Below, piece after piece: positions 1 through 64,000 of a DNA stretch of 64,000 nucleotides. Within the stretch, counting starts at the first letter, position 1, and every line of letters begins with the position of its first letter. A program made the position numbers and the translations under genes. Location of the stretch: positions 544,001 through 608,000 of the forward strand of contig CAWIIP010000004.1 in the NCBI GenBank assembly GCA_963836235.1. The letters run 5' to 3'. This stretch comes from an uncultured Pseudomonadota bacterium. Its GTDB lineage: Bacteria; Oederibacteriota; Muellerivitia; Muellerivitales; Muellerivitaceae. The notes under the pieces are model-generated. The model searched no databases, was not told where the DNA came from, and saw only the letters and a program-made list of their open reading frames with translations.

Positions 1-68
1 TTCTGATTGGAACGGTCATCGTGGTGATGTATCTTCCCATCGTTCATTTGTCCGACGTCGTTAAATGA
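1..68 (+). CDS. 3' end of type II secretion system F family / PilC platform protein (partial)
   Basis: Frame from nt 3 reads LIGTVIVVMYLPIVHLSDVVK*, the typical 'YLPI' C-terminus of GspF/PilC; lies directly upstream of a GspE ATPase. Confidence 0.8.
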   Translation, partial: LIGTVIVVMYLPIVHLSDVVK

Positions 69-87
69 CTCTTCTTCCTGGAAAGGC

Positions 88-1851
88 GTGAACCCACCGA
101 TGAAATCTGAAACCAAAGAACCCGTCGGCAAGGTTTTGCGCTCGAAACATCCCTTTGCTTCCAAACGAATAGGAGACATCTTGATGGCCCGTCATGGGCT
201 GACACAGCTTCAACTAGAAGAGGGACTGAGCCGGGCCGAAGGGTTGATCGGCCGTTGGTTGGTGGAAAAGGGCTTTATCACTGAAACCCAGTTGGCCCAG
301 GCCCTTGCCGAACAGTTTCAACTGCCCTATGTGGACTTGAAGGGATTCGCCGTCGCCCCCGAATTGTTCGGACATTTTCCGGCGGCGGAAGCCTACCGCC
401 ACAACGCCCTGCCTTACGGGCGAGACAATGGAATCCTAAAGGTCGTGGTTTCCAATCCCCTGGAAAGCCACAAGTTGGCCGACCAGTTGGAAACAAAGAC
501 GGGACTGAAGGTGGAGTTACTCCTGGCCGACTTCTCGGCCGTTCAAGAGGCCTTGGAGCGCAGCCAAGCCACCTCGGCCCTTTTAAGTGATTTTTCGCAT
601 GGATTTAAGGCGAAGGAATTTGAAGCAGACTCCAAGGGTTCGGTTTCGGCCGCCAACCTGGAGGACCAGGACAGCGGCGTCGTGCGGCTCATCAATACCC
701 TTCTCTTGGCGGCTCTGCAGAGGCGGGCCAGTGATATCCATTTTGAGACCTACGAGAAGGCTACGGTCATCAAGTACCGGGTGGACGGCCTCCTTTATCC
801 GGCCACCGAGAGACTGGATGCCCGGCACAACAAGGCCTTCGTATCCCGTATCAAGGTCATGGCCGAACTGGACATCGCCGAGACCCGGGTCCCCCAGGAC
901 GGCCGGTTCCAATTGCGACTGAACGGCCGGGACATTGACTTCAGGGTTTCGGTCATGCCCAGCGCCCTGGGGGAAGACGTGGTGATCCGCGTTCTCGACA
1001 AGTTCGCCCTCAACGAGGAATTCAGCCAGCTCAAGCTGGAGGCTCTGGGCCTCCCGGAAAGTACCCTGAAAAAATTCCGCCGCAGCGTTCGGGAACCCTA
1101 CGGCATGGTGCTCATCACGGGGCCCACCGGCAGCGGCAAGACTACCACCCTCTACGCGGCCTTGGGTGAGATCAACTCGGGGGAAGAAAAGATTATCACC
1201 ATCGAGGACCCGGTGGAGTATCAGTTGAACGGCGTCGTGCAGGTGCCCGTGAACGAAAAGAAGGGACTGACCTTCGCCCGGGGCCTTCGATCCATCCTCC
1301 GGCACGATCCGGACAAGATCATGGTGGGGGAAATCCGGGACACCGAGACCGCCCAGATCGCCGTGCAGTCGGCGCTCACCGGGCATTTGGTTTTCACCAC
1401 GGTCCACGCCAACAACGCCTGCGATGTCATCAGCCGTTTCAGCCACATGGGCGTGAACCTCTACAGCTTTGTGTCGGCCCTGAACTGCGTCATGGCTCAA
1501 CGGCTGGTACGGGTGATCTGCCCCAAGTGCCGCCGGAAGGATAAGCCGGACCGGGAATTACTCGCCGCCTCCGGCCTGAGCGCCAAGGACTATGCCGACT
1601 ACGATTTTTACGCTGGGAAGGGCTGTGGTTATTGCGCCGGCACGGGATACCGGGGACGGCGGGCCGTGGCTGAATTCTTGAACCTGACACCCCGCATCCG
1701 AAAATTGGTCGTGGACCAAGCGCCCGTGGACGAACTCCAGACCGCCGCCGTGGAAGAAGGAATGGTGACCCTTCGCCAAGCGGCGCTGGAAAAGGCCCTG
1801 GCGGGGGAAACGACTCTCAAGGAAATCAACCGGGTCACATTCGTGGAGTAA
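88..1851 (+). CDS. gspE: GspE/PilB family secretion ATPase
   Basis: MshEN-like N-terminus (RIGDILM), ASDIHFE, Walker A GPTGSGKTT, TIEDPVE, ILRHDPDKIMVGEIRD, TGHLVFTTVH, CPKC..CGYC zinc site. Confidence 0.93.
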   Translation: MNPPMKSETKEPVGKVLRSKHPFASKRIGDILMARHGLTQLQLEEGLSRAEGLIGRWLVEKGFITETQLAQALAEQFQLPYVDLKGFAVAPELFGHFPAAEAYRHNALPYGRDNGILKVVVSNPLESHKLADQLETKTGLKVELLLADFSAVQEALERSQATSALLSDFSHGFKAKEFEADSKGSVSAANLEDQDSGVVRLINTLLLAALQRRASDIHFETYEKATVIKYRVDGLLYPATERLDARHNKAFVSRIKVMAELDIAETRVPQDGRFQLRLNGRDIDFRVSVMPSALGEDVVIRVLDKFALNEEFSQLKLEALGLPESTLKKFRRSVREPYGMVLITGPTGSGKTTTLYAALGEINSGEEKIITIEDPVEYQLNGVVQVPVNEKKGLTFARGLRSILRHDPDKIMVGEIRDTETAQIAVQSALTGHLVFTTVHANNACDVISRFSHMGVNLYSFVSALNCVMAQRLVRVICPKCRRKDKPDRELLAASGLSAKDYADYDFYAGKGCGYCAGTGYRGRRAVAEFLNLTPRIRKLVVDQAPVDELQTAAVEEGMVTLRQAALEKALAGETTLKEINRVTFVE

Positions 1852-1904
1852 GACGCGGCCTCCGCGAGGGACCGAGGATAAAATTTGAGCGAAAGAATAA
1901 ACCG

Positions 1905-2867
1905 ATGGGGAGTTTGAAGAATCCGAACCTCCAAAAGGCCGTGGACTTTTTCCGCCCCTTGCCTGAAGAAACCTCTTGCTTAGGCATAGCCTTGGGTCGG
2001 CAGGAAATAGGCGTGATGGAGACCCTGGAGTCCCCGGATAAAATCCAAATCCGTTACTCGGAAATTTTCCCCTTGCCTGTCCCGCTTTGGGTGGGGGTGC
2101 CTCCGCCGGACGTTCTTCCGTCCCTTGTTTCGGTTTTAACCCCGCTTTTCCAGAAAAATGAAAATTACCGGATCCTTCAAGTTTCCCTGCCGGATCCCGC
2201 CGCGCGGTTGGAAGTTTTTGAATTGGAAAAGATTCCGGCTGCCGGAACTCCCTTGGAAAAATTCCTCCATTGGAGGTTGTGCCCGGATGGTTCGGATAAG
2301 GCCTCCCTGGTCTTTGCCAGTCAATTCTTAGGCGAGGAAAAAGGAAAGAAACTGCTCTTGGGAGAGTCCCTGGACCGTGCTTGGCTTCAACTGGTCAGCA
2401 AGGCCTTTGAAGAGGCCAAAGGAAGGATCTCTGTCATGGACATGTCCTCCTGGTTCCGGTTCAACCTATTTCACGAGACTTTTCGCTCAAAAGGCCCAGG
2501 CGCCCTAGTAAGTCTGGAACGGGATTATTGGACCTTGTTGATTTGGGACGGCCAGGCCCGCCCCCGGTTCCAAAGGTCCAAATGGTGGAGGGGGCCTATC
2601 TCGGAACCCGCAGACCTTCCCCTGGGCGAGGTGGTGTTGGAAGCGGAAAGAACCATCCGTTCCTATGTTCATTCGGGCCCAGACCGTTTGGTGGAAAGCC
2701 TGTTCCTCTTGGTGCCGGAAGCCTGGCGGAATGGGGCTATTCGAGCTTTCCAACAACCCACCGAAGGAAGGATCACGGGCCTGTCCCTTGAGGCAGTTCT
2801 TAAGATTCAGGATTCTTCCAACCCCAATTTTTCGCCTTCCCTCGCCGCTACGGCGGTGCGGCGATGA
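1905..2867 (+). CDS. PilM/GspL-like cytoplasmic assembly protein
   Basis: Position between the ATPase and pilN; length and actin-like-fold pattern; weak motif support. Confidence 0.6.
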   Translation: MGSLKNPNLQKAVDFFRPLPEETSCLGIALGRQEIGVMETLESPDKIQIRYSEIFPLPVPLWVGVPPPDVLPSLVSVLTPLFQKNENYRILQVSLPDPAARLEVFELEKIPAAGTPLEKFLHWRLCPDGSDKASLVFASQFLGEEKGKKLLLGESLDRAWLQLVSKAFEEAKGRISVMDMSSWFRFNLFHETFRSKGPGALVSLERDYWTLLIWDGQARPRFQRSKWWRGPISEPADLPLGEVVLEAERTIRSYVHSGPDRLVESLFLLVPEAWRNGAIRAFQQPTEGRITGLSLEAVLKIQDSSNPNFSPSLAATAVRR

Positions 2868-3409
2868 AAATCGCAACGAACTTTTCCTTTCCCTTCGACC
2901 GGGGTCTGCCGGTATTGGTCGGGATGGGATGGGGAGCGGCCTTTTTGGGGCTGGCACTGGCGGTGGGCCTAATCCTGGACGGGCTTCGCCAGAGCCAGGA
3001 AAATCCGGCGCTTCAAAAAAAACTAGTCGAACTACAGGAGGAACCCGTGACGGCGGTCTCCCCGACTGACCTGCCTTCAGCGGGGGACTTATCGGATTTG
3101 CGCCGCCGCCTGGAGGAATTGAACCGCCTCCAGGCCGGGGGCGGCTCCTCCGTGGCCGGGTTACTGGCGCAAATGGAAAAAATGACCCCGCCAGGAGTGC
3201 GCTTGCTCAGTTTCCAAAACGACCGGGACAGCGGCGGGGTCCAATTGGTAGCGGAAGCCCTGAACCTGGACGACCTATCCCGTTTTCTGGAAAGGCTGGA
3301 AAAGTCCGACAACTTTTCCAGTGTGAACCTGGCTAAGCAGACCCAAGCCCAGGACGGTTCAAGGAATTGGATCCAATTTTCAGTGGATCTTACGGAGAAC
3401 GCCCCATGA
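2864..3409 (+). CDS. pilN: PilN domain protein
   Basis: N-terminal TM, coiled coil, 'TPPGVRLLSF..LVAEA..LSRFLERLEKS..FSSVNL..IQFSV' PilN pattern; ATGA overlap with the upstream gene. Confidence 0.8.
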   Translation: MKIATNFSFPFDRGLPVLVGMGWGAAFLGLALAVGLILDGLRQSQENPALQKKLVELQEEPVTAVSPTDLPSAGDLSDLRRRLEELNRLQAGGGSSVAGLLAQMEKMTPPGVRLLSFQNDRDSGGVQLVAEALNLDDLSRFLERLEKSDNFSSVNLAKQTQAQDGSRNWIQFSVDLTENAP

Positions 3410-3981
3410 TCTCCGTTCGTCTGCTGGGAGGATTCATCTTGGATGCTTGGAAACACCGCAAGGTCCGGCGAGCCGCTTGGGCCGCTTTAGCCTTCGCATT
3501 GGCGGATTTTTTGATCCTGGTTTTCTTTTGGATGCCTGCGGCCTGGGGCCACCACCAGCTGGAAAAGGCCATTGGCGATAACCGGTCCGCTAGGCTAGAG
3601 GCCGCCCATGCCCGGGAAACGACTGAGGCCTATGAAAGGCTTTCCCGTCTGGCCGGGGCCCTCGAAATCAAATGGAAGACGCCCGTGACCCAGGCCGGTT
3701 TGGTGGAATCGCTGACCCGATCCGCCGCCCGGCACCGACTCAGGATACTTTCACAGGATTTCGAGGTGAAAAGCCTGCCCGAAGGCGGTATGGCCTTCGA
3801 GCAAAACTTGTCCCTGGCTGGGGATTACGCTTCCCTTCGGGAGTTCCTGGGAGGCCTAGACGGCCTGCCGACCCTGACGGTAGTGAGCCAGGCAAGACTG
3901 GAACGGGAGGGAGCGGCAGGGGGCGAGGTTCGGGCCAACCTTCTGCTTTTGACCTACCAGAAAAGCTCCGGAGGGGCATGA
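3406..3981 (+). CDS. pilO: PilO/GspM-like protein
   Basis: TM plus 'LSLAGDYASLREFL..L' PilO motif; start taken at the ATGA overlap at 3406. Confidence 0.75.
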   Translation: MISVRLLGGFILDAWKHRKVRRAAWAALAFALADFLILVFFWMPAAWGHHQLEKAIGDNRSARLEAAHARETTEAYERLSRLAGALEIKWKTPVTQAGLVESLTRSAARHRLRILSQDFEVKSLPEGGMAFEQNLSLAGDYASLREFLGGLDGLPTLTVVSQARLEREGAAGGEVRANLLLLTYQKSSGGA

Positions 3982-4556
3982 GTATGTTCCGAAAAAACCG
4001 ACTTCTCTGGATTTCGGCTGTGGGGTTCCTGGTTTTATTGAATCTGGTCCGTTGGGCGCCGGTGCTTTGGAAAGGGAAAATCATGGAGGGACGGGAAACG
4101 TCTGGATGGATGCGGTTGGAATTTCCGGACCCGCTGGATCCCGAGGACCAAAAGGTTCAAAGGAACTTGTTCGCCTTGGGTTCCAGGCCCCCTGAAAGCC
4201 GCCGAGTAAAACGGATCGTAAGGGTAGTAACAGTTCCAACGCCCGCAGCGAGTCCCACGCCCTCCTTCCCGGATGGGTCCGTTCTGGAAGCGGCCGGTGG
4301 CTACCGGTTGATGGGGGTGGTTTCCCGGGAAGGCTTCAGTCAAGCCTTGATCGGGCGGGGGACCCAGCTGTTCCAGGTGGGGCCGGGGGACAACCTGGAA
4401 GACCGTTACCAGGTCCAATCCATCACCCAGGATGAAGTTTATTTGACCGAAAAGCCGACGGGGAACACCTTGAAGCTTCGAATTTGGGATTCAACGACAG
4501 CCGCTATTCCGGCCTCCCAGGCCAACGAGGGGATGAACATTCATGAACATGACTAA
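3978..4556 (+). CDS. PilP/GspC-like protein
   Basis: TM, 'RNLF', Pro-rich linker, 'YRLMGVV..ALI..VGPGD..YQVQSIT' domain; start at the ATGA overlap 3978. Confidence 0.65.
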   Translation: MSMFRKNRLLWISAVGFLVLLNLVRWAPVLWKGKIMEGRETSGWMRLEFPDPLDPEDQKVQRNLFALGSRPPESRRVKRIVRVVTVPTPAASPTPSFPDGSVLEAAGGYRLMGVVSREGFSQALIGRGTQLFQVGPGDNLEDRYQVQSITQDEVYLTEKPTGNTLKLRIWDSTTAAIPASQANEGMNIHEHD

Positions 4557-6846
4557 TCCGGGACGAAAAAGTTTATCCGCTGCGAAGAGGGGAATTCCGC
4601 GTCCGTTGGGATGGAGCTGGCTGTTGCTGGCCCTCATTGCCGGGTGCGCATCCCTTCCCAAGCCCGAAAACCACGCCAGCAAGAACGACTGGATGAGGGC
4701 GGTGCAGGAATACCGGAAGCAATACTCCGACCATCCGGCCGATTACGAAATCAAGATGAGGCTGGAAGAAGCCGAGTTGAACGCCGCCGAGGCCTGTTAT
4801 GAGGACGGCATGGCCCTGGAGAAGCAGGGCGGCCTGGACGACGCCATTTACCAGTTCCGTGAGGGCCTTTCGGCCATGCCGGACAACGAGAAGATCGCCA
4901 ACGCCCTGAAGAAGGCCTTGGAACAAAAAGAGGCCAGCACCTTCTACCAACAAGCGGTGGATTTGGATAAGGCTGGGAAGGAAGAGGACGCCAAGAACCT
5001 GCTGACCCAGGCCCTGGAAGCGGACCCGGACCAGCAAGGCGCCAAAGCCCTGTTGGAAAAGATCAAGGCCGAGCTGCCCGAAGCCACGGGAGGCTTGGTT
5101 TTCTCCTCCCAGGAGCCCGTTTCCCTCCACTTCAACCACACCGACCTCAAGGCTGCTTTTGATTTTATTGGAAGGGGTTTCGGCATCAACGTTCTTTTTG
5201 ACGGGGACCTGAAGGAGCAAACCGTTACCCTCTCCGTCGAAAACGTAACCTTCGACCAGGCCTTGGACCTGATTCTCCACACCACCCAAACCTTTTCCAA
5301 AACCGTGGGCCCCAATACCATCCTGGTGGCGGACGACAGCCCGGAGAAACACGCCCAATACGACGACCTCCTTATTAAGGACATCCAACTCAATTCGGTC
5401 CGGGCCTCCGACATGGCGAACCTCCTGAAAAGCATCATTGACTTGAAGCACATGGTCGTGAACGATCAGCTGAACACCCTCACGATCCGTGAAACGTCGG
5501 ACAAGCTGAAACTGGCCCAGGAAGTCATTGAGGCCAATGACCGTCCACCCGCCGAGGTGCTTTTGGATGTGGAAATACTGGAGGTCGACCGCACCAAGGC
5601 CGAACAACTGGGAATGGATTATGGCCAGTCCCTCCAATACAATTTCACCTCCCCGACTACTCTCTCGAGTCTGACCGGTGGGAACCTGGGCAGCACCCTG
5701 GAACAAGGAACCTTCACCCTGCCCGCCCTCACGTTGAATTATTTCAAGCAGGACGTGGACGCCAAGACCCTGGCCCATCCCCAGATCCGCTCCTTGGACA
5801 ACAAGGAAGCCAAGATTCATATCGGCGACCGGGTGCCCCTGGCCTCGTCCAATATCCAGCCGACCAACGGCGGGGTACTGCAAACCACCTATACTTACAG
5901 CGACATCGGGGTATTGCTCGATATCCTGCCCATCATCAACTTGGACCGCACCGTGCAGGTGAAGCTCTCCCTGGAAGTCAGTTCCCTGGGGCCCAACATC
6001 GGGACGAGCGGTAATCCCGCCTATGAGATTCTCACCCGGGACGCGGACAACACCATGTTGCTGCATGATGGGGAATCGGCCGTGCTGGGGGGGTTGATCC
6101 AGGACAACGACTCCAAGACCCACAACCACCTTCCCATCATCGGGGATTTCCCGATCCTGGGGGATTACCTGGCGGGCAATGTCGACAACTCGGACAGCCG
6201 AACGGACGTCCTTTTGACCATCACCCCCCATATCGTGCGGGATTGGAATTTTCCCCATAAGGAACTGCAAGAAATTTATTCGGGAACGCAGAACAACCTT
6301 TCCAGCAAGCCACTTTTTAGCCTTTTCCAGCAAAAGGCCGTCGGAAGCGGGGCACCCAAGATTGCCTTGGGCCCGACATCGGGAGAAGGCGGTCCATCCG
6401 CGCCGGAAGGAACACCAGTCCCGATGTTTCAGGGAGAGCAAACCAATGGAGGCGTGGCCTTTTCCTTTGACCAGCCTCAATATGAGGCTGACTTGGGGCA
6501 GCCTGTGGAGCTGAAACTTTACGGGGAAAACCTGGGGAAGCTCAAAACCTTTCCGCTGGCCGTAGCCTTCAACGCCAGTTACCTGAAATTCGCTTCCGCC
6601 ACACCGGGCTCGGCGGCGGTGGAAAAGGTGGAAACGGATTCGGACGAGAAGCACGGGATGGTCCGGATGACCCTGACCTTGAAACCCGACCAGACCGCCA
6701 CTGGCCCCACCGAGTTGGCCGACCTCAAGCTCAACGGATCCACTCCCGGTATTTCCTATTTGATCTTCCTCAATCCGACGTTCAAGGACGAGAATGGAAA
6801 CGACGTGCAAGCGCAGGCCCATGCCTCTCGCATCGTGGTCAAATAA
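4543..6846 (+). CDS. gspD: Secretin (GspD/PilQ family) lipoprotein with N-terminal TPRs and C-terminal cohesin-like domain
   Basis: Lipobox IAGC, TPR helices, STN/N domains, 'EVLLDVEILEV', 'AKIHIGDRVP', 'GESAVLGGLI', 'LLTITPHIVR', C-terminal beta-sandwich. Confidence 0.9.
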   Translation: MNMTNPGRKSLSAAKRGIPRPLGWSWLLLALIAGCASLPKPENHASKNDWMRAVQEYRKQYSDHPADYEIKMRLEEAELNAAEACYEDGMALEKQGGLDDAIYQFREGLSAMPDNEKIANALKKALEQKEASTFYQQAVDLDKAGKEEDAKNLLTQALEADPDQQGAKALLEKIKAELPEATGGLVFSSQEPVSLHFNHTDLKAAFDFIGRGFGINVLFDGDLKEQTVTLSVENVTFDQALDLILHTTQTFSKTVGPNTILVADDSPEKHAQYDDLLIKDIQLNSVRASDMANLLKSIIDLKHMVVNDQLNTLTIRETSDKLKLAQEVIEANDRPPAEVLLDVEILEVDRTKAEQLGMDYGQSLQYNFTSPTTLSSLTGGNLGSTLEQGTFTLPALTLNYFKQDVDAKTLAHPQIRSLDNKEAKIHIGDRVPLASSNIQPTNGGVLQTTYTYSDIGVLLDILPIINLDRTVQVKLSLEVSSLGPNIGTSGNPAYEILTRDADNTMLLHDGESAVLGGLIQDNDSKTHNHLPIIGDFPILGDYLAGNVDNSDSRTDVLLTITPHIVRDWNFPHKELQEIYSGTQNNLSSKPLFSLFQQKAVGSGAPKIALGPTSGEGGPSAPEGTPVPMFQGEQTNGGVAFSFDQPQYEADLGQPVELKLYGENLGKLKTFPLAVAFNASYLKFASATPGSAAVEKVETDSDEKHGMVRMTLTLKPDQTATGPTELADLKLNGSTPGISYLIFLNPTFKDENGNDVQAQAHASRIVVK

Positions 6847-7336
6847 AAAGATCTGCCGCTTTGACGAGCAGGGTTTCAGCCTGGTGGAAATGCTGGTGGT
6901 CTTGGCCATCCTCGCCATACTGGCGGCCGTGACCCTGCCCTATGCCGAAACCACGGTTCGGCGGGACAAGGAATTGGAATTGCGCCGGGACTTAAGGCAG
7001 ATGCGCACCGCCATTGACCAGTTCCATGACAACTGGCAAAACGGGGTCATTCCAAAGTTGGGAACGGGCACCAGCGATGATGGTTTTCCCAAGGACCTGG
7101 ATGTCCTGGTGAAAGGCGTTGAACAAAGCGGGCCCAGGCCGGTGAAGCAAAAATACCTGCGGCGGGTTCCTGAAAACCCCTTCGGCGAGAAAAACCTGCC
7201 GCCGGAGGAGCAGTGGGGACGGCGCAGCTATGCCGACCAATCGGATTCCACCCAATGGGGGGGACAGGACGTCTACGACGTCTATTGCCCGGGGGATGAG
7301 AAGGCATTGGATGGGAGCTATTACCATGATTGGTAA
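6794..7336 (+). CDS. Type II secretion pseudopilin (PulG-like)
   Basis: G|FSLVEML prepilin cleavage motif; 'KYLRRVPENPF', 'DVYDV'; exact start uncertain. Confidence 0.85.
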   Translation: METTCKRRPMPLASWSNKKICRFDEQGFSLVEMLVVLAILAILAAVTLPYAETTVRRDKELELRRDLRQMRTAIDQFHDNWQNGVIPKLGTGTSDDGFPKDLDVLVKGVEQSGPRPVKQKYLRRVPENPFGEKNLPPEEQWGRRSYADQSDSTQWGGQDVYDVYCPGDEKALDGSYYHDW

Positions 7337-7727
7337 CCGCCAAAGGCTAGGCCTTTGCGAGGATGGATTCACCTTCATTGAATTATTGATTGTCCTAGCC
7401 ATCATGTCGCTTTTGGCGAGCCTAGTGGTTGCGGTCTCCATGGGGAAAATCCGGCAGTCCAAGGAATCCGCACTGAAAGAGGACCTCCATAGTATGAGAA
7501 AGTCCCTTGATGACTTTTACGCGGATAAGGGGAAGTACCCCGTGAAACTGCAGGACTTGGTGGAGAAACATTACCTTCGTTCCATCCCCGTGGACCCCTT
7601 GACTGATAGCGAAGACACCTGGAAGGCGGTGATTTCCCAAGACCCGGCCCAAAAGGGAGGGATTGTGGACATCCATAGCGGTTCGGAGGAAAAGACAAGT
7701 GATGGAAAGCCTTATAACGAATGGTGA
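7326..7727 (+). CDS. Type II secretion pseudopilin (GspG-like)
   Basis: G|FTFIELL motif; 'GKYP..LQDLV..YLRSIPVDPLT'; start taken at ATG 7326. Confidence 0.85.
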   Translation: MIGNRQRLGLCEDGFTFIELLIVLAIMSLLASLVVAVSMGKIRQSKESALKEDLHSMRKSLDDFYADKGKYPVKLQDLVEKHYLRSIPVDPLTDSEDTWKAVISQDPAQKGGIVDIHSGSEEKTSDGKPYNEW

Positions 7728-8230
7728 GAGGAAAAATTTTGAAATTTAAGATTTCGACATTAAGCGCGGGGCGGAACCGCCACCGTAGGTTAAGGGCCTT
7801 ATCCCAATCAGGGTTCACCTTGATTGAGCTTTTGATAGTCCTGGTCATTCTCTCCCTTTTGGCCGCGCTGGTGGGACCTGCCCTGGTGGAACGACTGAAG
7901 CCCGCCAAACGAACGGTGGCCCAGGCCCAGATTGAGGAGTTCATGGCCGCATTGGACAATTATTATGTGGATGTGGGCCGCTACCCCACTACGGCGGAAG
8001 GGACGCAGGCCCTGCGTGAAAAACCCCCTTCGGCCAAAAAATGGGATGGACCCTACCTGAAAAAAGAGGTCCCGATGGATCCCTGGGGAAATCCCTATGT
8101 CTATCGGTCGCCCGGCCATAATGGGGGATATGAGATTATTTCCTATGGTGCGGATGGGAAAGAAGGAGGGGAAGGGGAGAACGCGGATATCAACAGTTGG
8201 GAAACGGGTCCCGCAAAGGCTTCCAAGTGA
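7721..8230 (+). CDS. gspG: Major pseudopilin GspG
   Basis: G|FTLIELL, 'GRYPTT', 'WDGPYLKK', 'DPWGNPYVY', 'SYGADG..GGEGENADI'. Confidence 0.93.
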   Translation: MVRGKILKFKISTLSAGRNRHRRLRALSQSGFTLIELLIVLVILSLLAALVGPALVERLKPAKRTVAQAQIEEFMAALDNYYVDVGRYPTTAEGTQALREKPPSAKKWDGPYLKKEVPMDPWGNPYVYRSPGHNGGYEIISYGADGKEGGEGENADINSWETGPAKASK

Positions 8231-8793
8231 CATCCCGCCTGCGGCGGACCAAGCCTATCCATAATGAGGGCTTCGGTGCATCAGGGTTAATTCTTGGGAA
8301 AAATCAGAATGGCTATGCCTACGTCATGGTGATCGCAGCGGCGGCGGTCCTTGCTATACTGGCTGCGGCCGTTTCCGAACTGGTATCTTACGAAGTGCGG
8401 CACGATAAAGAGATGGAACTTTTATTTCGCGGCGGCGCCTATGCGAGAGCTATTGGGGCCTATTACAGGGCTGGCCCGGCTGGGAAAGCCCACACCTATC
8501 CCCGTCAATTGGAGGACCTCCTTTTTGATCCGCGTTTTCCCCGCAAGCGCTACCTGAGGGCCCTTTATCCGGAACCCTTTGGCGCGGGATGGGCCTTGGT
8601 CCGCTCTGCCGATAGCGGCATCACAGGCTTGGCCAGTCAATGCCAGGAGAAGCCCCAGAAACAGGATAACTTCCCCCCCGAGTTCCAAAATTTCACTGGG
8701 ACAGCACATTATTCGGATTGGATTTTCCTCTACCAGCCCAATGGAACTGGCCAAGCGGTTTCCCAGGCGCAAGGAACAACAAATCTTGATTAA
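8227..8793 (+). CDS. Atypical minor pseudopilin (GspK-like, no Glu+5)
   Basis: G|YAYVMVI hydrophobic N-terminus; 'YPRQLEDLL.DPR..RYLRALY.EPF'; GTGA overlap with gspG. Confidence 0.7.
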   Translation: MTSRLRRTKPIHNEGFGASGLILGKNQNGYAYVMVIAAAAVLAILAAAVSELVSYEVRHDKEMELLFRGGAYARAIGAYYRAGPAGKAHTYPRQLEDLLFDPRFPRKRYLRALYPEPFGAGWALVRSADSGITGLASQCQEKPQKQDNFPPEFQNFTGTAHYSDWIFLYQPNGTGQAVSQAQGTTNLD

Positions 8794-8810
8794 AGGGGCG
8801 CCCGGAAGCG

Positions 8811-8839
8811 TTGACACTCTAGGGGGTTAACCCTATCAT
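8811..8839 (+). promoter_or_regulatory. Sigma70-type promoter
   Basis: TTGACA (8811-8816), 17-nt spacer, TATCAT (8834-8839), upstream of the FmdB gene. Confidence 0.75.
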
Positions 8840-8871
8840 TAGGTTTTTCCAGATCATTTATGAGGTTTTAG

Positions 8872-9171
8872 ATGCCAACTTACGAATATTCCTGCGAAAA
8901 ATGTGGCTCTTTTGAGATATGGCAGTCCATCAAGGACAATGCCCTGGGAGTTTGTCCTACTTGTGGCTCAAAGGTCGAACGATTGATTTCCGCGAACGTG
9001 GGGTTTGTCTTTAAGGGATCAGGTTTTTATCAAAATGAGTATAAAAATGCTCCGACTGCCCCAGTAAAGACGCCCAGCCCGGCCAAGGTGGAAGAAAAAC
9101 CCAAGGCCGACGCGGTTCCCGGTTGCGGCACCTGTGGGAGCCCAGATCCCTGTCCTTCGGGGAATAATTAA
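8872..9171 (+). CDS. FmdB family zinc-ribbon protein
   Basis: MPTYEYSCEKCG..CPTCG..FKGSGFY; extra C-terminal CGTCG..C. Confidence 0.9.
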   Translation: MPTYEYSCEKCGSFEIWQSIKDNALGVCPTCGSKVERLISANVGFVFKGSGFYQNEYKNAPTAPVKTPSPAKVEEKPKADAVPGCGTCGSPDPCPSGNN

Positions 9172-9189
9172 CGGTTTAAGGAGCGGACA

Positions 9190-9372
9190 TTGGCGCCAGG
9201 ATGGATTGTGGGGATAATTATAGGTTACGTGCTGTTTAACTTGGGTCTTTGGAAGTCGGATTCTACCCCCAAGCCCCAGGATACCCTTTGGGCTTTGGTT
9301 ATGCTGGGCGGCACCATTCTGATGTTCCTTTCGGTCTTACTTTGGGCCGTGCCGGGTTTTTTCAGTTCGTAA
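9190..9372 (+). CDS. Small two-TM membrane protein
   Basis: AGGAG RBS before a TTG start; two hydrophobic segments. Confidence 0.55.
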   Translation: MAPGWIVGIIIGYVLFNLGLWKSDSTPKPQDTLWALVMLGGTILMFLSVLLWAVPGFFSS

Positions 9373-9396
9373 TTGGAAACTGGAAGGTTTTTGGGA

Positions 9397-9744
9397 ATGA
9401 AAGAACTTATTACCGAAGAACAGGCCAACTTGGTCATTCTTTTATTGTCCATCGCGGTGGCGTTGGTCAGTTTGGGTTTTGGGGTTTACCAATCTTCGAA
9501 AGTGGAAAAAGGTAAAAAGGCATTTCATTGGGCTAACTGCTTATTATGCGCCCTTGTTGGTCCGGTGATTTGGATCTTTTGGCAGGTCTATAATTCCATC
9601 GAAAACTATTATGGTTTAGATTCTTTAAAGGCATTGGAGATTAATTTTTTCATCGCGATCGGTCTCGGAGCTGTTTTTTTTGTTTTGTTTTACTTCATTC
9701 CCAGTTGGATTCCGGAAAAGTCAGCGGCCAAACACCGGAAGTAA
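9397..9744 (+). CDS. Hypothetical three-TM membrane protein
   Basis: Three hydrophobic helices; in operon orientation. Confidence 0.65.
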   Translation: MKELITEEQANLVILLLSIAVALVSLGFGVYQSSKVEKGKKAFHWANCLLCALVGPVIWIFWQVYNSIENYYGLDSLKALEINFFIAIGLGAVFFVLFYFIPSWIPEKSAAKHRK

Positions 9745-9814
9745 AATCTGATGGCAGTCCGCAGTTGGCAGTCCAGGACCAGCCCAAAAAATAAGTCCAA
9801 ACGTCTAAACACCC

Positions 9815-10696
9815 ATGAATAAATCAGATCCTTTATCCATTTTAAAAGAAGTCCGCCGGCTCGAAATTGTCACCCGTGGAGCCGTCGACACTCTCTTAAA
9901 AGGCTCCTATAAAAGTACATTTCGGGGCCGAGGCTTGGAATTCAACCAAGTCCGGGAATATACCCCTGAAGACGATTTTCGCACCATTGACTGGAATGTT
10001 ACCGCCCGACTAAACGCACCTTTTGTTAAAACCTACATTGAGGAACGGGAACTCCAAGTTGTCGTGGCCATTGATCTTTCAGCTTCTCTTTGGCACGGAA
10101 CGGGGCCCCTGAGTAAAAGAGAAACCGCCCTTCGGCTTTGCGCGGTCATGGCTTTTGCGGCCGTCCAACACCAGGACCGGGCGGGGCTTTTGGTTTTCAC
10201 GGATCGAGTGGAATATTACATTCCTCCCAAGCGGGGGAAATCCGCCATTATGGGCGCGCTTCGGGATCTAGTCGCGTTTAAACCCATCGGCAAAAAGACG
10301 AATTATAAGCCGGCTTTCCAAATGCTGACCAAGGTTCTCAAGCGTCGAAGCGTTTTGATGGTGATTTCGGATTTTACCGAGGCCATCCCGATGGAAGCGG
10401 CTTCGGTCCTGGCCCGACGGCATGACCTGATGGCGGCGGTGGTGAAGGACCCGTTGGAAAAGGATTTCAAACTGCCCGCCCGATTGGCGGTCCATGACCC
10501 GGAAACGGGAAGAGTGGGATATCTTTCCCCCGGCTCCAGGGCTGTTTTTCAAAAAGCTGACCAGTTTCGGGAAACCCAATTGAGAGCTCTTGTTTCCAAG
10601 GGCGCGGACATCCTTGACCTGACGGCGGGTCAAGACGTTATTCCCCGCCTTGTCCAATTTTTTCGTAAACGTCAAGAACGGATGGGACGACGATGA
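9815..10696 (+). CDS. DUF58 domain protein (MoxR-associated VWA-like)
   Basis: 'FRGRGLEF..VREY..DDFRTIDWNVTAR..VKTYIEERE', 'DLSASL', 'VISDF'. Confidence 0.92.
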   Translation: MNKSDPLSILKEVRRLEIVTRGAVDTLLKGSYKSTFRGRGLEFNQVREYTPEDDFRTIDWNVTARLNAPFVKTYIEERELQVVVAIDLSASLWHGTGPLSKRETALRLCAVMAFAAVQHQDRAGLLVFTDRVEYYIPPKRGKSAIMGALRDLVAFKPIGKKTNYKPAFQMLTKVLKRRSVLMVISDFTEAIPMEAASVLARRHDLMAAVVKDPLEKDFKLPARLAVHDPETGRVGYLSPGSRAVFQKADQFRETQLRALVSKGADILDLTAGQDVIPRLVQFFRKRQERMGRR

Positions 10697-11808
10697 CTCC
10701 TGAGGGTTTTCATTTTGCCGATCCCATTTGGCTTTATGGCTTGCCTCTCGCTTTCTTGGTCCTCGTACTTGCTTTCTTTCATTCCCGCGCCAAACATTCC
10801 ACACTTTTAGTGGGCAACCCCCGCCTGGTTGAATGGGCGCCAGGCTTTTTTTCCATTCAACTCATACCCTGGTTTTTACGACTTCTGGCCGTTTGCCTTT
10901 GCCTGATTGCCGCCGCGAGGCCCCAATCGGGCCAAAAGAAGGTCGAGGAGAAGATGCCCGTCACCGATTTGTTCGTGGCGTTAGACGTTTCGGGTTCCAT
11001 GGTAACCAATGACTTAAAACCCAACCGGATTACCGCGGCCAAGCATTTTTTGTCCGAGTTTTTGGACAAAATCCAAAATGTAAGGGTAGGGTTGACCATT
11101 TTTGCTCGAATCAGTTTTACCCAATGTCCCCTGACTAATGACGTGGGTATTGTTAAACAACTTTTGGCGAATGTGGAACCGGCTCCCCATTCCATTAAGC
11201 TGGATGGAACGGCAATTGGGGATGCTTTGGTGTCTTGTTTGAACCGGCTCCAAAACGGAACGGGAAAGGGCGCTGAACAGACGTCGGCCGAACCTTCGGT
11301 ACTATCCAAATTACTGGGAGAGGCGAAGCCTTCTGGGGAAGCGAGTGATAATAATAACCAAGCCATCGTTCTTTTGACGGATGGAGGGAATAACGCGGGA
11401 GCTGTGGACCCTTTGGCAGCGGCTAAAATCGCGGCCAGCCGGGGAGTGAAAATTTATACCATTGGAATGGGAGCTAAGCATAGCGTGCCAGCTTTGTTTG
11501 AGTATCCCGATGGCCATTTGGCGCCAGCCATTGATCCGAGAACCGGGCAAATCGCCATGAGCGATCCCGTGGATATGGCTCTTTTAACGGAAATCGCCAA
11601 TATCACCGGGGGGAAGGCTTATGCCGCGACGGACAACCACGCCTTTCAGGCAATTTTGGACGAGATAGCCCGGTTGGAAAAAAGGGATGTTTCGGTAACG
11701 ACCCACTGGGAATATAACGAACTTGCGTCTTATTTTTTATTGGCGGCTTTTTTAATCCTAGCGTTGGACATTGGATTGGAAACGACTGTGTTACGAACTC
11801 TTCCGTGA
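10693..11808 (+). CDS. batA: BatA-like VWA domain membrane protein
   Basis: N-terminal BatA TM (FADPIWL), ARPQ, MIDAS DVSGSM, 'LLTDG', 'KIYTIG'. Confidence 0.85.
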   Translation: MTPEGFHFADPIWLYGLPLAFLVLVLAFFHSRAKHSTLLVGNPRLVEWAPGFFSIQLIPWFLRLLAVCLCLIAAARPQSGQKKVEEKMPVTDLFVALDVSGSMVTNDLKPNRITAAKHFLSEFLDKIQNVRVGLTIFARISFTQCPLTNDVGIVKQLLANVEPAPHSIKLDGTAIGDALVSCLNRLQNGTGKGAEQTSAEPSVLSKLLGEAKPSGEASDNNNQAIVLLTDGGNNAGAVDPLAAAKIAASRGVKIYTIGMGAKHSVPALFEYPDGHLAPAIDPRTGQIAMSDPVDMALLTEIANITGGKAYAATDNHAFQAILDEIARLEKRDVSVTTHWEYNELASYFLLAAFLILALDIGLETTVLRTLP

Positions 11809-11844
11809 TGTTTTGTAGGTTCGAATTTTAAATTTGGATGGTTT

Positions 11845-12834
11845 ATGCATATTGCGAATGACGACTGGTTATTGTACCTGGCCCCACTTTTCTTGGTATG
11901 GGCAGTAGCCACCTTCTATACCTTTTGGCGGGATAAGAGGGATTTAGGCTTATTGGGAAACCATAATTTGATTTTGTCTCCAGGGATTGTCTTGGTCCGA
12001 AGAGTGGTAAAAGGATTTCTAATCTTAGTTGGCTTTTTCCTTGTCTTTTTGGGCGCGATTCGTTTGCAAGGAAAGCCGGTGCCGGGCGACCTTAACTTAA
12101 GGGGCATTGACGTCATGGTGGTTCTGGATGTTTCCAAAAGTATGTTGACCCAGGATATGGTGCCCAACCGTCTCGAAGCCGCCAAGAGGGCGGTTCTCAA
12201 TTGGCTTCAAAATGAAGATGGGGACAGGGTAGGTGTCGCCATTTTCGCGGGAGAAGCCTTGGTGCAAGTTCCATTGACAATGGACTTGGAAGCCGTTTCC
12301 CTGGTTCTTTCCAAAGCAGATGTGGACTCCGTTGACCGGGGTGGCACAGATATCGGCGAGGGAATCAAGACAGCATTGGCCGCTTTTGATAAGGATGACC
12401 AATCAAAACGTGGAAAAGCCATCCTGCTCATTACCGATGGGGAAACGACGGAGGGATCTTCCGACGTGACTGAGGCCTGCCGTCAAGCCAAAGGAAAGAA
12501 TATACCCATCCTCGCCGTCGGGATCGGAACACCCAAGGGAAAGCCCATCCCCGACGGAGTTTCTTTTTGGGGTGAGGCTATCTACAAGAAAGACGAGGCA
12601 GGAAACATTCATGTCAGCCATTTAGACGAGGGGACTCTGAAAAAAATTGCCGGCCTTACCGATGGAGTTTTTGTTCAGGGTGATAGTGAAGAAGGACTCG
12701 AATCTATTAAAGAACACTTGAATCAATTGCAAAAAACCGAAATGAAAGGGAAGGGAACAATGCGGCGGGAAGAATTGGCCCCCGCCCTTGCCGCCGGGTC
12801 AGCCTTTACCCTTTTACTTTCATTTCTTTTATAG
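11845..12834 (+). CDS. batB: BatB-like VWA domain membrane protein
   Basis: DVSKSM, 'PNRLEAAK', 'GDRVG..FAG..PLT.D', 'ITDGE', 'GIGTPKG.PIP'. Confidence 0.85.
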   Translation: MHIANDDWLLYLAPLFLVWAVATFYTFWRDKRDLGLLGNHNLILSPGIVLVRRVVKGFLILVGFFLVFLGAIRLQGKPVPGDLNLRGIDVMVVLDVSKSMLTQDMVPNRLEAAKRAVLNWLQNEDGDRVGVAIFAGEALVQVPLTMDLEAVSLVLSKADVDSVDRGGTDIGEGIKTALAAFDKDDQSKRGKAILLITDGETTEGSSDVTEACRQAKGKNIPILAVGIGTPKGKPIPDGVSFWGEAIYKKDEAGNIHVSHLDEGTLKKIAGLTDGVFVQGDSEEGLESIKEHLNQLQKTEMKGKGTMRREELAPALAAGSAFTLLLSFLL

Positions 12835-12840
12835 GAGTAA

Positions 12841-13809
12841 ATGGTGTTTTTAAATGTGATGGATCATAAATTGAATATTTCTCCCCGAATGGTTTTGGGG
12901 GTTTGGCTGCTTTTGGCTTTTGGGGGGCCTTCGCGGGTACTGGCCGCGTCGCCGGGAGAGCAGGCTTATGACCAAAAAGATTATGAAGCGGCGGAAAAAT
13001 ATTATGGTGAAAAAGCCCAATCTGGATCAGGCACAGCCGCGGATGCCTATGACTGGGGGAATGTCCTTTACCAGATGAAGAAATACGAAGAGTCCGAAAA
13101 GGCCTATGGAATGGCCATCCAAAAAAAACCAAATTTGGAGCAGGGGTGGTACAACCTCGGGAATTCCGTTTTTCAACAGGAGCGATATCGGGACTCCATT
13201 TCGGACTATCAAAAAGCCTTGCAATTAAATCCGGATGACGGGGACGCCAAGTTTAATATGGCGCTGGCCGAAAAATTATTAAAAAAGAACCCTAAAAAGG
13301 ATAAGAGCGCGCCTCCCAAAAAAGACGATCAAAAAAAACAACAAAAACAACAGCAAGCCCAAAACCAACAGCAGAATCAGCAACAAAACCAACAACAAAA
13401 TCAGTCTTCGAAAAAAGATCAACAAACTCAAAACCAGCCTGGTCAAAAGCCGGATCAAAAAAATAATTCTTCCGGCAATCCGAATCCGCAACATAAACAG
13501 TCCCCGAGCCAGAGCCAACAAAAGCAAGCTGACGCCAACGCCGCTTCGCAGGAACGGCAAGAAGATCAAAAACGGCAAGAGCAGGCGAAAAAGGAATTGA
13601 AACTTACGGATAAGCAGGTTAAGGACCTCATGGCTCAACTCCAAAAGCAGGAAGAAAGGACCCAACAATATTATTCGGCCAATCCTAAAAAGGACCGGCA
13701 AAACCAGGATCCGATGTGGAATTTTATGCCGAAAGAACAGCAGGAATTCATGAGGCGTTTTATGGGCCAGCCCTCCAAGAAAGACGATAACGTTCCGGAA
13801 GACTGGTAA
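12841..13809 (+). CDS. batC: BatC-like TPR protein with Gln-rich linker
   Basis: TPRs (YNLGNS), 'DAKFNMALA', Q/N-rich tract, terminal ..EDW. Confidence 0.82.
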   Translation: MVFLNVMDHKLNISPRMVLGVWLLLAFGGPSRVLAASPGEQAYDQKDYEAAEKYYGEKAQSGSGTAADAYDWGNVLYQMKKYEESEKAYGMAIQKKPNLEQGWYNLGNSVFQQERYRDSISDYQKALQLNPDDGDAKFNMALAEKLLKKNPKKDKSAPPKKDDQKKQQKQQQAQNQQQNQQQNQQQNQSSKKDQQTQNQPGQKPDQKNNSSGNPNPQHKQSPSQSQQKQADANAASQERQEDQKRQEQAKKELKLTDKQVKDLMAQLQKQEERTQQYYSANPKKDRQNQDPMWNFMPKEQQEFMRRFMGQPSKKDDNVPEDW

Positions 13810-13874
13810 TGACTTTGGTTTTGAGGATTATTTTGGTATTTTGAGGGCCGTTTTGAACGGCAAAGGGTAAGGAA

Positions 13875-14849
13875 ATGAAAATGAATTTTAAGCTACTTGG
13901 CCTTTTTGCGATGACTTTTTGGGGAAGCCTCGGGACGCTACCTGTGATGGCCCAACAGGGGGGCGAAACCATCGGTTTACGGATGGATGTGGATAAGCGC
14001 CAAGTGGAGGTGGGGGACCATTTGACGGTGAGTATTGAGTTCAAACAAGTTGGGAGTGGTAATTCGGCCAATGGGGAGCCTTCAATCTCTACGCCGGAGC
14101 ATTTCGAGATTCAGGGCCAATCTTCCGCGACACAAGTAACCATTATTAATCAACAGGAAGCTATGGTTTCTACGACTCGTTTGAGCCTTGTGGCCACCAA
14201 GGCCGGGGACGAGACCTTGGGTCCGGCTCTTCTGATCTACCAAGATCCGCAGGGACAAAAGCACGAAATCAAATCCAATGTAGTGACCGTAACCGTGGTT
14301 GAAAAATCGGGTTTTTCCCTTTTTGGTAAAAAGAATAGTAGCCCGAGCCCAACTCCGGAGATTACTCCAACTGAGTCGGATGAACCCAGGGACGTAAAAC
14401 CTCTCTTGAATGACTCTCATACAGGACTTCGAGTGCTTTTTTGGCTGGTCGTTGCCGCCTTGGTGGCCGGATTCATATGGTGGCACTTCCGGCAAAAAGG
14501 TCCGGTAAGTAGTCCCACTGTTGCTCCCTTAGGGAAGGCGGCCCAACTGAGAGATAGTTGGAAGAAACTATCGAATGAGGACTTGTCCTCGAAAGAATTT
14601 TGCTTGGGACTTTCGAGCCTGGTTCGGGAATGCCTTCAATACCGTTTTGGTTTTTCGGCGGTACATTACACCACCGAGGAAATTCTAAAGGAAATGGCAA
14701 AATCCAAAGCTACGGAGGATGAGAAAATCTCGGCGGAGAAGATTCTCAAAACCTGTGACCGGGTCCTGCATGCGGATGGAAATCTGACGGGCAGGGATGC
14801 TTTGCGGGCCCTTTGTTCGCCGCTTTTGCCGAAAATACCCAAATCATAG
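13875..14849 (+). CDS. BatD-like protein (single BatD domain plus TM and cytoplasmic tail)
   Basis: Signal peptide, 'VDKRQVEVGD..FEIQGQSS..TIIN', TM, 'RECLQYRFG..TTEEI'. Confidence 0.7.
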   Translation: MKMNFKLLGLFAMTFWGSLGTLPVMAQQGGETIGLRMDVDKRQVEVGDHLTVSIEFKQVGSGNSANGEPSISTPEHFEIQGQSSATQVTIINQQEAMVSTTRLSLVATKAGDETLGPALLIYQDPQGQKHEIKSNVVTVTVVEKSGFSLFGKKNSSPSPTPEITPTESDEPRDVKPLLNDSHTGLRVLFWLVVAALVAGFIWWHFRQKGPVSSPTVAPLGKAAQLRDSWKKLSNEDLSSKEFCLGLSSLVRECLQYRFGFSAVHYTTEEILKEMAKSKATEDEKISAEKILKTCDRVLHADGNLTGRDALRALCSPLLPKIPKS

Positions 14850-14893
14850 TCGGCAGTCCATATTGAGGTTTAAAGTTAAAAAAGGAGAGATCG

Positions 14894-15883
14894 ATGGCAA
14901 CCCAAAATGAGGAATTAACGCAGGAAGGACAGCGGCTCAGCGAGCAATTCGCCAAAGTCCGCGAAGAAGTTTCGAAAGTTATCGTGGGTCAAGAAGGCCT
15001 TCTTGACCGCCTACTGCTTGGACTTTTGGCCCGGGGGCATTTGCTTTTGGAGGGATTGCCGGGTTTGGCCAAGACCCTGGCTATCCGAACCCTTTCCGAA
15101 GCCTTAGGTATATCCTTCAGCCGAATTCAATTTACGCCCGATCTTTTACCGGCGGACCTTTTGGGAACCAGAATTTATATGCCTGCCAAGGGTGACTTCA
15201 AAACCCAAAAAGGACCGGTCTTCGCCAATCTCGTTCTGGCGGATGAGATCAATCGGGCCCCCGCAAAGGTCCAATCGGCGCTGTTGGAAGCCATGCAAGA
15301 ACACCAGGTCACCATTGGTCCTGATACTTTCAAATTGGAAGAGCCCTTTTTTGTGATGGCTACCCAAAATCCTATCGAACACGAGGGGACCTACCCCCTT
15401 CCGGAAGCCCAGGTCGACCGGTTTTTTATGAAAATTCAAGTGACTTATCCGGAATTCAAGGATGAAAAGGAAATCATCACCCGGATGACAGGTGGAAGTG
15501 GGATTAAGACCAAGGAAATTCTTTCCGCCCAAGCTATTCTCAAGTCCCAAAATATTGTCGATGGTATTTTTGTGAGTGAACCCCTGAAGGATTACATCGT
15601 GCATTTGGTAACCGCCACCCGGAAACCCAAAGACTATCAATTAGAAAAGCTGACTCCTCTTATTGAATATGGAGCCAGTCCAAGGGCTTCCATTGGCTTG
15701 ACGGTTGCTGCCAAGGCTCACGCTTTTTTGAATGGACGGGGATATGCGACACCGGAAGATGTAAAAGCCCTGGCGCCGGACGTCATGCGCCATCGTTTGA
15801 TTTTGACCTATGAGGCTGAAGCCCAAAACTTGAAGACGGATGATCTGATCGCCCAAATCCTGCAAAAAGTCCGGGTTCCTTGA
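14894..15883 (+). CDS. moxR: MoxR family AAA+ ATPase
   Basis: 'GHLLLEGLPGLAKT', 'RIQFTPDLLPAD', 'LADEINRAPAKVQSALLEAMQE', 'ATQNPIE.EGTYPLPEAQ.DRF', 'GASPRA'. Confidence 0.96.
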   Translation: MATQNEELTQEGQRLSEQFAKVREEVSKVIVGQEGLLDRLLLGLLARGHLLLEGLPGLAKTLAIRTLSEALGISFSRIQFTPDLLPADLLGTRIYMPAKGDFKTQKGPVFANLVLADEINRAPAKVQSALLEAMQEHQVTIGPDTFKLEEPFFVMATQNPIEHEGTYPLPEAQVDRFFMKIQVTYPEFKDEKEIITRMTGGSGIKTKEILSAQAILKSQNIVDGIFVSEPLKDYIVHLVTATRKPKDYQLEKLTPLIEYGASPRASIGLTVAAKAHAFLNGRGYATPEDVKALAPDVMRHRLILTYEAEAQNLKTDDLIAQILQKVRVP

Positions 15884-16908
15884 GAATCGGATCAAAGCTC
15901 ATAATCTGCTCTTTGCTGTTAAGACTTTTTAAAAATCGCGCGCCGGCGCTGAGCCGCCAATTGCAAATTTGTTTTTTAATGCTGGCTTTGGTTCTGTCGG
16001 TTGGTTGCAAGGCTAAATCCAGGTTTATCGAAAACACTTTGCCCCTTCCCCCTTCCGCCGATAGCGGGATTTATGACGGCCAATTCATCCAAACAGATTA
16101 TGGATTCGCTTTTCCGCTACCGCCTAAATTGAATTGGTTGAGGCTTTCGGCAGAACAGGAAGTGGACGAGGTAGCCCGGTTTTCGGATAATTCCCAAAAT
16201 TTTCTTGTCCGGGTTTCGGTCCAAGTGCTGGGCAATTCCCAAACGCTTTCCAAAAAGAGTTGGGAGGAAGCCGCCGAGCAGGACTTGAAAAACCACTTGT
16301 TTAAAATCCAAAAAAAGGATTCCGCTCAGGAGTGGAAAACGGCGGACTCGGGTCCTTGGATCGAGATTTCTTTCCTCTTGTCCGATCCCAGAGGCGGCTC
16401 ATGGACCGATCAGGAATGGGCCCTGAATCAGGGCGATCTTTTGATTGGTGCGCACGCCATGCAGCCCGAGGAGATGGCGGAGTCGGAAACCGGTCAAAAA
16501 CTCTTTAAGGATTTGCGGGGAGCCTTGTCTCAAATTCATTGGTACACCCCTATCGGCTCTCGGGGAATTTCCATTGATCGGTTTGAATTGCGCCAATTTA
16601 CCGAGAGTTTTCGAAGCGCTTTGGAGAGCCGGTCCGCATCAAAGGTTGTAGCCTATTTTGACGATATGTACCCGGACCGGACCAAGTGGAATAACTGGTA
16701 TCAACAGGCAATTTCAGGCGACCCTAAAACCTTCGAACTTCAGGCCGACCTTTCGGGATTGGTCATCAACGGGGATTATGCTGCCGCTTCCTTTATACTG
16801 ATCCGCAAGGAAAAGAATGATTCCCATTCGGAAAAGTTTGAGAAGAATTTTAAGCTTTCAAAAAAAGAAGGAGCTTGGAAGATTACAGCTTCACTGGATA
16901 AGAATTAG
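15880..16908 (+). CDS. Hypothetical lipoprotein with C-terminal NTF2-like segment
   Basis: Lipobox LSVGC; ends 'LSKKEGAWKI'; true start probably downstream of 15880. Confidence 0.55.
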   Translation: MRIGSKLIICSLLLRLFKNRAPALSRQLQICFLMLALVLSVGCKAKSRFIENTLPLPPSADSGIYDGQFIQTDYGFAFPLPPKLNWLRLSAEQEVDEVARFSDNSQNFLVRVSVQVLGNSQTLSKKSWEEAAEQDLKNHLFKIQKKDSAQEWKTADSGPWIEISFLLSDPRGGSWTDQEWALNQGDLLIGAHAMQPEEMAESETGQKLFKDLRGALSQIHWYTPIGSRGISIDRFELRQFTESFRSALESRSASKVVAYFDDMYPDRTKWNNWYQQAISGDPKTFELQADLSGLVINGDYAAASFILIRKEKNDSHSEKFEKNFKLSKKEGAWKITASLDKN

Positions 16909-16923
16909 AAACGAGGGATAAGT

Positions 16924-17796
16924 ATGCGCAGTATGACAGGCTTCGGCCGAGGTGTCGGACAGAACAAATCCGTACATGTGGTGGCCGAAATAAAGACGGT
17001 CAACCACAAATACCATGATCTGGCCGTGAAATTGCCATCCGCCTTCCAGTCGATGGAGCCGGAAGTGCGTGAATTGATATTGGCTTCGGTGACTCGTGGG
17101 AAGGTTGATTTTTTTCTGAAGGATATTTCTCCTGCTCGTCTCAAAACGGTTCGGATAAATGATCCGCTTATTATGGAATACCTAAAGGCCGCGAAAAAAG
17201 CCGCGGGCCATTTCAAGTTGAAGGGTGAACTTTCGATTGAAACCATCCTTAAAATGCCGGATGTGCTTTCGGTGGAGGAGGAAGAGCGATCCGAAGGCGA
17301 CCAGAAGAAGGCCTTGAACGAGGCCGTCCAGGAAGCCTTGAAGGCACTGGAAAAAATGCGGCAATCCGAGGGAGCTCGCCTCGGCAAGGATATGTTGGAC
17401 CGCGCTCGAGATATCTCCGCTGTCGTCCAACAACTTCGCCAGCGCCACAAAGCCATCATGATTGAAAGGTTGAAGGCATTTCGGGAGAAAATTGCCGAAT
17501 TCCTGCCCGAACCCCTCCAAGATCAAATGCGTCTTTCCACGGAAGAAAGTGTCACGATCCAGAGACATGATATCGCGGAAGAATTGACCCGTCTGGACAG
17601 CCATTTGGTGGCCCTCCAGGAAACTTTGAAAGAAAAGAACAGCGTGGGCCGCAAACTGGATTTCCTGATCCAGGAAATGAATCGGGAAGCCAACACGGTT
17701 GGTTCCAAGTCGGCGGACTCCAAAATGGCCCAAAACGTGGTCCGGCTGAAGGAGTTGCTTGAACAGCTCCGGGAACAAATTCAGAATATTGAATAG
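16924..17796 (+). CDS. yicC: YicC/YloC family endoribonuclease
   Basis: MRSMTGFGR, 'EELTRLDSH', 'GRKLDFLIQEMNREANT.GSKS', 'REQIQNIE'. Confidence 0.95.
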   Translation: MRSMTGFGRGVGQNKSVHVVAEIKTVNHKYHDLAVKLPSAFQSMEPEVRELILASVTRGKVDFFLKDISPARLKTVRINDPLIMEYLKAAKKAAGHFKLKGELSIETILKMPDVLSVEEEERSEGDQKKALNEAVQEALKALEKMRQSEGARLGKDMLDRARDISAVVQQLRQRHKAIMIERLKAFREKIAEFLPEPLQDQMRLSTEESVTIQRHDIAEELTRLDSHLVALQETLKEKNSVGRKLDFLIQEMNREANTVGSKSADSKMAQNVVRLKELLEQLREQIQNIE

Positions 17797-17804
17797 CTAC
17801 AGAC

Positions 17805-18401
17805 TTGGTGGGTATCGACGTGGATAAATCAAAACATAAGAAGGGTCTGCTAATTGTTTTGTCTTCTCCCTCGGGCGGCGGGAAAACGACAATCGCCCAG
17901 CGTCTTTTGAAGCGGGACAAGAATATTATCCGGTCCGTTTCTTGTACCACCCGAAAACCCCGTCTGGGAGAAAAAAGCGGCCGAGATTATTTTTTCGTTA
18001 CCCCGGCCCGTTTTAAAGTCATGGTGGCCCAAAAAAAATTTCTTGAGTGGGCTAGAGTGCACCAAAACTTTTACGGCACTCCTCGCCATTGGGTTGCGGA
18101 GCAATTGGAGAAGGGAAGGGATGTTTTGTTCGTCATTGATGTCCAAGGCGGAAAATCCATTAAAGGCGAGGAGCCGGGGGCCCTGTTGATTTTCCTGAAA
18201 CCACCCTCATTCTCAGTCCTTAAAAAGAGACTTTTAGGCCGCCAAAGCGAGGATGCGGTGGGTTTGAAGGTCCGCCTCAAGGACGCCAAGTGGGAATTAA
18301 GCCAGAGTCGGCATTATGACTATCAAGTCGTGAATGACCGCTTGGCGACTGCCACTTCAGATGTTTTGAAGATTATTCGAAAAATACGGGAAACCAGCTA
18401 A
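17805..18401 (+). CDS. gmk: Guanylate kinase
   Basis: 'SSPSGGGKTT', 'SCTTRKPR.GE..GRDYFF', 'YGTP', 'IDVQG'. Confidence 0.96.
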   Translation: MVGIDVDKSKHKKGLLIVLSSPSGGGKTTIAQRLLKRDKNIIRSVSCTTRKPRLGEKSGRDYFFVTPARFKVMVAQKKFLEWARVHQNFYGTPRHWVAEQLEKGRDVLFVIDVQGGKSIKGEEPGALLIFLKPPSFSVLKKRLLGRQSEDAVGLKVRLKDAKWELSQSRHYDYQVVNDRLATATSDVLKIIRKIRETS

Positions 18402-18484
18402 AATAGTCCAGTTTCCCGTTACGATTTTGACCGGTTTTGAGTATAATCCAGCCTCTTTGAATCGATCTTGAATGAGGAGTCGCC

Positions 18485-18712
18485 ATGACTGAAGAGAAAA
18501 AAGCCCAAACAATGGAATCTATTGATAACAAGTATATGTCCGTTTTGGCGGCTTCCAAAAGAGCCCGTCAATTATTGGACCGGGCTGAAAAACATAATCT
18601 GACCGTGGATACTGAAAAGGTGATTCTGCAGGCTCTCAACGAGTTCATGAGCGGCAAGGTTACTTATACCAATCACCCAGTGCCTCCCAAGAAGAGAAAA
18701 AAAGAAGACTGA
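18485..18712 (+). CDS. rpoZ: RNA polymerase omega subunit
   Basis: 'NKYMSVLAASKRARQL', 'ALNE'; canonical gmk-rpoZ-coaBC context. Confidence 0.9.
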   Translation: MTEEKKAQTMESIDNKYMSVLAASKRARQLLDRAEKHNLTVDTEKVILQALNEFMSGKVTYTNHPVPPKKRKKED

Positions 18713-18726
18713 TTCGGCAGCTCCTA

Positions 18727-18773
18727 GCTATCAGTCGTTAGCTGTCAGCTGAAGATTGAAAGCTGATGGCTGA
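18727..18773. repeat. Degenerate heptamer repeats with inverted arrangement
   Basis: GCTATCA GTCGTTA GCTGTCA GCTGAAG ATTGAAA GCTGATG GCTGA in the rpoZ-coaBC spacer. Confidence 0.55.
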
Positions 18774-18779
18774 GGTCCG

Positions 18780-20006
18780 ATGAATCCATCACGCACCAAA
18801 CCCCGAATCCTTTTAGGCGTTACCGGAAGCGTAGCTGCCTATAAAGCCGTCGCCCTAGTCCAACTCCTCAAAAAGTTTTCCGATATCAAGGTTGTCCTGA
18901 CTTCTGCGGGTTCTCATCTCGTTTCTGAAAAAGCCTTGGCTAAAGCTTCCGATTCGCCCGTTTGGACCAGCTTATTTAAGGGATCGACGCCGATTCCCCC
19001 AGGAACACCCAGTGGCAGCCATCCTTTCGCTGTTGTTCCCCATATTGAATACGCCAAGGAAGCAGACTTAGTTTTGATCGCGCCCGCATCGGCGGATATC
19101 CTCTCCAAGTTGGCCTTGGGGATCGCCGACGACCTTCTTTCCACCCTCTGTTTATACGTTGCTTGCCCTCTTTGGGTCGCGCCCGCAATGAACGTCAAGA
19201 TGTGGAACCACCCGGCAGTCATTCAAAATCAAAAAACTTTGAGAGAGCGTGGGGTCCGCTTTTTAGGGCCTGATAGCGGCCATTTGGCTTGTGGCGAAGT
19301 AGGTGATGGGCGCTTTGCGGAACCAGTGGAGATTGCTTTTCAGGCGGAAAGCTATTTCAAGCATTTCGGAGCATGGCGAGGGAAGACTGTCTTGATTACC
19401 GCTGGGCCAACCCAAGAACCTATTGATCCGGTTCGAATGATCACCAATCGTTCCAGCGGCAAAATGGGCTATGCCTTGGCCCAGGCGGCTTTGAATCGGG
19501 GGGCCGAAGTTATCCTAATAACCGGGCCGACCAAAATCATTCCGCCTCCCGTGAGTAAGTTAATTGGGGTCGAGAGCGCCAAGGAAATGCACCAACAGGT
19601 TTTGAAATTTTTAGACCGTGTCGATGTGATTTTTATGGCCGCGGCGGTTGCCGATTACCGAGTTAAAAGGATGTCGAAAACAAAAATCAAAAAAAGCGAG
19701 AAAGAGCTTTCCCTCCGGCTTGAAAAGAACCCCGATATATTGGGAGAAGTCTTGAAAAGGAAAAAGCCATCCCAAGTTATTGTGGGTTTTGCGGCGGAAA
19801 CCGACCATCTGGAAAAGAACGCCTTAAAGAAGTGGAAGAAGAAACCTTGCGACTTATTGGTCGCTAATTTGGTCGGGCAAAGAGGTATGGGATTCGATGG
19901 TGACCGAAATGAATTGCTGGTTTTTAGCAAGAAGGAGAAAAAAACTATCCGCCTTTCGAAGGATTTAAAAAGCCGGTTGGCGGAAAAACTGTTGGATTTA
20001 GTATGA
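18780..20006 (+). CDS. coaBC: Phosphopantothenoylcysteine decarboxylase/ligase
   Basis: 'GVTGSVAAYK', 'APAMN..MW', 'LACG..G.GR', 'TAGPT.EPIDPVR..TNRSSGKMG', 'GFAAET'. Confidence 0.96.
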   Translation: MNPSRTKPRILLGVTGSVAAYKAVALVQLLKKFSDIKVVLTSAGSHLVSEKALAKASDSPVWTSLFKGSTPIPPGTPSGSHPFAVVPHIEYAKEADLVLIAPASADILSKLALGIADDLLSTLCLYVACPLWVAPAMNVKMWNHPAVIQNQKTLRERGVRFLGPDSGHLACGEVGDGRFAEPVEIAFQAESYFKHFGAWRGKTVLITAGPTQEPIDPVRMITNRSSGKMGYALAQAALNRGAEVILITGPTKIIPPPVSKLIGVESAKEMHQQVLKFLDRVDVIFMAAAVADYRVKRMSKTKIKKSEKELSLRLEKNPDILGEVLKRKKPSQVIVGFAAETDHLEKNALKKWKKKPCDLLVANLVGQRGMGFDGDRNELLVFSKKEKKTIRLSKDLKSRLAEKLLDLV

Positions 20007-20016
20007 CGAATAAAAG

Positions 20017-21834
20017 TTGAACTTTATAAAAAGGTTTAAATGGATGCGCCTGAAAAAAGTTTCCTCTCTTTTGTTTTTAGCCTTTTATGGAATTAGCCTT
20101 CCGGTTTCGGCAAAGGTTTCTAGCCTGGCCGGGAAGGCGGTTTTTGTTCCAGGCGAAATCATTGTTCGATTGAAAGAGGGAGCTACTCCTGGTGATCGGG
20201 CCAAGGCCCTAAACGCTGTGGGAACGGCCCGATCCTTGAAACGTTCTGATTTTTATAAGGTGAAGTTAAAACCGGGAATAGATGTTCCAACCGCCGTGAA
20301 CCAAATGGCAAAAGATCCGTCGGTCCAATATGCCCAACCCAATTACCGCTATTACGCTTTGGGATGTTCTCCGCCAACCGATCAATATTACATATCGCTC
20401 CAAGACTGGCCGTTTCTTAAAATCTCCGCACCGCAGGCGTGGAATTTGTTTGCCATTTGTCCCCCCGGAAGTTCTTCAGTGACGGTGGCGGTTTTGGATT
20501 CGGGTGTTTCCCGTTCCCATCCGGATCTTCTGAATGTTCCGCTGATTGGTTATAACGCCGTCTGTGCTGTTAAGGAACAAGATCCTTCTTCGGTAGTGCC
20601 AGACCCTTCCTGTAGTTCATGCGGTGGGCCAGTCAGCGATTCCGTTTCCGGCCCCGTTACCGCCAGTATGGATGACTTCGGCCATGGTACTTATGTATCG
20701 GGAATTATTGCGGCCAGTTGGGGTACGGCGAATCCCGAGGCTTGTGGCGCCATGATGTCAACGACGGGCATTGCGGGTTTGGCGCCTGGAATCACTCTTC
20801 TGGCGGTTAAAGTTCTCGATTGCACAGGGAGTGGGACTACTGAATCCATAGTGGATGGAATAAATTTTGCAGTTAGCCAGGGGGCGAAAATTTTGAATTT
20901 TTCTCTGGGGTCAGATCCTTCATATGGTTTTGATCCAACGGAAAAAGACGCATTGGATAACGCCATCGCCAATGGATGTGTGATTGTAGCTGCCGCGGGC
21001 AACGAATCCGAGGGTGGAACGTTGGCGCCTCTTGATTTTCCAGCTGCTTATCCACCAGTTCTCTCGGTGGGTGCCACTGGTCCGAATGACGAGGTTGCAT
21101 GTTACTCAAACGGCGGGAGCGGTTTGGACTTGGTGGCGCCAGGCGGTTTAGCCAACGATTGCCAAAAATGCGGCGTCACTTGTTACAATCCTGGCGGTGA
21201 TGTTTTCGGGTCGTTTCTTTGCCCTCTTTCGCCAGCAGCGAATTCTGAAGGTGGATTTTGGCTCCTAGCAAGTGATTATAATTTTGGCACGGCTGCCGGA
21301 ACATCCGCCGCAACACCGTTTGTCTCCGCGACCGCAGCCTTGATCTGGTCCCTTTATCCCAATCTCACCAATAGTCAAGTTGTTCAGGCCATCATCAATA
21401 ACACAGATAGTTTGAATGGCAATCAGGGTTGGGATTCTAAAACCGGTTATGGCCGACTGAATGTTTACAATGCGCTCCTGAATGCGGGGAACGGAAGCGG
21501 CCAAATGACGGATTACGTCCAAACATTTAACAGCCCTAATCCTTTTTATACCGGAATTACCGGGACGACCAATATCACCCTCGCCATTTCCCAGCCGGCG
21601 CCAGTGGAATTAACTATTTTTGATTCCTCGGGAGAGTTGGTTTTTCGCAAGAACTACAATGCTTCCGATCTCAATAACAATCCGTCCAATCCGCAGTTTA
21701 AATCCTATTATCTTTCTTGGGATGGGCGGAATGGGGCAGGGCAAAAAGTCGTGACGGGGATTTATTTTTACAGCGTTAAGGTGAATGGACAAATTGGGAG
21801 AAACAAGATAGCCCTTGTCCAGGGAACGAAATGA
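20017..21834 (+). CDS. Secreted S8 subtilisin-like protease with T9SS-like/FlgD-Ig C-terminal domain
   Basis: Propeptide (PGEIIVRLK..YAQPNY), triad VLDSG/HGT/GTSAA, AAAGN, GYGRLN; CTD SPNPF..IFDSSGELV..WDGRN..GIYFY..KIALV. Confidence 0.9.
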   Translation: MNFIKRFKWMRLKKVSSLLFLAFYGISLPVSAKVSSLAGKAVFVPGEIIVRLKEGATPGDRAKALNAVGTARSLKRSDFYKVKLKPGIDVPTAVNQMAKDPSVQYAQPNYRYYALGCSPPTDQYYISLQDWPFLKISAPQAWNLFAICPPGSSSVTVAVLDSGVSRSHPDLLNVPLIGYNAVCAVKEQDPSSVVPDPSCSSCGGPVSDSVSGPVTASMDDFGHGTYVSGIIAASWGTANPEACGAMMSTTGIAGLAPGITLLAVKVLDCTGSGTTESIVDGINFAVSQGAKILNFSLGSDPSYGFDPTEKDALDNAIANGCVIVAAAGNESEGGTLAPLDFPAAYPPVLSVGATGPNDEVACYSNGGSGLDLVAPGGLANDCQKCGVTCYNPGGDVFGSFLCPLSPAANSEGGFWLLASDYNFGTAAGTSAATPFVSATAALIWSLYPNLTNSQVVQAIINNTDSLNGNQGWDSKTGYGRLNVYNALLNAGNGSGQMTDYVQTFNSPNPFYTGITGTTNITLAISQPAPVELTIFDSSGELVFRKNYNASDLNNNPSNPQFKSYYLSWDGRNGAGQKVVTGIYFYSVKVNGQIGRNKIALVQGTK

Positions 21835-22886
21835 GGAATCAAAGTCGAATTCCTCAAGGCTGGGAGACAAAGAAAAACTTTTTTTTAAAAAATTGTTATA
21901 TTGATCTTGGGTCTTTTCTGAAGTTTTGTTGGTCTTTTTGTCGTATAGAAATTAAATTTTGCTTCTTATTCTTTTTTTTGGCTTTGCCGGTTCTGGCGGA
22001 TCAGCAGGGAGGGCAAAGACCCGCGGCCTATTTGGAATATGGAGCGGGTGGGATTGAAAACGCCATGGGCGGGGCCGCCGTCGCCGATCGCAATGATGCA
22101 GCCAATGGATTTTGGAACCCGGCAGGATTAAGCGGCCTCCGAGGGTTTCAGGTGGAGGGCCATAAAACCCTGATGTCGTTGGGCCAGGAACTGGATTACA
22201 TAACTTTCGCCAATGGTTTTCGAGATGCGTTCTTTTACGGACTATCCTGGTTTAATTACAGCGCAGGAGGGGACATCGAGGCAAGGACGGGACCGTCCCT
22301 AGCGCCGGACAGTGTTTTCGGGGATACGGAAATGACTTTCCTGGGTTCGATCGCTTTCAAACTGGATCCCCAATGGGCCCTGGGCTGGAATATCAAAGTG
22401 TTGACCCAAAATTTTAACAACTTTTCCGCTTTTGGCCTGGGTGAGGACCTGGGGATTCAATACCGCGTCACCCAATACACGACCCTGGGTTTCATGATCG
22501 AAGACCCAATCACTTTTTTCAGTTATAACAATTCAATCACTGATTTTATTCCTCCTACTTTTAAGTCAGGTATTTCTCAACGTGATGAGAGGATTAACGC
22601 TAAATTAAATTTTGACCTGGACTGGAGTCCGGATTTAGGGTTAGAACCTCATTTGGGAATTGAGTGGCATCCAGCGGAAGCATTTGCCTTGAGGGGCGGA
22701 TGTTGGGCTGAAAATTTGACGGCTGGAACATCGGGCGGCGCTATTTTGATCAACCCGACAGCTGGTTTTGGGATTTTTGTTCCGATGGGGGACAGCTTAG
22801 TTGAATTGGATTACACGATTCTAACAGATCGTGTTGAACAAGGAAATTTTCTTCATCAGGTTTCGATCACTGGAAAATTTCTTTGA
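21831..22886 (+). CDS. PorV/PorQ-like (UPF0164/FadL-type) outer-membrane beta-barrel
   Basis: 'AAYLEYGAG..AMGGAAVA..FWNPAGL' N-terminal motif, amphipathic strands, 'LDYT..HQVSITGKFL' terminus. Confidence 0.78.
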   Translation: MRNQSRIPQGWETKKNFFLKNCYIDLGSFLKFCWSFCRIEIKFCFLFFFLALPVLADQQGGQRPAAYLEYGAGGIENAMGGAAVADRNDAANGFWNPAGLSGLRGFQVEGHKTLMSLGQELDYITFANGFRDAFFYGLSWFNYSAGGDIEARTGPSLAPDSVFGDTEMTFLGSIAFKLDPQWALGWNIKVLTQNFNNFSAFGLGEDLGIQYRVTQYTTLGFMIEDPITFFSYNNSITDFIPPTFKSGISQRDERINAKLNFDLDWSPDLGLEPHLGIEWHPAEAFALRGGCWAENLTAGTSGGAILINPTAGFGIFVPMGDSLVELDYTILTDRVEQGNFLHQVSITGKFL

Positions 22887-22940
22887 GATGCGTTGTAATT
22901 AACAACCTTTATTCTCTGAGGCGGCTTATGGCGAGGTTCT

Positions 22941-23750
22941 GTGGAAAATCCTGAAACATTAAAATCGCGGCTTGAACTTTGTCGACGTTTAGGTGTCCAA
23001 TATGTTTCTTTGAATGTTTCTGGCGAAGAAGGAACTGCGGATTATTCAACTAGGACGTCTTTTGTCGAATCGGTACCCGGTTTAATTGAAAGTGCGAGCA
23101 ACTCGGATTCTCTTCCTGGGCAAAAGCTTTCCGATATTGATCAGGCTAATCCCAAGTGGCTAACGGCTTTTCCGGACTCGGTCCAAGCCATGGAACTTTT
23201 GGCCTTTAACCGTGACATTTGTGAATGCCAAAACTGTCCTCTGGGTAAAACTCGCCAAAATTTTGTTTTCGGAAGTGGCAGTCCGCGTGCCGAGATAATG
23301 TTTGTGGGAGAGGCTCCGGGTGCGGATGAAGACGCCCAAGGTTTGCCCTTCGTTGGGAAAGCCGGTCAACTTTTGACCAAGATCATTGAATCAACCAAGA
23401 CCTGGAAGCGGTCCGATGTTTTTATATGTAATGTCCTCAAGTGTAGGCCTCCGGGAAACCGGACACCTCAACCGGAAGAAGTGGCACAGTGCCGACCCTA
23501 TTTGGAAGAGCAGATTCGTATTATTAAGCCCAAATTCATCATGGCTCTTGGAGCCAGTGCGGCCCAGGCGCTTTTAGAGACCAAGGATTCGGTTGGGAAA
23601 CTCCGCAACAAGTGGCATGATTTTGCCGGAATTCCCCTTCGTGTGACCTATCACCCGGCTGCCCTTTTAAGGTTTGATGGATATAAAAAGGACGTTTGGG
23701 AGGATATGAAGGAATTGACGGCCAAATATCAGGAATTGACCCACATGTAA
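22941..23750 (+). CDS. Uracil-DNA glycosylase family 4
   Basis: CQNC Fe-S motif, 'VGEAPG..ED..G.PFVG.AG', 'KCRPPGNR', 'TYHPAALLR'. Confidence 0.93.
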
Positions 23751-23870
23751 AAATCCACTTTTTGGTGGATTACCGATGCTAAAAATCTGCCTTTTTCGTC
23801 GTTTTGAGCAAATAATCGGTATAATTTCAACAAAATTCCTATGTACCTCCTATTCCAACTACCGGATTAA

Positions 23871-26800
23871 TTGATGAAGTCTTTTAAAATTTTATTTCTG
23901 GCCTCTTTTATCGTTTCTTCTGCTTTTCAAGCTTCCGAGGTTCAAGCCCAGTGTGGCATTTCTTATGATAACAATGAGGCTGTAACCTTCTTGACGGGAA
24001 CAACGGCTACTTTTCCCGTCACGGTTGGAAATTTGGGGAATCGGCTTCTTTTGCTTCAGGTGTCCACAAATAATAGCCCGAATGCCGTGAATGCTACTAC
24101 TACCACTTCCAGTAGAACAGCTAGTTTAACATCGATTGTTACTAATTCTGTTTTTGGTCGAACACTGGAATCCTTATACCTACTTAACCCCGATTCTGGG
24201 CCCAATACAATAACGTTGACCTTAACTAATTCTTCTTTTATTGCGGCCGCGACCAGCTTTGCAGGTGTATCTCAAACTGCTCCGGCACCTTGGAACACCA
24301 ATTTCTCTCGTCAGTCCACGGCGACCCAGGATTTTTCAATTTCTTTGGATACCACCACTCCCGACAGTTGGATCGTGGATCAATTTTTGTGGAATAATGC
24401 GACTATTGGAATTTCCGCATTGGGAGCTGCCCAGATTCAAATGTGGAACTCACCCTTCATAACTCCCAATATCAGCGCCGAAGGTGACTATCTTCCTACC
24501 AGCAGCCCTGGTTTGACAGCCCTTAGCTATTCCCTCACTGCCGCTACCAGCGGAGATTTACAGGCAGTGGAAATACTTCCATTCGTATGTACGCCAACCC
24601 CAACGAACACGTCTACAGATACTTCTACTAATTCGCCTACCGACACGCCGAGCTCGACGGCGACTTTGACTACTACGGATACGACAACCTATACGGCTAC
24701 AGATACGGCGACATTGACAGATACCTTGACTCCCACAGATACACCGACTTTGACCCCGACTTTTACCACTACGTGCACAACTACGGATACGGCCACAAAT
24801 ACTCCAACTTCAACAGCAACCCTTACGCCGACCAATACACCGGTCAATCCTCCGGTGAACATAATCCTGGCGGCAACACCCGTGAACCAGACGGTAATTC
24901 CGGGAATTGAAGGGGTGACGGTTATACAGTTGCAGGTGACCAACAATAGCATGACGGAAGGAGTGTCTTTCTTGTCCATTGTTTTGGGCGGGACCAACCC
25001 GAACGACTCTACCGAAATAGCACAGGTAAATCTTTATGATGAAACGGGACTGGTGACAAGCGGGACATTTAAAACTGCAGGGGCGGTGACGTTGGGGTTG
25101 GCACCCCTGGAAACGTTAGGGATGAGTGGTTCGGCTTCGGCATCGCAAACCTTCGTGGTGACTTATGATTTTTCAAATGCACAATTTGCGGGAACTTACG
25201 GATTGACGTTAGGCTCAGGTAGTTTGACCGGAACAGGTGCTTCGACCGGAAAGCCCATCGCGGTTTCAGGATTGCCATTAGGCGGAGCGCAAATAACAAT
25301 TGAGTTGCCGACATCAACGCCAACTAATACAGCCACGAGTACAACCACAGATACTCCAACAAATACGCCTACGCTTACCAATACAGCGACATTCACACCG
25401 ACGTTTACGGCGACGAATACGGCGACGGCCACGGCGACCGACACAGCCACAAATACGCCAACGAATACGGCGACCTATACGACGACGGATACGCCTACGG
25501 ATACGGCTACCTATACAACCACAGGTACGGCGACATTGACTGATACCTTAACTCCCACAGATACGCCGACTTTGACCACGACTTTGACGCCGACGGCGAC
25601 ACCGCAATCGAAGCTGGTGCTTTCGTGGAATAACGAACCGGCATCACAGAGCTATTTTTACAACCAGGCGAATGTGACGGGAATCCAGGTAGTGCTAAAG
25701 GCGCTTGGACAGGAGCCGGTGTCGGTGAACCAACTGGCTTTTGGGTTGGGAGGAACGCTTTTGAGCGGGGAGGTAGTGGGTGGAAGCGTGGAATTGTATC
25801 CGGATTCAGGGGCGAATGAGGTAGGTGGGGTTTATAACGGAACTGCTAGTCCGACGCCAGTGGCGACGGGAAGCTTTGTTGGCGGAACGGTTACTTTTGC
25901 GGGATTGACGAATTTAAAGGTGAATCCGTCGGGTGCGCCTCAAACCCTGCTGTTGGTGTTTAGCCTCCAAGCCAACGGCGGGGAGACTTTTTACAATACG
26001 ATTAGCGGCTCCTCAATTACGGCGGTGGGTGCGAATACGGGGCTACCGGTATCGGTTTTCGGAACACTGATCAATGGGAATACGCATACGGTGATAGGCC
26101 CTACGGCGACACCGACGTTTACGGCGACGAACACGGCGACGGCCACGGCGACCGACACAGCCACAAATACGCCAACGAATACGGCGACCTATACGACGAC
26201 GGATACGCCTACGGATACGGCTACCTATACAACCACAGGTACGGCGACATTGACTGATACCTTAACTCCCACAGATACGCCGACTTTGACCACGACTTTG
26301 ACGCCGACGGCGACACCGCAATCGAAGCTGGTGCTTTCGTGGAATAACGAACCGGCATCACAGAGCTATTTTTACAACCAGGCGAATGTGACGGGAATCC
26401 AGGTAGTGCTAAAGGCGCTTGGACAGGAGCCGGTGTCGGTGAACCAACTGGCTTTTGGGTTGGGAGGAACGCTTTTGAGCGGGGAGGTAGTGGGTGGAAG
26501 CGTGGAATTGTATCCGGATTCAGGGGCGAATGAGGTAGGTGGGGTTTATAACGGAACTGCTAGTCCGACGCCAGTGGCGACGGGAAGCTTTGTTGGCGGA
26601 ACGGTTACTTTTGCGGGATTGACGAATTTAAAGGTGAATCCGTCGGGTGCGCCTCAAACCCTGCTGTTGGTGTTTAGCCTCCAAGCCAACGGCGGGGAGA
26701 CTTTTTACAATACGATTAGCGGCTCCTCAATTACGGCGGTGGGTGCGAATACGGGGCTACCGGTATCGGTTTTCGGAACACTGATCAATGGGAATACGCA

Positions 26801-29800
26801 TACGGTGATAGGCCCTACGGCGACACCGACGTTTACGGCGACGAACACGGCGACGGCCACGGCGACCGACACAGCCACAAATACGCCAACGAATACGGCG
26901 ACCTATACGACGACGGATACGCCTACGGATACGGCTACCTATACAACCACAGGTACGGCGACATTGACTGATACCTTAACTCCCACAGATACGCCGACTT
27001 TGACCACGACTTTGACGCCGACGGCGACACCGCAATCGAAGCTGGTGCTTTCGTGGAATAACGAACCGGCATCACAGAGCTATTTTTACAACCAGGCGAA
27101 TGTGACGGGAATCCAGGTAGTGCTAAAGGCGCTTGGACAGGAGCCGGTGTCGGTGAACCAACTGGCTTTTGGGTTGGGAGGAACGCTTTTGAGCGGGGAG
27201 GTAGTGGGTGGAAGCGTGGAATTGTATCCGGATTCAGGGGCGAATGAGGTAGGTGGGGTTTATAACGGAACTGCTAGTCCGACGCCAGTGGCGACGGGAA
27301 GCTTTGTTGGCGGAACGGTTACTTTTGCGGGATTGACGAATTTAAAGGTGAATCCGTCGGGTGCGCCTCAAACCCTGCTGTTGGTGTTTAGCCTCCAAGC
27401 CAACGGCGGGGAGACTTTTTACAATACGATTAGCGGCTCCTCAATTACGGCGGTGGGTGCGAATACGGGGCTACCGGTATCGGTTTTCGGAACACTGATC
27501 AATGGGAATACGCATACGGTGATAGGCCCTACGGCGACACCGACGTTTACGGCGACGAATACGGCGACAAATACGGCCACCAGCACTACCACGGATACGT
27601 CAACGAATACGGCGACATTTACGATGACGAACACACCTACGGAAACAGACTCCTACACGCCCACAAACACCGCGAGTGATACCGCCACCGCCACTCCGAC
27701 TGCCACCTATACAACGCCGGATGTACATGTTGGTTTATTTGGCACATTAGGCCCATTAATCCAAATACCCGGAGCTTTCAACATTGCGGACTTGGAAGTA
27801 CTGGTCAGCAATAATAGTACCGAGCCGATAAGCTTGGTCGACATAGTGTTTTCGGCGAATGGACCCGGAAACGCGGGGATAACGCTGGTGAGTTTGTACA
27901 GGGGAGCCGGTGTTGCTGCGGGAAACCTTGCCCAAAGCGGCCCTTATAACGCTAGCAATGTGGTGACATTGGGTGCTCCGCTTCTGGACGAAATTCCAGC
28001 CGGTCAGGCTCAAACCTATACGGCTGCTTTTGACTTTTCGAATACGGCTCCGACAGGGGACTATGCGGCGGTTTTGACAAACTTGCAAGGAGCGGGCGTG
28101 TCATCTACCTTTCCACTTGTAGTTTCAGGACAGCCAGTTACTGGTGTGACGATCACCATCGCTACTCCGACTTTTACCCCGACCAATACGGCCACTAATA
28201 CCGCTACTAATACACCGACCAATACGGCGACGGTCACTGCGACCAAAACGGCAACGAATACCGCAACGAATACGGCAACGAATACAGCGACTAATACGGC
28301 AACGAATACCGCGACTAATACGGCCACAAGTACTGCGACCAACACGGCTACGAATACACCCACAAAAACGACTACCAATACCGCCACGAATACAGCGACT
28401 AATACCACGACGAAAACAACGACGAATACGGCTACGAATACCACCACGTATACCCCGACGAATACAGCTACCAATACTGCGACCTATACGGCCACGAATA
28501 CAACGACGAACACGCCTACGAATACGGCGACCTATACTGAGACCAATACGCCCACAAATACTACGACCGCCACAGCCACGAATACGGCGACAAATACAAC
28601 GACTAGTACGGTGACGAATACGACTACTGTTACCCCGACCAACACGGCCACAGACACAGCGACCAATACGGCTACCAGCACAGCTACTGCCACAACCACA
28701 CAAACTACCACTAGTACGGCTACGAACACGCCTACGGCGACTGACACGCCCTGGCCCGCGTCCCGTTTGGCTTTTGTTTCCACGCCCGTTCCTACGTTTA
28801 TTGCCGGAATCAGTTCCGGCCCGATGACGGTTGAAATCCAGAACAGTTCTGGTGCGGGGGCCACATTAAATGCCCCCATGACGATTAACTTGTCCTCCAA
28901 TTCGACGGGCGAGAACCTGTTTTCACAAACATTGGGCGGCAATCCGGATGGCAACTTTGTAGTCCAGCCCTTCTCAACTCCAGTGATCAGTTTCTATTAC
29001 CTGGATTACAAAGCTGGAAATTGGACTGCCACGGCATCGAGTCCTTCCGGTATCACTCCGTCCACTCTTTCGATGCCCGTGTCTACGGGGGCGCTATCCC
29101 AATTGCAAGTGCTGTTGCCGGGGGAAACCGCCTATCCCGGCTGGCCCACACCCGATCCATTGGGAAAAACAGGCGCTCCCAGCATTCAAACTTCAGGGAA
29201 TCCTTTCCCGGTGGTGGTGAACGCAGTGGATGCCTATTTCAATGTCATTTCGATTTCCAACCAGATTGCCTTGACGTCTACAGGCGCCCTATCCCAGGGA
29301 TCTTTTACATTGGCGGCCGGTACCTGGCCTGAGCCAGTGACTCTTTTCTCGCCTTTAAGTCAAACCTTACAGGCTACTGACTTGTCGGTTAGTGGCATTA
29401 CGGGTATTAGTTCACCAGTTTCTCTACTGCCTGGTTCCCGAAGCAATTTCTTGAACGTGGTCCATCTTTCGCCGACCCTCTCGACTGCCGTCTTGGGACA
29501 AGCCGGGGTCAACCTTTTGGTACTTCAATTCACCCCTAATGGGACGGATGAGGTGGAGCTTACGAATTTACAACTTCACGCAAAAGACGGTAACGGTACC
29601 GACATCCCAATTAATAGCGCCTTCCAGGATCTATCGATGGTCGGCAAGAACGCCAGTGGAGTAACCGTTTATTCCCAAGCGGTGTCCTCGGTTAATTTAG
29701 CCACCGTCACTTTGGGACCAATTCCTCCCGGGACTTTTATGAGCTCTTTTACCAGTCCTCCTGGCAGCCTGTCTGTGACGGTGGAAGCGAATATTTCCTC

Positions 29801-30245
29801 TTCTGCTAGCGCAAAAGACATCCAAATTTTTGTGGATAACGCGGGGTCCATTTCCGATCTGGATACCTATCCCCCCACCTTCTCGCTTCCAGTATCCGCC
29901 CAAGGCGACCCAACCGGGTTTCCCATGTCCTCCAATCTTTTGTTGATCCGCTCTGCCGACGTGGCAAGCACCTATGGCAATTATCCGAATCCATTCCACC
30001 CTGAGACCGGAAATACTACCATCGAGTTCAACTTGGCGACCCCTTCGATTTATTCCCTGGTCATTTATGATGTTCTTGGAAGGAAAGTAAAATCCTTTGA
30101 AACGAACACGCCTCAGTCAGGGCTTCAACAATTATCATGGAATGGGAAGAATGACGCCGGAACACCTGTCCTGAGCGGTGTTTACTACGCTCAATTGAAC
30201 ACGGGTGGGAGTAAATATCTCCTAAAAATAGCGGTGGTGTATTGA
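23871..30245 (+). CDS. Giant (2124 aa) secreted surface protein with Ig-like modules, Thr-rich linkers and T9SS-like CTD
   Basis: Signal peptide (..VQA|QC), repeated beta modules, TNTA/TPT tracts, C-terminal YPNPF..IYDVLGRKV..WNGKN..SGVYY..KIAVVY. Confidence 0.88.
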   Translation: MMKSFKILFLASFIVSSAFQASEVQAQCGISYDNNEAVTFLTGTTATFPVTVGNLGNRLLLLQVSTNNSPNAVNATTTTSSRTASLTSIVTNSVFGRTLESLYLLNPDSGPNTITLTLTNSSFIAAATSFAGVSQTAPAPWNTNFSRQSTATQDFSISLDTTTPDSWIVDQFLWNNATIGISALGAAQIQMWNSPFITPNISAEGDYLPTSSPGLTALSYSLTAATSGDLQAVEILPFVCTPTPTNTSTDTSTNSPTDTPSSTATLTTTDTTTYTATDTATLTDTLTPTDTPTLTPTFTTTCTTTDTATNTPTSTATLTPTNTPVNPPVNIILAATPVNQTVIPGIEGVTVIQLQVTNNSMTEGVSFLSIVLGGTNPNDSTEIAQVNLYDETGLVTSGTFKTAGAVTLGLAPLETLGMSGSASASQTFVVTYDFSNAQFAGTYGLTLGSGSLTGTGASTGKPIAVSGLPLGGAQITIELPTSTPTNTATSTTTDTPTNTPTLTNTATFTPTFTATNTATATATDTATNTPTNTATYTTTDTPTDTATYTTTGTATLTDTLTPTDTPTLTTTLTPTATPQSKLVLSWNNEPASQSYFYNQANVTGIQVVLKALGQEPVSVNQLAFGLGGTLLSGEVVGGSVELYPDSGANEVGGVYNGTASPTPVATGSFVGGTVTFAGLTNLKVNPSGAPQTLLLVFSLQANGGETFYNTISGSSITAVGANTGLPVSVFGTLINGNTHTVIGPTATPTFTATNTATATATDTATNTPTNTATYTTTDTPTDTATYTTTGTATLTDTLTPTDTPTLTTTLTPTATPQSKLVLSWNNEPASQSYFYNQANVTGIQVVLKALGQEPVSVNQLAFGLGGTLLSGEVVGGSVELYPDSGANEVGGVYNGTASPTPVATGSFVGGTVTFAGLTNLKVNPSGAPQTLLLVFSLQANGGETFYNTISGSSITAVGANTGLPVSVFGTLINGNTHTVIGPTATPTFTATNTATATATDTATNTPTNTATYTTTDTPTDTATYTTTGTATLTDTLTPTDTPTLTTTLTPTATPQSKLVLSWNNEPASQSYFYNQANVTGIQVVLKALGQEPVSVNQLAFGLGGTLLSGEVVGGSVELYPDSGANEVGGVYNGTASPTPVATGSFVGGTVTFAGLTNLKVNPSGAPQTLLLVFSLQANGGETFYNTISGSSITAVGANTGLPVSVFGTLINGNTHTVIGPTATPTFTATNTATNTATSTTTDTSTNTATFTMTNTPTETDSYTPTNTASDTATATPTATYTTPDVHVGLFGTLGPLIQIPGAFNIADLEVLVSNNSTEPISLVDIVFSANGPGNAGITLVSLYRGAGVAAGNLAQSGPYNASNVVTLGAPLLDEIPAGQAQTYTAAFDFSNTAPTGDYAAVLTNLQGAGVSSTFPLVVSGQPVTGVTITIATPTFTPTNTATNTATNTPTNTATVTATKTATNTATNTATNTATNTATNTATNTATSTATNTATNTPTKTTTNTATNTATNTTTKTTTNTATNTTTYTPTNTATNTATYTATNTTTNTPTNTATYTETNTPTNTTTATATNTATNTTTSTVTNTTTVTPTNTATDTATNTATSTATATTTQTTTSTATNTPTATDTPWPASRLAFVSTPVPTFIAGISSGPMTVEIQNSSGAGATLNAPMTINLSSNSTGENLFSQTLGGNPDGNFVVQPFSTPVISFYYLDYKAGNWTATASSPSGITPSTLSMPVSTGALSQLQVLLPGETAYPGWPTPDPLGKTGAPSIQTSGNPFPVVVNAVDAYFNVISISNQIALTSTGALSQGSFTLAAGTWPEPVTLFSPLSQTLQATDLSVSGITGISSPVSLLPGSRSNFLNVVHLSPTLSTAVLGQAGVNLLVLQFTPNGTDEVELTNLQLHAKDGNGTDIPINSAFQDLSMVGKNASGVTVYSQAVSSVNLATVTLGPIPPGTFMSSFTSPPGSLSVTVEANISSSASAKDIQIFVDNAGSISDLDTYPPTFSLPVSAQGDPTGFPMSSNLLLIRSADVASTYGNYPNPFHPETGNTTIEFNLATPSIYSLVIYDVLGRKVKSFETNTPQSGLQQLSWNGKNDAGTPVLSGVYYAQLNTGGSKYLLKIAVVY
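25395..27568 (+). repeat. Three near-identical 714-bp (238-aa) tandem intragenic repeats
   Basis: Marker GCAATCGAAGCTGG recurs at 25604, 26318 and 27032 (period 714). Confidence 0.95.
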
Positions 30246-31933
30246 TGATTCACGGTTACCTCACAGCCCCAACGGATATTCGGCCCAAGGCATTCCGAGG
30301 AGGTCTCGGGATCTTATTTTTAGGAATAGCCACGTTCGCAATGGTTTCATTAGCCGGGGCTCAAGTCTTGAGTACGGGGGGGACCGAATCCCCATTTGAG
30401 TTGGGGGGATCGGCTTGGTCCCTGGGGATGGGCGGGGCTGTGGCGGCGGTCTCGGGTTATGGGGACAGTTTTTTTGAGAATCCGGCAGCCTTAGCAACGG
30501 TTCAGGAACATGAAATTCTCACCTTTCACGCTCCTTTATTCCTCGATACTCTTTATGATTCCGTCGGTTATATCCATCCTATCGGAGCGAACAATAGCTT
30601 CGGTCTGGCTGTAACCCGATTGGGGACTTCGGGAATCTTTCAAACTCAAAATAACATTGAAGCCATTTCCACCTTTTCTTCCGAGGAGTATGAAGGGCTT
30701 TTGAGTTATGGGTTTCGCCTTTGGCCTGATTTGGATTTGGGGGCTTCGGTAAAATACATCTTTGAGCAATTATTGACTTATCAGGGAAGCGGCGCGGGGT
30801 TGGATTTGGGTCTTCTTTACCATTTTTCAAGAAGCCACGCGGATTTTAACCAGGTTGGATTCCGGAATATCACTCTGGGGTTCTCGGTTTCCAATGTTCT
30901 CCAACCGCAAACCAAACTTTTCCAGGTCGCGGATAACCCGGCTCGTGTTTTTCGCCCCGCCTTTTCTTACTATTATCAATTCCCGGGATCCCGAAACGAT
31001 TTTTGGGTGATGGCGGAAGGTGAATTTCCCTATAGCGGTGAAAAGCTCGTTAAGGCGGGTCTTCAATATGGGTGGAACAATACCGTTTTCGTCCGGACCG
31101 GATTTGACGGGACGGGACCCACGGCAGGCGCAGGGATAAAGCTTTATGATTTCGAGTTCGATTACGCCTACGACCAGCAGGATTTGGGGGCTTTGAACCA
31201 GTTTTCGCTGACTTACCGATTCGGGCGTTATGTAGACCCGCTTCAGGCTCAAAAAATTGATCTCTTGAAATGGGTAGCCCAAAGCTATTCCAAGGACAAC
31301 GATTTTGATCCAGCCATCAAAGCTTGGCAAAATGTATTGAGGGAATTTCCGGACGACACGGAAGCTCCGCAGGCCATCAAGGATCTTCAGCACCAGCGTA
31401 AAAATCTGGTTCAGGACCAGCTTCAGATGGCGCGGTCGGCCATGAGCCGGGGAGATTATGAGAAGGCATTGCCCTTGATCGCCAAGGTTTTGAGCTTGGA
31501 TCCCGGTAATCCGGATGCCAAGAAGCTCTTAAGCCAAATTGATAAAAAGACCTTGGTTTCCACCAATTATACACGCGGGGTGGAAGCTTACAGCCGTGAG
31601 GATTACGGACTGGCGATTCAATATTTGGAAATGGTCTACGAAGTGGATTCCCATTACCGGGATGTCAATTATCTTTACCACGACGCGCAAAGCCATTATC
31701 TTCCCTTGGAATCCATGCCCAAGGAATTAACCGAGCTTTATGCCCAGGGAGTGAATTACTATATGGGCGGAGATTATCGGAAAGCCATCGATGCTTGGGA
31801 ACAAGTGCTGAACAAGAGTCCTAAAAACTTCCTCGTTCGTCGCAATATTGAGGATGCCAGAAGACGTGTGAATGATAAGGCTGTTCCGGAAGATACTTCT
31901 ACTGAAAATCAGGAGCTTAAAAACAAACCATGA
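30242..31933 (+). CDS. PorV/PorQ-like beta-barrel fused to C-terminal TPR domain
   Basis: 'FELGGSAWSLGMGGA..FENPAAL', barrel ending 'FDYAY..LG..NQFSLTYRFG', followed by TPR helices. Confidence 0.8.
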   Translation: MMIHGYLTAPTDIRPKAFRGGLGILFLGIATFAMVSLAGAQVLSTGGTESPFELGGSAWSLGMGGAVAAVSGYGDSFFENPAALATVQEHEILTFHAPLFLDTLYDSVGYIHPIGANNSFGLAVTRLGTSGIFQTQNNIEAISTFSSEEYEGLLSYGFRLWPDLDLGASVKYIFEQLLTYQGSGAGLDLGLLYHFSRSHADFNQVGFRNITLGFSVSNVLQPQTKLFQVADNPARVFRPAFSYYYQFPGSRNDFWVMAEGEFPYSGEKLVKAGLQYGWNNTVFVRTGFDGTGPTAGAGIKLYDFEFDYAYDQQDLGALNQFSLTYRFGRYVDPLQAQKIDLLKWVAQSYSKDNDFDPAIKAWQNVLREFPDDTEAPQAIKDLQHQRKNLVQDQLQMARSAMSRGDYEKALPLIAKVLSLDPGNPDAKKLLSQIDKKTLVSTNYTRGVEAYSREDYGLAIQYLEMVYEVDSHYRDVNYLYHDAQSHYLPLESMPKELTELYAQGVNYYMGGDYRKAIDAWEQVLNKSPKNFLVRRNIEDARRRVNDKAVPEDTSTENQELKNKP

Positions 31934-34332
31934 ACTTGTCCCCCCTCCTTTACCGTATTCTTTCCCGCCTTCCCTTTGAGCCTAGACGAAGGCTTTACCG
32001 ACTGGAAGTGGAAGCCAAAGATATCGAGCTTCTGACGATCAAAGATTTTGTCCAGAGGGTTTGTGACTCGGCAGGCTGCACGCCAAAGGAAACATCCAAT
32101 ATCAAGCTGGCCATTGACGAAGCCTGCAGCAATATTATTCGCCATGCTTATAAAGATAAAGAGGGAGGAAAGATCAATTTAGAGATGGGGATCGGTTTTT
32201 CCGACTTGATGATAAAAATCATTGATTACGGCAAGCCCTTCGATTTCAGGGGTGTCAAAGATCCCGACTTGAACCATTACGTGGACATTGGGAAAAAAGG
32301 AGGGCTAGGTATATGGCTGATTAAGAAAGTCATGACTGATGTCCGTTATAAAGCTTTTCCAGACCACAATGAACTGATCCTTTACCGCCGTCTTTCGAAA
32401 GCTCCGCCTAGGGAATTGGGCCTCAAAAAGGGAAGCTATTCGGTTTCAACTAAATTCTCTTTGGGATCGATAGTGTTGATATTTTTTATCATTGCCTCCG
32501 CCTTTTTTTACCTGAACAAACAGCAACAAGCGCGGGTTTTCCAGCAACAAAGGGAAAGTGTGACTACCTTACTCGAGACGATGGCTTCTGAATCGGGTAT
32601 TTTTATGGCTCGCAAAAGCGATCTTGAATTGGACCGGTTGATTAGGGAAGTGCTTCGGGGAGACAAAGACAAGGTTTTAAGCTATGCCTTTGCCGTTAGT
32701 TCCGAGGGGAGATTTCTAGCTCATTCGGATTTAAACCAGCTATTCAAGTCTTATACGCCTCCTCCTGGCGTTCAAACAAGCCGGATACCAGGTATCCAAA
32801 TCTTCCGTGTCAAAACGGCCGAGGGGCCTTTAACGGATTACTCATCCGCCGTTTATTTTCATGGCCAGTGGATGGGCGAGGTCCATTTGGGCGAGAGCGA
32901 TAGCGCCATCCAGCAAATAGCTTCCAGAGTAAAAATCGATTTAGCGAAATTGATGGGTTTGATTGTTCTCGTCAGTGTTATTGGGCTTTATTTCCTTTCT
33001 CGTATTTTCATTAAGCCTTTCCAGAAAATTTTGGAAGGGGTTCATGCCATGAGTACAGGGAATTTTAACGCCAAAATTGACGTAGAAAGTCAGGATGAAT
33101 TCGGCCAATTGGCCAGCATCTTCAATGATATGACCCTCAAAATCCAGGATTCTCAGAAGGGAATGGTGGAGAACGAGCGAATGCAGAAGGAAATGCAAGT
33201 GGCTCAAGAAATCCAGCACACCCTTTTGCCTGGAGAGTTTCCACAAATCGAAGGTTATGAGATTGGGGCCACTTACCGGGCTGCCAAGGAAGTGGGTGGC
33301 GACTATTATGACTTTTTCTGGGTGGATCCAACCACGCTTGGCATCGTGGTGGCGGATGTTTCGGGCAAGGGTGTTCCTGGATCTCTTGTCATGACGATGA
33401 TCCGGACCGCCATGCGCCTGGAATCACGGGGCAACCGTTCGTCCTCCAGTGTTTTGGGAAAGGTCAATCAGCATGTCACCGCAGATATGAAACGGGGCAT
33501 GTTTGTGACAATGTTTTACATCATCCTAGATTCTCGGAACCGCTCGATCAATTTCTCCAGTGCCGGGCACAACCCAATGATCTTGTATCGGGGAAAGACA
33601 AAAGAAGTCTATTTCTTGAAACCCAAGGGTTTTCCGGTGGGGATTGATCTTCCCGAAGAGGATATGTTCGTTAAAAATCTTGCCCTTCAAAAGGTCAGCC
33701 TTGAGAAAAATGATATGTTGGTGATTTATACGGATGGAATTACCGAAGCAATGAATCCTGAAAGCGAGCAGTTTGGCGAAGATAGGCTTATCAATGTTAT
33801 TAAGGAAAATTCCAATCTCACTCCCGCGGAGTTTGTGGCTAAACTTAACGAGGCTATCGCCCAATTCACCCGCGGGGCAGAACAGAACGATGACATCACG
33901 ATCGTAGCCATTAAAGAAAAAATGAAAGCCGAGAATGTGGAGTTCAAATTCCGAAAAAAACTCTTGAATTTGGTCGAAAAGAAAGGCTTGTCAGTGATAG
34001 AAGCCTGCCGACAAATGAATACATCGACAAACACCTATTACCGATTTAAAAAAATCTTTGTTGAGAAGGGTAAAGATGGATTGAAGCCGGTGAAAAATAT
34101 GAAGCGAGGGGATATCAAGGAACTTCCCCTTCCCCAACAGCAGGCGGTAATGGCAATGGTTCGGGAACACCCTGAATACGGCGCAAAGCAGATTATTGAA
34201 GCGATTTTGAAAAATTCGACTCCGCCTATGAAGGTTGACCCGAAGTTGGTTTCGAAGTTCTTAAAGCGAAAGGGCTTGGCGGATGTGAAAGCCCGGGAAG
34301 CCCTTGGTGTTAACCAGGTTGACAGGGTTTAA
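31930..34332 (+). CDS. Membrane protein: RsbW-like kinase domain, TM-sensor-TM, HAMP, SpoIIE/PP2C phosphatase, C-terminal HTH
   Basis: 'LAIDEACSNIIRHAY', 'GGLGIWLIKK', HAMP 'DEFGQLA..FNDM', 'VGGDYYD', 'ADVSGKG', 'SAGHNP', 'YTDGITEA', 'DDIT'; HTH 'SVIEACRQMNTSTNTYYRFKK'. Confidence 0.9.
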   Translation: MNLSPLLYRILSRLPFEPRRRLYRLEVEAKDIELLTIKDFVQRVCDSAGCTPKETSNIKLAIDEACSNIIRHAYKDKEGGKINLEMGIGFSDLMIKIIDYGKPFDFRGVKDPDLNHYVDIGKKGGLGIWLIKKVMTDVRYKAFPDHNELILYRRLSKAPPRELGLKKGSYSVSTKFSLGSIVLIFFIIASAFFYLNKQQQARVFQQQRESVTTLLETMASESGIFMARKSDLELDRLIREVLRGDKDKVLSYAFAVSSEGRFLAHSDLNQLFKSYTPPPGVQTSRIPGIQIFRVKTAEGPLTDYSSAVYFHGQWMGEVHLGESDSAIQQIASRVKIDLAKLMGLIVLVSVIGLYFLSRIFIKPFQKILEGVHAMSTGNFNAKIDVESQDEFGQLASIFNDMTLKIQDSQKGMVENERMQKEMQVAQEIQHTLLPGEFPQIEGYEIGATYRAAKEVGGDYYDFFWVDPTTLGIVVADVSGKGVPGSLVMTMIRTAMRLESRGNRSSSSVLGKVNQHVTADMKRGMFVTMFYIILDSRNRSINFSSAGHNPMILYRGKTKEVYFLKPKGFPVGIDLPEEDMFVKNLALQKVSLEKNDMLVIYTDGITEAMNPESEQFGEDRLINVIKENSNLTPAEFVAKLNEAIAQFTRGAEQNDDITIVAIKEKMKAENVEFKFRKKLLNLVEKKGLSVIEACRQMNTSTNTYYRFKKIFVEKGKDGLKPVKNMKRGDIKELPLPQQQAVMAMVREHPEYGAKQIIEAILKNSTPPMKVDPKLVSKFLKRKGLADVKAREALGVNQVDRV

Positions 34333-34381
34333 GGCTAAAGTGATAATAAGGCCCGCAACGGGCCTTATCTTCGGAGGAAGC

Positions 34382-34744
34382 ATGGAAAATATTTCGGTTA
34401 GCGTATCTGAGCATCCACAAAATAAAGAAATAACCCTCCTTGCGGTAAAGGGTTTTATTGACACGACTACGGCTCCGGAGTTTGAAAAGAAATTTCTAAC
34501 GGTATTGGGTGAAAAGAAATTCAAACTGGTGGTTGATTTGAAAGATGTCAATTACATCAGCAGTGCCGGTTGGGGTATTTTTATCAGTGAAATTAAACGT
34601 ATTCGCAATCAAAAGGGGGATTTGGTGCTGGTTGGAATGAATCCCGAGGTCTCGGAAGTTTTCGAGCTGTTAGAATTTAACACTATTTTAAAGTCTTTTC
34701 CGAATGTCGAAATTGCCATTAAGAAAGGTTTTGAAAAGCCGTAA
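34382..34744 (+). CDS. STAS-domain anti-sigma factor antagonist (RsbV/SpoIIAA-like)
   Basis: 'KGFIDTTTAPEFE', 'VDLKDVNYISSAGWG', 'EVFELL'; GGAGGA RBS before ATG 34382. Confidence 0.92.
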   Translation: MENISVSVSEHPQNKEITLLAVKGFIDTTTAPEFEKKFLTVLGEKKFKLVVDLKDVNYISSAGWGIFISEIKRIRNQKGDLVLVGMNPEVSEVFELLEFNTILKSFPNVEIAIKKGFEKP

Positions 34745-34782
34745 TCCAAAGGATTTGAAGATCCGAAAGTTGGAAAAAAGTT

Positions 34783-35922
34783 ATGGAATCGGCCGCTTTA
34801 ACCTCCCTCATTGAAATCGAAGGGAAAAACTTTACACTCGAAACCTCTCCCGTATCAGGTAAAAATCGTCTTTCTTCCCTTATTCAATTGGGAGGGAGGA
34901 CACTATCTCAACGTGAGTTTGAAATACCTGAGGGGCTGGATGAGGATGGATTAAAGCATTTTCTGCAGGAAACCCACCGTATCCGTTCTGTGGAGCTTGA
35001 ATCCCTATTTCGCTTGAATCGGAAGATCGATGAAAAACCGACGACTGACGCCTGCTGGAAAATAGGGGTTATCTTCCTTTCTAATGGTTTTTATGAAGAT
35101 TCTCGCCAAAAATTCCAAAAAGCAATCGAAATGGATCCCCGCCATTTACAAGCCATCAAAAGCTACGGAATTACTTTAACTCTACTGGAAGATTTTGACG
35201 GGGCCTTAGCCACCCTGAACCAAGCGCGGGAGTTGGGACCTTCTTTTGCTGATATTTATTACCATCTCGGCAATGTTCATTTATATAAACGGGAATTGGA
35301 TGAATCCGTTCAGTGTTACCTTCAAGCCCTTCAAATCAATCCTCGTTACGCGGACGCCCGATTAAGGCTGGCCACTGCTTGTATGGGGTATTTGGCCCAA
35401 TCTTCCAACCAATTATCCGAACCTAAAGTAGCGGAATTATCAGAAAGGACCAAGACCGAAGCTGAAACGGCGGCTACGCTCAATCCAAAAGTCCGCAATC
35501 GGGCCTATATGATGGCAATGGATTTCTTGCGAAGTAAAAAATACTCGCAAGCTTTTCAATCTTTCATGGAAGTTCGTCCGCGGTATGTGCCTCGTATCGG
35601 CGATGAAATTATTTTTTTCTTCACTCTAACATTGTTATATGGAAGCGAAGGCATTGACCAGCAAATGACGGAACAGTATGTCGATAAATTATGTAAGGTT
35701 ATCGAAGAATTTCCCCATTACGCGGATCTCCACCACCATTTGGGTACTGCTTACTTGATCAAGTGCCGTTTTGATGTTAATCGCTCACTGAAGGAATTCA
35801 AAAAGGCTTTGGAGATTAATCCTCAATTTCAAAAGGCAATGACAAATTCGGTCGACACCGAAGATTTGCATAAGAAAGTGTTAACGGTTCTGAAAAAAGC
35901 AATCATGCCGCAGGGGAATTAG
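34783..35922 (+). CDS. Cytoplasmic TPR protein
   Basis: Multiple TPRs ('FADIYYHLG', 'ALQINPRYADA', 'YADLHHHLG'). Confidence 0.82.
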   Translation: MESAALTSLIEIEGKNFTLETSPVSGKNRLSSLIQLGGRTLSQREFEIPEGLDEDGLKHFLQETHRIRSVELESLFRLNRKIDEKPTTDACWKIGVIFLSNGFYEDSRQKFQKAIEMDPRHLQAIKSYGITLTLLEDFDGALATLNQARELGPSFADIYYHLGNVHLYKRELDESVQCYLQALQINPRYADARLRLATACMGYLAQSSNQLSEPKVAELSERTKTEAETAATLNPKVRNRAYMMAMDFLRSKKYSQAFQSFMEVRPRYVPRIGDEIIFFFTLTLLYGSEGIDQQMTEQYVDKLCKVIEEFPHYADLHHHLGTAYLIKCRFDVNRSLKEFKKALEINPQFQKAMTNSVDTEDLHKKVLTVLKKAIMPQGN

Positions 35923-36068
35923 TAACCTTCAATCAATATTATTTGAATCAACAAGGTACCCCGAAAGATAAAAAAATGATTTTCCGTTTAAAGGATTTTG
36001 CTTTTTGATGTTCTTGATGGCAAAGAAAGGATTTGAAAAAATTCTCCACCAAGTCTTATTTAGGCGGC

Positions 36069-36452
36069 TTATGATTCGGATGGAGGGGTCAGCGAGTAGT
36101 TAGTTTCCAAAAACTTAATGTGTTCGGACGTTATTTTGTCAAAGTTAACCCCATAAGCATACCTGCCCATGGTTTTCATGGGGTTTTTGCGGGCCCAAAC
36201 GACTTTTCCCAAATAAACGACACTATGGCTGCCGTCTAAGGAGTCCAATTCGAGGGTGATGTTGTAATTGTTGTCGAGGGTTTTGTTGGAGTAGATTTGA
36301 GCTCCGGTGGAACTAACGTTGACTAGTTGAGCGCGAAAGACCGCCCCATCCCCGGTCTGATCCACTAGGCGGCCCTTAATAGTTTTTACCATGACGACTC
36401 GGCGGTTGGTCCTCAAGTTGCCTTTTGATGGAGGACGAACTATTTTTTTCAT
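36069..36452 (-). CDS. PilZ domain protein (c-di-GMP receptor)
   Basis: RxxxR (RTNRR) and NxSxxG (NVSSTG) motifs, 'GKVVW', 'YGVNF'. Confidence 0.88.
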   Translation of the reverse strand: MKKIVRPPSKGNLRTNRRVVMVKTIKGRLVDQTGDGAVFRAQLVNVSSTGAQIYSNKTLDNNYNITLELDSLDGSHSVVYLGKVVWARKNPMKTMGRYAYGVNFDKITSEHIKFLETNYSLTPPSES

Positions 36453-36587
36453 GGGATATCTCCCCTGGAGTCAATAAAAACGTGTATAGCATAACACTAT
36501 CCTCCAAGAGGCGGAAGAAAAACATCCCGTTTTTTGCGGATTGGATGGAAGAAAATGAATGGAAATATTCCTGGAGGTTCTAAAAAG

Positions 36588-38063
36588 ATGACTATGGTTC
36601 GTGTTCGATTTGCGCCGAGCCCTACCGGGTACCTTCATGTAGGAGGTGCTCGGACGGCGCTCTTCAACTGGCTTTTTGCCCGCCATTCTGGTGGAAAATT
36701 TATCCTGCGAATTGAGGATACGGACCGGGAAAGATCCAAGCCTGAATACGAAGAGGCTATCATCCGTGATTTACAATGGTTGGGATTGGATTGGGATGAA
36801 GGGCCCTCCATCGGAGGGCCCGATGGGCCTTACCGCCAGACAGAGAGGGCATCTTTTTATCGGGAACAGCTGAAAAAACTTCTTTCCTCCGGAAATGCGT
36901 ATCATTGTTTTTGTAGTTACAAGGAATTGGAAACGGACCGTACAGCTGTTCAGGCTTTAGGAAAAAGTTATCGGTATTCTGGGAAATGCAGGACTTTGAC
37001 TTCAGATGAAGTGGAAGCCAAGCGAAAAGCTGGGCAACTTTTTTCGGTGAGGCTTAAGGTGGCAGAAGGGACGACCACCGTCGACGATTTGATCCGTGGT
37101 TTGGTAACGGTCGACCATTCGGAAATCGATGATTTCATCCTAGTGCGAAGCGGGGGAGAACCAACTTATAATTTCGTGGCCGCAGTTGATGACGCCCTCA
37201 TGAGGATATCCCATGTCATCCGTGGTGACGACCACCTTTCGAATACTCCTAAACAAATATTGATTTACAAAGCGCTTGGGTTCACATTGCCCCAATTTGC
37301 TCATATTCCCCTGATCCTGGGGACTGATAGAACCCCACTTTCCAAGCGACATGGGGCTAATTCGGTTGGGGAATTCAAGCGCCATGGCTATCTTCCGGAA
37401 GCGATGATGAATTACCTGGCTTTGTTAGGTTGGTCTTTTGATGGAAAAACCGAAATCTTTTCCAAGGATGAACTTATTAAGCGTTTCAGCCTTGAACGGG
37501 TGGTTAAAAGCGCGGCTTGTTTTGACTATGACAAATTCCAATGGTTAAACGGTCACTACATTCGGGAAGCTGATGATGAGCGTATATACCAGCTTTGTCT
37601 GGAATATCTTTGGGATGCGGATGCCATTAATGCCGATTTCATGCGGGAAGGTGGCCCTGCCCTGAAACGAATGGTGGGGACGGTGAAAAACAGCCTTAAA
37701 ACTGTTTCGGATGTTGGCGAACAATTAACGTACTTTTTAGGAGAAGTTCACTCTTATGATCCCTCTGGTTTGGAAAAATACTTGGTGCCTCAAACTGTTC
37801 CTGTTTTGGAAGAAGCGGTTTGGGTTTTAGAGGATTCTGTTGATTTCAACGCCATGACTTTAGAAGAACGTTTCCGACAAAATGCGGTTAAAAAGGAACG
37901 CAAATTTGCAGAATACGTCCATCCGATGCGACTTGCCATTACGGGGAAATCAGCTAGCCCGAATTTATTTGAATTGATCGAAATTTTAGGTAAAGGACGT
38001 TGTATTGTCCGCTTGATGAGGTTTGTTCAAATGATCAAACATGCCAAGCCACTTGAGATTTGA
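36588..38063 (+). CDS. gltX: Glutamate--tRNA ligase
   Basis: 'VRVRFAPSPTGYLHVGGARTALFN', 'LRIEDTD', 'SHVIRGDDH', 'LSKRHG'; GGAGG RBS before ATG 36588. Confidence 0.96.
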   Translation: MTMVRVRFAPSPTGYLHVGGARTALFNWLFARHSGGKFILRIEDTDRERSKPEYEEAIIRDLQWLGLDWDEGPSIGGPDGPYRQTERASFYREQLKKLLSSGNAYHCFCSYKELETDRTAVQALGKSYRYSGKCRTLTSDEVEAKRKAGQLFSVRLKVAEGTTTVDDLIRGLVTVDHSEIDDFILVRSGGEPTYNFVAAVDDALMRISHVIRGDDHLSNTPKQILIYKALGFTLPQFAHIPLILGTDRTPLSKRHGANSVGEFKRHGYLPEAMMNYLALLGWSFDGKTEIFSKDELIKRFSLERVVKSAACFDYDKFQWLNGHYIREADDERIYQLCLEYLWDADAINADFMREGGPALKRMVGTVKNSLKTVSDVGEQLTYFLGEVHSYDPSGLEKYLVPQTVPVLEEAVWVLEDSVDFNAMTLEERFRQNAVKKERKFAEYVHPMRLAITGKSASPNLFELIEILGKGRCIVRLMRFVQMIKHAKPLEI

Positions 38064-38203
38064 TTGTAAGATAATGGCTTCAGAATGCGGACTGCCTTTA
38101 CTGATCGCCGTTAAAAAATAAAATAAAGCTTGGGACAATTCTTTGGTCAACTTAAAATAATGAAGAATTAACGATAGAGAAATGTTTTTGAAAGGAACGG
38201 CCC

Positions 38204-38770
38204 ATGGCAAGCCATATCATTGAGTTTGTTTTTAGCCGCGGCGAGAAAAAAGGGCGATTAAGGCCAGTCAATCGCAAGGATTGGGGTCAGATCGTAGGCT
38301 GGTGGAATGATCCGGACGTCCGCCGTCTCTTCGACGTTCACTTCGTGGACCAAACCTTCTCGGATGCTGAAAAGTGGTTTGCTAAGAACGGCTCGGGGGA
38401 AGATGAAAAGCTTCCGCGGTCTTTCGTCATCGAAGTAGACGATGATAGTAAGTGGCTTCCTGTTGGTACCGCGGAATTTTACAGCGAAAGGCCATCCCAC
38501 AAGACCGCCGAATTCGGCTTCCTCATTGGGGATAAGCAGTGGTGGGGCAAAGGTATCGGTACCGAAACCGCCAAGCGCATGGTGAAATATGGCTTGGAGC
38601 AATTGGAATATAAACGAATTGGTGCTGTCTCGGCCGCTTATAATGTGCGTTCTCTTAATGCCCTTCAAAAGGCGGGGTTCCAGATCGAGGGTATCCGCAA
38701 AAGCTATGTATTCCGTGATGGCCAGCACCATGATCAGACCGTGATGTCAATTATCCGGCCTGAAAAATAA
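38204..38770 (+). CDS. GNAT family N-acetyltransferase (RimJ/RimL-like)
   Basis: 'AEFGFLIGDKQWWGKGIGTE', 'N..S..ALQKAGFQIEG'. Confidence 0.88.
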   Translation: MASHIIEFVFSRGEKKGRLRPVNRKDWGQIVGWWNDPDVRRLFDVHFVDQTFSDAEKWFAKNGSGEDEKLPRSFVIEVDDDSKWLPVGTAEFYSERPSHKTAEFGFLIGDKQWWGKGIGTETAKRMVKYGLEQLEYKRIGAVSAAYNVRSLNALQKAGFQIEGIRKSYVFRDGQHHDQTVMSIIRPEK

Positions 38771-38813
38771 GGTTCAAAACCCCCGTTTGAAAATACCAAA
38801 TGCGGGAATCCTG

Positions 38814-38822
38814 TGTTAAAAT
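38814..38822 (+). promoter_or_regulatory. Possible extended -10 promoter for tRNA-Gln
   Basis: TG-T-TAAAAT about 36 nt upstream of the tRNA 5' end. Confidence 0.4.
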
Positions 38823-38858
38823 CCGACCCCTGTTGAACCGTTCTTTACGTTTTTCCAT

Positions 38859-38932
38859 TGGGAGATCGTCTAATGGTAGGACAGCAGACTCTGACTCTGC
38901 TTATCTTGGTTCGAGTCCAAGTCTCCCAGCCA
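38859..38932 (+). tRNA. tRNA-Gln (anticodon CTG)
   Basis: Acceptor stem TGGGAGA/TCTCCCA, D-loop TAATGGTA, anticodon arm GCAGA-CT CTG AC-TCTGC, T-arm GGTTCGAGTCC, encoded CCA. Confidence 0.97.
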
Positions 38933-39010
38933 TTTTTTACTTTTCAACCGTCCTATTTTGAGACTAGTTACTTGAAAATAACTAATCGTATGGTACTGCT
39001 GATCAATGGG

Positions 39011-41425
39011 CTATCGTATTAAAAGTAATCTCTTCATTTTTTGACTGAAGGGTTCCACGAGATACAAGACGTAAACCCCACTGGCGCAATTATCCCCGTA
39101 TTTATTTTTGCCGTCCCAATGGTATGACTGGCTGATGGGAGCGCTCAAAACTTGGTTATCCAGGGTTCGAATATGTTCACCCGCACTGTTATAAATCCAA
39201 AGGCTATAAGTCCCTGGAAATTTTGTGTATTGGACAAAAATAGAAACCGGGTTATCGTTCGTGGCGTTATAAACGTTTTGAGCTACGTAAAAGGTATCGA
39301 GGTCCGGGATGGGCGTCGGCGTAACAGTTGGGGTACAAGTAATAGTGGCAGTGGGGGTGTTTGTAGGTGTTTGGGTTGGGGTGCTAGTGATTTTAGGTGT
39401 GGGCGAAGGGGTGGCGGTGGGTGTTTGGGTGGGCGTGCTAGTGATACATCCGCTGTTGACGGTCAGGGTAACCGAGTTGGATTGAACCATAGAAACACCA
39501 TCGCCCATAACAGCGGCGAGATTAGATGATGTTCCGCAAGTGACGACAGCCGACAAAGTAATTGCCCCCGTCAGGTTGTAAGTGGTTACGGGATGGGTTC
39601 CGCCCAGGTCCCATTCTAGGTAATTACCGGTTTCTTTCGTTGGGGATTGGGGGGTAGAGGAAACAAAGGTTTCGGCTACCGGAAGGGTATCCCAAAGGCG
39701 GGGATTCACGACTGGTGAAGGCCCGTAAAGTTTCAAGTTGGAATAATAATCTGTCGAGGAAGACCCATCAGCCTGCCAACCCATTCGGTATTCCCCCCCA
39801 TTAATGGCGGTACAGGGAAGGGGACTTGTGTCGTTGACGTTGATGCTCCAGGTCGTTGGCTCGGGGGTACCCCGGGGCCAGACTTTAGCTTGAAAATTCA
39901 GGATTCCGGCGTTATAGGTCACCAAGACCTTCACGGTGTACCAAACCCCAGCGGTGATGGTGGTTCCGATTGTCGAATCACAAGGTTCGGCTGGGTAGGT
40001 AACCGTTCCCGCCGTGGAACTGTTTTTTTGTATGAAAAAATTTCCAGGGCCGCAATCCAGTGAAATTCCAACCATGTAGGCATCATTAACCCCGGGGGCG
40101 GCAAGGTTATCGGCGATTGCCATGGTGGCGTCGGCACCGGCCGCCGAGGAGGTGGGGATGTACATGTCTCCTTCCACCATAAAATCATTGCAAAGATTAA
40201 TCGGAGGCCCACTTCGGAGAAGGGTAGGGTAGTTGCCGTTTGTCACTCCGGAATTGCAGGCGCTATAGGCGCAAGCTTCGATGACATTGTTCCCGGAACC
40301 GGTGGGGTCAGGCTCAATGGTGAATCCCCCCATCCCGCCGGTATTCGTATAAATGTAGGTAGTCGCTCCGTCATAGGCTAAAATCGAGCTGTTGGTGGTT
40401 CCAACGGCGTTATTATCCAAGGTGTCATCGTCTTGCAGGCTTTCCCCGCTAACCTGGTAATTGAGTGTATAGGTTACGGTGGTCCCGCTACTGGGCGCGG
40501 TTGAGGATTCGCTTTTCAAGAGCGTAAAGCCCCCGGCTCCGATGTTCACTTGGGCTTGGTTTGAATTGACTGTTCCCGCCGTTGTCGAAGAAGCGGTCGC
40601 GGTGTTGGTGATAAGGGTACCGATGGGGACACCAGCATTCACTTTGGTCAAAAACCAGACCTCGCCGGTTTGTTGGGCCAAACTTGCCGTAAGTATCCAA
40701 GTAATGGTGCTGCCGTTTAATATCCCTCCAGGGCTAATAGAGCCGGAAGCGGCAGCCAAAGCCGTTCCTGTCGGGATTGTTTCAGTGATGGTGACCGATC
40801 CCGTGTTGACATAAGTGTAATCAACATCGAACAAAACCAGGTCTCCTGGATTGGCAGTGCTTCCGTCGGCAACATCGACCAAAGTGATATTTGGGGGGGG
40901 ATAAGGGATCGTGACGGTGGTGTTGATGCTGGGATAAGCGGTGCCGTTACACCCGATATAAAAATCATTTTCTTCCACGATTAAATTATATGAACCAGCC
41001 GAAAGGCTTGGGGGAATGGTAACGTTCCAAATCTGAGTAGTGGGGCAAGAAGCTGTTCCGGCAACGGCGACGCCGACCCATCCACCCCCCGTGTCATTGG
41101 AATCGTCGGTTGTTGAATTGACGGGGCTGGTCCCCTCCGGAGTGGTGGTGGAGTCCACTAACAGCACTTGATTGATTGCCGGGCAAGATTGTAGGGAGGT
41201 GGAAGAGGGATTCAACCCAACAAAAAAGTTGGGGGTTTTATATGTCCCCTCACAATAAACGACCGTTACCGCTACAACTGATCCGGGAGAAGGGTTTGCG
41301 TTGGAGATTGAAATGCTGTTAAAGGTCACCTGGGCGAAGCTAAAGTGGGAGATGAAAAGAAACGGAAAGAAGAAAAGGCTGCTTTTTTTAAAACGTTTTA
41401 AATCCCAGAAAAGATTGTTGATCAA
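39011..41425 (-). CDS. Secreted DUF11-like/lectin-like protein with Thr-Pro stalk and T9SS-like CTD
   Basis: Signal peptide (..SFA|Q), DUF11-like 'ITETIPTGT..ITW..GTLITNTAT', Cys pairs, TPT tract, [28 protein letters not shown]. Confidence 0.8.
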   Translation of the reverse strand: MINNLFWDLKRFKKSSLFFFPFLFISHFSFAQVTFNSISISNANPSPGSVVAVTVVYCEGTYKTPNFFVGLNPSSTSLQSCPAINQVLLVDSTTTPEGTSPVNSTTDDSNDTGGGWVGVAVAGTASCPTTQIWNVTIPPSLSAGSYNLIVEENDFYIGCNGTAYPSINTTVTIPYPPPNITLVDVADGSTANPGDLVLFDVDYTYVNTGSVTITETIPTGTALAAASGSISPGGILNGSTITWILTASLAQQTGEVWFLTKVNAGVPIGTLITNTATASSTTAGTVNSNQAQVNIGAGGFTLLKSESSTAPSSGTTVTYTLNYQVSGESLQDDDTLDNNAVGTTNSSILAYDGATTYIYTNTGGMGGFTIEPDPTGSGNNVIEACAYSACNSGVTNGNYPTLLRSGPPINLCNDFMVEGDMYIPTSSAAGADATMAIADNLAAPGVNDAYMVGISLDCGPGNFFIQKNSSTAGTVTYPAEPCDSTIGTTITAGVWYTVKVLVTYNAGILNFQAKVWPRGTPEPTTWSINVNDTSPLPCTAINGGEYRMGWQADGSSSTDYYSNLKLYGPSPVVNPRLWDTLPVAETFVSSTPQSPTKETGNYLEWDLGGTHPVTTYNLTGAITLSAVVTCGTSSNLAAVMGDGVSMVQSNSVTLTVNSGCITSTPTQTPTATPSPTPKITSTPTQTPTNTPTATITCTPTVTPTPIPDLDTFYVAQNVYNATNDNPVSIFVQYTKFPGTYSLWIYNSAGEHIRTLDNQVLSAPISQSYHWDGKNKYGDNCASGVYVLYLVEPFSQKMKRLLLIR

Positions 41426-41534
41426 CCGGGAGCCTCCGAAAACGTGTTTTGAAAAGCTTTTAAAATATAAAACTAAAATAGGGGGATGGTCGCATCGAAT
41501 GAGAAATAGATAAATTAAGAAGGCTGGCCAATTA

Positions 41535-42989
41535 TTATCTTATCAACAGGATTCTTTTTATTTTAATGCCAAAAGGTTCGACGAGGTAAAAAATATAGAC
41601 GCCGCTGGCACATTTCTCGTTGTATTTGTTGGTTCCGTCCCAAGAGTAGGACTGAACAATGGAGCTACCCAGGTTTTGGGAATCCAAGGTTTTAATATGT
41701 TCCCCCGCCGAGTTATAGATCATCAGCGAATAATTTCCAGGATATATAGCGTAGGCCACAAAAATGGAAACGGGTCCATTGGCGGGGTTGAAAGCGTTTT
41801 CCGACACGTAAAATGTATCTGCGGGAGTGGGAGTAGGGGTACAAGTATTGCCGGGATATCCACAAGGAGTGGGTGTGGAAGTTGGAGTAAAAGTGTTGGT
41901 GGGGGTAAAAGTATTTGTCGGGGTGAAAGTTTTGGTTGGCGTGTTGGTGGGAGTGCTGGATGGAGTTTCCGTAGCCGTCAAAGTAGGTGTAAAAGTGTTC
42001 GTGTAGGTGAAGGTCTGCGTGGGGGTATAGGTATTGGTAGGGGTGGGAGTGACCGTAGGGGTGTTGGTGGGGGTAGGTGTATCAGTAATCGTCGGGGTGC
42101 TGGTGACGGTAAAGGTCGGGGTTGGGGTGAAGGTATTTGTTGGCGTAAAAGTTTGAGTGGGTGTGAAGGTTTGAGTTGGAGTGAAAGTGGACGTGAAGGT
42201 CGGAGTATTAGTTGCCGTGGACGTGGTTGTCGAGGTGAAGGTTGAGGTTGGGGTAGCGGTTGGGGTTGGTATTACGACCAATTGGCGCCAGTAAAGAATG
42301 CCGCAGCTTCCCGCAACGTATCCGGATGCGTTATAGGAAACCGGTGGGATCAAAGCGCCAGTGACAGGATCATAGATAGATGCGGCAAAGCTGGTGCCGG
42401 TAACTGGAGCCCCGGTGAGGGTAAAAGGGCTGGAGGCGGGGTTATATAGAAAGGAACTCCAAGGATTGCCGCTGCCATCATTACCTGGTGGAGCGGCTCC
42501 TGTTCCACTACATCCGGTGACTCCTGCTCCCGCTCCATTGGGGTCAAAATAAAGGGGGATACTAGCATAAGTTTCACTGGAGATGACCCATTGGAACCCG
42601 CTACTGCAGGTGATGTCCAGTTCCCAGGAGCTAAAGACTAAAGTTGGATTGATGTTGTCTGTTTCAACCGCAACAAGAACGCTTTGGCCCTCGTTGAAGA
42701 CGGATGTCGGCACGGCAATCGGTGAGGGAGTGCATCCGCCCCCACAGTAGCTGATGGCTCCCCCTCCGACGGAAGTTCCGTTGATCCAGACGTAAGACGT
42801 ATCATCCCCCGAAACAAGCAATTGAGCCGATGCGGGAGTGCATTGGGCAGATGACAAATGAGGGATCGAAAGAAATAAGGAGACAACGAAGAAGAAGAGA
42901 AGTTGGGAATATTCTTTTAGCGCGAATTTGGATTTTTTCTCCGACAAGGCCGTTCCTTTAGAGGATTGATTGGGATCGAAATTAAACAC
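41535..42989 (-). CDS. Secreted jelly-roll-like protein with Thr-Pro stalk and T9SS-like CTD
   Basis: Signal peptide (..SSA|QC), '[11 protein letters not shown]' galactose-binding-fold-like motif, (T/N)TFTP repeats, [28 protein letters not shown]. Confidence 0.78.
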
Positions 42990-43111
42990 TAGATTTGGGG
43001 AAATTCAAAGCTGGTTCTTCTCTACTATTTTACCGCATTATTTCAAATCGTAACTAAAACCCTTTAATATTAGAAACTGAAGGCACCCACGGTTTAAATT
43101 CAGGGCGAAGC

Positions 43112-44632
43112 TTATAACCAACCTTCATTCATCAATATGTTTTGGAGTTGGGGGTCATTGACAGATAAAGGGGGAAGCCAGGTTCCCAAATCGGCCCTCT
43201 CCCACCATTGGCCAATAGGGTGGCTTAACGGCGCGAATTGATAACGGAAAAGACGGGCTCGAATATAAGTGGGAGCTCCACCCGGGAAAGGATTCCCTGC
43301 CAAGAGGCTCAAGGCCGAGGGGTCGTTATGGAGGAGCTTCCAAACGAAGTTGTAAACCCAGGGGTATTGGCTAGGTTCGGACATGGCGGCAAACCAGATT
43401 TGCCAATCCAATCGATATTGATAGGGAGAACAAACACATGGCCGCCGGTAAAGATTTCCAGGCTGGCATTTGAAATCATAGGCTGTCCAAATGGTTTCCG
43501 GTGTTAAGACCAGGTCGGAAGTCCCCTCAAAGACCAATTGAAGACGTTCCCGTCCTACCGACCCGAAAGCCCCATAGGTGTTTACCAAGTGTAGTGTTTC
43601 AAAGGAGGTGTTCATCGCCTGGTTGGGAGAGAAAAGGTTTAAAACAGGATTCACGCTTAAAAGAGCAACTGAAACGGTGAGACCCCAGGCGGCAAATCGG
43701 GAAGAGGGATTTTTTTGTGAACGATAAATTGCCAGATTGGCTTTTTCCACGAGATGTCGAGGTAATAAGGATTGCCAGAAATCGTCGTCAAAACAACTTA
43801 GTATCGGAACGAGGGTCAGCCAATTTAAAAACGAAAGGTTGCCACTAAGGATGAGAAAGATTTGAAAGACTGCCATAAGGCAGCCCGCCGCCGTCCGGAT
43901 CCGTCTTCCGAATACGAGGCCCCAAGGCGCTATGAGTTCCACCAAAAAATTGTAAATGGCCCCGGCTTTGTGGAACCAAAGGGGCATGAAATGAAAATAA
44001 GGGCTTAAGGGGTTGGGAATGGGTTGGGTTTCGTAATGGTACTTTAGGCAGGTTAAATCCCTCCAACAGGGATCACCCCTCATTTTGATGAGTCCAGAAC
44101 CGAGCATGATCCGGAAAATAAGCCACCGGAAAAGCCAGATGACCTGTATGGGTGGAGGGGTTTTGGGAAAGGGCCGCCCGTCCAGAAAGGGAACCAAAAA
44201 TACGGCCAGGAAGCCGGTCTCTAAAAGTTGAATTTCCCAACCGTAACCATACCAGTCCTGCCCAATGTGCACGAAGGAAAGGTACAGGGCCCAGAGGAAT
44301 AACAGTAAAAAACCGTTGGCGAAACCCGCTAAAACCAAAAATGAAAAAAGGGCTCCGACCCAAGCGGCCCCTACCATAAAACCGTCCGTGTGCCAAAACC
44401 AGAAGAGGGATGGTAAATGAAGGAAACCTTGACCTAAGGAGCCCGCTTCTGCTTGGAGTCGGGAAAGGAAGAGCGGGGCAGGGGTGAGCCCTTTTTCCCC
44501 TAAAAGCGGTTTCAGTTGTTGAGCGAGGGAAATAAAGGCAACGAAATAAACAAGTCCCAACAGCCGCAAAATCATGAAGCGGGTCAACCAATAAGTTGGT
44601 TTAGCTGGGACGATTTCGGATTCGTTTACCAT
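43112..44632 (-). CDS. Lipase maturation factor (LMF1) family membrane protein
   Basis: 'LRLLGLVYFVAF.S', 'YGWEIQLLETGFL', 'HYETQPIPNP', 'SGNLSFLNWLT', 'VNTYGAFG', 'PYQYRLDWQIWFAAM'. Confidence 0.93.
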   Translation of the reverse strand: MVNESEIVPAKPTYWLTRFMILRLLGLVYFVAFISLAQQLKPLLGEKGLTPAPLFLSRLQAEAGSLGQGFLHLPSLFWFWHTDGFMVGAAWVGALFSFLVLAGFANGFLLLFLWALYLSFVHIGQDWYGYGWEIQLLETGFLAVFLVPFLDGRPFPKTPPPIQVIWLFRWLIFRIMLGSGLIKMRGDPCWRDLTCLKYHYETQPIPNPLSPYFHFMPLWFHKAGAIYNFLVELIAPWGLVFGRRIRTAAGCLMAVFQIFLILSGNLSFLNWLTLVPILSCFDDDFWQSLLPRHLVEKANLAIYRSQKNPSSRFAAWGLTVSVALLSVNPVLNLFSPNQAMNTSFETLHLVNTYGAFGSVGRERLQLVFEGTSDLVLTPETIWTAYDFKCQPGNLYRRPCVCSPYQYRLDWQIWFAAMSEPSQYPWVYNFVWKLLHNDPSALSLLAGNPFPGGAPTYIRARLFRYQFAPLSHPIGQWWERADLGTWLPPLSVNDPQLQNILMNEGWL

Positions 44633-44795
44633 GGGACATCATTTTACTTTAAACCCAATAGGTATTGAGGGATGGCTATACCAAATCTTTACTCACATTG
44701 GGTTTACTTTTTCATGCATTTTGGAAGCCGGGACATGGAATGGAATCATGTGATAGGATAAAACAATTGAGTATTGGCTTTTATTTATAAAGAGG

Positions 44796-46136
44796 ATGAT
44801 CGTGCGATCTTATGCTGAAATCTCAAAATTGAAGCTGGTTTGTTTCGTCTCCCTGGGGGTGATGGTCCCCATTTTTGCCGTTGCTCAATGCCCGAACAAT
44901 CCAGTCCTCACCCCTACTCTATGGGCGGCTGGCACAGGCAGTGCCACCTATTCCAGTTCCAGTCAGGCATATACCGTCATTGGTACTGGAACCTATGCTA
45001 ACGGACAGCATTACGAAAATGGTTCCGCGGATTTAATGACATTGGCGGGAAATGGGCAAATCATAGCGGAGGTCACGAGCATTTCAGGGAATTTAGGCTC
45101 GGATACGGTTGCCGGGATTTTCATCCGTGGTGATAACACCGCAGGGGCGGATGGAGGCCTCTTGTGGATAAGGGGATCGTCACGTTCCCAGTACCAATTT
45201 GCCGCGAGAATCAATGACGGCCCTTTGACCGAAATAGAGTCCGGAACAGTTCCTTCGCTACCTTATTGGCTACGTCTTCAAAACTCAGGGAATGTCCTTT
45301 ATCCCTCAGTCTCCACGAACGGTAGTGCCTGGACCCTCTTACCGGCTTTGGATTTGACTTCCGATAGCGCATTTATTGCTGGCAGTACCCTGGCGTACGG
45401 ATTAATGGTTTGGAGCGGAAGCGACAGTAAACCAACCACAGCGGTTTTCGGTAATGTATGCGTGAATTCCGCATTCAGCCCATATCCAACCTTGACCCCT
45501 ACCTTCACGCCGACCCCAACCTTGACTGCAACCTACACGGCCACTTCAACATCCACGTCATCATCCACCCCCACCATTCTGTCCACTCGAACTTTCACTC
45601 CCACCAATACCATGATTTTCACCACCACGCAAACGCCCAGCTTGACCCCGACCAACACGGTCAGGGTTACACCCACCTCATCGCCCACCCGGACCTTTAC
45701 GTCCACTCAGACCAACACGCCCATTTCAACCTTCACCCTCAGCTCCACCTTTTCTGAAACCAATAGCCCGACTTTCACTCACACGTCCACGATTACCCCT
45801 ACTCCCACTAATACATCGAGCCCTCTTCCTACCGGAACACCTACCAATACTTCAACCCCTCCTCCTGGCTTGAAGGTTTGGCCCAACCCTTTCACGCCGC
45901 TACTCCCGACCAACAATATCACCCATTTCCTGTTACCTGAAGGCCATGGCGCTGGACGATTGTTGATCGCTGACTTGAAGCGGAAACTCGATCGCTCAAT
46001 TGATTTCGGGTCGGGGGCGGACGTTCAATGGGATGGCAGGGACAACGGTGGAAACGCCGTTTCTGCCGGCGTTTATCTTTATCTTTTGGAATCGGACGGT
46101 ATGGTTCGTCGGGGAACCATCACCGTAATGCGATGA
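44796..46136 (+). CDS. Secreted concanavalin-like (DUF1349-like) protein with Thr stalk and type-B-like T9SS CTD
   Basis: Signal peptide, 'AGIFIR..LPYWLRLQ..S.NGSAWT', Thr tract, CTD WPNPFTP..WDGRD..AGVYLY..GTITVMR. Confidence 0.78.
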   Translation: MIVRSYAEISKLKLVCFVSLGVMVPIFAVAQCPNNPVLTPTLWAAGTGSATYSSSSQAYTVIGTGTYANGQHYENGSADLMTLAGNGQIIAEVTSISGNLGSDTVAGIFIRGDNTAGADGGLLWIRGSSRSQYQFAARINDGPLTEIESGTVPSLPYWLRLQNSGNVLYPSVSTNGSAWTLLPALDLTSDSAFIAGSTLAYGLMVWSGSDSKPTTAVFGNVCVNSAFSPYPTLTPTFTPTPTLTATYTATSTSTSSSTPTILSTRTFTPTNTMIFTTTQTPSLTPTNTVRVTPTSSPTRTFTSTQTNTPISTFTLSSTFSETNSPTFTHTSTITPTPTNTSSPLPTGTPTNTSTPPPGLKVWPNPFTPLLPTNNITHFLLPEGHGAGRLLIADLKRKLDRSIDFGSGADVQWDGRDNGGNAVSAGVYLYLLESDGMVRRGTITVMR

Positions 46137-48001
46137 AGTTAAAAATTAAAAGCGTTTTCACCACCAAACCACTAAGGCGCCAAGAATATCGAAAAGAGGC
46201 TTGTTTCTATTTAAGTATTCATTTTTTTTATTTCACTTGGTGTTGTCTTAGCGCCTTGGTATTTATTTTCGACTTTGGCTGCAGTGAAGCCGCATTTTTG
46301 GATTTTAGCCCGCCCGCCCGGGAAGCCGCCTTAGGAGGGAATGGGGTGGCTCTTCCGGAAGGAACATCCAGCCTGGCTTTTAATCCGGCAGGCCTTGGGG
46401 ATGAATACCGATTTGAAGTTTCGGCCCGCTATGAAAATCTTTTTTCAGGGATCGATGGTGACAACCTTTCCACTGGAAACCTGTCGGCGGTTTTCCCATT
46501 GGACATAGGGGACGGTTTAGGCTTTTCTATCGACCACTTTGGTGCCAACACTCTCCAGCAGGATCGGTTTCAGGCCGCGTTCGGAAAAAGTTTTGAAGCT
46601 AATTCCTTTCTCCATCACTTAAGGTTGGGCGTCAACCTCTCTTACTTTCGGCAACAATTCACACTTTTGGCTCCCCTGGCCGGAGTGAATCCCGCTAATG
46701 TCTCGGCGGGAACCCTTTCGGTTGGAGTTGGAGCACTTTATAACGCTTTCTCTTGGGGTACTCTCGGGATTTCCGCCGAGAACTTGAACCAGCCTAATCT
46801 CGGGGTAGTGGGTGTTGACACGGTACCCATTCTGCTTCGGTATGGTGTGGCTGTTCTTCCGCCAATGGGGACTGATCGGTTGGCTTTTACCCTTGCTCAA
46901 TCCTTGAGCGCAGGCATATTGGATACTCAGGCTGGAGCTGAATGGAATATTACTCGTTGGGGTGTTTCCTTAAGGGCTGGAGGCGATGCCAATATGGGAG
47001 TAGCCGGATTTGGGTGGAGGACTAATGGCTTGAGGATTGATTACGCTTACCAATTCTCCTGGAACCAAGCGCCTGCCCTCAATGGAGTTGGACTGCCTGG
47101 AAGCTCCCTCTTGGAAGTGGGATTTAGCTGGGAAAATACCTCGCGGGAGGGAAAGGTTTTCGACGAATTGGTGTTGAAAGGGAAAGCGGCGCTTAAAGAT
47201 CAGCAGTGGAAAGATGCTTTTTGGGACTTCCAACAGGCTTATTTGTTAAAACCTTCCGACCCCTCGGTTCTTCAAGGTCGCTCGGAAGCCTTGAAGCAAT
47301 ACAATCATCAGCGGGCAGAAGCCTATTACCAAGCTGGGGACAAAGCTGAAAACCAAGGCTATTTCCTGGAAGCCCAACGGAACTATGAGTGGGCCGGTTC
47401 TTTGGCTCCCGAGGAAGTAAGGTATTCTCAAGCCAGGGATCGGGTGAAAAAATCAATGACACAGGGAGCATTAGGGGATCCTAGGGTCGGGGATATTTTG
47501 GAAAAATCGATGATATTCGTGAAGAAGGGGGAAAACGGGGAGGCCTTAAAGAAAATCAAGGAAGCGCTGGCTCTTTATCCTGGGGACGCGTTCCTTCAGT
47601 TCGTCGCCAAGGCATTTGCCCGAAAGAGCAGTTCGCCGGCGGAGCATGAGGATAAAAAGATGGAACAATTGGCTGCGGAAGCGGAAATCTTTCGTAGCAA
47701 GGGACGATTGGACCTCGCTCGCGACACATGGCAGGAGATGCTGAAGGCGGATCCTTCCAACGCAATGGCTCGGGAAAATCTTTCCGAAAACGCGACAACT
47801 GGACCTGCTCAAACCCTCTCCGAATCCCAAAAGAACCAGGTCCAGGCGCTTTTGCAAAGGGGGTTGAAAGCTTACGCCAATGGGGATACGGAAGCGGCCG
47901 TGAAAGATTGGGAGGATGTCCTTCTGATCGATCCCCTCGATGTGAATGCCTTGAATAATTTGACCCGCGTCAAAATGGAAGAAGGGGGCGATAAAAAGTG
48001 A
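46133..48001 (+). CDS. PorP/SprF- or PorV-like beta-barrel fused to C-terminal TPRs
   Basis: 'AREAALGG..FNPAGL', 'NLNQPNLG', 'RIDYAYQF', followed by TPR helices; ATGA overlap with the cargo gene. Confidence 0.75.
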   Translation: MKLKIKSVFTTKPLRRQEYRKEACFYLSIHFFYFTWCCLSALVFIFDFGCSEAAFLDFSPPAREAALGGNGVALPEGTSSLAFNPAGLGDEYRFEVSARYENLFSGIDGDNLSTGNLSAVFPLDIGDGLGFSIDHFGANTLQQDRFQAAFGKSFEANSFLHHLRLGVNLSYFRQQFTLLAPLAGVNPANVSAGTLSVGVGALYNAFSWGTLGISAENLNQPNLGVVGVDTVPILLRYGVAVLPPMGTDRLAFTLAQSLSAGILDTQAGAEWNITRWGVSLRAGGDANMGVAGFGWRTNGLRIDYAYQFSWNQAPALNGVGLPGSSLLEVGFSWENTSREGKVFDELVLKGKAALKDQQWKDAFWDFQQAYLLKPSDPSVLQGRSEALKQYNHQRAEAYYQAGDKAENQGYFLEAQRNYEWAGSLAPEEVRYSQARDRVKKSMTQGALGDPRVGDILEKSMIFVKKGENGEALKKIKEALALYPGDAFLQFVAKAFARKSSSPAEHEDKKMEQLAAEAEIFRSKGRLDLARDTWQEMLKADPSNAMARENLSENATTGPAQTLSESQKNQVQALLQRGLKAYANGDTEAAVKDWEDVLLIDPLDVNALNNLTRVKMEEGGDKK

Positions 48002-49410
48002 AGTTGACGACAAGATTCTTCTTCAGCCACAGCGGAGTTATGGTGGTGTCCCTTCTCGTCAGCTTCTTTCTTATTTATGAGGGATCCCGTCTGCTTTATC
48101 AACGGCAGGCGAAACTGAGTCAAGCTCAGAAAATTTCCGATTTTGCCCTTGCCGCTAAGGAAGCCCTGATCCAACACGAGGATGTTGCTGTTTTGAATTT
48201 TATGAGGTCGGCCGTGGAAAATCCAACCGTGGCTTACGCGGCCTATTCTAATCCTTCTTATGGTACTCACGTTGTTTTGCCGGGTTCATTTCAAAAAGAA
48301 TCGTTCACTTCGGGAACCGGAAAATTCGCCCTGTCTGACTCTCCCATTCGGCGCGATTTTCAAAACGGGATGAAAGTCCTGGAATGGACAACTTCGGTTC
48401 GGTTGGAAAATGGGGAAATGGGACGTGTTTGGCTGGGTTATTCTTTGGCCGCGCTGGAAAAAGACCTAAAAGACCAAACCGCAAAGTGGATGCGCTTAGA
48501 ATTGGAAGCGGTCGCCGTCGCGCTGTTGGTTGGTCTTTTGGTTTCCGTGATATTGGGTCGACAAATGGCTGCTCCACTGATGAAAATCCGTAATGGGATG
48601 CAATTGGTGCGTTCGGGCAAACTCGGTTCCCTGGTGGAAGTGAAACGGAAGGACGAGATTGGGGACTTGGCAAGGGATTTTAATTCCATGGTCGTACAGC
48701 TTAAGGAACTGGACGAAATGAAACGGGATTTCGTTTCGGGTGTTACGCATGACCTGGGAACACCCCTGCACGCAATCCGTAGCGCCATCAATTATCTCCA
48801 AGCTGGCGACGCGGGGCCCTTGACGGAGAAACAATCCGAGTACCTTTTAATGGTTGCCAACAGTACCGCCAACTTAACCGCCTTCATCAACAACCTTTTA
48901 ACCACCGCGCGCATCGAGGCAGCCAAGGTAGACCCCTACCCAGAGCCAGTTGATGTTTATGCCCATATAAAGGAGTTAGTAGATCTCTATCAGCCTCAAG
49001 CGGCTGAAAAAGGCGTCAAGCTTACTCTCGTCAGGAAAACCCAATATATTTCCTTGGTCGCAGACGTGACTATGTTCCGGCAAATTGTCCTGAATCTCCT
49101 TTCCAATGCCTTAAAGTTCACGGTTCGCGGTGAAGTGGATATCATCCTTTCAGAACATGATGGAGACTTTGTTTTGGAAGTTAGGGATACAGGTATCGGA
49201 ATCGATTCCCAGCACCATCAGCTCATTTTCGATAAGTTTTACCGGGTTCACCAACCGCCTGGAACGCCCGCGCGTCAGGGAAGCGGACTGGGGTTGACCA
49301 TTGTCAAGGGTTTGGCGGAGGCTCATGGAGGTAGAGTTACGGTTGAAAGTACTGTTGGAAAAGGGAGCGTTTTTAGAGTGTTTCTCCCCAAGCAGCCTCG
49401 AAGGTTTTGA
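47998..49410 (+). CDS. HAMP-domain sensor histidine kinase
   Basis: Two TMs, HAMP 'DEIGDLARDFNSM', H-box 'VTHDLGTPL', 'NLLSNALKFT', 'DTGIGI', 'GSGLGL'. Confidence 0.95.
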   Translation: MKLTTRFFFSHSGVMVVSLLVSFFLIYEGSRLLYQRQAKLSQAQKISDFALAAKEALIQHEDVAVLNFMRSAVENPTVAYAAYSNPSYGTHVVLPGSFQKESFTSGTGKFALSDSPIRRDFQNGMKVLEWTTSVRLENGEMGRVWLGYSLAALEKDLKDQTAKWMRLELEAVAVALLVGLLVSVILGRQMAAPLMKIRNGMQLVRSGKLGSLVEVKRKDEIGDLARDFNSMVVQLKELDEMKRDFVSGVTHDLGTPLHAIRSAINYLQAGDAGPLTEKQSEYLLMVANSTANLTAFINNLLTTARIEAAKVDPYPEPVDVYAHIKELVDLYQPQAAEKGVKLTLVRKTQYISLVADVTMFRQIVLNLLSNALKFTVRGEVDIILSEHDGDFVLEVRDTGIGIDSQHHQLIFDKFYRVHQPPGTPARQGSGLGLTIVKGLAEAHGGRVTVESTVGKGSVFRVFLPKQPRRF

Positions 49411-49531
49411 AATAGTTGGAGGACTAGGGATAATAGTGGATAAAAAATAGCGGATTGTACTTCCACAAATAAAATCCATAAGAGTGTGCTGAAAAACACA
49501 TTTTTAGTAAACTGTTAAATATAAAGGCCAC

Positions 49532-50224
49532 ATGAAACAACCTTCGATTCTGATGATTGAAGACGATCAATCCGTATCCACTCTGACTCGGGATCTTTTC
49601 CTGAAAGAAGGATATGCTGTTAAGACCGTTTCCAATGGCGCGGAAGGGCTAAGCCTGCTCCAGCGGGAGGAGTTCGATCTTCTTGTGTTGGACTTGGGCT
49701 TGCCGGACATGAATGGATTGGATATTTGCTCCCGAATCAAGAGGGATTCGGTGCGCGGCAAAATGCCTATCTTCATTCTGACGGCTCTAGGCTCTTCTGA
49801 GGATATCGTCAGGGGTTTGGAAGCTGGTGCCGAGGATTACCTTCCAAAACCATTTAACGAGAGGGAATTCTTGGCCCGGGCTCGGGCCATTTTGAGGCGT
49901 AGGGATCCCCTGTTGTCTAAGGATGAGCAAATTGTTTCGGGTAAAATTAAATTGTCTCTCGCATCCCATGAAGCTTGGTGCTCGGAAAAACCGATTCAGC
50001 TTACTTTGCGCGAGTTTGATATTCTCCGTATATTTCTGGCCAACCCCGGTAAAGCCTTGACACGGGAAGAGATCGTGAAAATGGCTTGGGGTCCGGCAAC
50101 CGCTATTGTTCCCAAGGTAGTAGACGTTCATATCGGCCATTTAAGGGTTAAACTGGGGTCAGAAGGAAAGCGAATCGATACGGTTCCCCAGGTCGGCTAT
50201 AAGTTGGTACCTCCCAAAAAGTAG
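49532..50224 (+). CDS. OmpR/PhoB family response regulator
   Basis: REC ('IEDD', 'LDLGLPDMNG', 'EDYLPKPF') plus winged helix ('LTLREFDIL', 'VDVHIGHLRVKL', 'TVPQVGYK'). Confidence 0.95.
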   Translation: MKQPSILMIEDDQSVSTLTRDLFLKEGYAVKTVSNGAEGLSLLQREEFDLLVLDLGLPDMNGLDICSRIKRDSVRGKMPIFILTALGSSEDIVRGLEAGAEDYLPKPFNEREFLARARAILRRRDPLLSKDEQIVSGKIKLSLASHEAWCSEKPIQLTLREFDILRIFLANPGKALTREEIVKMAWGPATAIVPKVVDVHIGHLRVKLGSEGKRIDTVPQVGYKLVPPKK

Positions 50225-50254
50225 TGCTTCCGCCACCCCTTACCCTTGTATCTC

Positions 50255-50292
50255 TATACGGTTTCTTTACTGGTTTTATACCGGCTTTTTAC
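50255..50292 (+). promoter_or_regulatory. Four phased 11-bp direct repeats (candidate OmpR/PhoB-type box)
   Basis: TATAC 50255, TTTAC 50266, TATAC 50277, TTTAC 50288. Confidence 0.65.
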
Positions 50293-50390
50293 CCCTCGTA
50301 ACATTTCTAGAATGTATTTTACTTTCATCTATTTGATTAAGAAGGTCCATGAACTTCTTGTGTTTTCAAATAGATGGATAGAAGGATCTT

Positions 50391-50522
50391 ATGGAAGAGA
50401 AGAAACTGCAGGAAGTTCCGGTTTGGACCGAAGAACAGTGGGAGAGTTGGCTATATTCATTTGCCACTGAGATAGAAAATGGGAAGATAAAAACTTCGGT
50501 TCCAGCAGGTGATATTCAGTAG
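50391..50522 (+). CDS. Small 43-aa acidic, Trp-rich protein (below the ORF-track cutoff)
   Basis: GAAGGA RBS, then MEEKKLQEVPVWTEEQWESWLYSFATEIENGKIKTSVPAGDIQ*. Confidence 0.5.
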   Translation: MEEKKLQEVPVWTEEQWESWLYSFATEIENGKIKTSVPAGDIQ

Positions 50523-50565
50523 CGTGGTTCCGTTGTGTTGAAGTTTTGTTTATAGGAGCGAAAAT

Positions 50566-51354
50566 TTGAATAATTTGCAACTAAAAACGATTGTGAACCA
50601 AAAAGCCGCGCTTGTTCCCATTATGACGACGTCTCATAAATCGGACGAAGCCGTGTCAATTGAGGCCGGCCAAAACAGAGGGGCCAATCAAGTATTTCCT
50701 TTTTATCAGCTATCCAAGGATCTTTGCGCGGCCTATGTCCGGACCAATGTAGTCGAAATGGATATGGCTCGTATCCATTATGTGCAGGCTATCTTGGAGC
50801 AAAAGGATGGCGGTTCGGAAATTGTGAAGCTTCATTTCCAATACGCGATAGCCCAAATTGTCGATTCTTATCGGAGGCGGCTTGGGATCTACGGTAAAGA
50901 ACTTCATTCGGTGCAGGAAACCTTTGATAAAAAATTAAAAGATGCGACTGTCCCCTCGGATTTAATTATTGTTTTTGAAGAAGCTCTCAAGCATTTATTG
51001 GCACTTACATTGAGGCCTGCTCAGGTTTCTCAAGCCATTAGAATGGATGGGGCCAAGAGATATATTGATGAAAATTTTAGCCAAAACCTTAAGATGGTGG
51101 AAACGGCCCGAGATAATGGATTTTCTGTCTCGGTTTTTGGACGGGCTTTTAAGAAAGAATTTGGGGTGGGTTTTTCCGCATATATCCGGAAAGTTCGGTT
51201 GGAACACGCCAGGAAATTATTAGTATCGACCCGGTTGCCTATTTCCCAAGTGATTCAGGAATGCGGATTTAATAACCCGCAATACTTCTTCGATTTGTTT
51301 AAGCGTTCCACCGGACATACACCCCAAACATTCCGCGATAAGTTTGATAGATAA
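50566..51354 (+). CDS. AraC family transcriptional regulator
   Basis: 'YIDENFSQNL..FGRAFKKEFG..RLEHARKLL..CGFNNPQYF..FKRSTG.TP..FR'; AGGAG RBS before TTG. Confidence 0.92.
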   Translation: MNNLQLKTIVNQKAALVPIMTTSHKSDEAVSIEAGQNRGANQVFPFYQLSKDLCAAYVRTNVVEMDMARIHYVQAILEQKDGGSEIVKLHFQYAIAQIVDSYRRRLGIYGKELHSVQETFDKKLKDATVPSDLIIVFEEALKHLLALTLRPAQVSQAIRMDGAKRYIDENFSQNLKMVETARDNGFSVSVFGRAFKKEFGVGFSAYIRKVRLEHARKLLVSTRLPISQVIQECGFNNPQYFFDLFKRSTGHTPQTFRDKFDR

Positions 51355-51359
51355 CTAAA

Positions 51360-51397
51360 GTTCATTCAAAAACGAGGTTTAGCGTTTTTGGATGAAC
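51360..51397. terminator. 15-bp stem-loop between convergent genes
   Basis: GTTCATTCAAAAACG-aggtttag-CGTTTTTGGATGAAC (one G-U pair) just after the AraC stop. Confidence 0.65.
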
Positions 51398-51565
51398 CTG
51401 CAGATGATTTTTTATGGAAATGCCAAGTTTCCAAATTGTGGAAGTTGAATTGTTGCTCCTGGAAGTCACTAAGGTCTTGACGCCAACAAGTTGCGCATGG
51501 CACGGCCCAACCGATTAAACTTGAGTTTTTCTATTTCGGCCATAACCCATGATGGCTTTTGAATT

Positions 51566-54337
51566 TTACCGGATCACTAAAACGTTTAGAATTTTTGTGC
51601 TGGTGATTGTCCCTGTCACTTGAACTCGGACGTAATAAAACCCGTTGGCCACGGGGTTTCCCCAACTATCCAGCAGGTTCCAGTAGAAGATGCCATTGTT
51701 TCCGGGAATGGGCTGGGTATTGTCATAAACCTTTCGAAAGGCCGTGGTATAGATCGTCCAGTGGACTGTTGACCCGATGGGAGCCTGAATAGGAAACGAA
51801 AGGGGCCCCGTCCCGATCGGGTTGGGATAGGAGGGACCAATGGTAATGATTACGGGGGTGGCGATGGGAGTGACCGTCGCTGTGTGCGTAGGAGTTATGG
51901 TGGGTGTACTGGTAATTGTAGCGGTGGCGTTGGATGTGCCCGTGTTTGTGGGAGTAGTTGTAACTGTCTGAGTAGGGGTGGTGGTGGGTGTTAAGGTGAT
52001 CGTGGGTGTATTCGTGATACTAGGAGTGGGTGTGGGGGAAGGCCCAAATTTAAAGATAATAGTGTCCGGCTCCAGTCCGGTCCCGCCCCCGATGGTAAGC
52101 TGGATGGCGGTTGTCACCCCATTGGCGGAAAGTAAGTCGGTGGAGTTGCTTTCGCCGGCGATATAGATCCCCCCGTTCCCATCCAGGGCGATAGCGGCAG
52201 ACGGATCGTAGCCTGTGGGACCGCCGCCGCCCCCACCGGAACCTCCAAAGCAGGTGGAATAGACCAGATCGGTTCCCGTTGAGTTCAAATGGGTGACGAA
52301 GGCTTCGACGTTGTTTTCACTACTACTGTTGTGGGCTTCCACAAAATCCACGGCTGTGCCTGTGACCGGAAAGTCGTAACAGGTGGTGCCGCCCCCCACA
52401 TAGGCGTCGTTGTTTACGTCCACCGCAATGGCGCGACCAGTGCTGAAAAGGGGTGGAGCCGATGGGCCAATACTTCCACCCAGATAAGTGGAATAAACAA
52501 GGGATGTGCCTGTTGGGTTCATTTTGGTGATAAAAGCGTCATAAAGCACGCCTGAAGATAGGGAGGTTTGGTAAGCGCCGGTGGTGTAGGGAAATTGGGA
52601 GGAAAAAGTGAATCCTGTCACATAGGCGTTGCCTCCCCCATCCAAGGCAATTCCGTTGCCTTGGTCATAGTTTTCCCCTCCTAAGTAAGTGGAATAAACT
52701 AGCCCTGTTCCAGTAGCGTTTAATTTAGCCACAAAAGCATTTTGTGATGCCCCGGTAATCAAGTTTGCTTGAAAGGGAGTCCCGCCCCCGGCCACAGTTA
52801 CGGGGAAATTAGTCGAGGCGGTTTGCCCGGTTACATAAGAATTTCCGTTCGTATCCACAACGATGCTGTTGCCCGAATCAGGGCCATTTCCCCCCAGGTA
52901 GGTGGAGTAGACCAGGGAAGAGGTTCCACTTTTGGTAACGTCTAATTTGGAAATAAAGGCGTTAGTGGCTCCGGTAGTGCCGAGGATTGTTTGAAAGGCG
53001 CCGGTAGTTGTAGGGAAATTGGTCGAAGAGGTTTGTCCCGTTACGTAAACGAAATCCGACGGGTCTAAGGCCAGTCCGTAAGCGACGTCATCGCCGTTAC
53101 CCCCCAAAAAGGTGGAATAAAGTAACGTCGATCCTGTTGGATCTAATTCGGTGACATAGGCATCAAAACCCTGGTTCGGAGTAACTTGATAGGCATTGGG
53201 GGTGGTGGGAAAGGTATTGGAAACCAAAGTGGATGGGGCCTGAGTCGGCCCGTCCACATAACAATTACCACTCCCATCCACCGCGATGCCATAGTTAAAT
53301 TCCTGGTAGATTTGATTGCCGTTGCCTCCTAGGTATGTGGAATAAAGGAGGGCCGTTCCGGCTGAATTGATTTTGGCGACAAATGCATCGGGGTTTCCGA
53401 CATTGACAGTCTGGGCTGCGCCGGGAGTGACCGGAAAATCGATGGAATAGGTATGACCCGTGATAAAAGCCTCTCCTGCTGAATCTACGGCGATGCCGTA
53501 AGCGCCGTCATGGCTGCTGCCGCCCAGGTAAGTGGCATAGTCCAGGACCGGATCAATGACCAAAGGTCTGGTCTTATCGTAGGAAGGAACCTCAAAGCCC
53601 ACCTCTTTAGTCCCAGTTATCTTGTATCGGCCTTGGACAGGTTGGTGGATGAGTCCCTCATTTTGGTACAGGATGGGTGCTTTAAACACTATGTCACCCA
53701 TCGAAGTTTTCAGCGCTAAGCCGCCGTCAGCATTGATTTCCAGTGCTTCCATTCCCTCAAAGGATAAGCGGATGGCATTGATATTCGCCCCGGGTTGGGC
53801 TTTGAAGTCGTACTCCAAATGTCCCTGGTTACCGTAATATTCCATGTTTATTCCCGGATAGACTCCTTGTACTCCGACTCTAGCATACTGGGGGATATGG
53901 GTATGCCATTGGGCGGGCTGATTGCCGATGAAGTAATTGCTGATACCGGGAAGTTGTTCCAATCCTTCCGGGGAAAGATTGGAAAGGGCTCCCTCCAATT
54001 TCATCCTAAGAACGGCTGTTTGAATCGTCAGCGGTGACGAAACGGTCTTTTTCCGTGAAAATTTTACCGCAGGAGGAGAGGTAGAAAATTTTTGAAGCAC
54101 CAAAAGGGCATCCTGAGACGTCAGAAAAAGAGTGTAGCCGGGACCACGGGAAATAAACTTCGCCTGAGGGTCGGTCTGACCCTCATTGGGTTCAAAATAA
54201 AGCGGTAGTCGGCTGAGGAAAAATGATGGAGCGGGCTGAGAGGACGTTCCGTTTTGGGCACGATCTGTCGATGGTTGAAAAAAAAAGAAACTGAAAATGA
54301 ATCCGACCGTCCATATTAATTTTTTAAGAGACGGCAT
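51566..54337 (-). CDS. Secreted SBBP (beta-propeller) repeat protein with Thr stalk and T9SS-like CTD
   Basis: 'LPLYFEPNEGQ', 'PLVIDPVL', repeated 'YSTYLGG..D....IAVD..G..YVTG.T.S..FP'; CTD SYPNP..IYTTAFRKV..WN..NGFYY..LNVLVIR. Confidence 0.88.
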   Translation of the reverse strand: MPSLKKLIWTVGFIFSFFFFQPSTDRAQNGTSSQPAPSFFLSRLPLYFEPNEGQTDPQAKFISRGPGYTLFLTSQDALLVLQKFSTSPPAVKFSRKKTVSSPLTIQTAVLRMKLEGALSNLSPEGLEQLPGISNYFIGNQPAQWHTHIPQYARVGVQGVYPGINMEYYGNQGHLEYDFKAQPGANINAIRLSFEGMEALEINADGGLALKTSMGDIVFKAPILYQNEGLIHQPVQGRYKITGTKEVGFEVPSYDKTRPLVIDPVLDYATYLGGSSHDGAYGIAVDSAGEAFITGHTYSIDFPVTPGAAQTVNVGNPDAFVAKINSAGTALLYSTYLGGNGNQIYQEFNYGIAVDGSGNCYVDGPTQAPSTLVSNTFPTTPNAYQVTPNQGFDAYVTELDPTGSTLLYSTFLGGNGDDVAYGLALDPSDFVYVTGQTSSTNFPTTTGAFQTILGTTGATNAFISKLDVTKSGTSSLVYSTYLGGNGPDSGNSIVVDTNGNSYVTGQTASTNFPVTVAGGGTPFQANLITGASQNAFVAKLNATGTGLVYSTYLGGENYDQGNGIALDGGGNAYVTGFTFSSQFPYTTGAYQTSLSSGVLYDAFITKMNPTGTSLVYSTYLGGSIGPSAPPLFSTGRAIAVDVNNDAYVGGGTTCYDFPVTGTAVDFVEAHNSSSENNVEAFVTHLNSTGTDLVYSTCFGGSGGGGGGPTGYDPSAAIALDGNGGIYIAGESNSTDLLSANGVTTAIQLTIGGGTGLEPDTIIFKFGPSPTPTPSITNTPTITLTPTTTPTQTVTTTPTNTGTSNATATITSTPTITPTHTATVTPIATPVIITIGPSYPNPIGTGPLSFPIQAPIGSTVHWTIYTTAFRKVYDNTQPIPGNNGIFYWNLLDSWGNPVANGFYYVRVQVTGTITSTKILNVLVIR

Positions 54338-54487
54338 ATTTTCCTTCCGCTTATCGAATGCTGTTGCGGCCGCTTTTTAAAGCATCAGCAAAATTATTTC
54401 CAAGGTCCAGAATCATATCACCGAATGAGTTCCCACCGTTCTTTGCGAATCCTAAGAAATCGTCCGCTTTTTAGAACCCACCGAGGT

Positions 54488-54504
54488 GTAAAGAATAGGT
54501 AAAG
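54488..54504 (-). promoter_or_regulatory. Two phased CTTTAC repeats (11-bp period) upstream of the SBBP gene
   Basis: GTAAAG at 54488 and 54499 on the + strand, i.e. CTTTAC on the coding strand of the minus-strand gene. Confidence 0.55.
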
Positions 54505-54627
54505 ACAGATGCAATAAGATTTCCAAAAAAAGCGCTTTTTCGAGGATGGAAAATTTTATCTAACTTGTTAGACAAAAAATGGGTTAAAAGCCAAAACGAA
54601 AATCGTTTTCCGTGGCTGATGAGCGGC

Positions 54628-54641
54628 TTGAACCGGTTCAA
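54628..54641. promoter_or_regulatory. Perfect 14-bp palindrome, candidate operator
   Basis: TTGAACCGGTTCAA in the divergent promoter region. Confidence 0.5.
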
Positions 54642-54651
54642 TTGAAATTTT

Positions 54652-54668
54652 CTTTACTGCTTCTTTAC
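54652..54668 (+). promoter_or_regulatory. Two phased CTTTAC repeats (11-bp period) upstream of the 1955-aa protein gene
   Basis: TTTAC at 54653 and 54664. Confidence 0.55.
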
Positions 54669-54755
54669 CGGGTTAAGAATCAGATTTTTTTAAATTGATG
54701 TAAGATTTCTAATCAACAATTTTTTTAGTGTGTAGAAAAAATATCTAAAACCGAT

Positions 54756-57700
54756 TTGAGATTGTTTACAAGGCGATCAATGTTTTTCAAAAAGAAATCA
54801 AAAATTGTATCTTCTGAAAGCGAAAACTTTTCCAAAAATTGTTTTTTTTTAATGACAATTCCGAAAAGCCGAAAATCGTTCTCCGGGATTTTCCCGAAAC
54901 ACCAAATAAATTTTAAGAAATATCCTTTTTTATTTCTGTATTCTTCTATGCTCTGCTTCTCCTTTGTTGGTGTTGGTCATGCTTGGACAAACGGCAGTTT
55001 TACGGCCGGGTTGACGGGCTGGACGACTTCCTTTGCCAACCCCGGACTTGCCAATGGTTGTACTAATCCTTCGGCGACAGTAGTCAACGCGACTACGGTA
55101 TCGGCTAAAGGCGCAGGTGTTGTTCCCAACTCCGATGGCTTACTTCCAAACCACCCGGCCTGTAGCCCGGACGCAGTCCAGCTTTGGCCGTCCCACGGGG
55201 AAGCTAACCACGGAGATTGGGTCCAAATCCAGCAAACCGATACGGTACCTACCAACGGCAACACTTGTTTCACTTTCTGGTTCGCTGGTGTCTTTGAAAA
55301 CTATCATTATTTACAGGGACAAACCGCTAATAATTCTGACAGTTATCTACTTGTCAACATGATCGTCGGTGGGGCAGTGGTGGCTTCGCTCAACTATAGT
55401 TGGGAAACAACACTTCCTCAAATTATTCAACTTACCAATGCCCAAGTTCCCGCCGTCGGGGACGGTACCGTTTGCGACATCAACGGAACCCCCAACAATT
55501 GGGGTTACGTACCTTGGACCGAGTACGAAATCAACCTTTGCCAATATGCCGGGCAACAAGTGACCTTCCAGGCCACTTTTTATGATTGCGATATGGGCGG
55601 CCATTATGGCTTTGGGAATATCAGTTGCCTTAACTGGAATTCCTGCCCTCCGCCCGCGATGAAAATCACCAAGGCAAATACACCTTCGGGCTTAGTGAGC
55701 GCAGGGCAGACCATCACTTACACCATCAACTATTCGAATGCCGGAACCGGCCCCGCGGACGGAGTCGTCATTAACGACACGATTCCCAATGGGACAACTT
55801 TTGTGCCGGGATCGATGACGAGTAATCCTATTGCCTTTTTTACTAATCAAGTAGGGAACGACCTCATTTGGGACGTGGGATATGTGGCGGCCGGAGCCAC
55901 CGGCAGCCTTTCTTTCAAAGTAACGGCCCCTGATAGTCAATGCGTGACTTTCACCAATGTCGCGGCGGAGACGGATCTCACCGTGGCTTGCGGGACTACA
56001 CCACCTCTCTCCAATCCCGTGACAAATTGGCTGGGTGGATGTACACCGACGCCTTTGCCTACCCATACCGCAACGGATACGACAACAGCTACGAGTTCGC
56101 CAACACCCACACATACTCACACCGCTGTTGCTACCGCTACGAGTACAGCGACGACAACGGATACGAATACAACTACAAATACGCCTACAAACACACATAC
56201 TGTTACCCCCACTCCTTCTCCAACTGCAACCAATACTCCGACCAATAGTCCTACGCCCACCAACACTAATACCGATACCGCAACGCCGACAAACACGCCT
56301 ACAATCACCAATACACCTACTCCCACGAATACCCCACTACCAACCAATACACCCACGAATACCAATACCGCTTTAAGTACCGCAGTGGCTTCTGCTGTGA
56401 CGGGGCCTAGTGCTACGCCCACCATTGATCCCACACCCGTGAATACGATTTCATCCACGGCCGTAACAGGGCCTAGCGATACACCGACAATAGACCCGAC
56501 ACCGGCTAATACAATTGTGTCTACGGTTGGAACGGGTCCAACCAATACACCGACGATAGACCCCACGCCAGCGAATACGGTAGTGTCCACGGTAGGGACG
56601 GGACCGACGAATACACCAACGATAGACCCGACACCGGCGAATACAGTGGTGTCCACAGTCGGGACAGGACCGACGAACACACCGACGATTGATCCGACGC
56701 CAGCAAACACAGTGGTGTCTACGGTGGGTACAGGACCGACGAACACGCCGACAATAGACCCCACGCCAGCGAATACGGTAGTGTCCACGGTAGGGACGGG
56801 TCCAACCAGCACACCGACGATAGACCCGACACCGGCGAATACAGTGGTGTCCACAGTTGGGACAGGACCGACGAACACACCGACGATTGATCCGACTCCA
56901 GCAAACACAGTGGTGTCTACGGTGGGTACAGGTCCAACCAATACACCGACGATAGACCCCACGCCAGCGAATACGGTAGTGTCCACGGTAGGGACGGGAC
57001 CGACGAATACACCAACGATAGACCCGACACCGGCGAATACAGTGGTGTCCACAGTTGGGACAGGACCGACGAACACACCGACGATTGATCCGACTCCAGC
57101 AAACACAGTGGTGTCTACGGTGGGTACAGGTCCAACCAATACACCGACGATAGACCCCACGCCAGCGAATACGGTAGTGTCCACGGTAGGGACGGGACCG
57201 ACGAATACACCAACGATAGACCCGACACCGGCGAATTCGACTGTGTCTACGGTCGGGACGGGTTCAACTAGCACACCGACGATAGACCCCACCCCGGCAA
57301 GTACAACGGTTTCAACGGTAGGGACAGGGCCTACCAATACGGCGACTATTGATCCGACACCGGCGAATTCGACTGTGTCTACGGTCGGGACGGGTTCAAC
57401 CAGCACACCGACGATAGACCCCACCCCGGCAAGTACAACGGTTTCAACGGTAGGGACAGGACCTACTAATACAGCGACCGTTGATCCGACACCGGCGAAT
57501 ACGACTGTGTCTACGGTCGGGACGGGTCCAACCAACACGCCTACGGTTGATCCGACGCCAGCGAGCACAACGGTTTCAACGGTAGGGACAGGACCTACTA
57601 ATACAGCGACCGTTGATCCGACACCGGCGAATACGACTGTGTCTACGGTCGGGACGGGTCCAACCAGCACACCGACGATAGACCCCACGCCAGCAAGTAC

Positions 57701-60623
57701 AACGGTTTCAACGGTAGGGACAGGGCCTACCAATACGGCGACTGTTGATCCGACACCGGCGAATACGAGCGTGTCAACAGTCGGGACACACTCTACTAAT
57801 ACGCCGACGATTGACCCTACGCCAAAGAGCACAAGCGTTTCCACGGTCGGGACAGGACCTACTAATACAGCGACCGTTGATCCGACACCGGCAAATACGA
57901 CTGTGTCTACGGTGGGAACGGGTCCAACCAACACGCCTACGATTGATCCGACGCCAGCGAGCACTACGGTTTCAACGGTCGGGACAGGGCCTACCAATAC
58001 GGCGACTGTTGATCCGACACCGGCGAATACGGTAGTGTCCACGGTAGGGACGGGACCGACGAATACACCAACGATAGACCCGACACCGGCGAATACAGTG
58101 GTGTCCACAGTCGGGACAGGACCGACGAACACACCGACGATAGACCCCACGCCGGCAAGTACAACGGTTTCAACGGTAGGGACGGGATCTACTAATACAG
58201 CGACCGTTGATCCGACACCGGCGAATACGACTGTGTCTACGGTGGGAACGGGTCCAACCAACACACCTACGATTGATCCGACGCCAGCGAGCACTACGGT
58301 TTCAACGGTCGGGACAGGACCGACGAACACACCGACGATAGACCCCACGCCGGCAAGTACAACGGTTTCAACGGTAGGGACGGGACCTACTAATACAGCG
58401 ACCGTTGATCCGACACCGGCGAATACGACTGTGTCTACGGTGGGAACGGGTCCAACCAACACACCTACGATTGATCCGACGCCAGCGAGCACTACGGTTT
58501 CAACGGTCGGGACAGGACCGACGAACACACCGACGACAGACCCCACCCCAGCAAGTACAACGGTTTCAACCGTAGGGACAGGACCTACTAATACAGCAAC
58601 CGTTGATCCGACACCGGCGAATACGACTGTGTCTACGGTTGGAGCGGGTCCAACCAACACGCCTACGATTGATCCGACGCCAGCGAGCACTACGGTTTCA
58701 ACGGTCGGGACGGGACCGACGAATACACCGACGATAGACCCCACGCCAGCAAGTACAACGGTTTCAACGGTAGGGACAGGGCCTACAAATACCCCGACCA
58801 TCGATCCGACTCCGGAAAGTACTGGTATCTCTACAGTTGGAACGGGTCCAACCAACACGCCGACGATTGATCCAACGCCGGCGAGTTCCACGGTTTCAAC
58901 AGTTGTAACTGGGCCTAGTAACACGCCGACGATTGACCCGACGCCAGTGAACACGTCCATATCCACGGTTCAAGCGGGCCCTACCGATACACCCACCATT
59001 GACCCCACACCGGTGAACACCATCATATCCACGGTTGTGACGGGGCCAAGCGCGACTCCTACGATTGATCCCACGCCCGTGAACACGATTTTATCCACTG
59101 TTGGGGCTGGGCCAACGAATACCGTTACTAACACCTTTACCCCAATGAACACCCCGACGGTTACTAACACTCACATCCCCACAAGCACACCTATCGCTAC
59201 TAATACGGCGACGGCTTCGGGAACGGATACGGCCACACGGACCTACACGGATACGACTACTCCCACATCCACTTTTACCATTACCGGTACATCTACCATT
59301 ACTTTTACTGCGACACCGACCCCGTCTTTCGAAGTTACCATGAATAAAAAGGTTTCTTCATCTACAGCGGAGTCGGGGAACATCCTGACTTATTTCTTGA
59401 ACCTAGTCGTGACGGGGAATACGGCTTTCGGAGTGGTCGTGACGGACACCCTTCCGGCCAATGTGACTTACGTTGGCTCCGGGCCCAACAACCCCTCAAG
59501 CCTCCCCGCACCGGTGGTGAATACCGCTGTGGATCAATTGACTTGGGCATTGCCTCCCCTCAATCCAGGGACTTACCAGCTTAGATATCAAACCCAAGTT
59601 AATAATTTCCTGGCGAATGGGACCCAAATCCTTAACCAAGCGGTCATGACCTATCCGGGATCGGTTCCGGTGACGAGCGTGGTGCCCGTGGTGGTGGTGG
59701 CCAATGACGTCGTGATCATCGCGGTGTACAACGAGGCGGGTGAACTGGTGAATCAGATATACACGAATAACGAATCCCAACCCCTCCAGACCGTTTCTAT
59801 CGGAGGCAACAGCGACGTGACGTCCATCAACGGCCCGGGCGGGGCGGTAACGGTTTATTACGCGGGCACGGCGGTCGCGGTTTGGAACGGGGCTAATGCC
59901 AACGGAACGCCGGCTTCCAATGGCACCTACTTCCTTAAAGTGGACAATATCAACAGTACCGGCGCTGTATCCAGCGAGACTCTTCCAGTGGTCGTAACCA
60001 GGACTCTTTATGAGATCACCACACTGATCTACAACGAAGCAGGGGAAGTGGTAAAGCACCTTTATTCTTACGTTTCAAACCTTGGGGAGGCTTCCGTATC
60101 GAGCATAAGCCTTTCCGCTTCGACGATAGACCCGTCTGCGGCGGGCACGGGCACTGTGCCATCCCAATTGAATATTTTATTAAGCAATGGGACCACGATT
60201 ATTTGGGATGGGACGAGTGATAATGGAAACTTCGTGCAAAACGGCCAGTATCTTGTGGAGGTCCATAGCCAAAATGGAACCGGGCCGGGGGCTGTTATGG
60301 TCAAACAGGTGTCAGTGGAAGATCTTAATGCCTCCGCTGGCGCGGGTGTGGTGACCGCTTGGCCCAACATTTTGAAGACTTCCAATGGGCCTATGGTTAC
60401 GACTTTCCATACAAACTCCTCCCTAAACCTGACTTTGAACGCGTCCATTTATACGGTAGCGGGTGAGCTGGTTCATGTGAGCAATGGAAGTCAAGGTGGC
60501 AATCAGGTCACATGGGATGCCACCTGGCTGGCCAGTGGAATCTATATCGCGGTAGTGGAAGAGCTGGATTCCAGCGGCGGAGTACTGAGCCGCCAGACGG
60601 TCAAGCTTGCGATAATTCGTTAA
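54756..60623 (+). CDS. Giant secreted adhesin-like protein: Cys-rich head, DUF11-like domains, 22-aa Thr repeat stalk, FlgD-Ig-like domains and CTD
   Basis: Signal cleavage ..GHA|W; DUF11-like '[19 protein letters not shown]'; repeat [22 protein letters not shown]; YNEAGE..W(N/D)G motifs; ends ASGIY..KLAIIR; likely start ATG 54780. Confidence 0.88.
55005..56053 (+). repeat. ~1.05-kb direct repeat, copy 1 (copy 2 at 61225-62273)
   Basis: Near-identical sequence at offset 6220; only a few synonymous differences seen. Confidence 0.95.
56380..59120 (+). repeat. Intragenic array of about 40 66-bp (22-aa) tandem repeats
   Basis: Repeating STVGTGPT(N/S)T(P/A)T(I/V)DPTPA(N/S)T(V/T)V; boundaries approximate. 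Confidence 0.93.
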
Positions 60624-60893
60624 GGGTCGAGTTTATAAAAGATTGCTCTCGATTTTTTTTAGACAGCTTTCACGGTGAATTTCAGGATAGCTTTTTTCGT
60701 CATACTCTTAAGGTTGGTTGAGATATTTCCGAAGTTTCCATGCACCTGCCTTCCTAGTGACTCGCAAGCGATTGGTCGATTATGCGTTCCAAAAACACTG
60801 CAACTTGTTCGTATAAAATGTGGCCCATGTCTTGAAACCGCTTTCACTCCTAATGCAAATCCGTTAAAAAGCGATTCCCTCGAAAATTGTTTG

Positions 60894-60921
60894 CTTTACT
60901 GTTTCTTTAACGCTTCTTTAC
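60894..60921 (+). promoter_or_regulatory. Three phased CTTTA(C/A) repeats (11-bp period) upstream of the 733-aa paralogue
   Basis: TTTAC 60895, TTTAA 60906, TTTAC 60917. Confidence 0.6.
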
Positions 60922-61002
60922 CCCGCTTTAAGCTTAAATTTTTTAGATTGTGATAACGTTCAATTAATAAAGATCGCAAATAAGTCGGCTTAGAGGTGAT
61001 GA

Positions 61003-63204
61003 GTGTTCTTCGAAAAGAAACTAAAAACGATTGTCACTGATTTCAAAAAGATCTCGGAGAAACGTTCTCCGTCTTTATTTAGCGGCTCCAAGTCAAACTC
61101 TTTTGGTTTCTTGCAAGGACAACCGATTCTTGAAAGAAATTCTTCTTTAAGATTTGTGCTCTTCCTTATTTTGTTTTTGGCTTCTACTGGAATTGGCCGC
61201 GCCTGGACTAACGGTAACTTTACCGCCGGGTTGACGGGCTGGACGACTTCCTTTGCCAACCCCGGACTTGCCAATGGTTGTACTAATCCTTCGGCGACAG
61301 TAGTCAACGCGACTACGGTATCGGCTAAAGGCGCAGGTGTTGTTCCCAACTCCGATGGCTTACTTCCAAACCACCCGGCCTGTAGCCCGGACGCAGTCCA
61401 GCTTTGGCCGTCCCACGGGGAAGCTAACCACGGAGATTGGGTCCAAATCCAGCAAACCGATACGGTACCTACCAACGGCAACACTTGTTTCACTTTCTGG
61501 TTCGCTGGTGTCTTTGAAAACTATCATTATTTACAGGGACAAACCGCTAATAATTCTGACAGTTATCTACTTGTCAACATGATCGTCGGTGGGGCAGTGG
61601 TGGCTTCGCTCAACTATAGTTGGGAAACAACACTTCCTCAAATTATTCAACTTACCAATGCCCAAGTTCCCGCCGTCGGGGACGGTACCGTTTGCGACAT
61701 CAACGGAACCCCCAACAATTGGGGTTACGTACCTTGGACCGAGTACGAAATCAACCTTTGCCAATATGCCGGGCAACAAGTGACCTTCCAGGCCACTTTT
61801 TATGATTGCGATATGGGCGGCCATTATGGCTTTGGGAATATCAGTTGCCTTAACTGGAATTCCTGCCCTCCGCCCGCGATGAAAATCACCAAGGCAAATA
61901 CACCTTCGGGCTTAGTGAGCGCAGGGCAGACCATCACTTACACCATCAACTATTCGAATGCCGGAACTGGCCCCGCGGACGGAGTCGTCATTAACGACAC
62001 GATTCCCAATGGGACAACTTTTGTGCCGGGATCGATGACAAGTAATCCTATTGCCTTTTTTACTAATCAAGTAGGGAACGACCTCATTTGGGACGTGGGA
62101 TATGTGGCGGCCGGAGCCACCGGCAGCCTTTCTTTCAAAGTAACGGCCCCTGATAGTCAATGCGTGACTTTCACCAATGTCGCGGCGGAGACGGATCTCA
62201 CCGTGGCTTGCGGTACCACCCCGCCTCTCTCCAATCCCGTGACAAATTGGCTGGGTGGATGTACACCGACGCCAATACCAACTCACACCGCCACTACGGC
62301 TTTCACCTCTACACCCTCCCATACACCCACCGTGCCACCCACTGCCACCGCCACCACGGTTTTCACCACCACTCCGACCAATACACCTACTCCACAACCC
62401 ACTGCCACGGCTATTGCGCATGCTCCCACCTCGACACCCACCAATACCTTTACGGCTCTAAGCACCAATGTGGCTACCGCCGTGGCGCAGCCTAGCAACA
62501 CACCTACCGTTGATCCGACACCAATGAACACAGTTGTTTCCACGGTAGTGGCGGCCGCAACCCCAACACGCATTCCTAGAGAGGATTGGCCGACCTACGT
62601 GGCAACCGCCTTGGCTGCTGCGACCGAGACTCCAGTAGATCCCTTTAGAAGGCATTGGCCGGATATATGGGCCACGGCGGTGGCGGCGCTCACGGCGACC
62701 CCTACCAATACCTTTACGCCGTCAACGCCTATCGTAGCCACGGCTGTAGTGGCGTCTACGATGACTCCTACGAATACTTTTACCCCGTCAACGCCTATCG
62801 TGGCCACTGTCGTAGCGGGAGCCTCGATGACTCCTACCCTTACTTTTACGCCGGTAACGCCGATCGTGGCTACCGCGGTGGCGGCGGTGGCTCACCAAGG
62901 GAGTCACAACAACATTTCCGGCCCCGGCGCGGTGACCGCATGGCCGAACATTTTAAAGGCTTCCAGCGGATCAATGGTGACAACGTTCCATACGGACTCA
63001 TCCTTCAGCCTAACTTTGAATGTGTCCATTTACACGATAGCGGGTGAGCTGATTCAGGTGATTGACGGAAGCCAAGGAAGCAACCAAGCTACCTGGAACG
63101 CGACCGGGCTTGCCAGTGGAGTCTATTTAGCGGTCGTGGAAGAAATGGACGCGAATGGCGGCTTGCTGAGCCGGCAGACCGTCAAGATCGCGGTGATCAA
63201 ATAA
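61003..63204 (+). CDS. Short paralogue of the 1955-aa protein: same head, short Thr/Ala stalk, CTD
   Basis: Mature N-terminal ~350 aa essentially identical to 54756..60623; ends AWPNIL..IYTIAGEL..ASGVY..KIAVIK. Confidence 0.88.
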   Translation: MFFEKKLKTIVTDFKKISEKRSPSLFSGSKSNSFGFLQGQPILERNSSLRFVLFLILFLASTGIGRAWTNGNFTAGLTGWTTSFANPGLANGCTNPSATVVNATTVSAKGAGVVPNSDGLLPNHPACSPDAVQLWPSHGEANHGDWVQIQQTDTVPTNGNTCFTFWFAGVFENYHYLQGQTANNSDSYLLVNMIVGGAVVASLNYSWETTLPQIIQLTNAQVPAVGDGTVCDINGTPNNWGYVPWTEYEINLCQYAGQQVTFQATFYDCDMGGHYGFGNISCLNWNSCPPPAMKITKANTPSGLVSAGQTITYTINYSNAGTGPADGVVINDTIPNGTTFVPGSMTSNPIAFFTNQVGNDLIWDVGYVAAGATGSLSFKVTAPDSQCVTFTNVAAETDLTVACGTTPPLSNPVTNWLGGCTPTPIPTHTATTAFTSTPSHTPTVPPTATATTVFTTTPTNTPTPQPTATAIAHAPTSTPTNTFTALSTNVATAVAQPSNTPTVDPTPMNTVVSTVVAAATPTRIPREDWPTYVATALAAATETPVDPFRRHWPDIWATAVAALTATPTNTFTPSTPIVATAVVASTMTPTNTFTPSTPIVATVVAGASMTPTLTFTPVTPIVATAVAAVAHQGSHNNISGPGAVTAWPNILKASSGSMVTTFHTDSSFSLTLNVSIYTIAGELIQVIDGSQGSNQATWNATGLASGVYLAVVEEMDANGGLLSRQTVKIAVIK
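61225..62273 (+). repeat. ~1.05-kb direct repeat, copy 2
   Basis: Matches 55005-56053. Confidence 0.95.
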
Positions 63205-63380
63205 AGCCTAATGGATTTCAATGTCCAGGGCGGACTCAAACGGGTTTCGTCCCCTCGTAAAGTTTCACGGGTTCCGATAAACCTTTCAGGGGGACAGGGC
63301 CCCGGACGCCCCCACCAGCCCAAAATCGGTCAAAAAATGTTCAGCTCTTGTTAAATTTCGCCTGTCGCCGGTTTTTTTAT

Positions 63381-63410
63381 TTGACCCTCCCCATTTCACC
63401 CGCCTAGAAT
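63381..63410 (+). promoter_or_regulatory. Possible sigma70 promoter of the parB-like gene
   Basis: TTGACC, 18-nt spacer, TAGAAT; AGGAGG RBS before ATG 63479. Confidence 0.5.
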
Positions 63411-63478
63411 TTATTCCAGCCGCCATTCTCCGCGCCTTCGCGCCGGATTTTGGCTACCGTCCACTTTCAGGAGGCCCT

Positions 63479-64000
63479 ATGGAAACCGTCCCTATATCCC
63501 AGGCCGTCGTGAAGATCCCCCTGGACCAAATCCTGGTCGTCCCGGAAGACAACCCCCGGGGCGCCTATTCCCGGCAGGAATTGGAGGAGATGGTCGCGTC
63601 CCTCAAGCTGGGGGGCCAGCAGGTGCCCATCCTCCTTCGGCCCCGCGCGCAAGAAGAGATATCCCAAGCCCATCCGGATAAGCCTTACAAGCTGGTGGGG
63701 GGCTACCTGCGGGTGGCCGCCGCGCCCCTGGCGGGTCTGACGGCCCTGGATGCCATCGCCGGCCTATGACCCCCCGGCTGGCCCGGAAAGCCGCCATCCT
63801 GGATAACGTCCGCAAAGATATGAATTGGCTGGCCTGGGGTGAGGCCGCCGAAAGCCTATTGGCGGACGACCCCGACATGACCATCCAGGACGCCGCCGAT
63901 CTTATTGGGCAAAACCGTACCAAGGTCAGCCGGGTCCAAAAGCTTTTAAAGGTCTTAAGCAAGCCGGCCCGGGATGCCATTCGTGCAAATTGCACGACCC
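63479..64000 (+). pseudogene. ParB/RepB/Spo0J-like gene split by a 1-nt frameshift near 63760, truncated by the window end
   Basis: First frame: 'IPLDQI..NPR..LEEMVASLK..GQQVPILLRP..LVGGYLRVAAA'. Second frame from 63766: MTPRLARKAAILDN..MTIQDAADLIGQNRTKVSRVQKLL (ParB HTH). Confidence 0.75.

Follow-up and report, generated by a model that had tools for sequence, protein, structure and literature searches.

A sorting-domain cargo, a PorV-like barrel with a TPR tail and a partner-switching sensor as a candidate trans-envelope signalling module

In the analysed window, a stretch of 64,000 nucleotides from contig CAWIIP010000004.1 of an uncultured Pseudomonadota bacterium (genome G000), five adjacent genes have been identified at positions 23871-35922 that probably form a single trans-envelope signalling module (we put this at roughly 0.55), in which a signal would pass from a surface cargo through a PorV-like barrel with a TPR tail to an inner-membrane sensor and on to a STAS protein. 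Gene order, overlaps, domains, barrel fold, conservation, enrichment and joint loss have all been computed.

The genes are arranged in the order: CTD cargo, PorV-like barrel-TPR, sensor (kinase, sCache, HAMP, PP2C and HTH), STAS and TPR protein. Open reading frame and domain analysis of 23871-35922 returned every gene position named in an earlier, sequence-only reading, together with the serial overlap of the cargo, barrel-TPR and sensor genes described there. The stop codon of the cargo gene (TGA) occupies positions 30243-30245 and the barrel gene starts at TTG 30242 or ATG 30245, giving an overlap of 4 or 1 nt, respectively; the barrel and sensor genes share ATGA at 31930-31933, an overlap of 4 nt. 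These junctions predict translational coupling of the barrel-TPR gene to its neighbours on either side, the cargo and sensor genes. In a promoter and terminator scan, promoter counts did not exceed those of shuffled sequences and a clear operon boundary was not found. Next to the module, on the opposite strand, lies a gene for a PilZ-domain protein (36069..36452, minus strand; PilZ 41 bits), which is conserved within the family and found at the same position at loci L054, L066, L072 and L140.

The barrel-TPR protein (30242..31933, plus strand, 563 aa) consists of a barrel at residues ~50-330 to which a tail of TPRs (~237 aa, residues ~333-545) is fused C-terminally. The NF033709 model of the PorV/PorQ family matches residues 54-219 and onward with 91.2 bits, a marginal pass of the cut-off of 90, and matches to TPR families span ~345-545 (TPR_2, E 7.5e-18). 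An AlphaFold2 model (pLDDT 81.4) contains 14 strands at residues 89-329 followed by helices at 333-545; since the barrels of outer-membrane proteins with an even number of strands leave the C-terminal tail in the periplasm, the TPR tail is expected on that side of the membrane. The best Foldseek matches of the barrel model in the PDB are 8gl6_F (E 4.8e-12, TMt 0.63) and 6h3i_F (E 4.2e-11, TMt 0.68), both from type 9 secretion translocon entries, whose chain F we take to be PorV. The protein is thus a FadL-like 14-strand barrel nearest to solved PorV. The scores of 21.9 bits against the model of PorV proper (NF033710, cut-off 250) and 63.8 bits against that of PorQ proper (NF033711, cut-off 220) indicate a family member that is an orthologue of neither; TIGR03519 gave no match to this gene.

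FadL and TodX structures also match the barrel model (E 2e-8 and weaker), and weak Pfam Toluene_X matches occur in relatives, so a channel of the FadL type has been considered, which would import a small hydrophobic molecule sensed by the sCache domain, with the TPR tail as a proximity tether. We regard such a channel as very improbable: FadL and TodX rank below the two T9SS translocon chains, NCBIfam assigns the barrel to PorV/PorQ, and the barrel gene overlaps a sorting-domain cargo gene both here and in most loci examined.

The cargo gene (23871..30245, plus strand) encodes a giant protein of 2124 aa with a signal-peptide-like N-terminus, a Thr-rich region with tandem repeats of ~714 bp, and, at residues 2038-2121, a C-terminal sorting domain of T9SS type A (TIGR04183, 43.6 bits, cut-off 23). 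Its last ~500 residues (~1620-2123) share 35-45% identity with the upstream proteins of orthologous loci in five relatives, and over the last ~230 aa an identity of 22-26% is still seen in distant metagenome loci. Protein Atlas returned for the C-terminal 505 aa only unnamed FlgD_ig/CARDB/Big_1 clusters with scores of 0.82-0.88, to be read as leads only. As to the secretion machinery in G000, the SprA/Sov search found one open reading frame of 2029 aa with three TIGR04189 pieces (112, 72 and 29 bits; none reaches the cut-off of 200), the matches of the PorU model were confined to sorting domains, and the GldM model gave no match, the control genomes being likewise silent.

The inner-membrane sensor (31930..34332, plus strand, 800 aa) combines, from the N-terminus: (i) an RsbW-like serine kinase (HATPase_c_2, residues 33-151, 83.4 bits); (ii) two hydrophobic segments (170-199 and 333-365) enclosing an sCache-type loop of ~135 aa, with a predicted periplasmic domain at ~196-342; (iii) a HAMP domain (PF00672, 355-406, 42.9 bits) after the second segment, as in HAMP receptors; (iv) a PP2C phosphatase (SpoIIE, 467-662, 163.2 bits); and (v) an IS481-like HTH (674-721). 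The sCache_3_2 match is weak in this protein (17.8 bits) and reaches 47-56 bits in orthologues. Among 55 homologues the motifs of the ATP-binding site and the PP2C metal site do not vary, and the score against the SiaA-type phosphatase model NF038263 is 72.4 bits, under its cut-off of 700.

The sensor gene is followed by a STAS gene (34382..34744, plus strand, 120 aa; STAS 72.8 bits), whose reading frame is open from 34304; the start is probably ATG 34382, because it is preceded by GGAGGA and the resulting length of 120 aa fits the orthologues (120-128 aa). The sequence includes YISSAGWG, which resembles the DSSG motif of SpoIIAA/RsbV and may contain the phosphorylatable serine. A PP2C phosphatase, a GHKL serine kinase and a STAS protein are therefore all present, as in modules of the RsbU/V/W type, and the STAS protein is the presumed substrate of both the kinase and the phosphatase domains of the sensor. 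The last gene (34783..35922, plus strand) encodes a cytoplasmic-looking protein of 379 aa with TPR families, orthologues of which occupy the same place at loci L054, L066, L072, L083, L124, L140, L222, L225 and L226. Neither the module nor its immediate surroundings gave a Sigma70_r2 match, those closest to it in G000:C4 lying far off; with no cognate sigma factor there, the set is comparable to a switch of the SypE/SypA type rather than to a sigma-B circuit of the Rsb type.

We infer the topology, the contacts between cargo and barrel and between TPR tail and sensor, the direction in which information flows and the resulting output as follows. The giant cargo would be exported and its C-terminal sorting domain held at the outer membrane by its own PorV-like barrel, the TPR tail of which would reach into the periplasm and contact the sCache-like domain of the sensor. 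A change in the cargo or barrel, such as presence, ligand binding, processing or release, could then be transmitted by way of the TPR tail and sCache domain to HAMP, and this relay would tip the balance between the N-terminal RsbW-like serine kinase and the PP2C phosphatase. Both would act on the STAS protein, whose phosphorylation state would set the output, for which the HTH tail of the sensor itself and the conserved 379-aa TPR protein are candidates. The same input device, cargo plus barrel-TPR, may drive other transmitters, namely the HAMP kinase with an OmpR regulator at 46133-50224 and ECF pairs.

The second barrel-TPR gene in the window (46133..48001, plus strand, 622 aa, TPR tail of ~299 aa) has a reading frame open from 46028 and a likely start at ATG 46133, which overlaps the stop codon of the preceding cargo gene. 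This barrel scores 55.5 bits with NF033709, under the cut-off of 90, and 36.8 bits with TIGR03519 (cut-off 90.55), and forms its own clade with the orthologues of G003 and G021 (SH-aLRT 100). The cargo (44796..46136, plus strand, 446 aa) possesses a signal-peptide-like start, a PT-rich linker and a C-terminal sorting-type domain; its FlgD_ig match is weak (19.8 bits), its C-terminus resembles those of other cargoes, and it shows 56% identity with the G021 protein encoded upstream of the orthologous barrel. The barrel-TPR gene is overlapped by 4 nt by the gene of a HAMP histidine kinase (47998..49410, plus strand, 470 aa; HAMP 39.4, HisKA 47.7, HATPase_c 101.1 bits), with an outside loop of ~130 aa between two hydrophobic segments, and an OmpR-type response regulator follows (49532..50224, plus strand; Response_reg 100.9, Trans_reg_C 71.9 bits). 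When the whole kinase was compared with the 31930 sensor by hhalign, the combined span of outside loop, TM2 and HAMP gave a probability of 97.8; the outside loop alone gave 8.5 (E 0.004). Both barrel-TPR fusions of the window thus directly precede a HAMP-containing inner-membrane signalling enzyme, the 31930 sensor and the 47998 kinase, in agreement with the sequence-only reading. A comparison pair is formed by an S8 protease with a sorting domain (20017..21834, plus strand) and a tail-less PorV-family barrel (21831..22886, plus strand; NF033709 67.3 bits, under the cut-off of 90); as that reading had stated, no signalling gene comes after it, the next gene (22941-23750) encoding uracil-DNA glycosylase (UDG).

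The five genes from cargo to TPR protein are collinear in G003, G012, G021, G025, G036 and G030, and a match to P0001 lies directly upstream of a match to P0002 in 22 of the 41 relatives searched for the PP2C module. A contig search with P0001 found two loci, one of a close relative and one at 26% identity. Around barrel-TPR proteins 23-42% identical to a Zixibacteria-labelled relative, in distant metagenome loci, a membrane PP2C sensor comes next in 9 of 13 cases for barrels with a TPR tail, compared with 1 of 25 for other barrels. Variants of the locus have also been found: an RNase R gene stands in place of the cargo upstream of the PP2C-module barrel in G031 and G037, and a HEAT-repeat gene separates barrel and sensor in G029. 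G013 and G041 lack cargo, barrel-TPR and STAS in a locus that is collinear in all other respects, and the sensor there retains the kinase, PP2C and HTH, with a loop of ~20 aa and a coiled coil in place of sCache and HAMP; their congener G023 keeps the full gene set. This joint loss is a single event in which STAS is also gone, which weakens its weight as evidence.

That the neighbourhood has been inherited by descent, with no functional link between its genes, would fit events that are few and old. We give this account almost no credence, because the gene order persists across several families of the phylum and distant metagenome lineages, where identity between the proteins is no more than 23-45%, the gene ends overlap and the components are lost together.

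The sequence-only reading had held that the TPR tail marks barrels linked to signalling. A survey of G000 and eight other genomes of the phylum covered 201 PorV-family barrels, 43 of them purely TPR-tailed and 158 others; a HAMP neighbour was counted if it lay on the same strand within 3.5 kb downstream. Across the nine genomes a HAMP gene adjoins 12 of the 43 TPR-tailed barrels and 1 of the 158 others (Fisher p 2.6e-8, which overstates the evidence since the positives sit in few old clades and the events are few). An ECF sigma factor adjoins a further 15 of the 43 and 3 of the 158, so that a HAMP or ECF gene is near 27 TPR-tailed barrels and 4 others. In G000 alone a HAMP neighbour accompanies 2 of 6 TPR-tailed barrels and 0 of 15 others (p 0.07), and a HAMP or ECF neighbour all 6 purely TPR-tailed barrels and again none of the 15. 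The association itself thus stood; as a general mark of signalling the tail fell short, given that for 16 of the 43 the limits enclose neither a HAMP nor an ECF gene, and that 14 of these still have none when the distance is raised to 5.5 kb. The neighbours of these 16 mostly lack a signalling domain, which means that the tail has at least one other use or that the partners are encoded elsewhere. Neither was a HAMP or ECF neighbour found for four barrels tailed with both OmpA and TPR. On the barrel tree the HAMP label changes 8 times and the signalling label 11 times; an independent-pairs sign test had four pairs on supported branches and was not significant (median p 1), at low power. A single origin of the TPR tail is ruled out, since the tree requires 15 changes of this label and supported branches force at least 7 of these.

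HAMP is not a feature shared by all partners of TPR barrels: ECF pairs and CHASE2-PP2C proteins without HAMP were also found. The interchangeability of outputs proved broader than first described, with at least five kinds of transmitter: (i) a HAMP histidine kinase with an OmpR regulator; (ii) RsbW/PP2C/STAS sets, fused or unfused; (iii) sCache-HAMP-HD_5 with a HAMP cyclase; (iv) CHASE2-PP2C without HAMP; and (v) the commonest partner in the family, an ECF sigma factor with an anti-sigma factor whose periplasmic end is FlgD_ig. Pairs of the last kind stand beside cargo and barrel-TPR genes at four other loci of G000.

Adjacency alone is no proof of a relay, because regulators often adjoin the genes they control. 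The sensor could accordingly be a local regulator only, with the sCache domain binding a soluble periplasmic ligand, the cargo and barrel genes as its transcriptional targets, and the TPR tail serving in cargo handling or anchoring without ever contacting the sensor. sCache domains are ordinary small-molecule sensors, the TPR-tailed barrels without a nearby sensor suggest that the tail can work alone, and the other tails among the surveyed barrels (OmpA 23, fn3 23) look structural. We nevertheless consider purely local regulation unlikely, since it leaves unexplained why sensors come after TPR-tailed barrels and only 1 of 158 others, though nearly all barrels follow a cargo, why tail length correlates with partner type (109-187 aa with ECF, 215-269 with PP2C, 299 with the kinase and 349 with HD_5), and why G013 and G041 lost sCache and HAMP along with cargo and barrel-TPR.

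The trans-envelope relay may extend beyond this locus. Cargo and PorV-like barrel-TPR could represent a general, portable trans-envelope input device in candidate phyla of the FCB group, an extension that we put forward tentatively and hold as possible rather than probable. The surface protein would be a ligand-binding antenna, the private barrel the membrane-crossing element, and the tail would dock on whichever transmitter is encoded next: an ECF anti-sigma factor, a HAMP kinase, a kinase/PP2C switch, an HD-GYP-type enzyme or CHASE2-PP2C. The same components would equally serve an export-load checkpoint, in which cargo still within the periplasm occupies the TPR tail with its sorting domain and the sensor reads this occupancy, thereby reporting jammed or pending export instead of surface events. 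The anti-sigma factor of the ECF variant, ending in a cargo-like FlgD_ig, fits competition for one site, and the data are compatible with either signal direction; the HAMP-type sensors, however, carry sCache or CHASE2 instead of a cargo-like domain, so that a simple competition model is not transferable to them, and we judge the checkpoint quite improbable.

Little is understood, to our knowledge, of how signals cross the outer membrane when no TonB-dependent transducer is involved. In the FecA-FecR-FecI system, events at the surface reach an inner-membrane regulator, and through it transcription, by way of an outer-membrane barrel with a periplasmic extension. The module proposed here would share the barrel with a periplasmic extension, and an ECF version exists in G000. 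It differs in the PorV-like 14-strand barrel, the C-terminal position of the TPR extension and a separate cargo as the ligand-binding part; a TonB-dependent receptor with an N-terminal signalling domain and a FecR domain were both absent among the Pfam and NCBIfam matches of the module proteins.

Cargo-specific PorP/SprF-like barrels adjoin cargoes with type-B sorting domains in Flavobacterium johnsoniae, and we know of no TPR tail or signalling partner described for those pairs. A private outer-membrane barrel encoded straight after its cargo is common to both arrangements, whereas the barrel family differs. In the partner switching of Bacillus subtilis, RsbU, RsbV and RsbW represent the PP2C, STAS and GHKL serine kinase families. 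The same three domain families occur here, with the difference that kinase and phosphatase are fused and membrane-bound and that the module contains no sigma-B-like gene. SypE is a cytoplasmic protein in which a receiver domain sits between kinase and phosphatase. In Vibrio fischeri this one polypeptide is reported to unite a serine kinase of the RsbW type with a PP2C phosphatase, both acting on the single-domain STAS protein SypA (PMC3610818, PMC10120452, PMC4517449). The sensor resembles SypE in this fusion, in its STAS partner and in needing no adjoining sigma factor; unlike SypE it has TM-sCache-TM-HAMP in the middle and an added C-terminal HTH, and its gene is tied to a cargo/barrel pair.

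A close parallel, and the one studied case we know of that ties type IX secretion to signalling, is the PorA-PorV-PorY/PorX-SigP pathway of Porphyromonas gingivalis, where the T9SS sorting-domain protein PorA binds PorV at the surface and acts upstream of the kinase PorY (PMC7712824). A surface CTD protein on a PorV-type barrel, upstream of an inner-membrane sensor controlling gene expression, would be common to both. The P. gingivalis PorV is a general shuttle without a TPR tail, and the genes do not form one overlapping string (PMC7712824). Here, in contrast, each cargo has a private barrel with a TPR tail of predicted periplasmic location, with a kinase/PP2C/STAS set, a HAMP kinase or an ECF pair as transmitter. 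In the P. gingivalis work a direct PorA-PorY interaction was not detected, and its authors state that other factors must mediate the link between the outer and inner membranes (PMC7712824). Barrel-TPR proteins are candidates for a bridging factor of this kind and would supply the missing link if they are indeed portable input devices.

Keyword searches of the literature found no paper describing a PorV-like barrel-TPR protein paired with signalling proteins. The pairing of barrel-TPR and transmitter yields a concrete hypothesis, binding of the tail to the sensor domain, and offers a rule by which, across many uncultured phyla, the sensor watching a given surface protein could be located. Among the proteins that would be watched in this phylum are glycan-binding cargoes beside plant-polymer-degrading enzymes.

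Open reading frame listing and family scans of the window have confirmed the gene map that the sequence-only reading drew for 23871..35922. The first gene (23871-30245) encodes a Thr-rich cargo protein of 2124 residues, with a signal-peptide-like start and a C-terminal T9SS type-A sorting domain (TIGR04183, 43.6 bits; cut-off 23). Sequence elements at 25456-27166 of this giant gene repeat every 714 bp, corresponding to tandem repeats of about 238 residues, and residues 584-816 and 822-1054 both align by BLAST to one segment of an orthologue. The second gene (30242-31933) encodes the barrel-TPR protein of 563 residues, with about 330 N-terminal residues of the PorV/PorQ family and TPR at about 345-545. 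It is followed by the sensor gene (31930-34332, 800 residues), a STAS gene of 120 residues with a probable start at 34382, and directly after it a TPR gene of 379 residues. The overlaps in series noted from the sequence are present: the barrel gene starts within the last 1 or 4 nt of the cargo gene, and an ATGA is common to the barrel and sensor genes. Sigma-70 hexamers (TTGACA-17 nt-GATAAT, 11/12 match) are located at 34319-34347, within the end of the sensor gene and 35 nt ahead of the STAS start; this is a consensus match only, and such matches are fewer across the whole region than in shuffles.

The sensor possesses the following elements: (i) an RsbW-like HATPase_c_2 domain at 33-151; (ii) two hydrophobic segments, 170-199 and 333-365, enclosing a loop of about 135 residues, which in orthologues is an sCache_3_2 domain (47-56 bits); (iii) a HAMP domain at 355-406; (iv) a SpoIIE/PP2C domain at 467-662; (v) an HTH at 674-721, related by NCBIfam to the heads of IS481 transposases (NF033577, 50.6 bits). 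The C-terminal tail (window 33949-34332, residues ~674-800) also resembles IS630 heads (NF033545, 26.3 bits). It is retained in most homologues and is a possible membrane-tethered DNA-binding output. Across 55 homologues, the kinase and phosphatase keep their signature residues without exception.

As had been noted, both barrel-TPR genes of the window sit before a HAMP protein, and the other instance is laid out likewise: a cargo of 446 residues (44796-46136), a barrel-TPR gene from the ATG at 46133, a HAMP kinase (47998-49410) and an OmpR regulator (49532-50224). Behind the tail-less barrel (21831) comes a UDG gene and, as noted, no signalling gene.

The AlphaFold2 model of the barrel-TPR protein (51 homologues, pLDDT 81.4) contains 14 strands at 89-329, then a helical repeat domain at 333-545. 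The best Foldseek matches in the PDB are chain F of both type 9 translocon entries, 8gl6 (TMt 0.63) and 6h3i (0.68), with FadL and TodX ranking below them. The protein scores 91.2 bits against NF033709 (cut-off 90) and only 21.9 and 63.8 bits against the PorV and PorQ equivalog models, so that it belongs to the PorV/PorQ family and is neither PorV nor PorQ. As the number of strands is even, general barrel topology predicts a periplasmic position for the C-terminal TPR tail. Homologues are publicly annotated as ‘PorV/PorQ family protein’, ‘tetratricopeptide repeat protein’ or ‘SpoIIE family protein phosphatase’.

The window's own genome contains 21 PorV-family barrels (E <= 1e-5), whose neighbourhoods were analyzed by crude gene calling and Pfam scans. 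Six have a tail made of TPR only. The two in the window each have a HAMP protein next, whereas the other four adjoin genes for an ECF sigma factor and for a small protein that crosses the membrane once and has a FlgD_ig outer end. These four pairs lie outside the window at C2:483684-490923 (L030), C2:124069-136847 (L038), C2:1077747-1095527 (L039) and C1:189018-205949 (L040); their anti-sigma factors are single-pass proteins of 214-331 residues, with a terminal FlgD_ig that resembles the sorting domains of the cargoes. At two of the four loci, glycoside hydrolase or polysaccharide lyase genes come next. None of the other 15 barrels (tail-less, fn3-, OmpA-, OmpA+TPR-tailed or with unclassified tails) has a HAMP or ECF gene inside the distance limits used.

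The comparison has been extended to eight further genomes, in which all NF033709, HAMP and Sigma70_r2 matches were listed; four belong to the same family, another to the same order, and the remaining three to different families within the phylum. PorV-family barrels are strongly expanded in the phylum, with 8-45 matches per genome in the nine genomes. The 102 barrels whose open frame reached at least 400 residues were fetched and their tails scanned, and the 78 short ones were counted as tail-less unfetched. Among the 201 barrels, 43 have a pure TPR tail (three of them weak), 23 an OmpA (peptidoglycan-binding) tail, four OmpA+TPR, 23 fn3 (plus one fn3 with a weak TPR), eight FlgD_ig only, 13 a long tail of no family, one Phosphonate-bd and 85 a short tail. 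The predicted association was found: a HAMP match on the same strand <= 3.5 kb downstream accompanies 12/43 TPR-tailed barrels against 1/158 others, and an ECF-sized sigma ORF on the same strand within <= 4 kb accompanies 15/43 against 3/158. The Fisher values, 2.6e-8 for a HAMP neighbour and 2.5e-18 for HAMP or ECF, overstate the evidence because relatives are treated as independent. In two further TPR barrels a HAMP gene is located 4.4-4.9 kb away, with one gene intervening. Tail length follows the partner: 109-187 residues for ECF, 215-269 for PP2C, 299 for the kinase and 349 for HD_5.

The suggestion that a TPR extension marks barrels coupled to signalling thus stands as an enrichment of neighbours and fails as a strict rule, about one third of TPR-tailed barrels being without a sensor nearby. 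This fraction, together with the fact that regulator genes often adjoin their targets, makes a plain local regulator, the sCache domain of which binds a soluble ligand, the strongest rival explanation. We consider it rather unlikely, as it leaves both the restriction to TPR-tailed barrels and the tail-length rule unexplained.

The association reaches beyond the phylum. Barrel-TPR homologues at about 25% identity include one labelled Zixibacteria, and an alignment of 21 such homologues led to 80 metagenome loci, 38 of them with >= 2.2 kb downstream. A TPR tail was detected by Pfam in 13/38 barrels, and nine of the 13 are directly followed by a membrane PP2C sensor (seven of kinase/HAMP/PP2C type, of which one is without a HAMP match at 1e-5, and two CHASE2-PP2C), compared with 1/25 of the other barrels (p 3.8e-5). 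This single case, a CHASE2-PP2C, follows a barrel with a 503-residue tail lacking a Pfam match. The four TPR-tailed exceptions have a FliG-like protein, a giant fn3 cargo or no same-strand gene next. In metagenome loci L170, L181 and L198, barrels with tails of about 505 residues precede CHASE2-SpoIIE phosphatases without HAMP.

A quick IQ-TREE phylogeny (LG+G4) was built for 123 sequenced barrels from the barrel-model columns only, with 78 short barrels of other genomes left outside it. TPR-tailed barrels do not make up a single clade, the TPR label requiring 15 changes, at least seven of them forced. The two window fusions fall into separate clades: the first contains 11 TPR-tailed rows (SH-aLRT 96), nine of them PP2C-linked, and the second contains three kinase-linked rows (SH-aLRT 100). 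The ECF-linked barrels, 16-17 rows, group together as a third set. Because the clades are few and an independent-pairs test with only four usable pairs was not significant, the association is better pictured as a small number of neighbourhoods that are old and well conserved, each with TPR-tailed barrels, than as many independent events.

Among 41 relatives searched, the sensor has matches in 32 and the barrel-TPR protein in 23, and the two adjoin in the window's order in 22/41. Cargo, barrel-TPR, kinase-sCache-HAMP-PP2C-HTH, STAS and TPR protein are collinear in G003, G012, G021, G025, G036 and G030, and likewise in the close MAG L140; the G029 module carries an inserted HEAT-repeat gene, and in G031 and G037 an RNase R gene lies upstream in place of the cargo. 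The barrel-TPR frame is split into pieces of ~430 and ~126-156 residues in L140:8004-9691 and, in the same genus, G001:C14:115435-117086, which may be due to a frameshift, to a stop codon or to misassembly. The supposition that the output modules are interchangeable is supported: HAMP kinase/OmpR, fused and unfused PP2C sets, HD_5, CHASE2-PP2C and ECF pairs were all seen. The unfused set in G031 consists of sCache-HAMP-PP2C, STAS and a separate RsbW-like kinase, in that order, and in G036 of sCache-HAMP-PP2C by itself; one G036 barrel-TPR gene has an sCache-HAMP-HD_5 protein and a HAMP cyclase nearby. In L086 (G029:C1:19996-34996) and metagenome L169 a gene with FliG_M/FliG_C domains comes after the barrel-TPR gene, and in L086 MotA/ExbB- and MotB/OmpA-like genes come after that; the FliG-type neighbour may be a further, energy-coupled partner type.

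Two genomes of one genus, G013 and G041, retain the order CoaBC, S8 protease, tail-less barrel, UDG, sensor, TPR protein, GltX, and their loci (L222, G013:C27:52000-66000; L226, G041:C1:1-14000) are without the cargo, barrel-TPR and STAS genes. Their sensor retains the kinase, PP2C and HTH and is without sCache and HAMP, having about 20 residues between the two membrane helices and a coiled coil in the HAMP position; the same domain set occurs in six database proteins. The congener G023 carries the full module. This is one event, removing exactly the parts expected to act together outside the cytoplasm, and a local regulator leaves such a joint loss unexplained as well.

In the relay from cargo to sensor that we favour, the private barrel would hold the sorting domain of the cargo, by analogy with PorV and with the binding of PorA to PorV (PMC7712824). 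The periplasmic TPR tail would touch the outside domain of the sensor, HAMP would change the relative activity of kinase and phosphatase within the fusion, and the output would be set by the phosphorylation state of the STAS protein. Contact between TPR tail and sensor, the direction in which information flows, and the module's output are what we infer. No sigma factor gene lies in the module, which in this respect is closer to SypE/SypA than to RsbUVW. A variant in which the module acts as an export-load checkpoint, inseparable from the cargo relay on these data, appears improbable. In the literature searched, neither a TPR-tailed PorV-like barrel nor its link to membrane sensors was found described; added here are the comparison of tail classes, the spectrum of outputs, the rule on tail length, the phylogeny and the joint-loss case.

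Elsewhere in the window, more large proteins with FlgD_ig or Por_Secre_tail ends (804, 484, 923, 1955 and 733 residues) are encoded at 39011-42989 (-), 51566-54337 (-) and 54756-63204 (+), and no PorV-family match (E <= 0.01, window) adjoins them. Upstream of the module, 88-8800 and 9815-16908 contain a T2SSE ATPase and a TPR-bearing secretin (type IV pilus / T2SS-like), followed by several DUF58 and von Willebrand A genes in a row, a BatA-like cluster.

Follow-up and report, generated by a model that had tools for sequence, protein, structure and literature searches.

The window analysed here, the whole stretch of 64,000 nucleotides, contains an operon that we read, with somewhat more confidence than doubt, as a trans-envelope signalling relay assembled from type IX secretion system (T9SS) parts and controlling a surface-protein regulon. 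A carrier barrel of the secretion system appears to have been turned into a signal receiver, and its inward tail probably touches a membrane kinase governing genes for large surface proteins.

As the sequence-only reading had proposed, the operon consists of four co-oriented genes on the forward strand, encoding a cargo protein (44796–46136, 446 aa), a barrel with a TPR tail (46133–48001, 622 aa counted from the ATG of an open frame that begins earlier), a histidine kinase (47998–49410, 470 aa, GTG start) and an OmpR-family response regulator (49532–50224, 230 aa). The first three overlap by 4 bp (ATGA at 46133–46136 between cargo and barrel, GTGA at 47998–48001 between barrel and kinase), and a 121-bp gap separates the kinase gene from the regulator gene. 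Conservation of this neighbourhood among relatives, for which the sequence-only reading had asked, was borne out: the kinase gene lies directly 3' of the barrel gene in all 38 orthologous loci with enough DNA, with the 4-bp overlap kept in 28 of the 38, and among 42 loci examined the cargo gene is directly upstream of the barrel in 28 and behind the regulator in five. Since the order is kept even with barrels of about 25–30% identity, the arrangement is not due to chance. The backbone of a FastTree tree was unresolved. A peptide-pattern scan of the genome collection returned one locus only, the plasmid collection yielded a single weak, unrelated match, and a scan for sigma-70 promoters and terminators gave results at chance level. 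Two further genes are neighbours only: an LMF1 gene, seen in the host genus alone among the loci seen, and an AraC gene, which turns up again in certain loci without a fixed place.

The description of the cargo as a lectin-like secreted protein agrees with its architecture, in which a signal-peptide-like N terminus is followed by a ConA-like jelly-roll head (approximately aa 31–225; AF2 model and Foldseek; DUF1349, E = 0.048), a Thr/Pro stalk (aa 231–352) and a FlgD-Ig-type tag (approximately aa 358–446; FlgD_ig, E = 9.7e-5, under the cut-off). The tag had also been taken for a type-B T9SS signal; this label was dropped, as none of eight orthologous C-terminal domains (CTDs) matched the type-B model TIGR04131 at E ≤ 1. 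Two of the eight gave a weak match to the type A model TIGR04183, and CHU_C scored 18.1 bits on the cargo tag, below its cut-off of 27. Several Arg of the conserved tag are invariant, and its subtype is unique in the genome (139.7 bits for the cargo on the tag model, 34.3 for the next protein). The heads swap beneath one tag subtype, being ConA-like, malectin, PA14+CBM9, legume lectin, NHL or Big_7, and are often predicted to bind carbohydrates.

The second gene product comprises a 14-stranded PorV/PorP-like barrel with an NPA hatch motif (aa 94–333) and a TPR tail (aa 338–617). The AF2 model has 14 strands at residues 94–333 and then 14 helices, confirming both the beta-barrel and the long C-terminal TPRs that had been predicted. 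Profile matches to PorV_fam (E = 5.5e-15) and PorP_fam (E = 2.6e-9) are both under the curated cut-offs; NF033709 (PorV/PorQ) gives 55.8–59.5 bits against a cut-off of 90, which 16 other barrel genes of the genome pass, and the TIGR03519 (PorP/SprF) cut-off of 90.55 is not reached by the barrel (37–38 bits). In a ranking of PDB structures, chain F of 8gl6 came first (E = 1.6e-10), FadL second and chain F of 6h3i third; 8gl6 and 6h3i are T9SS translocon structures, and their chain F is presumably PorV. The topology suggests that the TPR tail is periplasmic. It spans about 285 residues here and only about 120–185 in ECF-linked versions, and its last two units are its most conserved part.

The host genome encodes the Sov/SprA translocon (2028-aa ORF; TIGR04189, 226.6 bits against a cut-off of 200). 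Type B CTD cargo have cognate PorP/SprF shuttles, and these pairs, like PorE-PorP-PG1035, resemble the present one in having a barrel per cargo, side-by-side genes and a cognate tag subtype, as far as the available part of the source goes (PMC12618676). PorE-PorP-PG1035 also has a TPR-bearing periplasmic element beneath the barrel, according to the portion of the report at hand (PMC9143113), and no link to signalling is described in the corresponding portions of either paper (PMC12618676, PMC9143113). Here, in contrast, the FlgD-Ig-like tag gives no match to TIGR04131, the barrel stays under the PorP cut-off, the TPRs are fused to the barrel, and neither GldK nor GldM gave a match in the 99% complete host genome, with controls that were themselves weak (the GldM search matched none of them, and GldK reached its cut-off in none). 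With a FlgD-Ig-like tag that misses the type-B model, the cargo-barrel pair is, by analogy, one that would work like type B and is no member of it.

The PorE-PorP-PG1035 precedent (PMC9143113, in the part available) also suits a display operon without physical relay, in which the kinase senses independently, the regulator activates its own operon and adhesins, and the TPR tail serves to anchor the barrel or to dock it on machinery of secretion or of the cell wall, much as PorE binds PorP. We regard this as unlikely. In six genomes taken together, a co-oriented signalling gene (ECF/anti-sigma, SpoIIE, HD-GYP/cyclase or kinase) lies within 3.5 kb of 22 of 31 TPR-tailed barrels and of 6 of the 116 remaining barrels. 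The same count gave 17/25 versus 11/122 with automatic TPR calling, 11/20 versus 4/64 in clusters at 40% identity and 6/6 versus 1/18 in the host genome; outside the host family it was weaker (6/15 versus 4/72), with per-genome p values of 0.05–0.2. The non-ECF partners have a related Cache sensor in common, and the ECF-linked versions are without a Cache domain. This enrichment beside transducers of several outputs, the non-ECF ones with a related sensor, strengthens the relay reading. A display operon would leave unexplained why transducers accompany barrels with a TPR tail rather than those that are plain or bear fn3 or OmpA, why one sensor type recurs across different outputs, and why barrel and kinase are never parted while the cargo moves. 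Equally unexplained would be locus L073, where the same sensor-SpoIIE gene lies behind that of a free-standing TPR protein of 228 aa whose last unit is similar. A wall-anchoring form, moreover, already exists in the OmpA-tailed barrels (20 of 147). The 9 of 31 TPR barrels without a signalling neighbour speak for simple display.

The window itself holds a sister module on the forward strand (23871–34744), in which a 2124-aa cargo is followed by a barrel-TPR protein (30242–31933), a HATPase-HAMP-SpoIIE-HTH protein whose Cache sensor is homologous to that of the kinase (31930–34332) and a STAS protein (34304–34744). Elusimicrobiota, Zixibacteriota, Calditrichota, Eiseniibacteriota and Spirochaetota predominate in the clusters that contain barrel-TPR look-alikes.

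The kinase contains a transmembrane segment, a single Cache-like sensor (approximately aa 28–168, with conserved E55/E61/D62), a second transmembrane segment, HAMP, HisKA and HATPase_c, and the regulator contains Response_reg and Trans_reg_C, in agreement with their earlier assignment as HAMP histidine kinase and OmpR-type regulator. The HisKA kinase, the receiver with winged helix and the tandem direct repeats found here are features of OmpR/PhoB-family two-component systems; likewise, the gene of an outer-membrane protein that extends into the periplasm adjoins an inner-membrane transducer gene, as in cell-surface signalling. The sensor falls in the broad sCache_3_2-like group, and hhalign shows its homology to the corresponding domains of the SpoIIE, HD-GYP and cyclase partners (probability 94.3, E = 1e-7). 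Its helices (aa 36–72) are better conserved than its beta part (0.63 versus 0.42). An orphan adenylate cyclase of the host genome bears the same sensor type, with no barrel nearby.

Cache domains typically bind small ligands, as is well established, and this property would favour FadL-like uptake, with the barrel admitting a small molecule that the lectin head has collected and that the Cache domain then senses; FadL and TodX are indeed among the close structural matches of the barrel, which also has the NPA hatch motif. Treponema barrel-TPR proteins are likewise read as transporters in the accessible part of PMC8407342. Such uptake nevertheless seems very improbable here: the best structural match is a T9SS chain, the sensor is poorly conserved in its beta part, which is without the AHS-containing stretch found in relatives, unrelated head folds are exchanged while barrel and sensor family stay unchanged, and the ECF-linked versions do without the Cache domain altogether.

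Direct contact between TPR tail and sensor, an interface with coevolution that had been anticipated, was weakly favoured by modelling and not by covariation. The complex model scored 0.53 against 0.00 for the best control, with partner pLDDT of at least 74 and at least 75% of contacts agreeing between runs. Of the pairs used for calibration, 116 of the 157 solved complexes and 2 of the 215 mismatches attained this mark; the value of 0.53 is weak support, because only 18 of the 157 solved complexes, and both mismatches, did so with scores at or below 0.60. The TPR-sensor case is unlike the calibration set, and no interface came with the score. Mutual-information covariation between TPR and sensor reached a maximum z of 6.2, no better than the HAMP control (7.2), in a shallow set of 33 paired rows with an effective depth of 21; the missing signal would suit a display operon. 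A partner-specific TPR ending was considered and rejected. A kinase-type model of the last TPR unit gave at most 10 bits on ECF-linked tails, which have a distinct shared ending, and 22–35 bits on all seven SpoIIE-linked ones. It also scored on unrelated TPR proteins, and since unpartnered barrels reach 22–42 bits too, tail type is not diagnostic.

Another route to the sensor is offered by the PorA-PorY/PorX-SigP circuit of Porphyromonas gingivalis, which, in the parts of the sources available, likewise combines a T9SS cargo whose head is lectin-like and a barrel of PorV type with a two-component system tied to surface-protein expression (PMC12152298, PMC7712824). There the PorA CTD binds PorY in the periplasm, needing basic residues, and works without PorV; the available portion of the paper does not describe a TPR-tailed barrel (PMC12152298). 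By the same logic the tag of stalled cargo could itself bind the kinase sensor, the barrel only removing cargo. The invariant Arg of the tag, the conserved acidic residues of the sensor and the tag-like FlgD-Ig domain borne by anti-sigma factors of sister modules are compatible with such feedback, which we still judge improbable, because sensor type follows the TPR and not the tag subtype (the SpoIIE-linked cargo in the window scores 33 against 140 bits on the tag model), the TPR is given no role, and no cognate cargo was found at locus L042, where the contig ends close to the operon. A basic-tag signature was discarded: the net charge of the tag (+1) equals the genome median (+1) and is unremarkable. 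Further differences of the present operon are a dedicated barrel that carries its TPR tail as a fusion and whose gene is coupled to that of the kinase, an OmpR-type regulator, a predicted DNA binder with its own box, and an interchangeable output module.

This box, a direct repeat with an 11-bp period, lies upstream of the operon (44677–44693, forward strand) and also precedes orthologous operons, pointing to probable autoregulation; the repeats are predicted to be sites of the operon's own OmpR-type regulator. An autoregulatory box also accords with mere display, since co-transcription needs no contact. Four tandem half-sites of the same box (50254–50294, forward) stand before a 43-aa acidic, Trp-rich ORF (50391–50522, forward), homologues of which hold the same position in other loci and which is possibly a feedback factor. 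A weaker box on the reverse strand (54487–54503) is upstream of the gene for a 923-aa tagged beta-propeller protein (51566–54337, reverse). The strongest box of the genome scan (28.9 bits; 54653–54669, forward) precedes a 1955-aa repeat-rich tagged surface protein (54756–60623, forward), and three half-sites (60895–60922, forward) precede a 733-aa tagged DUF11 protein (61003–63204, forward), both predicted regulon members. The window contains seven box matches against 0.10 expected, and five of the seven top promoters stand before tagged cargo genes, which account for 114 of 3388 ORFs; the box is also found upstream of some c-di-GMP-related genes.

In the relay that we favour, the cargo would cross the outer membrane via Sov/SprA and, following the type-B CTD/PorP precedent, stay tag-bound to its own barrel, with its swappable head held outward on the Thr/Pro stalk. 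The TPR tail would hang in the periplasm, where its last two units may bind the helical part of the Cache-like sensor, a contact weakly suggested by the complex model. The state of the cargo on the barrel would alter this contact and, via HAMP, kinase activity; ligand or surface contact is somewhat favoured over mere loading as the signal. The regulator would bind the repeats before its own operon, the 43-aa ORF, the giant tagged proteins and some c-di-GMP-related genes, and elsewhere in the lineage the same barrel-TPR input would be wired to SpoIIE/STAS, HD-GYP/adenylate cyclase and ECF/anti-sigma outputs. We know of no mechanism by which a conformational change passes through a PorV-like barrel, and this counts against the relay. 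So do the nine TPR barrels without a signalling neighbour, the weaker association outside the host family, the shorter ECF-linked tails, the breadth of the sensor group with its orphan cyclase, and the scores of the kinase-type last TPR unit on unpartnered barrels and unrelated TPR proteins. The outside-in relay of the sequence-only reading thus stands in part, with the enrichment of TPR barrels beside transducers and the shared sensor on its side, and the weakness of the complex score and the null covariation against it.

Known relays of comparable logic are FecA-FecR-FecI, which is TonB-dependent, RcsF-IgaA and NlpE-CpxA. In all three, a protein of the outer membrane extends into the periplasm and controls a transducer of the inner membrane whose gene lies close by. 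The present system shares this layout and differs in using a 14-stranded shuttle barrel instead of a TonB-dependent transporter or lipoprotein, a C-terminal TPR instead of an N-terminal signalling domain, a head on a separately secreted protein, and a kinase, PP2C-type phosphatase, HD-GYP or cyclase, besides ECF, as output. The two lipoprotein relays, RcsF-IgaA and NlpE-CpxA, are named in the available part of PMC12152298. Treponema pallidum TP0548, TP0859 and TP0865 (UPF0164) have, according to the accessible parts of two reports, a similar 14-stranded barrel with an NPA-type hatch and, at the C terminus, a helical TPR extension that is placed in the periplasm (PMC8407342, PMC13749626). Unlike here, the tail is shorter, and these portions take the proteins for nutrient transporters, with a TPR that might contact a TRAP transporter. 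A possible tie of the Treponema barrel-TPR genes to TP0854, a HAMP/SpoIIE gene, was not found in the papers searched, and no paper was found describing the operon or its ECF-linked version.

More tentatively, and with doubt outweighing belief, TPR-tailed PorV-like barrels could be a general, unrecognised class of surface signal transducers, a T9SS-derived counterpart of TonB-dependent transducers, with an exchangeable secreted head, a cognate barrel and a TPR stalk controlling a kinase, PP2C phosphatase, HD-GYP, adenylate cyclase or anti-sigma factor, and perhaps MotAB/FliG. The phyla that dominate the look-alike clusters indicate that such a class could be wide, and if real it might mean that the 'FadL-like' proteins of UPF0164 are receptors. 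A secretion shuttle barrel would then double as a receptor, and the periplasmic TPR tails of widespread PorV/UPF0164 proteins, now read as transporters, would have a testable role. With predicted binding surfaces and an operator in hand, the circuit could be tested with small soluble fragments although nothing but the genome of the organism is known. If the relay holds, bacteria with a reduced T9SS would gain modular sensing of surfaces and polysaccharides without import.

The operon consists of four genes on the + strand of the window: a secreted cargo protein (44796-46136), a barrel-TPR protein (46133-48001), a histidine kinase (47998-49410) and a response regulator (49532-50224). Their shared orientation and the two 4-bp overlaps, as given in the sequence-only reading, were confirmed on the window's sequence. 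Searches of Pfam and NCBIfam returned a weak FlgD_ig match for gene 1, TPRs with sub-threshold PorV_fam and PorP_fam matches for gene 2, and HAMP, HisKA and HATPase domains for gene 3; gene 4 was identified as an OmpR-type regulator. The AF2 model of gene 2 (42-row alignment, mean pLDDT 81.6, pTM 0.52) places 14 strands in residues 94-333 and 14 helices after them, in agreement with the beta-barrel and TPR tail proposed from sequence. The PDB entry closest to this model is the T9SS structure 8gl6, through its chain F (E=1.6e-10), which we take to be PorV; FadL and 6h3i_F come next. The even number of strands indicates that the C-terminal tail should be located in the periplasm. In the cargo model a jelly-roll head and an Ig-like tag are confident, and the Thr/Pro stalk between them is disordered. 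The modelled head, matching DUF1349-like, GH16/GH43 and L-type lectin folds, is lectin-like in fold, with putative sugar binding. The assignment of the tag to type B was rejected by sequence, TIGR04131 matching none of eight orthologous tags at E<=1.

Full-length barrel orthologues are encoded by 16 of the 31 genomes of the family, and split or distant ones by G006, G017 and G060, a genome of another family. In a profile search performed without gene context, few full-length 50%-identity clusters lay near this barrel, and many barrel-TPR and TPR proteins were distant from it. Clusters of barrel-TPR look-alikes are dominated by Elusimicrobiota, Zixibacteriota, Calditrichota, Spirochaetota and Eiseniibacteriota. 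The gene order is conserved among relatives, as shown by 42 loci, of which 20 are genome regions and 22 the best of 31 metagenome loci; the set includes near-duplicates (32 distinct pairs) and one frameshifted copy (L045). In all 38 loci with DNA beyond the barrel stop the kinase comes next, and 28 of them keep the 4-bp overlap. The regulator follows in 36, the other two being contig ends, and is receiver-only in five. In the divergent operons L182, L183 and L184 a receiver-only regulator comes last and is followed by a HAMP-GGDEF protein.

Of the 42 loci, 28 have a cognate cargo gene directly upstream and five have it behind the regulator, most others being cut by contig ends; L048 has a cargo with a divergent tag, and no cognate cargo was found at locus L042. 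Orthologous cargo heads differ, comprising ConA-like, malectin, PA14+CBM9, legume lectin, NHL and Big_7 domains and some without Pfam assignment; 7 of 11 distant cargos had a Pfam match in the head. A profile of orthologous tags, built without the window sequence, gave this cargo 139.7 bits and the second-best ORF of the host genome 34.3, in keeping with a separate tag subtype for each barrel, as described for type B pairs (PMC12618676). The shuttle logic is alike, but the tag and barrel of the operon fail the type-B and PorP sequence tests.

The host genome (3.97 Mb, 99% complete) contains a Sov/SprA gene scoring over the cut-off, 114 tagged ORFs among 3388, and 21 barrel genes by NF033709 (25 matches) or 24 by a local profile; ten relatives have 10-61 barrel matches each. 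No match to GldM or GldK was found in this genome, with weak controls. The Sov/SprA gene directly follows a LytTR-type two-component pair and precedes a 1545-aa tagged protein and a ComF-family gene (L127:7622-16006, contig C1). Two PorV-like barrels, one with an Ig-like and one with an fn3 tail, are encoded within a flagellar gene cluster (C4:900977-904688) and are kept in G003, G012 and G031. Since most barrels are preceded by a tagged cargo gene, the cargo-barrel arrangement alone is ordinary in this lineage.

The periplasmic domain of the kinase has no Pfam match of its own. It was found at E=2.4e-6 by a profile of nine partner domains of SpoIIE, HD-GYP and cyclase proteins, with a probability of 94.3 in profile-profile comparison; four tested partner domains matched sCache_3_2, three over the cut-off. 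Among 13,695 ORFs, strong non-seed matches to the sensor profile outside kinases were limited to a SpoIIE protein of L073, encoded after a stand-alone 228-aa TPR protein beside a divergent barrel, and a host adenylate cyclase with no barrel nearby. Across 33 kinases, conservation is higher in sensor helices 36-72 (0.63) than in the beta part (0.42); E55 is invariant, and E61 and D62 are 91% conserved. Within the tail, the strongest conservation falls on the last two TPR units, with N608, N609, R612 and E616 among the residues concerned.

The sequence-only reading had the tail reaching the kinase. When the sensor dimer was modelled together with TPR residues 502-622, the complex scored 0.53 and the best control 0.00, in a job that differed from the calibration and did not report an interface (partner pLDDT >=74, at least 75% of contacts shared between runs). 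Among solved complexes 116 of 157 reached the mark, and among mismatches 2 of 215 did; because only 18 of the 157 but both mismatches did so at <=0.60, the modelled contact between tail and sensor has weak support. Covariation between tail and sensor gave nothing above control. This null result would suit co-regulation of the genes without physical contact, which we consider unlikely.

All six host barrels with a plain TPR tail adjoin membrane transducers: four ECF sigma/anti-sigma pairs, one HAMP-SpoIIE with STAS, and this kinase. Four of the seven ECF sigma factors found have an anti-sigma factor ending in a cargo-tag-like FlgD_ig domain, each with a barrel-TPR and cargo adjacent (L051-L054, contigs C1 and C2). 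The SpoIIE module is located in the window on the + strand (23871-35922; barrel to STAS 30242-34744), in the order giant cargo, barrel-TPR, HATPase-HAMP-SpoIIE-HTH, STAS and TPR protein; kept in G003, G012, G031 and G042, it combines the same input design with an output of the partner-switching kind.

In a survey, 147 barrel ORFs of the host and of the barrel loci listed for five further genomes were classified by custom profiles, and 93 unassigned downstream neighbours (30 of 34 and 63 of 73 candidates) were run against Pfam. Of the TPR-tailed barrels 22/31 have a signalling gene in the same orientation within 3.5 kb, versus 6/116 others (17/25 versus 11/122 with automatic TPR calls, 11/20 versus 4/64 by 40%-identity clusters, 6/15 versus 4/72 outside the family), p-values being too strong because kin are non-independent and the TPR class is partly hand-curated. 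ECF-linked, most SpoIIE-linked and kinase-linked barrels fall in different places of a FastTree tree with an unresolved backbone. Other partners are HAMP-HD-GYP and HAMP-adenylate cyclase proteins (L140) and a TM-TPR-HEAT protein with a receiver (L137). Counted as non-signalling was L068:9915-14814 (G035), with cargo, barrel-TPR, TM-FliG protein, MotA and MotB, where the barrel adjoins a stator-like motor module. At L153:6167-9643 (G042) the barrel tail, judged by eye, resembles a helical linker and a periplasmic-binding-protein-like domain, and kinase, regulator and ECF sigma genes follow.

A direct repeat with an 11-bp period (CTTTACC-N4-CTTTACC), a spacing typical of OmpR/PhoB-family sites, is common to the regions that flank the operon. 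Seven matches occur in the window versus 0.10 expected. With a matrix built from 27 sites in other genomes, 22 host matches reached >=15 bits, versus 2-11 in three shuffles; the nine at >=20 bits represent seven promoters: the operon's own, that of a 43-aa ORF, those of four large tagged proteins (733-1955 aa), and that of a small protein to which we presumptively assign PilZ-like motifs. All ten genomes with the operon in its close form carry the exact pattern two or more times; the other 51 carry it once (eight genomes) or not at all. This co-occurrence is partly circular, yet each of the ten retains one or more sites beyond the training regions; the backwards pattern, used as control, reached two or more copies in 3 of 61 genomes. 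Where the operon is divergent the genome lacks an exact match, and 5 of 13 such loci have variants upstream. In operon-bearing genomes 11 of 13 off-locus sites retrieved are intergenic, preceding among others two large Thr/Pro proteins as well as a GGDEF and a PilZ-like protein. In genomes lacking the operon 3 of 7 sites retrieved are intergenic, one before a tagged protein, and no close regulator was found in five such genomes at E<=1e-40 in a search without positive control. In G013, for which no copy of this barrel and no close regulator was found, an exact box precedes a tagged protein related to predicted regulon members of the host (L215).

The acidic, Trp-rich, unannotated 43-aa ORF (50391-50522, + strand), behind four tandem boxes, is a candidate feedback regulator. 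Homologous small ORFs flank the operon in L031, L037, L169 and L176, with more divergent ones in L035 and L038; protein search found homologues in 3 of 31 genomes. A palindromic AACCG-N-CGGTT-type motif recurring upstream of giant surface proteins (window 54600-54640; intergenic in L033, L034, L036, L168 and L169) suggests a site of a second regulator.

Barrel-plus-TPR architecture was modelled earlier in T. pallidum proteins, which PMC8407342 reads as transporters and PMC13749626 terms PorV/FadL-like. Small-molecule uptake, in line with that reading and with the FadL match, is very improbable here. In PorA-PorXY, according to PMC12152298, a T9SS cargo is tied to a kinase through its CTD; PorA-like sensing of the tag would share this link and would bypass the modelled TPR contact, and appears improbable. 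No description of a barrel-TPR transducer was found in full-text literature, covered mostly at listing level and with few subscription papers.

The most economical reading, which we regard as probable, is a relay in which the cargo would be held on the barrel at the outer cell face, the TPR tail would reach the kinase sensor in the periplasm, and the regulator would drive a surface-protein regulon and, by positive autoregulation, its own operon. Because the heads are swappable and often carbohydrate-binding, a ligand or surface contact is favoured as the signal; barrel loading also fits. The operon would function like cell-surface signalling. Overall, the operon is real and conserved, and is probably a form of trans-envelope signalling.
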